A stretch of 32,000 bases of DNA from Candidatus Poseidoniaceae archaeon (GTDB lineage Archaea; Thermoplasmatota; Poseidoniia; Poseidoniales; Poseidoniaceae), in the NCBI GenBank assembly GCA_943789275.1, contig CALSTM010000001.1, positions 90,001 through 122,000 on the forward strand, read 5' to 3'. Position 1 is the stretch's first letter. Each line of letters begins with the position of its first letter. A program made the position numbers and the translations under genes. The notes beneath the pieces were generated by a model that was given only the letters and a program-made list of their open reading frames with translations, searched no databases and was not told the origin of the DNA. Of the stretch, positions 1-32,000 are shown piece by piece.

Positions 1-2
1 TC

Positions 3-2510
3 GTCAACACTGGTAACGCTCCTACTGATTATGAGATTTGGTTGGACAATTCACTCGCTGGCGATGTTGATTTCCAAATTGAATCACCGAGCAGTTCCAG
101 TCTTTTCATTGCAGCGGGTTACGAAGAAACCATTCGGGTTGAGATGAACGCAAATGACGAAGCGGATTCGGATGGATTCTACATGACGACCGTTTGGGTC
201 TCGGCCAACAACGGCCAGATTCTTCTCTCGGCCAACATCGTGGCCAACATCACTGAAAACCATTCCATTGCCATCACAGCTCCGGAACAAATGGCAGTTA
301 CTCCAGGCCAGATGGAACAAGTTGAGTTCGGCATTGTCAATCTCGGTAATCTTCAGGAAACTGTTGGAATCAACTTGACTGTCGAAGGTAATATTTCTCT
401 CTCAAAGTATCAACTCACTGAAACGATTCCGATTGACCAAACTTACTCAGACAGCGTGAATGTTGCGATTCCAAGCCTTGGCGGGACCGATACACTCGTT
501 CAAGGGTCAGTGTACAACCTCACGATTACAGCGATTAATTCGACCACTGGAATTGTATACAGTTCGCACACTGTGGAACTGCTGATTCAACCGTTGTTCA
601 TCGTCGAATCTACTGACTGGCCTTCTGTGATGGAGTTCCAACCGAAATCGACTCGGACTTGGGAGGTGACGCTCACCAATACTGGAAATAAAGACGTTAC
701 AGTGAATGCAGTGTATGCCATAACTCGTCCTGGTCTTACGAATTTGTCCACCGATTGGGAAATGATTACACAACCCTCACTCATTGTATTGCCGCGTAAC
801 ACTCCAGTTGTGCACACATTTACTGCCGTCGGAACTGTGAATCAGCCTCTGCTTTCATTGACTGCGGATTTGACACTGTTCCTTGACCCCACTGAAACGG
901 AAGTTGAAGGCAGTGGTGAATTCAAAACGCAGTTGATCATGTCGAGGTTCTTTTCAACCGGCGATATTGGTATTGAACCGGACATCAACAGCGATGTTGT
1001 CGATGTGTTCTTGCCGTACACGAACATTCCAACAGGCAACGGCAGTGAAGTTGCGTACATGATTGAACTCTGTGACTCGGAACGCTTGTTAGATCTCGGT
1101 GCAATGGGTCTTTCTGAGTTTGAGTATTCGTGGAACTTTACGCTCATTGTCGACAAGTTTGATGGAACTTCTGATGAACATCCACTCAACCTTGAGCAGG
1201 AATGTGGTGCAGCTTCCCTCGGGCCCACCTCACGATACAATCTACTCGAACTCGAAGCGTGGAACCCATCCAGTATCCGTATTCAAGCAGAAACTCCAAC
1301 CAAAGGGTTCATTCTACCTGGCGACGGATGGGACTTAACTTTCAGACTTTATCATCCGGATGAAAACAACGGTTACACCGTTTACGATGAGGAAACATTC
1401 GCGCTGGTATTAGCTGTCTTTGCAGACCCAATGATCAAGAGTATTTCTTCCAACGATGGACGGTTCCAAGAAGGCACTGAGAGCACGATTACGGTCGTTG
1501 TACAGAACGTCGGTTCGGCAACTGCACTCGATGTTATGGTTGACTTGCAGTGTGAAGGGCTGACTGTCTCAAGCGATCCATCGAATCGCCCTGTGCTCTT
1601 GAACCGTTCAGTGTCAAGTGGACTCAATTATTCGATGATTCCATTCTTCTTTGCGACGCAAGAACGAACGCTCACATGGGTCGTGACTGCAGATTCCATC
1701 GACTGGTGGTCTCAACGTTCGGAGGCAACCTGTGTGGCGACACTGAATGCCTCCTTCATGGAAAACAATGTCGTGGAGAACGACCAGATGACGTTGAAAG
1801 AAGATGTCATCTCTTGGTCACCTGGTGTCTCAAGCAGTTTCGTTGCAGCTATCACTTGTTTGCTCGTTTCAATGATTCTGTTCCGGTTGACATCACAAAA
1901 CGATAATTTCCGTCTCTTGGCCATCTATGCTGGTGTCATTGGCTTCGGCTTCTCCTTCCATGTATTCCAATTCGCATGGTGGGGCTTTGTGGTCTTGACA
2001 CTGGCTGCATTATGGATTTGGAGAATGACTTGGAAGAGCACAGATGAGTTCCGCCTCCTTCACGAGGACTACCAGCGTGCCCGAAGAGGTATCTCTACAC
2101 TCTATGCTGATCATTTCGAAGAACTTGCAAGCAGCCGTCGGCAACTCCGTACTATTCTCGGTATGCCTGTCCTCGGCATGCTAGCGATTATCCTTGGATT
2201 GCCCCCTATGCTCGCTGAAGATCAAACCAACGTCGTCAGCATTGCAGCCTATGTTATCGTCGTCATGGCTGGAGTTTGGTACCTCATCAACCGTGCCAAC
2301 AACATGTACGGTGCGCTTTATGGACGCCTCACCGATATCGAAGTTAAAGCGGTTCGAATTGAACGAGACTTGGGCGACCCTGCTCGTCTGTTCAACGAAC
2401 TCGCTGGCGACGGATTGAACCTCGATGATATCTTTGGGGCTGTTGAGGCTTCTCAGCCATTGACTCCGGAAAATCTGTTCTCAAATGAGGAGGTGAACGA
2501 TGATGCCTGA
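3..2510 (+). CDS. Large surface/membrane protein, 5'-truncated by the window edge. CARDB/NEW3-like beta-sandwich segments followed by 4-5 C-terminal TM helices (COG1470-like architecture).
   Basis: The frame is open from nt 3 with no stop before the TTG at 42, so the gene starts upstream of the window. Strand patterns such as WEVTLTNTGNKDVTV and ITVVVQNVGSATALDVMVDL are typical of CARDB/NEW3 folds. By eye there are at least 12 N-X-S/T sequons. C-terminal hydrophobic helices include FVAAITCLLVSMILF, LLAIYAGVIGFGFSF, WWGFVVLTLAALWIW, PVLGMLAIILGLPPML and IAAYVIVVMAGVWYLI. Confidence 0.7.
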   Translation, partial: VNTGNAPTDYEIWLDNSLAGDVDFQIESPSSSSLFIAAGYEETIRVEMNANDEADSDGFYMTTVWVSANNGQILLSANIVANITENHSIAITAPEQMAVTPGQMEQVEFGIVNLGNLQETVGINLTVEGNISLSKYQLTETIPIDQTYSDSVNVAIPSLGGTDTLVQGSVYNLTITAINSTTGIVYSSHTVELLIQPLFIVESTDWPSVMEFQPKSTRTWEVTLTNTGNKDVTVNAVYAITRPGLTNLSTDWEMITQPSLIVLPRNTPVVHTFTAVGTVNQPLLSLTADLTLFLDPTETEVEGSGEFKTQLIMSRFFSTGDIGIEPDINSDVVDVFLPYTNIPTGNGSEVAYMIELCDSERLLDLGAMGLSEFEYSWNFTLIVDKFDGTSDEHPLNLEQECGAASLGPTSRYNLLELEAWNPSSIRIQAETPTKGFILPGDGWDLTFRLYHPDENNGYTVYDEETFALVLAVFADPMIKSISSNDGRFQEGTESTITVVVQNVGSATALDVMVDLQCEGLTVSSDPSNRPVLLNRSVSSGLNYSMIPFFFATQERTLTWVVTADSIDWWSQRSEATCVATLNASFMENNVVENDQMTLKEDVISWSPGVSSSFVAAITCLLVSMILFRLTSQNDNFRLLAIYAGVIGFGFSFHVFQFAWWGFVVLTLAALWIWRMTWKSTDEFRLLHEDYQRARRGISTLYADHFEELASSRRQLRTILGMPVLGMLAIILGLPPMLAEDQTNVVSIAAYVIVVMAGVWYLINRANNMYGALYGRLTDIEVKAVRIERDLGDPARLFNELAGDGLNLDDIFGAVEASQPLTPENLFSNEEVNDDA

Positions 2511-3585
2511 TGAAGAAATCATTGACCCTTCGCTTGAGGAAAAAAGACTGGATGAAATGCCTCAGTTCGAAGACGAGGAACTTCCGTCTTCGATTGAATC
2601 CAACGGTACGACTGCGGATACTCCGGAAGGTACTGCCACCCAAACATCAGATGCAGCCGTTGAGGCACCTCCAATGCCTCCGATGCCCGCCTCGTCCTCC
2701 CAGCCAGAACGCCCATTACCTCGCGAAATGGAAACAATGGTACTCGGTATTGCACAAGATGATACGAACTCTCTTGCAGGTACTGAACTTGAAATCAGTG
2801 AGGCAAAGAATTTCTTACAGACCCACAAGCTTCGCCGAGCCTTGTCAAGTGTCGACAAGGCGGAGTCATCGCTTGCTGTCCTCGAAGAAGATGTCCTGTA
2901 TTTGCGAAGAAACATTGCCATGCTCCACCGCTTACTCAATGAAAAGAAAATCAGTGAGAACGATATTGAAACGATTCTTCTTCGCTTGAGGAGTGCTACC
3001 GGTGCTGCTGAAATTGGTGACGTGGGTGGTGCTGCAGGTGAAGTGGAATTCCTTGTTGACGATTTAATCGGTGGCAATACTTCAACCCTCAATCCATTCC
3101 TCTTCCGGCATTTTTGGATGGGTCTCGAAACACGTTGGCCTGCTGGTGGCGATGAGGGTGTATTGGTCGTGCGCATCATTAACGACGGGCCAGTAGCAAT
3201 GCCACCAATGCGTCTTTCTCCACCTGTCCCGGACGGCTGGTCTTCTACACCTTCATCGGTTGACTTACCGACAATTGCACCCGGAGGTAATTTGCCTGTT
3301 CGGTTCAATGTCTCTGCGAACCGCCGGTACGGTGCAGATGAAATTCCATTGTCTCGTAAACTGGCAATCACGACTGGCTATGAAATTCGAACCGGTGAAG
3401 TTTTTGTCACCATACGTGCACAAAATCGCTCGATGGAACCTCTCGCAGATATCCTTCTCTCGCCTTGGTTCCCTCCAGGTTACACCGCAGATGCAGTTCC
3501 ATTTGTGGAACGTCTTGCTCCTGACGAAGTGGCGATTATTCGTATCCCACTTCGTATCACAATGAGTTCTGGAGGTTCTTCTTAA
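2500..3585 (+). CDS. Hypothetical protein: acidic/Pro-rich N-terminus, central coiled-coil-like helix, C-terminal NEW3/CARDB-like domain.
   Basis: The ATGATG at 2500 overlaps the upstream stop by 11 nt on the same strand. It contains a heptad-like stretch, LAVLEEDVLYLRRNIAMLHRLLNEKK. The C-terminal PPVPDGWSSTPSSVDLPTIAPGGNLPVRFNVSA resembles the P-x-GW...PG-x-S...V motif of NEW3-type beta-sandwiches. No signal peptide or TM helix is seen. Confidence 0.6.
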   Translation: MMPDEEIIDPSLEEKRLDEMPQFEDEELPSSIESNGTTADTPEGTATQTSDAAVEAPPMPPMPASSSQPERPLPREMETMVLGIAQDDTNSLAGTELEISEAKNFLQTHKLRRALSSVDKAESSLAVLEEDVLYLRRNIAMLHRLLNEKKISENDIETILLRLRSATGAAEIGDVGGAAGEVEFLVDDLIGGNTSTLNPFLFRHFWMGLETRWPAGGDEGVLVVRIINDGPVAMPPMRLSPPVPDGWSSTPSSVDLPTIAPGGNLPVRFNVSANRRYGADEIPLSRKLAITTGYEIRTGEVFVTIRAQNRSMEPLADILLSPWFPPGYTADAVPFVERLAPDEVAIIRIPLRITMSSGGSS

Positions 3586-3599
3586 CTCAATCCTTTTCC

Positions 3600-3641
3600 A
3601 CCCTATATGGGGGATAAAAAATTAAAAAATGGTGAAAAAAT
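3600..3641 (+). promoter_or_regulatory. Putative archaellin promoter and ribosome-binding region.
   Basis: This is a 56-nt AT-rich gap after the stop at 3585. It has a TATA-like ctatatgg (3603-3610), an A-rich tract (3613-3630), and a GGTGA Shine-Dalgarno (3631-3635) 6 nt before ATG 3642. Confidence 0.4.
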
Positions 3642-4181
3642 ATGAAAGAAAATACGAACGAAAATAGCGATAATATCGCTGCAATTGGTATCGGTGCAAT
3701 GATTGTGTTCATTGCCCTGATTTTGGTTGCGGCGGTTGCAGCAGCGGTTATTATTCAAACCGCTGAGAAATTGCAACAGAATGCACAAACAACCGGTGAA
3801 GAAACGACATCCTTGCTGTCCTCGAAAGTGGTCATCAAGAACGTCATGATTCCAACAGCTGGTGAATTGTTCATTACCTTTGAACTGGCTCCAGGCTCAG
3901 ATTCAATCGATCCTTCAAACATCGATTGGAACATTGTCTGTACTGCTGGTGTTGATGCTGGTGACTTTACGTCCACAAGCCTCGTTGGAGTGACTGCTCT
4001 AAGCAACCCACTGCTCCCAGGCTCAACCTACGATGTAACGCTACCAACTGCTGACCTAGATGACTGCGCTCCTTCGTCGAACGCAGACCACACATTGATT
4101 ATTCAATCAGGCGCCGGAGGTTTCACATATGAAACTTTGAATTATGGTGCTGATATTTCTTCGGGGGCGAAAGTAATATGA
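3642..4181 (+). CDS. flaB: Archaellin (archaeal flagellin) FlaB/ArlB, paralog 1.
   Basis: The N-terminus MKENTNENSDNIAAIGIGAMIVFIALILVAAVAAAVIIQTAEKLQQNAQTTG has a short polar class-III signal plus the conserved hydrophobic archaellin core (GIG-x-IVFIA-x-LVAAVAA). Confidence 0.9.
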   Translation: MKENTNENSDNIAAIGIGAMIVFIALILVAAVAAAVIIQTAEKLQQNAQTTGEETTSLLSSKVVIKNVMIPTAGELFITFELAPGSDSIDPSNIDWNIVCTAGVDAGDFTSTSLVGVTALSNPLLPGSTYDVTLPTADLDDCAPSSNADHTLIIQSGAGGFTYETLNYGADISSGAKVI

Positions 4182-4834
4182 AGTCAAATACTCGTAACGA
4201 TATTCAAGAAGACAAAATCGCTGCTATCGGTATCGGTGCAATGATTGTCTTTATCGCTTTGATTTTGGTTGCAGCAGTTGCTGCAGCAGTCATTATTCAA
4301 ACTGCAGAAAAACTCCAACAAAATGCTCAAACCACCGGTGACGACACCGCTGACAATATGGCCGGTAAGGTCCTCATTTCAGCAGGATTTGTCGCTAATG
4401 GCGGTGCCGGTAACAATGTAGGCAACGCTTTCTCAGCTACTGAAGCATACATGTTCCAGGTCCGCCTGGCACCTGGTAGCGAACCTGCGCCAATCGACGA
4501 AATTTCGTTCCAGTTCTTCTGTGACGACGGTGTAGTCGAAGGGTTCATTGGTGACCCAGACGGTGCAGGAGTCGCATTCACTGCAGCGGGTTCTGTTGCC
4601 GAGATGAATGAAAACGACCCTGCGGCAAATGCACTTGATTCGGCGACTGGTGTTATGGATCCAGGTACCGGATACGTCATGTGGATTGATGCTAACGACA
4701 ACGGAAACGCTGTCGATTGCAGTGCTGCTGGTGGAGATACGAATGTTCAACTCTACCTTCACGTTGGTAGTGGTGGAACGACCTTCCAAACCTTAGACAT
4801 CGGAAACACAGCTGCTGGGTCTCTCGTCATCTGA
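4178..4834 (+). CDS. flaB: Archaellin FlaB/ArlB, paralog 2.
   Basis: ATGA start/stop overlap with paralog 1. It carries the same 41-aa core, IAAIGIGAMIVFIALILVAAVAAAVIIQTAEKLQQNAQTTG, followed by a divergent C-terminal domain. Confidence 0.9.
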   Translation: MKSNTRNDIQEDKIAAIGIGAMIVFIALILVAAVAAAVIIQTAEKLQQNAQTTGDDTADNMAGKVLISAGFVANGGAGNNVGNAFSATEAYMFQVRLAPGSEPAPIDEISFQFFCDDGVVEGFIGDPDGAGVAFTAAGSVAEMNENDPAANALDSATGVMDPGTGYVMWIDANDNGNAVDCSAAGGDTNVQLYLHVGSGGTTFQTLDIGNTAAGSLVI

Positions 4835-4842
4835 TTGCATCT

Positions 4843-4876
4843 AAGGGCACCAATGCCGAAAGGCATTACCGCCCTT
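4843..4876 (+). promoter_or_regulatory. Intra-operon stem-loop directly after the archaellin genes (possible attenuator or mRNA 3'-end stabiliser).
   Basis: The sequence is AAGGGC-ACC-AATGCC-GAAA-GGCATT-ACC-GCCCTT. That gives two 6-bp helices, a symmetric 3x3 internal loop and a GAAA tetraloop. It starts 9 nt after the flaB2 stop, and its 3' arm abuts the GGAGG (4878-4882) of the next gene. Confidence 0.4.
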
Positions 4877-4889
4877 GGGAGGATTTATC

Positions 4890-5738
4890 ATGGCATGGCC
4901 ATTTAGCGGTAACGCAGATAAAAATCGAGATGCAGATGCAGATCTTACGGAGGAACGACTCAAGATAATGGCAAACATCGCCATTGAACAAGTCCCTCTT
5001 CCTGAAGAAGGAGAACTCAGTGAAGACGATGCGTGGACAATCAGTCCAAGTCCGACACGGGCTCGCATGAACAGCGTTGGAAGTGTTCCAACAGTTGCGG
5101 CAACTCTTGCCCCTTCGACACCTGTTCCTACGGCTACAACCGTCGATACTTCTGGATTAGAACGTCTCATTAGCAGTCGCCTTGACATGGTCGAGGATGT
5201 TCTGAGAATGGTCGAAGTTCGATTGGATACACCCGCAGCAACACCAGTTATGGACGCTGAAGGAAATCCGATAGCAACAACAGAATCTATGGACGGAGAA
5301 TCCATGATGAGTGGAGATACCATCGTCACTGCAAGCGGCGAAACAATATCCGCCTCTGGAATGGATCGTTTGAAGAGCGTTGATGAAGCCCCACTCGTGG
5401 AACTGTATGAAGCGCAAGCACTGGCTGCGAATCCTTTCTTGCATGCACCATCTACTGGTGCAACAACGAAGGCGAATCAGGTTGGTGCACCTACCGTTTC
5501 AGCATTACTTCTTGACAGTATGTCAGGCATGGCAGCGGTTAGTTTCGCGCAGAAAGCAATGTCCTCAGGAATGTTGTCCGAACATGAAGGACGAGCCGTC
5601 CTTGCTATTGTTCAACTGGCAGCTCCTGGTGAATCCGAAGCGGCTTTAGATGATCATCTATCGCACAAGGAATTGTTGGTTTTCTCCTCGTTAATCAGTT
5701 CATGGCGTGAAGTTCAGTCACTTCGAGGTGAACTCTGA
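4890..5738 (+). CDS. Hypothetical protein in the operon position normally held by FlaC/D/E. No family recognised.
   Basis: The ATG at 4890 is 7 nt downstream of GGAGG (4878-4882); the TTG at 4875 in the ORF track lies inside the hairpin and is less likely. The product is Ala/Ser/Thr/Pro-rich and acidic, with no TM helix. It is flanked on the same strand by flaB2 and flaF. Confidence 0.6.
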   Translation: MAWPFSGNADKNRDADADLTEERLKIMANIAIEQVPLPEEGELSEDDAWTISPSPTRARMNSVGSVPTVAATLAPSTPVPTATTVDTSGLERLISSRLDMVEDVLRMVEVRLDTPAATPVMDAEGNPIATTESMDGESMMSGDTIVTASGETISASGMDRLKSVDEAPLVELYEAQALAANPFLHAPSTGATTKANQVGAPTVSALLLDSMSGMAAVSFAQKAMSSGMLSEHEGRAVLAIVQLAAPGESEAALDDHLSHKELLVFSSLISSWREVQSLRGEL

Positions 5739-5739
5739 T

Positions 5740-6444
5740 ATGGGTGCTTCGGCTGGAATTGGCGGTCTCATTATTGGGATCGCAATGCTGGTGGTCTTCA
5801 CTATGGCCATCTCAGCATTTGATGCTCAAGTTGCAACCGGATTGGATGCAATTGAGAGCGCTTCAGTTCCAGACCCGAGTTTTACCATCGACGATGTAAA
5901 TCTTGAACAGCATGTCATTCATGAAGTTTCAATAAATGCGACGAATCGAGGAACTGGCTACGTTGATGGTATTTTGAGAGCGAACGTTGGTTCGGACGAG
6001 TGTGGTGGATTTTCTGCTAACTTCTCGACGACAGGTGGCGAAATCGATGTAGGAAATGTGGTTATCACCAACCACGGTTTCTGCCCAGATTCATCCACAC
6101 CAACATGGACAATTCTTGATACGTCGCTCAATGTTCAAACCCCAACGACGGTAGCTAATTTCTCGGCACCAGTCTTCCGACAGTATATTTATGCAAACAT
6201 CACGAATCAGGGTGAAGACCTGCTTAAGACCGATGAAGTTTGGGTATTCTACGATGGAGAAGAGCCCGAGACACTTACTGGTTCACAAGACTCTGTGCGA
6301 TCTGAAATCGCCGGATTCGGCACCAATTGGTACTCTGGTCAAACGCTTCAATTGTTTTGGGATGATGAATCCAGTTCGAACACAGAATATGAACGGTTGG
6401 CATTCACTGCTGGACCGACAACTTTGGTGCGTTCCACATCTTGA
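5740..6444 (+). CDS. flaF: FlaF/ArlF-like archaellum stator protein.
   Basis: The ATG at 5740 is 8 nt after GAGGTGA (5725-5731) and 1 nt after the upstream stop. The N-terminus MGASAGIGGLIIGIAMLVVFTMAISAF matches the MGFS...hydrophobic-helix start of FlaF. It sits before flaG-H-I-J as in euryarchaeal operons. At 234 aa it is longer than typical FlaF. Confidence 0.65.
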   Translation: MGASAGIGGLIIGIAMLVVFTMAISAFDAQVATGLDAIESASVPDPSFTIDDVNLEQHVIHEVSINATNRGTGYVDGILRANVGSDECGGFSANFSTTGGEIDVGNVVITNHGFCPDSSTPTWTILDTSLNVQTPTTVANFSAPVFRQYIYANITNQGEDLLKTDEVWVFYDGEEPETLTGSQDSVRSEIAGFGTNWYSGQTLQLFWDDESSSNTEYERLAFTAGPTTLVRSTS

Positions 6445-6453
6445 GGTTATCTT

Positions 6454-6960
6454 ATGGCTGACGGCGGAGTTTCAACTTACATCATGTTGATTACAGCATT
6501 GCTGGTTTCCAGCTCTGTTAGTGCGGTTTTGATACAAGAATGGTCCTCTACATCAAGGATAATTCAGCAGCAACAGCGAGGCTTACAACTTACTGAAGAA
6601 TTGGGTATCGATTTTGCGGGTGACCCTATGAATGTCAACATTGACAGAAGTGGAACTGAACATGAAATTACTTTTTATGTGCTGAATACTGGAGAACACC
6701 CTATGGACCAAACTAAATTTCAAGTCCTTGTAGACGGTCTTGCGATACCGAACACTGCCGTTTCAATTTCATTTGTTGGAACTCCTACACCCACAGAATG
6801 GAATCCGAATGTTCTCATTGAAGTGGCCGTAACGAATACTTCGTTCAATTCCTATACAGACAACACCGACATTAGCGTGTTTGTGACGGCAACCTCGGAA
6901 GTCGTTTCAGGCGTCTCGTCGAGTGCAAGTTTCAACCAAGAGGTGCGTTTGAATGGATGA
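6454..6960 (+). CDS. flaG: FlaG/ArlG-like archaellum stator protein.
   Basis: GAGGT (6444-6448) precedes ATG 6454. It has an N-terminal archaellin-like helix, STYIMLITALLVSSSVSAVLI, followed by a beta-rich soluble domain. It lies directly upstream of and overlaps flaH. Confidence 0.65.
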   Translation: MADGGVSTYIMLITALLVSSSVSAVLIQEWSSTSRIIQQQQRGLQLTEELGIDFAGDPMNVNIDRSGTEHEITFYVLNTGEHPMDQTKFQVLVDGLAIPNTAVSISFVGTPTPTEWNPNVLIEVAVTNTSFNSYTDNTDISVFVTATSEVVSGVSSSASFNQEVRLNG

Positions 6961-7693
6961 ACACGTCAAAGATGATCCTTTCGTCACCGCTCACAAGCCA
7001 AAGGAAGACGGCTTCCCGTACGAACTGGAAACTGATTCCCTTGCTGACTCGATGGGTTTGCGTATGCCGAACCGTTCGCTGTATGTGTTGCAAGGTGCTG
7101 TTGGTGGAGGTAAATCTCTCCTTTCGCAACGCCTTGCTTTTGGACTTGCCGAAAACGGTGTTAAAGTTCTGGTCATCACCACTGAATTAACAACTCGAGG
7201 ATGGGTTGAGCAAATGGAATCTCTCGGATACGGGGTAACTGACTTCATTCGAGAGGGTAAACTCTTGGTGTTCAGCCGATTTGGAACCATAGCGGAATCA
7301 TTGCCAAATGTTGGTCTTGAGGAAGTTCTGGAATCCGAAGCGATTGAATTGGCAGACGTCGTCATCATCGATTCAGCAAGTTCAATCATGCCGGATGACC
7401 TCAACGATGTCAGTCGCTTCCAGTTGATGCAAAAATTGCGTCAAGTTTGCTCCCATGGACGTTCTTTAATGCTCTGTGTAGACCCTGATGAAATGGACCA
7501 CAAATTAATGCACACTTTACGGGCTTCTGCTGAAGTTGTTCTTGATTTACAAACTGCGATGATTGGTGGCGAAATTAAGCGTAACATTGTCATTACTCGT
7601 TTTTTACGAGCGGCAGGACCGATTCAAACATCCATTGGATGGCGTGTGGAGCCTGGAATGGGCTTCATCGTTGATATTACGGCGGTTAGCTGA
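6953..7693 (+). CDS. flaH: FlaH/ArlH, KaiC/RecA-like ATP-binding archaellum protein.
   Basis: Walker A is LQGAVGGGKS and a Walker B-like motif is ADVVIIDSAS. It is about 245 aa and sits immediately upstream of flaI. Its start overlaps the flaG stop. Confidence 0.85.
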   Translation: MDEHVKDDPFVTAHKPKEDGFPYELETDSLADSMGLRMPNRSLYVLQGAVGGGKSLLSQRLAFGLAENGVKVLVITTELTTRGWVEQMESLGYGVTDFIREGKLLVFSRFGTIAESLPNVGLEEVLESEAIELADVVIIDSASSIMPDDLNDVSRFQLMQKLRQVCSHGRSLMLCVDPDEMDHKLMHTLRASAEVVLDLQTAMIGGEIKRNIVITRFLRAAGPIQTSIGWRVEPGMGFIVDITAVS

Positions 7694-7702
7694 TGAGGTG
7701 TT

Positions 7703-9424
7703 ATGATGGTCGATGAAGAACTCAAGTTTGCTCGAGGCGACCTCAACGGGGTCATGAGTGCACACCCGCACGTTGCTGAATGGGTGCGTGACTTTGAATC
7801 AAGCCATGGTTCGCGTCCAATCTATTACGGCCCATTAGACCGCGGGGCCAAAAAGGAACGACCCTACAACCTCATCTACATTACAAAAGAACCTATTTTC
7901 GTTCACATTTACGAACCTCCTGCCGATGAGGAAGGTGGTGGACAAATTCTTTGGTTCGGTCTCGAGCCTCAACTTTCCGAAGAAGAGGAAAACATTCGGC
8001 GTGGTTTAATCGAAACTCTACTCCAAGAGGCCCCAACAGCCCCATCGTTTACCACGGACGAGGAATTTGAAAATATTCTCTCTCAAATGATTGAACGCTA
8101 TACGCTTCTCGATACAGATGCTGTGACGAACGTTCGTCGGCAAGGCCGCTTTTGGGAAATGATGGGCATGGACGACAAGCGGTTGATTGTAACAGCCGCT
8201 CAACGAGAACGCCTACGATATATTGTTGTCCGAGATTTAATTCGTAACGGTCCATTGGAACCTCTTCTCTCAGATGAAATGCTGGAAGATATTCACTCGA
8301 TTGGCCTAAAGCACGTCCACATGGACCACAAAGTGTTTGGAATGGTCACATCGAACATTCGATTCCGTGACCGGGAACTGCTTTCTCGTTTCCTGAGGGC
8401 CATGTCTGAACGAATTGGGCGACCAGTTTCAGACAACAAACCGATTATTGACGGAGCATTGCTTGACGGCTCCCGTATCAACATTATTTTCTCCGATGAC
8501 GTCTCAATGCTTGGACCATCGTTCACTATTCGTAAGTTCGCTGAAGAAACCATCTCCATCACGCAACTTATTGCTTGGGGAACAATCTCTTCACAAGTCG
8601 CTGCTTACATTTGGATTTGTCTTGAATACGGAATGTCTGTTCTTGTCTCTGGAGAAACTGCATCCGGTAAGACCACTACGCTCAACGCGATTTTACCGTT
8701 CATTGACCATAACGTTAAGATTTATTCCGCTGAAGACACCCCTGAAGTAAAGGTACGTCACAAGATATGGCAACGTCTGGTCACTCGTTCATCAAAGAAT
8801 GAGGAATCTCGTGTCGAAATGTTCGACCTGCTCAAGGCCGCTTTGCGTAGCCGACCTCGATACATCATCATTGGAGAAATACGTGGTGTCGAAGGTGCAA
8901 CAGCTTTCCAGGCTATGCAAACAGGGCACCCCGTTATCGCTACGTTCCACGCATCGTCCATTGTCAAAATGATTCAGAGATTTACCGGTGACCCGATTAA
9001 TGTTCCAATTCGCTTTTTCGATAACCTGAACTTCGCTATTTTCCAAGAAGTGGTTGAGGCACCAGGTGGAGGTATCGCTCGACGAGTCACTGGAATTGAT
9101 GAAGTCATTGGCTACAACAAACACAGCGATGGTGTACTTACTCGTGGTATGTTCGAATGGGATCCGGTGAAAGACAAGCACTATTTCCGTGGTATGTTCC
9201 AAAGTCACTTGTTGGAAAATAAGATTGCTGCAATGGCAGGTTTCTCAAACAAGCGTGATATTTACGACGAAATGTTGAGGCGAGCCGCTGCTCTTGACCG
9301 TATGGTTGAACGGGAATTAACGCATTACGACGACGTATTCGATTTGTTGGGCATCTATTACAACAACGGATGGGAACACTTCGACAAAGCAGTTGATTCA
9401 TGGACTGGAGTAAACCATACTTGA
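7703..9424 (+). CDS. flaI: FlaI/ArlI, archaellum assembly and motor ATPase (type II/IV secretion ATPase superfamily).
   Basis: Walker A is SGETASGKTTT, Walker B is RPRYIIIGEIRGVEG, and the His box is GHPVIATFHA. GAGGTG (7695-7700) lies upstream. The second ATG at 7706 has better spacing and may be the true start. Confidence 0.93.
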   Translation: MMVDEELKFARGDLNGVMSAHPHVAEWVRDFESSHGSRPIYYGPLDRGAKKERPYNLIYITKEPIFVHIYEPPADEEGGGQILWFGLEPQLSEEEENIRRGLIETLLQEAPTAPSFTTDEEFENILSQMIERYTLLDTDAVTNVRRQGRFWEMMGMDDKRLIVTAAQRERLRYIVVRDLIRNGPLEPLLSDEMLEDIHSIGLKHVHMDHKVFGMVTSNIRFRDRELLSRFLRAMSERIGRPVSDNKPIIDGALLDGSRINIIFSDDVSMLGPSFTIRKFAEETISITQLIAWGTISSQVAAYIWICLEYGMSVLVSGETASGKTTTLNAILPFIDHNVKIYSAEDTPEVKVRHKIWQRLVTRSSKNEESRVEMFDLLKAALRSRPRYIIIGEIRGVEGATAFQAMQTGHPVIATFHASSIVKMIQRFTGDPINVPIRFFDNLNFAIFQEVVEAPGGGIARRVTGIDEVIGYNKHSDGVLTRGMFEWDPVKDKHYFRGMFQSHLLENKIAAMAGFSNKRDIYDEMLRRAAALDRMVERELTHYDDVFDLLGIYYNNGWEHFDKAVDSWTGVNHT

Positions 9425-9435
9425 GGTGATGTCGG

Positions 9436-11238
9436 ATGCAGCGAATGTCTTACTGGCAAATCGCCCTGCGTCGCGTCGAGATTCCTGTCGGCCAATTTCT
9501 TCTTTTTTATGTTGGAGGGGCCGCACTTGTTGGTTTCCTTTTTTCACTTGTACTCATTTTGTTTACAGGTGGCCTTGCTGAAGGCGCCCTGTTTTCTGGT
9601 GCTGCTGGTATTCTTTTGCTTCTTCTCTTACCAATCTTAGCAGGAGGTGCTGCTGCTGCGTATCCCTTGCTTGATGTACAACGCTCGGCTACGTTGATTG
9701 AGAAAGAAATGCACATGTTCATCACAAGAATGGGCATTCTCTCCCTTGGTGAAGTCGGGGCACAGTCCATTTTCGACATCCTCAAGCAAATGAGCGATTA
9801 TGGAGAATTAGCAAATGAAGTCAAGCGTATAGAGACGCTTGTCGACAAATGGCACACTTCTCTACCCGAAGCATCGAGAATTGTGGCCCAGCAAAGTCCA
9901 AGCCCGTTATGGGCTGATTTCCTTGACAGAATGGCGTTTTCAATCGAGGCAGGTCAGGCCATTGATGAGTTCATGCGCTCTGAACAGGAAACCGTAGCAG
10001 AACAGTACACGACGTTGTACGACACCCGACTTGAATCTGTTGACACCATGAAGGAAATTTACGTTTCTTTGGTCTCAGCAGCGTTGTTTGGACTGGTCAT
10101 TGCTGGAATACATCTGGTTTTGTTTGAAGTAGGTTCGTCTTCCGACACGCCGATTTTGGTTGCCAGTCGTTTGAGATTCGTTCTTCTAGCGTCACTGGTT
10201 TTCACGGTTATTCAAATCATAGCCGTCTTTGCGTTTAGGGCTACGGTACCTGAAGATCCTACCTTTGCACGGGACGAAATGGATACACCTTTCCGAATAA
10301 ATTTCCTACGTGCTTTGGTTGGGGCGGGTATTTTGACTGTTTTCTTGGTCTTCATCATGATTTTGTTGCTTGCATCAGCATGGGAAGCTGTTACCAATCA
10401 ATGGGACCGTTATGGACTCATTTTCATCGCAGCTCCTCTCTCTCCACTGCTCATTCCTGCAATTATGATTGGAAGGGAAGAGCGCCAAGTTTTGCGTAGA
10501 GATGAGACCTACCCCGATTTCATTCGTGCTTTGGGCGGTACTGCCCAAGCTCGTTCTTCGGAACCATCTGCGACCATCAAAGCGCTACGTGGCATCGACT
10601 TTGGTATGCTCGACCGTTCTATTGACCGTTTAGAGAAGCGATTGTCGACACGGATTGATTCGGACCGTGCGTGGGATTACTTCAACGCCGATACCAATTC
10701 AGCAGTGATCTCTCGATACACTCGAATCTATATCGAGGGCTCACAATCTTCAGGCAAGCCAGCAGACACAGCAGAAATGGTTTCGCGTTCTGTTGGAAGC
10801 CTTCTCTCTCTTCGTCGGAGAAGAGCATTATCTGCAAACACGATGCGAGGGGTTGCGCTTGGTTTGCTCATCGCTTCGGTCACAAGCCTCAACGTGACCA
10901 TTGCCATTGTTTTGAAACTCGGCGATTCAATTGCTGGTGTTGCATCCAATTTCACGGATACTGATGTCACTGCTTTGGCTGATTTTGGGGCAGGTCTGGC
11001 TCTTCCAGTCATGGAAGATGCGTCTGGGGTTGGAGAAAATATTCGAATGTTCAAAGTCATTGTATCCATTCTTATTCTCTTCCAGGTTATGGCGGTCTCA
11101 ACGATTTCCAATCGTTTGAGAGGTGGCATTTGGACAACAGCTATGGGTCAAGGGATTCAGTTGCTTTGGGTTGCAGGGATCACCTCGTACATCACTTCAT
11201 TGGTTTTGGAATCTGCATCTTCAGTATTCGGTGTTTAA
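9436..11238 (+). CDS. flaJ: FlaJ/ArlJ, polytopic archaellum platform membrane protein (GspF/TadC-like).
   Basis: It is 600 aa with multiple TM helices flanking two soluble domains. GAGGTGAT (9424-9431) precedes the ATG. It is in the canonical position after flaI. Confidence 0.85.
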   Translation: MQRMSYWQIALRRVEIPVGQFLLFYVGGAALVGFLFSLVLILFTGGLAEGALFSGAAGILLLLLLPILAGGAAAAYPLLDVQRSATLIEKEMHMFITRMGILSLGEVGAQSIFDILKQMSDYGELANEVKRIETLVDKWHTSLPEASRIVAQQSPSPLWADFLDRMAFSIEAGQAIDEFMRSEQETVAEQYTTLYDTRLESVDTMKEIYVSLVSAALFGLVIAGIHLVLFEVGSSSDTPILVASRLRFVLLASLVFTVIQIIAVFAFRATVPEDPTFARDEMDTPFRINFLRALVGAGILTVFLVFIMILLLASAWEAVTNQWDRYGLIFIAAPLSPLLIPAIMIGREERQVLRRDETYPDFIRALGGTAQARSSEPSATIKALRGIDFGMLDRSIDRLEKRLSTRIDSDRAWDYFNADTNSAVISRYTRIYIEGSQSSGKPADTAEMVSRSVGSLLSLRRRRALSANTMRGVALGLLIASVTSLNVTIAIVLKLGDSIAGVASNFTDTDVTALADFGAGLALPVMEDASGVGENIRMFKVIVSILILFQVMAVSTISNRLRGGIWTTAMGQGIQLLWVAGITSYITSLVLESASSVFGV

Positions 11239-11277
11239 CGACCCAACAATCATAATCCCAATGGGTGATTGCTGTTC

Positions 11278-11730
11278 ATGCAAGTCCCTCCACCTCCACC
11301 AGCAGCCGCATCTCAGCAAAGCGCCCCAACACCCTCGCCTTATCTGCCAGCAGCCGGTTTTCAGCAATCACCGATGAGTTATTCCTTTCACCGATGGTTA
11401 ATGCTCGGTATCGTTCTGGTTCTTGCTTCCATTGTTTTTGTCGAGGTTGTTGGAATGTTTGGTCCACCATCCGCAGTGGATTATGATCTTGAAGCCGAAG
11501 GCGTCACCGAAAAAATAGCAGAGGATACTGAGGCACATACCGATTTGAATCGTGTTATTGGTTCGATCGGAACAATACTCCAATCGTTTGGTCTAGGGCT
11601 GATTGGTTATGCCCTCCTCCGAGAGTCTTACGATGACAAACATGAGCACACAGCACTTCGCGTTACAGCTGTCATCGTTGGCGTCCTTGTTGTGTTGAAC
11701 ATTGCCTCTCGTAGCATATCCATCGCTTGA
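11278..11730 (+). CDS. Small membrane protein trailing the archaellum operon (hypothetical).
   Basis: ATG at 11278. It has a Pro/Gln-rich N-terminus (MQVPPPPPAAASQQSAPTPSPY) and three hydrophobic helices: WLMLGIVLVLASIVFVEVVGMF, IGTILQSFGLGLIGYALL and VTAVIVGVLVVLNIA. It is on the same strand, 40 nt after flaJ. Confidence 0.5.
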   Translation: MQVPPPPPAAASQQSAPTPSPYLPAAGFQQSPMSYSFHRWLMLGIVLVLASIVFVEVVGMFGPPSAVDYDLEAEGVTEKIAEDTEAHTDLNRVIGSIGTILQSFGLGLIGYALLRESYDDKHEHTALRVTAVIVGVLVVLNIASRSISIA

Positions 11731-11732
11731 GT

Positions 11733-12383
11733 TCAGCGTTTCTTCTCTTGGGCAATTCTCTTTTTGGTTGCCGTCCAGGAACAGATTGGGCATTGCTCAA
11801 GGTCATGGTTTCGAGCAGGACAGTATTCTCTGCCAAAGAATATGATTTGGAGATGCAACTTGTTCCAAATCTCCTTTGGAAAAATGGCCTTTAAGTCACG
11901 CTCGGTTCGTACGACAGTGGTGTCATTGGAAAGCCCCCAGCGTGCTGCGAGGCGATGGATGTGCGTGTCGATTGGGAAGGCTGGAACGCCGAAGGCTTGA
12001 GCCATCACAACACCAGCCGTCTTGTGCCCAACGCCAGGTAACGCTTCAAGTTCCTCAAATGTTTGAGGAATCAATCCGTCATGCCGTTCCATAATCAGTT
12101 CTGAAAGTCTACGGATGTTCTTTGCTTTGGTCGGAGCAAGCCCGACTTGGCGGATATCCTTGAGAATAGTTTCAACACTCAGTTTGGCCATTGCTTCTGC
12201 AGTTGGGGCTTTGGCAAACAGGGAGGGGGTGACTTCATTCACCTTGAGGTCAGTAGTTTGTGCACTCATTAGAACTGCAACCAGTAACTGGAAGTCATTT
12301 TCATGGTCAAGCGGCACTGGAGTTTCAGGATAGAACTCTTCAAGCATCGCTGCTATTTTCACCGCTTTGTCGCTGCGCTTCAT
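11733..12383 (-). CDS. nth: Endonuclease III (DNA glycosylase/AP lyase, HhH-GPD family).
   Basis: The HhH-GPD motif is LEALPGVGHKTAGVVMAQAFG, with the catalytic Lys. The catalytic Asp context is PIDTHIHRL. The C-terminal Cys cluster is YCPARNHDLEQCPIC. Confidence 0.9.
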   Translation of the reverse strand: MKRSDKAVKIAAMLEEFYPETPVPLDHENDFQLLVAVLMSAQTTDLKVNEVTPSLFAKAPTAEAMAKLSVETILKDIRQVGLAPTKAKNIRRLSELIMERHDGLIPQTFEELEALPGVGHKTAGVVMAQAFGVPAFPIDTHIHRLAARWGLSNDTTVVRTERDLKAIFPKEIWNKLHLQIIFFGREYCPARNHDLEQCPICSWTATKKRIAQEKKR

Positions 12384-12695
12384 TCAGATGCCTCCGTGAG
12401 GAATGAGTTGCGGTGGTATTCGATAGGTGTATTGGATTTTCACACCAGTGAATATTATGCAATGAGGTTCGGTTTGGAAGTGAACTTCCGTTACCTTTGA
12501 TTCGATGCCGTGAAGCGGCATAGTGGCGCCAAAAGTACCGTCACGAAAGAGTTGGATGCTGGTGTCGACTGAATCGGGATGAGAACTGAAACTGATTTGG
12601 TTTTCATCTTGAACGACTTCACCTTTGATGGTGCTGAAAAACGAGATGAAAAAAGGGCATATTTCGCTCCATTGTTCGATTTTGAACCGGGACAT
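12384..12695 (-). CDS. Hypothetical small protein (103 aa) between polX and nth.
   Basis: The ATG at 12695 is preceded by GAGG with 7-nt spacing. Its stop directly abuts the nth start (12384/12383). No recognisable motifs. Confidence 0.5.
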   Translation of the reverse strand: MSRFKIEQWSEICPFFISFFSTIKGEVVQDENQISFSSHPDSVDTSIQLFRDGTFGATMPLHGIESKVTEVHFQTEPHCIIFTGVKIQYTYRIPPQLIPHGGI

Positions 12696-12704
12696 CGAAT
12701 CGCC

Positions 12705-12962
12705 TCAAGATTCCATTTTTACGGAGTATGCCTCTCCAGTTTTCCAACCGAAAAACAAACCTATGCCGATTGAAAACAGGGGTATGCCGTTGCAAATGAG
12801 CGATTCCATGGGTTCTGTAGTCGGTTGGCCGGCGGTGTACCAGATAATCATCGATAACAACAGCCCTGGAATCAACATGACTCCGCCCATGATGAGGGTA
12901 CGTAGGAGACGCATGTCAATGCCAGTCGGGGGAATGCCATGAAGGTGTGGTTTCCCTATCAT
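12705..12962 (-). CDS. Small two-TM membrane protein (hypothetical).
   Basis: The ATG at 12962 overlaps the polX stop as TGATG, suggesting translational coupling. Two clean hydrophobic helices are present: LIMGGVMLIPGLLLSMIIWY and IPLFSIGIGLFFGW. Confidence 0.55.
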   Translation of the reverse strand: MIGKPHLHGIPPTGIDMRLLRTLIMGGVMLIPGLLLSMIIWYTAGQPTTEPMESLICNGIPLFSIGIGLFFGWKTGEAYSVKMES

Positions 12963-14899
12963 CAAGAAAGACGCAGTGTGAGTTCTTCTCCACCGAGTGA
13001 ATTGAGGACGTCATGTGGCTCAATCCATCCTTTTCGAGCGGCCATGACTCCGTAACTAATATCGGCCAGGCCCCGAATTGAATGCGCATCTGGATTGATG
13101 ATTACCGGAACCCCCAAACCTTTCGCATGTTTACATAAACGCCAATCGAGATCTAAACGGTATGGGCTTGCATTCAATTCAACTGCCTTGAGGCGCCCTT
13201 CGTCGTTATGTTCAGCCATGTGTTCAAGAACAGCAAACAAGTCAACCTCATATCCGTCTCTTCCCTGCAATATTCTTCCAGTAGGGTGGCCAAGAACGGT
13301 CGTTGAGGGATGGTCGATACACTGCATTAATTCCTCTGTATTTTGCAATTCATCACGCGCTTTCCATTTCGACAGAGCATGAACAGACGCCACTGTGTAA
13401 TCCAATTGCGAAAGAACATCATCGGGGTGGTCGAGTTTGCCGCCTTCAAGAATATCCGATTCGACACCGTGGAAGAGTCGGAAGTCTGTGCCTTCTTCAG
13501 CCCATGCTGCGTTGTAGCGTCGGATGGTTTCACCTTGCTCCAATAAATCTTCAGCACTTGCCCCATTAGCAATTTTTAGCGTTGGCGAATGGTCAGCAAT
13601 ACCCAACCAGTTCCAACCCATTTTACGAGCCGTATCTGCCATTTCTTCCAAACTTGCCTCTCCATCTGAAAGGGTGGTATGGTTATGTAAAGCACCTCGA
13701 ATATCCATTCCGGTCAGCAAATTCGGTAGAGCAGATGATTCAGCAGCAGCGATTTCACCCGTATCTTCGCGAAGTTCAGGGGTGACCCAATCGAGTTCCA
13801 AATGTCGGTAAATCTCTTCTTCATTGGATGCTTGAAGCGAGAATTTTGCTGCAGCCATTCCTTTCAAGTCTCCAGCCTTAGCATCTGGGATGAGTCCGAA
13901 CTCGTTCAATTTCAATCCACGGTCAATAGCTCGTTGTCGCATGGCAATGTTGTGCTCCTTGCTTCCAGTAAAGTACGCTAGAGTGAATGGGAACACCTCT
14001 GGTGTGACAAGTCGAACTTGTGCATCAATGGTGCCACCACTCTCAAGTTGTTCGTAATCGTCACCACCAATAGCGTCGAGCACGTTTGGGTCGATGTGAC
14101 CTACTGTGAAGCCGCCATCAAAGATACTGGTGTCAAGAATGAGGCTGATTTTCGAATCACCTGCACCTTTCACATCGGCAATTCCTGGAAGTGACAATAT
14201 TGCTTCAGCAACACTCTCATGGTGTTCGTCCTCGACAGCAACGACGACATCTAGATCACCAATCGTTTCTTTTCTGCGTCGCGCACTGCCGGCTAATTGG
14301 GCTTTAATCACGCCTTCGATCGATGCAATCTTTGACTGAAATGCCTCTCCATACATCAACCCGACATCCAATCTTCGGCGAGCCCTGAATCGAGCTAACA
14401 ACTCAATACCGTCGAGCATTCGTTGTTGTGATTTCTTTCCGAACCCTTTCATTGGCGCTATCAATCCATCCGTTGCTGCTTCTTTTAGAGAGGCTACTGA
14501 ATCAACTCCGAGTTCTTCATTCATCAGTTTGATTCGCTTCGGCCCCAGTCCAGGAATGCCAAGCATCTCAATAAGTCCTTGAGGAGTTGAACTGTGCAAA
14601 TCAACCCAATCGCTTGGCCATTCTCCATCCATGATGGCTTGTGTGAGTGCAGAGCCGAGCCCCTTTCCAATACCCTTCATTTCGAACAGTCGACCGGTTG
14701 AGACCAGTTCGCCGAGGTCTTCTGTTAGACCCCCAAGCATCCTGCTGGCGTTTTGGTACGAGCGGACTCGAAACACATTGGCTCCGTTGAGTTCCAGAAG
14801 AACAGCCACTTGGTGCATGACCGTGGCGATTTGGTTGCGTGAAAAATAGGGTGGGCCGCTTGGCCGTGCCTTTGGTAGTGTAAATCCGGCGCCTGCCAT
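12962..14899 (-). CDS. polX: Family X DNA polymerase with C-terminal PHP phosphoesterase domain (PolX).
   Basis: The N-terminal pol-beta-like region is FSRNQIATVMHQVAVLLELNGANVFRVRSYQNASR. HhH motifs are GIGKGLGS and IPGLGPKRIKLM. The nucleotidyltransferase motif is GSARRRKETIGDLDVVV. The PHP motif is GALHNHTTLSDGEAS, and further His/Asp residues (IADHSP, HGVESD, NPDAH) are present. Confidence 0.92.
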   Translation of the reverse strand: MAGAGFTLPKARPSGPPYFSRNQIATVMHQVAVLLELNGANVFRVRSYQNASRMLGGLTEDLGELVSTGRLFEMKGIGKGLGSALTQAIMDGEWPSDWVDLHSSTPQGLIEMLGIPGLGPKRIKLMNEELGVDSVASLKEAATDGLIAPMKGFGKKSQQRMLDGIELLARFRARRRLDVGLMYGEAFQSKIASIEGVIKAQLAGSARRRKETIGDLDVVVAVEDEHHESVAEAILSLPGIADVKGAGDSKISLILDTSIFDGGFTVGHIDPNVLDAIGGDDYEQLESGGTIDAQVRLVTPEVFPFTLAYFTGSKEHNIAMRQRAIDRGLKLNEFGLIPDAKAGDLKGMAAAKFSLQASNEEEIYRHLELDWVTPELREDTGEIAAAESSALPNLLTGMDIRGALHNHTTLSDGEASLEEMADTARKMGWNWLGIADHSPTLKIANGASAEDLLEQGETIRRYNAAWAEEGTDFRLFHGVESDILEGGKLDHPDDVLSQLDYTVASVHALSKWKARDELQNTEELMQCIDHPSTTVLGHPTGRILQGRDGYEVDLFAVLEHMAEHNDEGRLKAVELNASPYRLDLDWRLCKHAKGLGVPVIINPDAHSIRGLADISYGVMAARKGWIEPHDVLNSLGGEELTLRLS

Positions 14900-14990
14900 G
14901 CATCGTGTTACCGGCGACCCTTCTCAAACGTTGCTCTTACCCTTTCAGGCCCAACTTCATGTTGAAGAACCACGACCTGTAGCACTGCCT

Positions 14991-15317
14991 ATGGTCAGCG
15001 TCACCTTCATCGAACATTTGGCCGAAGCATTGTGCGGCATATCGGCAGTGCTGTTCACATTCATTGCGACCTTTTCTCGCTCACCACGCGCCGAACATAT
15101 TGTTCAGAACCTCATCGCTATCACGCTTATTGCCGCAGCAGGAGTACTTTGGTGGCTTTCACTGTCAGGTGGAGTTCTGTGGGGTTCGAATTACCTTCCA
15201 AAACCGCTTTCATTGGTATGTGTCGTTATCGCTATTGCAGCACGTATGAACATCAAAGGCGAAAACGTCTCATTCGGAGCAAATCCACACACGATTGGTA
15301 AAAACCAAGAAGAATAA
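14991..15317 (+). CDS. Small membrane protein (hypothetical, about 3 TM).
   Basis: ATG 14991 is preferred over ATG 14898, which would overlap the divergent polX start codon. Hydrophobic helices include GISAVLFTFIATF, LIAITLIAAAGVLWWLSL and LSLVCVVIAIAA. Confidence 0.4.
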   Translation: MVSVTFIEHLAEALCGISAVLFTFIATFSRSPRAEHIVQNLIAITLIAAAGVLWWLSLSGGVLWGSNYLPKPLSLVCVVIAIAARMNIKGENVSFGANPHTIGKNQEE

Positions 15318-15653
15318 TCAAACAATTTCGCCACGGGGCGTGCTTGTGTCTTCAACTGCGCTTTCAGGCTGAGCAGCTTCTTTCGCCATTTTCTGGTCGA
15401 TGAACGTACGCATGTATTCCGGAAGTTCACCGTTGACAAAAATGACATCATGGATGTGGTCGAGTTTTTTGAGTGAGTAATAGATCTGCATGGCTGTCAT
15501 CGGTGTGGAGGAACAGCCGTTGCAGCCACCATCGAGCGAGAGCATAATGTTGCCATCGGTCGTATCGAGGACATTGACCACGCCATCATGCTCATCCAAA
15601 ATCTCTTGGACGGGTCCAATTTCTGCCAAGATTTCCTCAGCGGTGATGCTCAT
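15318..15653 (-). CDS. NifU/Nfu-like Fe-S cluster scaffold domain protein.
   Basis: The CxxC motif in LDGGCNGCSSTPMTAMQI matches the Nfu C-terminal domain signature (G-x-C-x-G-C...T). Size is about 110 aa. Confidence 0.75.
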   Translation of the reverse strand: MSITAEEILAEIGPVQEILDEHDGVVNVLDTTDGNIMLSLDGGCNGCSSTPMTAMQIYYSLKKLDHIHDVIFVNGELPEYMRTFIDQKMAKEAAQPESAVEDTSTPRGEIV

Positions 15654-15819
15654 GTAGAGACCCTGTAGGCCTCTCCCCTTTCAACAATTGCTTGAACGAT
15701 GGCGCTTACGGCCCGTGCGGCATCAACCTCAGTCCCCCGTAAAGACCGTTAAACAGTGTTTTTTGGAGGGAACCACTTATGAAGGGTTCTTTGGTCGCCG
15801 GAGGTACAGGTGTTCTATA

Positions 15820-17940
15820 ATGATGGATAATATACCAATGATTGCCGCAGGTGCAGGTCTTTTCGGACTTGTTGTTGCGTTTATGCTGTACCAACAAGTA
15901 AACAAAGTGAAAATTGACAATGAAAAAGTTGCCAACATCACTGAAGAAATTCAAAAAGGCGCTATGGCGTTCCTCTTCGCAGAATACCGTGTCCTCGCCA
16001 TATTCGTCGTGGTTGTCGGTGCTGCTCTTACACAACTCAATGACATGAACACCGCTCTTGCCTTCTTCGCTGGCGCTCTTGCATCCGTTGCCGCTGGATT
16101 CTCAGGAATGCGTGCTGCAACCTCGGCCAACGGTCGAACCACTATGGCTGCGAAGAACGACGGTAAGGCTGGAGCATTAGCCGTTTCCTACAACGGAGGG
16201 GCTGTTATGGGTCTTTCAGTTGGTGGGCTCGGGCTTCTCGGTATCTCTCTTGTTGCATACTGGCTTGGCGCTGGTGATGCTAACCCCGACCTTTCTGCAG
16301 CTGCAGGATTCGGTATGGGTGCTTCATCCATTGCTTTGTTCGCTCGTGTTGGTGGCGGTATTTACACCAAGGCTGCTGACGTTGGTGCTGACCTGGTCGG
16401 TAAGGTTGAAGCAGGAATTCCTGAAGACGACCCTCGCAACCCCGGTGTTATCGCAGATAACGTCGGAGACAACGTCGGTGACGTTGCAGGAATGGGCGCA
16501 GATATCTTTGAATCGTTTGTCGGTTCAATCATTGCAGCAATGATTATTGCAAGTTCTGATGGATTTGGTGGAGATGGCTTCACCGGCGCCTCTGATTACA
16601 TCATGATGCCAATTATGCTTGGTCTCATTGGTTATGTAGCATCCATTGTTGGGGTTTTCTCAATGTTCGTTCTCAAGAACGGCAAAGACGCAGCAGCAGC
16701 ACTTCGTAACACGACATTCATCGCAGCGCTTCTGTTTTGGGCTGGAGGATACCTTGCCATCAATCAAGGTCTCATTGACGTTGAAATGGGCGTTATGCAC
16801 TCCGTTGTACTGGGCAGTGTTGTCGGAATCGCCATTGGACTCATTACTGAGTACTACACCGGTATCGAACCCGTCTTTGGAATCCCAACCAAGGCCATTC
16901 CTCACATTGGTGAAATGTCCAAGACTGGACCTGCAACCAACGCTATTGCCGGACTTTCAGTTGGTATGATGTCAACCTTCATTCCAATTCTTTTGATTGC
17001 CGGTGGTATCTTCGGAGCGAACCACTTTGGTGGAGCCGATTTCGGCCTCTATTGCATTGCAATGGCCGCAATGGGTATGCTTGCTACAGTCGGCGTGACC
17101 ATGACCGTCGATGCTTATGGGCCAGTTGCTGATAACGCAGGTGGAATTGCAGAGATGAGCGGGCTTGGCTCTGATGTTCGAGCAATTACCGATGAACTCG
17201 ATTCAATCGGAAACACAACTGCAGCAGTCGGAAAAGGATTCGCTATTGGTTCAGCTGCATTGACAGCACTTGCACTGTTTGCTGCATACACGGCAGCAGT
17301 TGGCGAACTTGACTTGTCATTGACCAATCCAGAGGTCGTCATCGGCCTTCTCATCGGTGGCGGTCTACCGTTCGTTGTTGGTGCTATGACCATGACTTCA
17401 GTCGGTAAGGCTGCAGGTGACATGGTTGTCGAAATCCGACGACAATTTGCCATCATGCGAGAAAGTTTGTCAAATGACTCTTCTTTTGAAGGAAACTTAG
17501 AAGACGCTACAACTTGGCCAGAAAAGGTCGTTGCAGGTGATATGACGTATCCAGACTCGCAAACTTGTGTTGATATTTCAACCAAGGCTGCTCTCCGAGA
17601 AATGATTGGCCCTGGTGTGGTTGCAGTAGTAGCCCCAGTCGTTGTCGGGCTTGCTATTGGCGCAGATGCTCTTGGTGGACTTCTTGCAGGTTCTCTGGTC
17701 ACAGGTGTCCTCATGGCTCTGTTCATGGCAAACGCTGGTGGTGCTTGGGACAACGCAAAGAAAGCAATCGAGCAAGGTCACATTGAAGGCGCAAAGAAGG
17801 GCGATGCTGCTCACGAAGCTGCAGTCATTGGCGATACGATTGGAGATCCGTTCAAGGACACCTCAGGTCCATCACTCAACATTCTCATCAAGTTGATGTC
17901 CATTGTTGCCGTAGTATTGGCTGGCACAAACCAACTCTGA
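15820..17940 (+). CDS. hppA: Membrane-bound ion-pumping inorganic pyrophosphatase (K+-dependent subtype by motif).
   Basis: Motifs: [68 protein letters not shown] and [20 protein letters not shown]. The ATGATG at 15820 gives the typical hydrophobic N-terminus. The TTG-initiated 44-aa extension from 15688 looks non-coding. Confidence 0.95.
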
Positions 17941-17989
17941 GCCACCTCGAAGCGTTAGACTCTTGAACAGAGTCTTGTTGGGCATTCAC

Positions 17990-18955
17990 ATGAGAAGAGG
18001 CATCAAGGCCGGCGCAATGCTGTTGTTGTTGCTTTGCACCAGCATTCTAGCGGGATGTACAACTGGTTCCATGGATTCAAGCGATTCGGATTCAACAACC
18101 GTTGAACAGACCTTACTTCCACAGTGGGAAGTTGGAGATCAATGGCTCTATACGTTCATTACGCCACAATTTGGAGAAGACAGCGCACGATTAGTGGTCG
18201 CAGAAATAGACGATGCAGAAGGCGTTTATCAAGTTGGAATCTCCTCTGAACGGGAGGCTCAACGCCACGCTGTGATCAATCACAATCCATTTCTGGGTCG
18301 AATGACTCTTGATGGATTGTCCGTTTATGAAAATGGAGAACCGCAATCCGTGTTCTCGTTCCCATGGACCGTTGGCGACAGTTGGACATTCACATTGTTC
18401 GGACAAGACTGGACTGCGACGACCGATTCGATTACCAACGGCAACGCTCGTGTTTCAGCCACTTCTGCTGAAGGGCACGAGATTTCCTATACCTTCAGCG
18501 GTGATAAAGAGTTCATGGAGAACTTCGTCTGGCGGGATGCAGAAGGCGTTCGGCAATTGCGGATGGATTTGAACTCCGCTCGTGATGGGTACTCTGGTGA
18601 TGTCTTTTTCTATCGCGCACGTGATTTACTCGACAACCGCTACGAAAACAGCGACCAAGAAGTGTACGATACTTTCCTTGATGAAGGGCATCCTTCCGAG
18701 GGAGACTGGAATACCCTTGTTTGGTATCTTGATGTAGAAATCACTCAAGGTGGCTCGGGTTCCCTCTCAATGAAAGACCATGCAGGGGCCTCCCCACTGA
18801 CAAGAGCGTGGGGCTCAGGTGCTACCGAAAAGGGAGCAATCGGTACCATCCCCTCGAATACTGGAGAATATTCTCTTACGGCAACTGTACGAGGGCCTGG
18901 CTCTTTTGTCCACTTGCGAGTTGCAGGTGCCCTCGTGTTCCAGTGGGAACTGTGA
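17990..18955 (+). CDS. Secreted lipoprotein, function unknown.
   Basis: The ATG at 17990 gives MRRGIKAGAMLLLLLCTSILAGC, with a lipobox-like LAGC and a Ser/Asp-rich linker (TTGSMDSSDSDS). The rest is beta-rich with no recognised family. Confidence 0.6.
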   Translation: MRRGIKAGAMLLLLLCTSILAGCTTGSMDSSDSDSTTVEQTLLPQWEVGDQWLYTFITPQFGEDSARLVVAEIDDAEGVYQVGISSEREAQRHAVINHNPFLGRMTLDGLSVYENGEPQSVFSFPWTVGDSWTFTLFGQDWTATTDSITNGNARVSATSAEGHEISYTFSGDKEFMENFVWRDAEGVRQLRMDLNSARDGYSGDVFFYRARDLLDNRYENSDQEVYDTFLDEGHPSEGDWNTLVWYLDVEITQGGSGSLSMKDHAGASPLTRAWGSGATEKGAIGTIPSNTGEYSLTATVRGPGSFVHLRVAGALVFQWEL

Positions 18956-18964
18956 GGAATTGTT

Positions 18965-19579
18965 TTGCCCACGCTCATCATGATGCACGGAATGACTGGC
19001 GATGCCAGTATGATGCGACCCTTTGCTGAAAAAATACTCCCGGAAGGTTGGACGCTTATTGTACCTGAAGCGCGTTATGTACATCCACGCCGTGGTCGAA
19101 CTTGGTGGAGGTATGAGGATGAAGATGCTGATGCAACTCGACGAATGACCCTTTCTCGCCGAGAACTCATCGATGTTGATTCATCCCTTTCTCAACTCGA
19201 GCAACTGATTGCAGAACAAGCACCACTCGGGCCATTGGTTGTCGGTGGTTTTTCCCAAGGTGGTGCCATGGCTCAAGAGATGCTGCAGTTACCACTTGCA
19301 GACCGAATCGTCGGAGTAGTGGCCATGGGTACACGTCTGGTTCGGGAGATGGAATTACGACTTCGATTGGCAGAATTAGAGCCAAAGCACCTCTTTTGGA
19401 TGCACGGTGAAAAAGATGTACGCGTCTCAATCCAAGACGGTTGGGCTGTGGCCCATGTTTTTGAATCGGCAGGTTGGGCTATGGAGTTAATTGAGCATCC
19501 GAAGGGGCACATGATTCCAATGGAGCACCATGATTCGTTGAAAGAATGGTTAACGGCTTTGTCGCAAATACGGTTGTAA
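18965..19579 (+). CDS. Alpha/beta hydrolase, phospholipase/carboxylesterase family.
   Basis: The nucleophile elbow is GGFSQGGAM. The N-terminal strand plus HG is PTLIMMHGMTGD, and a C-terminal His lies in HPKGHMIP. The TTG start at 18965 is 6 nt after GAGGA (18954-18958). Confidence 0.75.
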   Translation: MPTLIMMHGMTGDASMMRPFAEKILPEGWTLIVPEARYVHPRRGRTWWRYEDEDADATRRMTLSRRELIDVDSSLSQLEQLIAEQAPLGPLVVGGFSQGGAMAQEMLQLPLADRIVGVVAMGTRLVREMELRLRLAELEPKHLFWMHGEKDVRVSIQDGWAVAHVFESAGWAMELIEHPKGHMIPMEHHDSLKEWLTALSQIRL

Positions 19580-19834
19580 TTGGTCAAAGCCACCAATAAA
19601 CACGGGCTGTTCCCCACGAATGTCAAGAATCACTGGGACAGTTCGATGGCCTGTTGCTTCGACCACAGGCTTTCTCAAGTCAGGTTGTTCATCGAAACTA
19701 ATTTCAGTAAAGCTGAGGTTTTTACTGTTAAGCAGGCGCTTTGCTGCTGTGCAGTAACCGCAGAATTGTCCGGTGTACACGAGAAAATCTGTGGCGTGGG
19801 AGTTGGCGTGTTCAAGAATCAATTCTTCGGACAT
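19550..19834 (-). CDS. Glutaredoxin.
   Basis: The active site is CGYC in YTGQFCGYCTAAKRLL. It also has TVPVI and GGFDQL motifs typical of the glutaredoxin fold. Size is 94 aa. Confidence 0.85.
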   Translation of the reverse strand: MSEELILEHANSHATDFLVYTGQFCGYCTAAKRLLNSKNLSFTEISFDEQPDLRKPVVEATGHRTVPVILDIRGEQPVFIGGFDQLQPYLRQSR

Positions 19835-19865
19835 GTATCGACTTCTATGAACGCCCTACTTGAAC

Positions 19866-20405
19866 CTATATATCGTGGTGAACCACATCGTACTTTTTCT
19901 TTGAATTCAACGCTTCTAAGCCGTAGTGGACAGCACTGCATACTGCAGCGTCAGTTTTTCCGGAGTGCTTCACAATTCGAGTGATGGCACCTTTCTTTGC
20001 CGCCATTCTGCCCAAGACCTCCACGGTAAGGGCACCAAAGCCGTGGATGCCATCTGGCCTGGTTCCTTGATTCACATGTCCGGGCACATTCGGCCTTTTT
20101 GTCCCGTTTTCCGCTGAGTGGTCGGTGAGAACGATGAACGATCGCACATTCTCCTTTTCCAGTACATCTAATGCCGTTCTCATGAGGGCGACCGTTCCTT
20201 CAAGACGTTTGAGATACTCCGAGCTTCGGTTGTCGTAAGTTTCAACGAGAATAACATCAATTTCAGTCTCTTCTTCAGTGATGCTCCATCCCAATGTTTC
20301 GACATACTGTGAAACAACTTGGTTACGGCCGAAGTACCGTAGTTTGGGCATGTGACTCCCAGTCGATTCATCATCATGTTCTTTCCCCTTCCGAGTCTTG
20401 GCCAA
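19866..20405 (-). CDS. Hypothetical protein (179 aa), divergent from the giant repeat gene and upstream of glutaredoxin.
   Basis: It is the longest ORF in this interval and has ordinary amino-acid composition. No family is recognised from the sequence. The start could instead be M19 (MPKLRYFG). Confidence 0.5.
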   Translation of the reverse strand: MAKTRKGKEHDDESTGSHMPKLRYFGRNQVVSQYVETLGWSITEEETEIDVILVETYDNRSSEYLKRLEGTVALMRTALDVLEKENVRSFIVLTDHSAENGTKRPNVPGHVNQGTRPDGIHGFGALTVEVLGRMAAKKGAITRIVKHSGKTDAAVCSAVHYGLEALNSKKKYDVVHHDI

Positions 20406-20510
20406 AGTGTCAATAGCGTTATCATGTAACAGGAACTTAAGCGAGGTATGGGCTTTGATTTTTCGACTTTTAAACGGAAGAATAAAAGGTCCGGGGGTTC
20501 ACAACATACC

Positions 20511-23500
20511 ATGTTAGCGGAGCGTATGCGTAGGTTCGGTGCTTTTGCGGCGCTGGCTATGTTTGTTTTCGCTTCAGTTTCGACATCACAATTGATGTTC
20601 CTCGAACTTGAAAATACCAGTGACATTTCAACACTGTATTCCTCGTCGCGTTCGACCGATTCCGACTCTGATGGCATACTTGACCTCGATGATGCGTGCC
20701 CAACTGGCAACAATGGTTGGACCTCGAATTCAACGACCGACCACGATTCAGATGGTTGTCAAGATTCGAATGAGGACCAAGATGATGACAACGACACAAT
20801 TACCGATAATTTTGACGATTGTGCTACGGGTGTAATCGGTTGGACGCCTACGGCGATCAACGATTATGACTCTGATGGATGTCAAGATTCAACCGAGGAT
20901 AATGACGATGACAATGACAACGTGACTGACTTTTTGGATACGTGCCCTATTGGCGACAAAGGTTGGATTTCATCAAGCGTCAATGACTACGATTCAGATG
21001 GTTGTCAAGATGTGTCTGAAGACGGTGACGACGATAACGATTCAGTTTTAGATGGCTCGGATTCGTGCCAGACTGGTGATTTAGGTTGGACTTCAACCGC
21101 AATTACGGACGTCGATGGCGATGGTTGCCGAGATGCATCTGAAGACGATGATGACGACGGTGATGGGCTTCTTGATGGCAACGATGATTGTCCTACGGGC
21201 GACACGGGTTGGACCTCCTCTTCTGCGACCGACCACGATTCAGACGGTTGTCAAGATGCTTCAACTGAAGACACCGACGATGACAACGACGGTATTACCG
21301 ATTCTGCAGACGATTGCCAAGACGGTGATTTGGGTTGGACACCCGACTCCTCTACAGATTATGATTCAGACGGTTGTCAAGACTCGAGTGAAGACTTGGA
21401 TGATGATAATGACCTTGTTTTCGATAACACCGATGATTGCCGCCTCGGTAATCTTGGTTGGACCTCATCTTCATCGACTGACCATGATTCTGACGGATGT
21501 CAAGATGCTTCAAGCGAAGATGATGATGACGATAACGATGGCGTTGCAGATGGAATTGATGATTGCAGCACAGGAAACCTTGGTTGGACTTCTTCAGCAC
21601 TTACGACCGATTATGATACAGACGGTTGTCAAGATTCTTTGGAAGACCTCGACGACGATAACGATGGTGTTGCCGACTTAGCTCCTGACCTCTGCCAAAC
21701 GGGTGAAATGGGTTGGACCTCCTCACCATCTACAGATTTCGACGGCGACGGTTGCCGTGACTCTACAGAAGATTTCGATACCGATAACGACCAGATTCCA
21801 GATGACGATGATGACTGTGTCAACGGCAATACGGGATGGGTTTCGAATTCAAGCACCGACCACGACACAGATGGATGCCAAGATGCTTCCCCTGAAGACT
21901 TGGATGATGACAACGATGGAATTAATGATTCTCTTGATGCCTGCCAATTCGGCGTGATTGGTTGGTCTCCTTCATCCAGCACCGATTATGATTCTGATGG
22001 ATGCCGCGATTCGGATGAAGATCCCGACGACGATAACGACGGAGTCAGTGATGGCTCTGATTTATGCCAGACCGGTGAGTTGGGATGGATCTCCAGTTCC
22101 AGCAATGATTACGACAGCGACGGATGCAAGGATTCCACTGAAGACAACGACCGAGACAATGACCTCATTCTTGACGCAGCTGACGTTTGTCCACAAGGCA
22201 ATCTTGGTTGGACTTCCAGCGCAGTTACTGATCATGATACTGACGGTTGCCAAGATTCTCTTGAAGACCCTGACGATGATAACGATGGTGTTTTCGATGG
22301 ATTCGATGCTTGTCCTACTGGTGCACTTGGTTGGACCTCATCCTCTGCTACGGACCGTGATTCTGATGGTTGCAGGGATTCTGATGAAGACCCAGATGAT
22401 GACAATGATGATGTTTCCGATTCTATGGATTCCTGCCCGAATGGCGATATGGGGTGGACTTCCTCTTCGACAACCGATCATGATTCCGACGGTTGCCGGG
22501 ATGCTTCTTCGGAAGATACCGACGATGACAATGATTCAGTACTTGATGCAGCGGATACGTGTCAAACCGGAACGATTGGCTGGACTCCGACGACTTTGAC
22601 GGATTACGATTCAGATGGTTGTAAAGACGACGTCGAAGATAACGATGACGATAACGACGGAATTGTTGATTCAAATGACGCATGTGAAAAGGGCGATTTG
22701 GGTTGGACTTCTACGTTGCTCAACGACAACGACCAAGACGGTTGCCGGGATGCCACAGAGGATTTTGACTCGGATAACGATGGCGTTACAGATGACCTTG
22801 ACTTATGCCCACAAGGGATTACTGGCTGGTCTTCATCATCTTCAACCGATTACGACAGTGATGGCTGCAAAGACACATCAGCGGAAGATACCGATGATGA
22901 TAACGATGGAATCCCTGATGGAAACGATTCGTGTCCAACGGGGACCATCGGCTGGAGTCCGGATTCAACCAACGATTACGATTCCGATGGGTGTAAAGAC
23001 GATACCTCGTTTGACCCAGATGATGATAACGATGGTGTTTTTGACCCGTTCGATGACTGTGAGAAAGGAGACCTTAATTGGAGCTCAAGTACAAGCACTG
23101 ACCACGATGATGACGGTTGTCAAGATTCTCTCGAAGACCTCGATGACGACAACGACTCAGTACTTGATTTGCACCCTGACGACTGCCAATTCGGCATCAC
23201 AGGTTGGACATCGACCGCCTTGACAGATTCCGATAACGATGGCTGCAAAGATGATTCTCTTGAAGATACAGACGATGACAACGACGGCATCGCTGACAAT
23301 CTTGATGAATGTCAATTTGGCGAAGGTGGATGGAATCCATCGCCGAGTACCGATTACGACTCTGATGGTTGCCGTGATGCGACTGAAGACCTCGATGACG
23401 ATAACGATGGAGTCGAAGATTTAGACCCTGATAATTGTCCAAAAGGCGACTTGAATTGGATTTCAAACGCCCTCACAGACAACGATGGTGACGGATGCCA

Positions 23501-26500
23501 GGACAATTCAATCGAAGATGGAGATGATGACAACGATGGCATCGCTGACAATCTTGATGTTTGCCAAGCTGGAGATGTTGGATGGTCCCCTTCCCCATCC
23601 ACCGACTACGATTCCGATGGGTGTCAAGATTCTTTGGAAGACCTCGACGATGACAACGATGGTGTTTTCGATCTCCATCCAGATGTCTGTGACAAGGGTG
23701 ATTTAGGCTGGACTTCAACACCAGCAAACGACTACGATGGAGACGGCTGCCGAGATTCGACAGAAGATTCGGACACTGACAACGATGGAATCGACGATGT
23801 CAATGATGACTGTAACTTCCTTGAACTCGGCTGGATTTCTTCATCTGCCACAGACCACGACTCCGATGGTTGCAAAGACGATTCCAATGAAGATTTGGAT
23901 GACGACAACGACGGCATCACCGATTCACTCGATCAGTGCCCAACAGGAATCATTGGATGGACTCCAACTTTGGTCAATGACTACGATTCCGATGGTTGTC
24001 GGGATGCTGATGAAGACATCGATGATGACAACGATGGTGTTGGCGATTCCAGTGACACATGCGATACTGGCGACCTCGGCTGGACTTCAAACAGCACAAC
24101 TGATTTCGATGGCGATGGTTGCCGTGATTCATCTGAAGACATCGATGATGATAACGACACAATAACTGACACCTCAGACAATTGCCAACTTGCAGTGAAC
24201 ACTGGACAAGAAAATCACGATTTTGATTCAGAAGGTGATGCTTGCGATGACGACGATGATAACGACGGGGTCGATGATGATGTACCGGACAATTGTATCC
24301 GTGGTGCTCTTGGCTGGACTTCAACGCCTACCAATGATTTTGACGGTGATGGCTGCCGTGATCTTGATGAGGATGACGACGATGATGCCGATGGCATCTC
24401 AGACACCTCTGACGATTGTACGCCTGGCCAGACGGGGTGGACTTCTTCTTCAACAACCGATCATGATTCTGACGGTTGCCGGGATGCTTCTTCGGAAGAT
24501 ACCGACGATGACAATGATTCAGTACTTGATCCAGCGGACAGTTGTTTCCGTGGTGCTCTTGGCTGGATTTCTTCGCCATCCACAGACTATGACGGTGACG
24601 GTTGCCGCGATGCAGATGAAGACCCCGACGACGACGGAGATACCGTCGCTGACTCAGCGGACAGTTGCCCAACCAGCACTGTTGGTTGGATTTCAAATTC
24701 GTCGACCGATAACGATGGCGATGGTTGCGAAGACGGCGTGAACGACCCCGACGATGATAACGACGGAGTCGCTGATGGTATTGATAATTGCCAGCTCACT
24801 CCGAATACTGACCAAGCCAACTATGATGGTGATTCCGAGGGCGATGTCTGTGATGATGACGACGATAACGACGGTGTCAACGACCCAATCGACAGTTGTT
24901 CACAAGGTAACACTGGCTGGACCTCGACGACCTTCACAGATCATGACGGTGATGGGTGTCAAGATTTTACTTCGGAAGACCTTGATGCTGATAACGATAC
25001 AGTGCCGGATACTGTTGATACCTGCCAACTTGGTATCGTGGGGTGGATTTCAAATTCAATCACGGATTATGATGGCGATGGTTGTCAAGACATTGGTGAA
25101 GATATGGACGATGACAATGATGGTGTTCCTGATGTCAATGACCGCTGTCAAACAGGTGAGATGGGTTGGACTCCGACTCCAGGCACCGATTACGACTCCG
25201 ACGGTTGCCGAGATATTTCTGAAGACCTGGATGATGATAACGACGGCATCATCGATACCATTGACGTACAATGTCAAAAGGGTGACCTCGGTTGGATTTC
25301 TGGTCCTGCTACGGACCACGATTCGGATGGTTGCCGCGATGCAGGTGAAGATCTGGATGACGACAACGATACGAAGGCTGACGTGAATGACGATTGTCGA
25401 GTCGGAGAACTCGGATGGATTTCGAACGCAACGACAGACTACGATTCGGACGGTTGCCGAGACCTCACTGAAGACCAAGACGATGACAATGACCTTATTT
25501 TGGATGATTTCGATGACTGTTGGCCGGCGGACTTGGGTTGGACCTCAAATTCAACAACCGATTGGGATTCCGACGGTTGCAACGACTTTTCAGAAGACAG
25601 TGATGATGATAATGATGGAATTCCTGATAGTATCGATGCTTGTCAGACCGGAGATTTAGGCTGGACCTCGACATTCACATCCGATAATGATGATATGATT
25701 ACTGACTGGGACGGCGATGGTTGCCGAGATGTTGGTGAAGATCCAGATGATGATAACGATGGTGTTCTGGATGGTTCAGACTCATGTCCCAAAATCAGAA
25801 ACCACTGGAATTGGTCCTCTGCAGACTTTAGTGACCATGACGGTGACGGTTGTATGGATGATTTTTACAACAATGGATTTTTCAGCCTCGAAGAAGATTT
25901 GGACGATGACAACGATGGAGTTTTAGACGTTGATGATGATTGCCAAAAAGGAGATCTTGGTTGGACTTCAGAACCGATCACGGATAACGATGGTGACGGC
26001 TGTAGAGACTCGAACGAAGATTCCGATGACGACAACGACGGTATTGAAGACCTCGATGATAATTGTCCGAGTGGAGAGTTTGGCTGGATTCCCTCCAACC
26101 TCACAGATTACGACAGCGACGGTTGTCTTGATGTGTCCGAGGATTTGGACGACGACAATGATGGAGTGATTGATTTTGCTGATTTGTGTCAGACGGGGGA
26201 ACTCGACTGGACTTCCTCAGGTTCCGAGGATTATGACAGCGATGGTTGTCGTGACTCCACTGAAGATTTAGATGATGATAATGACAATGTTCCAGATGAT
26301 GCCGATAACTGTTCCACCGGGCGGATGGGATGGAGCGCACCATCCGAAAACATCGATTATGATTTCGACGGGTGTTATGACGGTACTGAGGACAAAGACG
26401 ACGATAACGATGGCGTTTTAGATGTCCAAGATACTTGCAACCGTGGAACCCGCAACTGGACTTCACTTCCAACGAACGATTACGATTCGGATGGGTGCCA

Positions 26501-27611
26501 AGATTCCAGCGAAGATGGTGATGATGACAATGACAAGATTAGCGATTGGCAAGACGATTGTCCGCTCGGCGAATTAAGTTGGTTCTCAAGTGTGTTAACC
26601 GACTACGATGGCGATGGATGCCGGGACTTTACTGAGGATGAGGACGATGATAACGATAACCGCATTGACGTCGACGATGATTGCCCTCTTGGAGAGTCGG
26701 ATTGGGATTCAACCAATCCACTTCAAGATCTTGATGAGAACGGTTGTAAAGATTTCACACCTGAAGACTCCGATTCAGACGGTGATGGGATTGTTGATGC
26801 AGAAGATTTGTGCCCTGTAGGGGCAACTGGTTGGACTTCAACTCCATCGACAGATTATGACACCGATGGTTGTCAAGACAGTACTGAGGACCTCGATGAT
26901 GACAACGACCGAGTTTTGGACGTGAACGATGAGTGCCAGACAGGAGAGCTCCTGTGGGCGTCATCGAAATCCAAAGATCACGATGTTGACGGTTGCCGCG
27001 ATTCAACTGAAGACGAGGACGATGACAACGACGGAGTGAAGGACATAACCGACTTGTGTTCCACTGGGGATTTAGATTGGCTGACTTCACCGACCACCGA
27101 TTACGATGGGGATGGATGCAGAGATGAATCTGTGGAAGACCCCGATGATGATAACGACGGCCTTAATGACGCTTCTGATGACTGTAATCGCGGCATTCTC
27201 AACTGGATTTCGGATGAAGTAAATGATTACGATCAAGACGGTTGTAATGATTCCAGTGAGGATATCGATGATGACGGAGACGGTGTATCCGATACTCTCG
27301 ATACTTGCCCGCTCGGTGAGAAGTACTGGACTTCTGCCCCGGAATCGGACTCAGATGCAGATGGTTGCCGAGACGGCTATGAAGATACTGATTACGTAGC
27401 AGTCGTCGATGACAACACGGATGAGGCTGGCGACTCCATATGCAACCCGTTGCTTGAGAATTGTGTGAATGAAGAAGAGGAAGACAAGGTCAACACGGTC
27501 GATGCCAAATCCGAAAGCGAAGTGCGACAATTATTGATGACGATACTTGCTCTGGCTATCGTTCCGACCGTCATCGGTGTACTTTTCATCGCATACCGCA
27601 TGAAATGGTAA
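20511..27611 (+). CDS. Giant hyper-acidic cell-surface protein with about 52 tandem thrombospondin-type-3-like Ca2+-binding modules, an N-terminal signal peptide and a C-terminal TM anchor.
   Basis: The module is C-x2-G-x2-GW-x-S-x4-D-x-D-x-DGC-x-D-x2-3-ED-x-DDDNDG-x2-D-x2-D. Counting DGC cores by eye gives about 52 modules. Two further modules have the canonical TSP3 pattern (NCQLxxNTxQxNxDxDSEGDxCDDDDDNDG). I prefer the ATG at 20511: its product, MLAERMRRFGAFAALAMFVFASV, looks like a signal peptide, and aataaaag (20481-20488) is a TATA-like box about 25 nt upstream. The ORF is open from ATG 20448, which is an alternative start. The C-terminus LLMTILALAIVPTVIGVLFIAYRMKW is a TM anchor. Confidence 0.9.
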   Translation: MLAERMRRFGAFAALAMFVFASVSTSQLMFLELENTSDISTLYSSSRSTDSDSDGILDLDDACPTGNNGWTSNSTTDHDSDGCQDSNEDQDDDNDTITDNFDDCATGVIGWTPTAINDYDSDGCQDSTEDNDDDNDNVTDFLDTCPIGDKGWISSSVNDYDSDGCQDVSEDGDDDNDSVLDGSDSCQTGDLGWTSTAITDVDGDGCRDASEDDDDDGDGLLDGNDDCPTGDTGWTSSSATDHDSDGCQDASTEDTDDDNDGITDSADDCQDGDLGWTPDSSTDYDSDGCQDSSEDLDDDNDLVFDNTDDCRLGNLGWTSSSSTDHDSDGCQDASSEDDDDDNDGVADGIDDCSTGNLGWTSSALTTDYDTDGCQDSLEDLDDDNDGVADLAPDLCQTGEMGWTSSPSTDFDGDGCRDSTEDFDTDNDQIPDDDDDCVNGNTGWVSNSSTDHDTDGCQDASPEDLDDDNDGINDSLDACQFGVIGWSPSSSTDYDSDGCRDSDEDPDDDNDGVSDGSDLCQTGELGWISSSSNDYDSDGCKDSTEDNDRDNDLILDAADVCPQGNLGWTSSAVTDHDTDGCQDSLEDPDDDNDGVFDGFDACPTGALGWTSSSATDRDSDGCRDSDEDPDDDNDDVSDSMDSCPNGDMGWTSSSTTDHDSDGCRDASSEDTDDDNDSVLDAADTCQTGTIGWTPTTLTDYDSDGCKDDVEDNDDDNDGIVDSNDACEKGDLGWTSTLLNDNDQDGCRDATEDFDSDNDGVTDDLDLCPQGITGWSSSSSTDYDSDGCKDTSAEDTDDDNDGIPDGNDSCPTGTIGWSPDSTNDYDSDGCKDDTSFDPDDDNDGVFDPFDDCEKGDLNWSSSTSTDHDDDGCQDSLEDLDDDNDSVLDLHPDDCQFGITGWTSTALTDSDNDGCKDDSLEDTDDDNDGIADNLDECQFGEGGWNPSPSTDYDSDGCRDATEDLDDDNDGVEDLDPDNCPKGDLNWISNALTDNDGDGCQDNSIEDGDDDNDGIADNLDVCQAGDVGWSPSPSTDYDSDGCQDSLEDLDDDNDGVFDLHPDVCDKGDLGWTSTPANDYDGDGCRDSTEDSDTDNDGIDDVNDDCNFLELGWISSSATDHDSDGCKDDSNEDLDDDNDGITDSLDQCPTGIIGWTPTLVNDYDSDGCRDADEDIDDDNDGVGDSSDTCDTGDLGWTSNSTTDFDGDGCRDSSEDIDDDNDTITDTSDNCQLAVNTGQENHDFDSEGDACDDDDDNDGVDDDVPDNCIRGALGWTSTPTNDFDGDGCRDLDEDDDDDADGISDTSDDCTPGQTGWTSSSTTDHDSDGCRDASSEDTDDDNDSVLDPADSCFRGALGWISSPSTDYDGDGCRDADEDPDDDGDTVADSADSCPTSTVGWISNSSTDNDGDGCEDGVNDPDDDNDGVADGIDNCQLTPNTDQANYDGDSEGDVCDDDDDNDGVNDPIDSCSQGNTGWTSTTFTDHDGDGCQDFTSEDLDADNDTVPDTVDTCQLGIVGWISNSITDYDGDGCQDIGEDMDDDNDGVPDVNDRCQTGEMGWTPTPGTDYDSDGCRDISEDLDDDNDGIIDTIDVQCQKGDLGWISGPATDHDSDGCRDAGEDLDDDNDTKADVNDDCRVGELGWISNATTDYDSDGCRDLTEDQDDDNDLILDDFDDCWPADLGWTSNSTTDWDSDGCNDFSEDSDDDNDGIPDSIDACQTGDLGWTSTFTSDNDDMITDWDGDGCRDVGEDPDDDNDGVLDGSDSCPKIRNHWNWSSADFSDHDGDGCMDDFYNNGFFSLEEDLDDDNDGVLDVDDDCQKGDLGWTSEPITDNDGDGCRDSNEDSDDDNDGIEDLDDNCPSGEFGWIPSNLTDYDSDGCLDVSEDLDDDNDGVIDFADLCQTGELDWTSSGSEDYDSDGCRDSTEDLDDDNDNVPDDADNCSTGRMGWSAPSENIDYDFDGCYDGTEDKDDDNDGVLDVQDTCNRGTRNWTSLPTNDYDSDGCQDSSEDGDDDNDKISDWQDDCPLGELSWFSSVLTDYDGDGCRDFTEDEDDDNDNRIDVDDDCPLGESDWDSTNPLQDLDENGCKDFTPEDSDSDGDGIVDAEDLCPVGATGWTSTPSTDYDTDGCQDSTEDLDDDNDRVLDVNDECQTGELLWASSKSKDHDVDGCRDSTEDEDDDNDGVKDITDLCSTGDLDWLTSPTTDYDGDGCRDESVEDPDDDNDGLNDASDDCNRGILNWISDEVNDYDQDGCNDSSEDIDDDGDGVSDTLDTCPLGEKYWTSAPESDSDADGCRDGYEDTDYVAVVDDNTDEAGDSICNPLLENCVNEEEEDKVNTVDAKSESEVRQLLMTILALAIVPTVIGVLFIAYRMKW
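20658..27392 (+). repeat. Coding tandem-repeat region of the giant gene (module period about 135-141 bp, diverged at DNA level).
   Basis: It runs from the first DSDSDG (aa 71 counted from 20448) to the last DSDADGCRDGYEDTD module. Synonymous and nonsynonymous divergence between modules is visible throughout, except for one near-identical pair (see findings). Confidence 0.85.
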
Positions 27612-27815
27612 TTTTCACGAACCGGTGTACTTTTCATCGCATACCGCATGAAATGGTAATTTTCACGAATCGGTGTACTTTTCATCGCATACCGCATGAA
27701 ATGGTAATTTTCACGAATCGGGGTACTTTTCATCGCATACCGCATGAAATGGTAATTTCCACGAATTGATGTACTTTCACCGCATACCCGCATGATATGG
27801 AAGTTTTCATGACGA
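27575..27815 (+). repeat. Five tandem 48-bp direct repeats. Copy 1 is the last 11 codons plus the stop of the giant gene.
   Basis: The unit is cggtgtacttttcatcgcataccgcatgaaatggtaattttcacgaa(c/t). Copies start at 27575, 27623, 27671, 27719 and 27767. Copies 1-3 are identical except for the last base. Copy 4 has 2 changes. Copy 5 is degenerate. Confidence 0.95.
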
Positions 27816-27854
27816 TACTCACAGGTTGAAAGGGGATGACCTCTTGCTCTTATT

Positions 27855-28352
27855 GTGTCGCGTATTCTGATAGTGGCTGCTTCGACGGGTAAAAACCTCG
27901 AACTCGCTCAGAAATTCAAGCATTCCTTGGAAGTGAAAGGACACGAAGGTACGGTTGTCGACTTGTGTACGCTCAACGCTCCAATGTACACACCTTTAGC
28001 AGAGAAGGAGTTATCCGACCTTTCGGTCATTGAACACATGATGGACTTGATTCTTTCAAGCGAGGCAATGATTGTTTGTGCTCCAGAATACAACGGTTCC
28101 ATACCTCCTGTTCTCAACAACATGATTGCCTGGTTGTCTGTACAATCGAAGAACTTTCGATCGCTCTTCAACCAGCGTACGATAGGGTTGGCTTCTGTAA
28201 GTGGAGGCGGCGGACAACATGCTGTAATGAGCATGCGGATGCAGTTTTCCTATCTCGGTTCAAATGTTCTAGGCCGACCAGTCATCATCAATAAAACAAA
28301 ACCATTCAACCAATCTTCGATTGATGAAATGATTGAACAGGTGATACTATGA
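27855..28352 (+). CDS. NAD(P)H-dependent FMN reductase / flavodoxin-like fold protein.
   Basis: GTG start. The N-terminal strand RILIVAASTGKN and the motif VCAPEYNGSIPPVLNNMIAWLS are characteristic of the FMN_red family. Size is 165 aa. Confidence 0.75.
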   Translation: MSRILIVAASTGKNLELAQKFKHSLEVKGHEGTVVDLCTLNAPMYTPLAEKELSDLSVIEHMMDLILSSEAMIVCAPEYNGSIPPVLNNMIAWLSVQSKNFRSLFNQRTIGLASVSGGGGQHAVMSMRMQFSYLGSNVLGRPVIINKTKPFNQSSIDEMIEQVIL

Positions 28353-29194
28353 AATTGGAAAGAACCTTGAAAATGACCGCTCCAACTCACACCGTCCTTG
28401 AAGGAGGAGGGTTTCCAGTGCGGCGACCTTCGGCTATGGGTACACTCATGAGCCCATTTTTGCTCCTCGATGAAATGGGTCCAGTTCATTGGGATCCTGG
28501 TCAAGCAATCGGGGCGCCAGCCCACCCTCACCGTGGTTTTGAGACGGTCACATACATGATTCAAGGAGCCATGCAACATGAAGACAGTGCTGGGAACAAA
28601 GGCGATTTGAATCCAGGAGATGTACAATGGATGACTGCCGGGCGGGGGATCATCCATTCTGAATTACCCCAAGATGATTTTCTGAAAACAGGTGGCGTAT
28701 CACATGGCTTTCAAATTTGGGTCAATCTCCCAGCTAAAGACAAAATGATGGAACCCCGTTACCAAGACATTGATTCTTCTGAAATCCCCAAAGTTTCATC
28801 GCCGGATGGCAAAGTATGGGCGAACGTTATCGCTGGTTCAACACTCGGAGTAAATGCGGTTATCGATACGGTCATACCCATCACCTACATTCACATGAAA
28901 ATACAACAAGGCGGAACGCACAGGCAACGCATCGAATCTGGGCTCAACGGTATGGTTTACGTTTTTGGCGGTACATTGCACCTTGGCGGAAAGCCCGTTC
29001 AAGACGGACAACTTGGTTTGATGACTGACGGAGATGAAGTCGTTCTGGAGGCCATCGATGACGACGCTGAGTTCTTGATTCTTGCCGGACCGGAACTTAA
29101 CGAACCGATTGCTCGATACGGGCCGTTTGTGATGAATACACGTGAAGAGATACATCAAGCAGTACTTGATTACCAAAACGGTACACTTGCGTAA
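28349..29194 (+). CDS. Pirin-family bicupin (quercetinase-like).
   Basis: The metal-ligand pattern is HPHRGFETVTY...MTAGRGIIHSE (H-x-H...H-x-E). Its length and C-terminal cupin are typical of pirins. ATGA overlap with the upstream FMN reductase gene. Confidence 0.9.
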   Translation: MKLERTLKMTAPTHTVLEGGGFPVRRPSAMGTLMSPFLLLDEMGPVHWDPGQAIGAPAHPHRGFETVTYMIQGAMQHEDSAGNKGDLNPGDVQWMTAGRGIIHSELPQDDFLKTGGVSHGFQIWVNLPAKDKMMEPRYQDIDSSEIPKVSSPDGKVWANVIAGSTLGVNAVIDTVIPITYIHMKIQQGGTHRQRIESGLNGMVYVFGGTLHLGGKPVQDGQLGLMTDGDEVVLEAIDDDAEFLILAGPELNEPIARYGPFVMNTREEIHQAVLDYQNGTLA

Positions 29195-29241
29195 CGCAGG
29201 ACTTCATACGCTGTGATGCAGTGAAGAAGCGCTCCCTTGAA

Positions 29242-29913
29242 TCAAGAATGTGAGTTATCAATTGTTTGCTTCGACCAAGAATTGATGATCGAACCTTCTG
29301 CTGATTGAAGATGTTCTGCAACAGTTCCTTGACGAATTCCGAGTGAGTCTGCTATATCTCGCTGAGTACAGCCTCTCGGCGTTGAATAGTAACCAAGGTC
29401 AACTGCTTTTTTCATGACTTCGTGACGACGAGATGGTAGCCGGGGAGCGCTAATCCAATCCGATGCGACGGTCTTACTGATGCGCATTTTAAGTTCACCA
29501 GGTATTATTTTTGAAATCAAATCTCTCGCCTCTTTTAATCCAGCTACAGTTCCTTGTATTGTCCACATCAATCCGTTTCTACGAGAGAGAGAAGACGGCG
29601 ATGCAAACCAACAACCTTTGGTACTTTGAACCAAGGCACCCAAAGGTCCTGGCAACTTTGCCACGACGTAAGCATAATGATCTGTTTTGAGCAAAACCTC
29701 TTCAATTTGAAAACTCAAATCAAGGTCTATTCGTTTGTCGAAGACATCGGGATTTTCGTACTCGACGAGGAATACATAACTGGCAGGGGAAATTTGAGTG
29801 TTTACAGCGCTCACAAATTCTACCTTCGTAAAGTATTCAGTGATGTTCACTCCAGGGAGGTGCGACCCTTTTTCCAGCGACATTTGGACTTGAAAATATT
29901 TTAGCCCGTCCAC
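29242..29913 (-). CDS. HTH_10 (Bat-like) family transcriptional regulator.
   Basis: The C-terminal GYYSTPRGCTQRDIADSLGIRQGTVAEHLQSAEGSIINSW matches the archaeal HTH_10 motif (GY[FY]-x-PR...LA-x-LGIS-x-x-x-x-E-x-LRR-x-E). The start is GTG 29913 or ATG 29883. Confidence 0.75.
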   Translation of the reverse strand: MDGLKYFQVQMSLEKGSHLPGVNITEYFTKVEFVSAVNTQISPASYVFLVEYENPDVFDKRIDLDLSFQIEEVLLKTDHYAYVVAKLPGPLGALVQSTKGCWFASPSSLSRRNGLMWTIQGTVAGLKEARDLISKIIPGELKMRISKTVASDWISAPRLPSRRHEVMKKAVDLGYYSTPRGCTQRDIADSLGIRQGTVAEHLQSAEGSIINSWSKQTIDNSHS

Positions 29914-30039
29914 AAGTATACCCCGTTATAACAGGCTATTGGATGGTAGAATATAATTTGACCCGTTCTTTATACGCTTCAAGTAAAATTTCTATGGGGT
30001 AGATTTGTAAAGGTAGGGCTAGGGAGCAAACTGATTGAC

Positions 30040-31347
30040 ATGTCTACAGTGGACGAGTACCTCGAACAAATTGAAGCATTGGACACCCTCCCTAAGGTTG
30101 GTCTGTGTGTCGGTTTGATGGTTTTAGCGCTTGCTTTTTGCAAGTATTTTGTCCTACGGCCTTTCCGTAATTTAGTGACTCGGTCAAAGGCTCAATGGGA
30201 CGATGCTCTCATTGTACCACTCTCGAACCGACTTTACTTCTTCGTCGTTGTGGCTGGCCTTCAATTATCCGGAGTTTGGGTTACCGACTCAGATTCGGAG
30301 TTGCTTGAATCTCTGTTTCCGTACTTTAGCGTCATCTACATAATGACGACAACCTCCATCTTGAGCACCGGTATCAAGCACCTTGTCCCTGTCATTCTTG
30401 GACGTTTCACTGCAAAGTCAAGCGTAACGGTTTCAGGTGGTAATCCTTTGATTGTGTTCATGTTGCGTGCAGTCACCTACTTTGTCGGTCTCAACCTTGC
30501 GCTCAATGAACTGAACATCGAATTACTTGGTCTGTTCGCTTCATTGGCGGTCTTCTCCCTCATCATTGGATTGGCCGTTCAACAAACGCTCGGTAACATC
30601 GTCAATTCATTCATGCTTGCAGTTGACCGGCCGTTTGAAGTCGGAGACCGTATTGAAGTCGAGGGCATGATTGGTACAGTTATCTCAATGGGTATTCTAT
30701 CGACGAAGGTATTAGATCGAGATGAGAAACTGGTTGTTATCCCGAACAATTCACTTATTTCATCCACACTGGTGAACCACGCTCGTGGTGGTGGCGATGG
30801 AATCGCAAGAAGAATTTCTGTAGTTGTCGACATTGGTGTCGACTACCGTGAGAGCATTGACCACGTCAAGGTCACAATGCTCAAATTAGCACGAGATTGT
30901 CCATACACCATCGATTCACCTGAACCTCGAGTTCTTCTGGTCGAACTTGGTGATTTCGCTAAGGTGCTCCGATTGTACACTTGGGTTGCTGATTACAGCG
31001 ATGAATGGGTGACTCGTGACTGGCTGCTTAAGTCGTTAGATGAACGGTTTGAGCAAGAACATATTCGTATACCGTTCCCAACTGCAGTCGAGCTTTCCGG
31101 TGAAGAAGAGGAGATGCAATCCGGCGATGCTCGCTCGAAGGAGAGCCGTCAACTTGCTGCAAAGCGTCAGATGACCCGTGAAGACAGAAATCTTCGTAAG
31201 CAACGAGATGAAGCTCGTGAGGAACTCGAAAACATCCAAGAGATGCTACGAGATACCGGTATCAGTAAGGAAGAACGTGCTGACCTGGATAACAGAGCAA
31301 TTGAGTTGTCCAAGACGCTTACCATGTTCGATACCGATGATGATTGA
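30040..31347 (+). CDS. MscS-family small-conductance mechanosensitive channel with a charged C-terminal extension.
   Basis: N-terminal TM helices are followed by the MscS core: AVQQTLGNIVNSFMLAVDRPFEVGDRIEVEGMIGTVISMGILSTKVLDRDEKLVVIPNNSLISSTLVNH. Confidence 0.88.
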   Translation: MSTVDEYLEQIEALDTLPKVGLCVGLMVLALAFCKYFVLRPFRNLVTRSKAQWDDALIVPLSNRLYFFVVVAGLQLSGVWVTDSDSELLESLFPYFSVIYIMTTTSILSTGIKHLVPVILGRFTAKSSVTVSGGNPLIVFMLRAVTYFVGLNLALNELNIELLGLFASLAVFSLIIGLAVQQTLGNIVNSFMLAVDRPFEVGDRIEVEGMIGTVISMGILSTKVLDRDEKLVVIPNNSLISSTLVNHARGGGDGIARRISVVVDIGVDYRESIDHVKVTMLKLARDCPYTIDSPEPRVLLVELGDFAKVLRLYTWVADYSDEWVTRDWLLKSLDERFEQEHIRIPFPTAVELSGEEEEMQSGDARSKESRQLAAKRQMTREDRNLRKQRDEAREELENIQEMLRDTGISKEERADLDNRAIELSKTLTMFDTDDD

Positions 31348-31577
31348 GTGAATCATCGGCTCAATTTCAACCAAGGTTGTTTCAGAGTTTTGATCTGAAT
31401 GTTGGATGGTAGTTTGTTGGATTTAACGTGCGCTCCTCATTAAAGGAATCATCAGCAATGTGGTGATGATTTCATACGACTGCTTAGAGTTAAGTGCCTT
31501 CTTTCGCTCAAAAGTCGATGATGCTCGTGCGGGTCTCAAGCATTATGCTAAAAATGTCGTTGGCAAGAAATGCAATA

Positions 31578-31601
31578 CCCCGTTTCGACACCGAAAAGGG
31601 G
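31578..31601. other. Intergenic hairpin (10-bp stem with 1 mismatch, 4-nt loop).
   Basis: The sequence is ccccgtttcg-acac-cgaaaagggg, between MscS and tRNA-Glu. Confidence 0.4.
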
Positions 31602-31624
31602 GTGGATGGGTAAGATTTCAACCG

Positions 31625-31642
31625 TTTTTTGAGTAAAATAAA
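31625..31642. terminator. Oligo-T tracts on both strands (putative bidirectional archaeal terminator).
   Basis: T6 on the plus strand (31625-31630) lies downstream of the hairpin. TTTATTTT on the minus strand (complement of 31635-31642) is about 30 nt past the tRNA 3' end. Confidence 0.35.
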
Positions 31643-31671
31643 CGCGTTACTGCGTGCTATTTGAGTCAAGA

Positions 31672-31746
31672 TGCTCGTGCCGGGATTCGAACCCGGGTCG
31701 GCGGGATGAAAACCCACTATGATGGACCTGGCTACACCACACGAGC
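31672..31746 (-). tRNA. tRNA-Glu (anticodon UUC), with no encoded CCA.
   Basis: The reverse complement is GCTCGTG-TG-GTGTAGCCAGGTCCATCAT-A-GTGGG-TTTTCAT-CCCGC-CGAC-CCGGG-TTCGAAT-CCCGG-CACGAGC-A. It has a 7-bp acceptor stem, a 5-bp anticodon stem with loop uU-UUC-Au, a GTTCGAATC T-loop and a 4-nt variable region, as in archaeal tRNA-Glu. Confidence 0.9.
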
Positions 31747-31806
31747 GACAGCCTGTCCACCAACCTCCCCTTGATAATGATTCGCACCATCGAATGTGGT
31801 GAGGAT

Positions 31807-32000
31807 TCAATCGACTGTGTCTGAGTCAGTGCTTATTGATTCAAGTTCAATGCCAGACCACCATTTCCAAACAAACCATGCCAGTATCGAGGCGAGTATC
31901 ATGCCTAAGCCGAGAATGATTTCATTATCGAGAAACCAGTTTATGGAATCAATGGCAGCATTTCCATAAATACCGATCAAGGCTGCCTCCAAGCCAAAAC
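31807..32000 (-). CDS. Small membrane protein, probably 5'-truncated by the window edge (hypothetical).
   Basis: The frame is still open upstream of the TTG at 31992. It has a hydrophobic helix, IILGLGMILASILAWFVWKWW, and an acidic tail. Confidence 0.35.
   Translation of the reverse strand, partial: FGLEAALIGIYGNAAIDSINWFLDNEIILGLGMILASILAWFVWKWWSGIELESISTDSDTVD

What the first reader, a model, noticed from the sequence alone, without database searches (positions are those of the whole stretch)
20511..27611. Giant hyper-acidic surface protein built from about 52 tandem modules derived from thrombospondin type-3 repeats
A single ORF of more than 7 kb encodes a signal peptide, about 6.7 kb of tandem 44-47-aa modules and one C-terminal TM anchor. 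The module consensus is D-x-C-x2-G-x2-GW-[TI]-S-x4-D-x-D-x-DGC-x-D-x2-3-ED-x-DDDNDG-x2-D-x2. Each module carries exactly two Cys and two DxDxDG-type acidic loops, and roughly a third of residues look to be Asp. Only two modules (about 24177-24269 and 24783-24875) keep the canonical TSP3 pattern NCxxxxNxxQxNxDxDxxGDxCDDDDDNDG. All the others insert a conserved G-x2-GW-x-S element, so this looks like a derived repeat type rather than plain TSP3. By analogy with Ca2+-loaded TSP3/RTX-like repeats, I infer a Ca2+-rigidified extended stalk or adhesin, or a large cell-surface Ca2+ buffer, in seawater. No PGF-CTERM-type sorting signal is visible; the anchor is a plain TM helix plus an RMKW tail. The divergently transcribed 179-aa gene (19866-20405) is also unrecognisable.
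Basis: partly seen in the sequence, partly recalled or inferred. Interest (0 to 1): 0.7.

Follow-up and report, generated by a model that had tools for sequence, protein, structure and literature searches.

The report
Giant calcium-repeat surface protein, marine archaeon
A marine Group II archaeon encodes a 2,366-residue membrane-anchored surface protein made almost entirely of 54 acidic, cysteine-stapled calcium-binding modules, which are an undescribed variant of the thrombospondin type-3 repeat; the gene is real, conserved and globally distributed, but its function is only inferred.

Summary
One ORF (most likely 20511-27611, + strand) encodes a signal peptide, 54 tandem modules, a small Cys loop, one TM helix and an RMKW tail. 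It is 28% Asp, has 110 Cys and a net charge of about -695. Fifty-two modules are a 41-42-aa 'GW' type (not 44-47 aa). Two modules (24177-24287, 24783-24890) are canonical TSP3.

The GW module is homologous to TSP3: hhalign gives 92% probability, and the only PDB fold matches are thrombospondin and COMP. It falls below Pfam TSP_3's cut-off, and the only NCBIfam hit is a sub-cut-off MtsC match centred on the canonical modules.

The gene is not an artefact. The identical protein occurs in several assemblies. About 35 syntenic orthologues exist in Poseidoniaceae MAGs and ocean metagenomes, in size classes of about 38, 54 and at least 59 modules. All scaffold residues are conserved.

In every locus that spans its 5' end, the gene sits in a two-gene cassette with a divergent 161-aa orphan, behind a conserved BRE/TATA-like motif.

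Best reading: a Ca2+-loaded, disulfide-stapled filament with no head domain, used for adhesion or cohesion or as a surface coat. Function is inferred. TSP-like genes in this order were already reported, so this is a new variant of a known kind.

The parts
20472..20492 (+). Conserved BRE/TATA-like promoter motif (AAACGGAAGAATAAAAGGTCC). The AATAAAAG element lies at -30..-23 from ATG 20511, which implies a leaderless mRNA.
   Evidence: Near-identical ACGGAAGGATAAAAAGACC sits at a fixed distance from the conserved ATG in 9 GTDB orthologue loci. It occurs once upstream of the gene in all 16 metagenome loci that span the 5' end. Promoter function is inferred.
20511..27611 (+). Coding sequence of the giant protein (2366 aa plus stop). 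The maximal ORF starts at 20448.
   Evidence: The identical product is found in independent assemblies.
20511..20588 (+). Probable Sec signal peptide, MLAERMRRFGAFAALAMFVFASVSTS.
   Evidence: Read directly from the sequence: basic n-region followed by a 15-residue hydrophobic core. Orthologues have the same layout and no conserved twin-Arg. No predictor was run.
20589..20690 (+). Short acidic N-terminal linker (QLMFLELENTSDISTLYSSSRSTDSDSDGILDLD). There is no globular head domain.
   Evidence: no significant family match.
20691..24176 (+). GW-type modules 1-28. This is the membrane-distal block, whose length varies between orthologues.
24177..24287 (+). Module 29, canonical TSP3 repeat (37 aa).
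24288..24782 (+). GW-type modules 30-33.
24783..24890 (+). Module 34, canonical TSP3 repeat (36 aa). Taken alone it scores 27.5 bits on PF02412 (cut-off 25).
24891..27434 (+). GW-type modules 35-54. The membrane-proximal arrangement T-G4-T-G20 is conserved in orthologues.
27435..27530 (+). Conserved CNPxxxxC mini-loop plus acidic linker.
27531..27608 (+). C-terminal TM helix (LLMTILALAIVPTVIGVLFIAY) plus the 4-residue tail RMKW. The motif VPTxxGxLxIAYRxxW is conserved in all orthologues.
   Evidence: No sorting-signal model matches.
27575..27814 (+). 48-bp DNA tandem repeat: 4 near-perfect copies plus 1 degenerate copy. The unit is the last 12 codons, the stop codon and 11 nt. Copy number differs between assemblies.
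19866..20351 (-). p161, a divergently transcribed 161-aa orphan gene found with the giant gene in every locus that spans the giant gene's 5' end. Predicted to be a Rossmann-like half-domain.

Best explanation
The gene encodes a type-I membrane protein of a Poseidoniaceae (Marine Group II) archaeon. Its whole ectodomain is a chain of 54 thrombospondin-type-3-like calcium-binding modules.

Each module carries two 12-residue DxDxDGxxDxx[E/D] loops. Loop A is D17-E28. Loop B runs from D31 to D1 of the next module, so neighbouring modules share a loop. Each module also has one presumed Cys3-Cys23 disulfide enclosing a conserved GxxGW[TI]S turn. A small hydrophobic cluster (L8, W10, Y/H18, V/I37) replaces the N..Q pair of canonical TSP3.

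Inferred mechanism:
- The polyanionic chain stays unfolded in the low-Ca2+ cytoplasm.
- It is exported through Sec from a leaderless mRNA.
- It folds outside the cell in seawater, where Ca2+ and oxidising conditions favour loop loading and disulfide formation, into a secondary-structure-free, Ca2+-filled filament.
- The filament is held at its C-terminus by one TM helix.

There is no head domain, so the filament itself would be the functional surface. I consider Ca2+-mediated multivalent adhesion or cohesion to other cells, particles or anionic polymers the most likely role. It is an accessory trait of one clade, and its length is set by the number of distal modules.
For: Shown:
- Architecture and invariant scaffold.
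- Homology to TSP3: hhalign gives 92% probability, E 5e-7. A profile of canonical repeats that includes the two embedded canonical modules hits COMP and TSP-1/-2 structures at 5e-68.
- AF2 of modules 13-16 gives pLDDT 74 with essentially no secondary structure. Its only PDB fold matches are TSP-2, COMP and TSP-1 (E 1e-4 to 1e-2).
- The gene is real. The identical product occurs in at least 3 assemblies. Syntenic orthologues are present in 10 GTDB loci and 27 metagenome loci including Tara Oceans, and most are intact.
- Against the closest orthologue, scaffold positions are 100% conserved while exposed positions are 23-50% identical. pN/pS is 0.22.
- A BRE/TATA-like motif is conserved at a fixed distance from the ATG.
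- The gene is an accessory cassette, absent from most Poseidoniales that keep the same neighbourhood.
- GW modules elsewhere serve as the membrane-proximal array below globular head domains in surface proteins of MGII and marine bacteria.

From the literature:
- Canonical TSP3 repeats form a Ca2+ core (Kvansakul 2004 and Dai 2017, as cited in PMC6593220 and 10.1101/2023.11.21.568195).
- Myxococcus MtsC, a TSP3-repeat surface protein, acts in cell-cell cohesion (PMC11980579). NCBIfam's MtsC model gives the only family hit, 155 bits.
- TSP3-like proteins are expressed surface-associated proteins in marine Nitrosopumilus (PMC6593220).
- Rinke et al. linked thrombospondin genes of Poseidoniales to adhesion (PMC6461757).
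Against: - No Ca2+ binding, disulfide pattern, surface location or expression was tested.
- AF2 confidence is moderate and was obtained without ions.
- There is no ligand-binding head, which is atypical for adhesins.
- No adhesion-related genes are linked in the cassette.
- N-glycosylation sequons are at chance level (24 observed against 24 +/- 4 in shuffles).
- Module number falls into discrete, stable classes rather than varying rapidly.
- The function of the partner p161 is unknown.
- One orthologue has a nonsense codon and a few have frameshifts. These may be errors or real loss.
Confidence: 0.5

Rival explanations
1. Passive polyanionic brush. The same Ca2+-loaded filaments act as a steric and electrostatic outer coat. 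They would keep viruses, grazers or particles at a distance, or retain a hydrated cation layer, rather than binding anything specific.
For: - No head domain.
- Extreme uniform charge.
- Exposed positions vary freely between orthologues, and pN/pS is higher than for the neighbouring PPase (0.22 against 0.07).
- Clade-specific presence or absence is typical of surface-defence traits.
- TSP3-like proteins of marine AOA rise 15-40-fold under H2O2 stress, which was interpreted as a matrix barrier (PMC6593220).
Against: - Module number is stable within lineages, and no hypervariable region was seen.
- The structural evidence fits adhesion equally well.
- Nothing here discriminates between the two readings.
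Confidence: 0.28
2. Core envelope (S-layer-like) protein of the cell.
For: It is a large, acidic, membrane-anchored surface protein. The envelope of Poseidoniales is uncharacterised.
Against: The gene is present only in one sub-clade. In most Poseidoniales loci with the same PPase...Grx | FMN_red-pirin neighbourhood, the Grx and FMN_red matches lie only about 100-700 bp apart. The chain has no lattice-forming globular domains.
Confidence: 0.05
3. Metal sink or mineral nucleator. The acidic loops would sequester Ca2+ or other cations such as Fe3+ or lanthanides, or nucleate CaCO3.
For: There are 90 DxDxDG motifs, 68 of them full DxDxDGxxDxx[DE] loops. Loop A has the EF-hand ligand pattern with Asp at position 9.
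Against: Seawater Ca2+ is not limiting (established knowledge). No transporters or metal-dependent enzymes are linked. The same pattern occurs in ordinary structural TSP3 repeats.
Confidence: 0.05
4. Assembly artefact or decaying pseudogene.
For: - The sequence is repetitive.
- Two contigs end at the 3' repeat.
- The L004 orthologue has a TGG>TAG change and L043 has a frameshift.
- A few metagenome copies are interrupted.
Against: - Modules are only 59% identical at DNA level, so mis-assembly is unlikely.
- The identical 2387-aa product occurs in several assemblies.
- More than 20 intact orthologous ORFs of 1.7-2.4 kaa are known.
- Scaffold residues are invariant.
Confidence: 0.02

Closest known systems
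Thrombospondin/COMP type-3 repeats (Pfam PF02412; PDB 1UX6, 1YO8, 3FBY)
   Same: - Two adjacent DxDxDGxxDxxD-type loops per unit.
- One Cys pair with the same 20-residue spacing.
- The DDDNDG signature.
- No regular secondary structure in the model.
- Two modules of the array are canonical TSP3.
- Profile-profile probability is 92%, and thrombospondin and COMP are the only PDB fold hits.
   Different: - In 52 of 54 modules the N..Q element is replaced by GxxGW[TI]S.
- The first loop is shifted 4 residues, so the second Cys is at loop position 7 rather than 11.
- Loop A ends in Glu.
- The module is 41-42 aa rather than 36 aa.
- The GW module is below the Pfam cut-off.
- There are 54 units with no lectin-like C-terminal globe, EGF or coiled-coil domains.
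- The host is an archaeon and the anchor is a TM helix.
Poseidoniales/Thalassarchaeaceae GW-module surface proteins (e.g. P0001, P0013, P0100; 'hypothetical protein')
   Same: The same GW module, the same order of organisms, a signal peptide and a single TM after the array.
   Different: These have a 500-1200-aa globular N-terminal region, only about 10-24 modules, and a cytoplasmic tail of roughly 70-100 aa ending in a GYEW...WYR motif. The window protein has no head, 54 modules and a 4-residue tail.
Myxococcus xanthus MtsC (NCBIfam NF047638, TSP3-repeat MYXO-CTERM protein)
   Same: A prokaryotic surface protein made largely of TSP3 repeats. It gives the only NCBIfam hit (155 bits). It is implicated in cell-cell cohesion (PMC11980579).
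   Different: The score is far below the 350-bit equivalog cut-off, and the hit is centred on the two canonical modules. There is no MYXO-CTERM. MtsC is bacterial and much shorter.
Bacterial TSP3 repeats of OmpA-like proteins (Dai et al. 2017; Pfam PF18884 TSP3_bac)
   Same: Ca2+ binding that depends on an intra-repeat disulfide, according to the title of that paper as cited in PMC6593220.
   Different: There are only a few repeats per protein, acting as a linker to an OmpA domain. They have no GW element, and PF18884 did not match the modules.
Ca2+-rigidified giant repeat adhesins (RTX adhesins such as LapA/MpIBP; SiiE)
   Same: Functional analogy only: long tandem arrays whose stiffness depends on extracellular Ca2+ and that fold outside the cell.
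   Different: Those use Ig-like beta-sandwich extender domains, RTX nonapeptides, T1SS export and distal ligand-binding domains. Here there are no GGxGxD motifs, no Ig-like domains and no head.

Membership tests
Thrombospondin type-3 repeat (Pfam PF02412 TSP_3) | Profile score at or above the gathering threshold (25 bits) | tested here: inconclusive
   Canonical module 34 alone scores 27.5 bits (met). A 3-module GW segment scores 17.0 bits and a single GW module gets no hit (not met). The whole protein gives no TSP_3 hit at E<=1.
Thrombospondin type-3 repeat (Pfam PF02412 TSP_3) | Paired Asp-rich DxDxDGxxDxxD Ca2+-binding loops in each repeat | tested here: met
   Module consensus and invariant columns. 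There are 90 DxDxDG motifs and 68 full 12-residue loops. Actual Ca2+ binding was not tested.
Thrombospondin type-3 repeat (Pfam PF02412 TSP_3) | One Cys pair per repeat with conserved spacing | tested here: met
   C3-C23 spacing is 20 in both GW and canonical modules. Disulfide formation cannot be tested here.
Thrombospondin type-3 repeat (Pfam PF02412 TSP_3) | CPxxxNxxQ element preceding the first loop | tested here: not met
   Present only in modules 29 and 34. It is replaced by CxxGxxGW[TI]S in 52 modules. hhalign aligns only the C-terminal 28 columns.
Thrombospondin type-3 repeat (Pfam PF02412 TSP_3) | Fold: Ca2+-filled 'wire' without secondary structure | tested here: inconclusive
   The AF2 model has pLDDT 74 and essentially no secondary structure. 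Foldseek returns only TSP-2, COMP and TSP-1 (E 1e-4 to 1e-2), but TM-scores are low at 0.20-0.24.
MtsC equivalog (NCBIfam NF047638) | Score at or above the 350-bit cut-off, plus a MYXO-CTERM tag | tested here: not met
   155.5 bits. The C-terminus has no match to any NCBIfam sorting-signal model.
Archaeosortase substrates (PGF-CTERM and relatives) | C-terminal tripartite sorting signal recognised by NCBIfam/TIGRFAM models | tested here: not met
   The C-terminal 103 aa match 0 families at E<=1. The VPT...IAYRxxW ending was found only in this orthogroup among all loci held.
RTX adhesins | GGxGxD nonapeptide repeats, Ig-like extender domains, T1SS signal | tested here: not met
   No GGxGxD motifs. 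No Ig-like or RTX Pfam hits. The protein has an N-terminal signal peptide instead.
p161: extended short-chain dehydrogenase/epimerase (SDR) family | N-terminal GxxGxxG dinucleotide motif, catalytic YxxxK, length of about 300 aa | tested here: not met
   The fold resembles the Rossmann half of UDP-sugar 4-epimerases (E 6e-5, TMq 0.6-0.7, 10-14% identity). However, the protein is 161 aa, has no Pfam or NCBIfam hit, and neither motif is visible in the alignment.

The most novel reading that the evidence does not exclude
The GW module is a distinct, self-stabilising Ca2+-binding repeat family, with about 1,300 clusters at 50% identity in 1.8 billion representatives. In one Poseidoniaceae clade it has been turned into a head-less filament of 38 to more than 59 modules that forms the outermost, Ca2+-cross-linked layer of the cell. 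In this reading the filament is specified by a two-gene cassette whose Rossmann-like partner p161 modifies or regulates it, and its length is set by the number of distal modules. It would be a protein-only analogue of a glycocalyx that governs aggregation or virus access in one of the most abundant archaeal groups of the surface ocean.
Probability: 0.2. Interest if true: 0.65.

Novelty: new variant of a known kind. Interest (0 to 1): 0.5.

Why it matters
Marine Group II archaea are among the most abundant surface-ocean archaea. They are uncultured and their cell surface is essentially unknown.

This locus provides four concrete things:
- A recombinantly testable 41-aa building block that current domain libraries miss, which leaves hundreds of large MGII surface proteins annotated as 'hypothetical'.
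- A conserved, accessory two-gene cassette with a defined promoter-like motif. The cassette can be used as a marker to relate its presence or absence, and its 38- versus 54-module alleles, to particle-attached or free-living distributions in existing ocean metagenomes.
- An extreme natural example of a protein built only from Ca2+-binding loops, which is useful for studying Ca2+-driven extracellular folding.
- A ready alignment (A1) from which a profile HMM for the GW module could be built to improve annotation.

Tried and rejected
- HMMER bias filter. I suspected that HMMER's composition-bias filter hid the pure arrays, because neither the window protein nor its orthologues appeared. A local hmmsearch with and without --nobias gives identical results (window protein 2476 bits, 55 domains). 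An exact look-up shows these sequences are simply not in that protein collection. The idea is rejected. Family counts therefore exclude this orthogroup.
- Pfam Fer4_13/Fer4_15 hits. These are short partial matches to Cys/Asp patterns with no qualifying domain, and are treated as spurious.
- Shared C-terminal sorting signal. The IAYRxxW ending was found only in this orthogroup, and no NCBIfam model matches it.
- Higher-order periodicity of modules: none. Similarity is flat across lags 1-15.
- N-glycosylation sequon enrichment: none.
- Homologue search with the C-terminal 95 aa returned only 4 short fragments.
- HMMER searches of PDB sequences with the GW profile or a 4-module segment gave only chance hits.
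- dS between the window and L004 is saturated, and NG86 is unreliable for a protein that is 28% Asp. Only pN/pS is reported, with caution.
- The paper on the Myxococcus mts locus (PMC2168718) is not held.
- Many 100-210-aa ORFs in other frames inside the gene were ignored. I take them to be by-products of the GAT/GAC-rich repeat.
Full report
**Observation**

The window contains a 7.16-kb ORF on the + strand, 20448-27611. Its translation is a monotonous array.
It has 669 Asp (28.3%), 110 Cys and 58 Trp, and a net charge of about -695.
- Cutting at every second Cys gives 54 modules between nt 20691 and 27434.
- Fifty-two modules follow DxCxxGxxGW[TI]Sx4DxDxDGCxDxxEDxDDDNDGxxDxx. Thirty are exactly 41 aa and most others 42 aa.
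- In an alignment of 51 GW modules, C3, W10, D17, D19, G22, C23, D25, D29, D31, D33, D35 and D39 are invariant.
- After module 54 come a CNPLLENC loop, an acidic linker, a 22-residue hydrophobic helix and RMKW.
- At DNA level the modules are old and diverged: mean 59% and maximum 72% identity. TRF does not see the repeat. One 60-nt identical stretch links modules 15 and 31.

**Organism and reality of the gene**

- Organism: the neighbours are archaeal. They include an archaellum operon (three flagellins, FlaH/I/J-like proteins), PolX, H+-PPase and an HTH_10 regulator. PPase-anchored loci identify the source as Poseidoniaceae, Marine Group II.
- Independent assemblies: the identical 2387-aa product is encoded on contigs from at least three assemblies.
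- GTDB orthologues: syntenic orthologues occur in 10 GTDB genomes.
- Metagenome orthologues: they also occur in 27 metagenome contigs, including Tara Oceans. Most are intact. They fall into classes of about 1710-1850 aa (38-40 modules) and about 2400 aa (54 modules). A third class is longer than 2500 aa but runs off the fetched DNA.
- Module order: it is G28-T-G4-T-G20 in the window and G12-T-G4-T-G20 in L009 and L020. The membrane-proximal part is fixed, and length differences lie in the distal block.
- Closest orthologue: against L004 (PPase 95% identical) the protein is 73% identical and collinear, with only 1-5-aa gaps. Scaffold positions are 100% conserved, while positions 2, 4, 5, 13-15, 30, 36, 38, 40 and 41 are 23-50% identical. 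pN/pS is 0.22, against 0.07 for PPase.

This is a functional, constrained gene, not an artefact.

**Start codon**

All orthologues share a Met equivalent to window 20511. A near-invariant DNA motif, ACGGAAGGATAAAAAGACC, sits at a fixed distance 20-39 nt upstream of it. The motif is conserved at nucleotide level even where the coding sequences differ. I read it as a BRE/TATA element driving a leaderless mRNA (inference).

**What the module is**

- Pfam on the whole protein reports no TSP_3 hit.
- Canonical module 34 alone passes the threshold (27.5 against 25 bits). A three-module GW segment reaches only 17 bits, and a single GW module gets nothing.
- NCBIfam gives only a sub-threshold hit to the TSP3-repeat cohesion protein MtsC (155 against 350 bits). 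That hit is centred on the canonical modules.
- A profile of canonical repeats, including the two from the window, hits COMP and thrombospondin-1/-2 structures at 5e-68. The GW profile finds nothing in PDB by HMMER.
- Profile-profile comparison of GW against canonical gives 92% probability, E 5e-7, over the C-terminal 28 columns only.

Read directly, both module types have two 12-residue DxDxDGxxDxx[D/E] loops and a Cys pair 20 residues apart. In the GW type:
- the Cys3-to-loop spacer is four residues longer and carries GxxGW[TI]S instead of PxxxNxxQ;
- the second Cys sits at loop position 7 instead of 11;
- loop A ends in Glu, which gives a classical EF-hand ligand pattern;
- one extra residue separates the loops;
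- loop B is completed by D1 of the next module, so the array is structurally continuous.

AF2 on modules 13-16, with a 47-row alignment of four-module segments, gave pLDDT 74 and essentially no secondary structure. Foldseek against PDB returned only TSP-2, COMP and TSP-1 (E 1e-4 to 1e-2, low TM).

The GW module is therefore a derived TSP3 repeat that current libraries do not model.

**Distribution of the module**

- A GW-profile search of 1.84 billion cluster representatives found 1292 proteins at E<=1e-3, and 230 at E<=1e-30. None had more than 34 matched stretches.
- The window orthogroup is not in that collection.
- Most hits are Poseidoniales 'hypothetical proteins'. Their layout is a signal peptide, a 500-1200-aa globular region, 10-24 GW modules, a TM helix, and a cytoplasmic tail ending in GYEW...WYR.
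- The module also occurs in marine Myxococcota and Proteobacteria proteins. There it is combined with peptidase S8, RCC1, RHS, Glug or lamin-tail domains.
- Elsewhere, then, the array lies between a head domain and the membrane. The window protein is array only.

**Genomic setting**

- The neighbourhood PPase-p330-hydrolase-Grx ... FMN reductase-pirin is conserved across Poseidoniales.
- In most genomes the Grx and FMN_red matches lie only about 100-700 bp apart.
- In the window's clade a two-gene cassette lies there: the giant gene plus a divergently transcribed 161-aa gene, 19866-20351.
- p161 accompanies the giant gene in all 10 GTDB loci and all 16 metagenome loci that span the 5' end.
- p161 has nine homologue clusters, all from MGII and all unnamed, and no Pfam or NCBIfam hit.
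- Its AF2 model has pLDDT 78 and pTM 0.73. It resembles the Rossmann half of nucleotide-sugar 4-epimerases (E 6e-5, 10-14% identity). However, p161 is half their length and lacks their motifs. Its role is open.

**Mechanism**

Shown: an exported-type N-terminus, a C-terminal TM anchor, 108 EF-hand-like loops, 54 Cys pairs, homology to a known Ca2+ 'wire', purifying selection on exactly those residues, and accessory distribution.

Inferred:
- The chain stays unfolded in the low-Ca2+ cytoplasm and is exported by Sec. No conserved twin-Arg is present.
- It folds in oxic seawater, where Ca2+ is about 10 mM, into a Ca2+-filled, disulfide-stapled filament. Trp10, L8, Y/H18 and V/I37 would form a mini-core in each module.
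- Seawater Ca2+ is not limiting, so buffering is unlikely.
- The gene is clade-specific, so a core S-layer role is unlikely.

That leaves two readings:
- Ca2+-mediated adhesion or cohesion, which I prefer. The precedents are MtsC (PMC11980579) and the adhesion reading of thrombospondin genes in this order (PMC6461757).
- A passive protective brush. TSP3-like proteins rise under H2O2 stress in marine AOA (PMC6593220).

The present data do not separate these two.

**Comparison and novelty**

- Thrombospondin-like genes in Poseidoniales are already in the literature (PMC6461757, PMC8821943), and prokaryotic TSP3 repeats are known Ca2+ binders.
- New here are the GW module as a separate unmodelled sub-family, the head-less 38-54(+)-module architecture with a conserved proximal block, the conserved cassette and promoter-like motif, and the global distribution.
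- I rate this a new variant of a known kind, of moderate interest.

Noticed in passing
window 27575-27814: A 48-bp DNA tandem repeat whose unit is the last 12 codons of the giant gene (GVLFIAYRMKW), TAA and 11 nt. The window has 4 near-identical copies plus one degenerate copy. Another assembly of the same population (L001) has 1 copy plus the degenerate one, which makes its intergenic spacer 144 nt shorter. Two other contigs (L002, L003) break exactly there. The repeat is absent from other species' orthologues. The protein is unaffected. It is either a VNTR or an assembly ambiguity.
   Followed up: partly
window 19866-20351 (- strand): A 161-aa orphan gene (starts MPKLRYFGRN) is found with the giant gene in 26 of 26 loci that span the giant gene's 5' end. 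It evolves fast: 29-41% identity where the adjacent hydrolase is 88-97% identical. Its predicted fold resembles the Rossmann half of nucleotide-sugar epimerases but lacks their motifs.
   Followed up: partly
L004:17517-17519: The closest GTDB orthologue (MAG HS5BWF_bin.1) has TAG where the window has the invariant Trp codon TGG of module 22. This is a single in-frame stop in an otherwise collinear gene. L043, L097 and L107 show frameshift-like interruptions. These are either sequencing errors or real gene loss.
   Followed up: no
window 22488-22547 and 24471-24530: A 60-nt exact repeat links modules 15 and 31, although modules are otherwise about 59% identical at DNA level. This suggests a local gene-conversion event.
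   Followed up: no
window 42-11238: An archaellum operon (three flagellin genes 3642-6960, FlaH-like 6953, FlaI-like 7703, FlaJ-like 9436). It is preceded by two large ORFs (42-2510, 822 aa with a weak CARDB match; 2500-3585 with an NPCBM_assoc match), which are probably further surface proteins.
   Followed up: no
P0001, P0013 and many other hits: Paralogous MGII GW-module proteins end, after their TM helix, in a conserved cytoplasmic motif (...DGYEW...WYR...W..[WFY]). It has no Pfam annotation and may be an unrecognised small cytoplasmic domain shared by many MGII surface proteins.
   Followed up: no
window 17963-18955: A 330-aa ORF between the H+-PPase and the hydrolase has no Pfam or NCBIfam match, yet it is conserved in position across nearly all 80 Poseidoniales loci at 42-93% identity.
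   Followed up: no
tools:: The window protein and its full-length orthologues are absent from the large protein collections searched, although the gene-position index holds the product. Family sizes reported from those searches are therefore lower bounds.
   Followed up: yes
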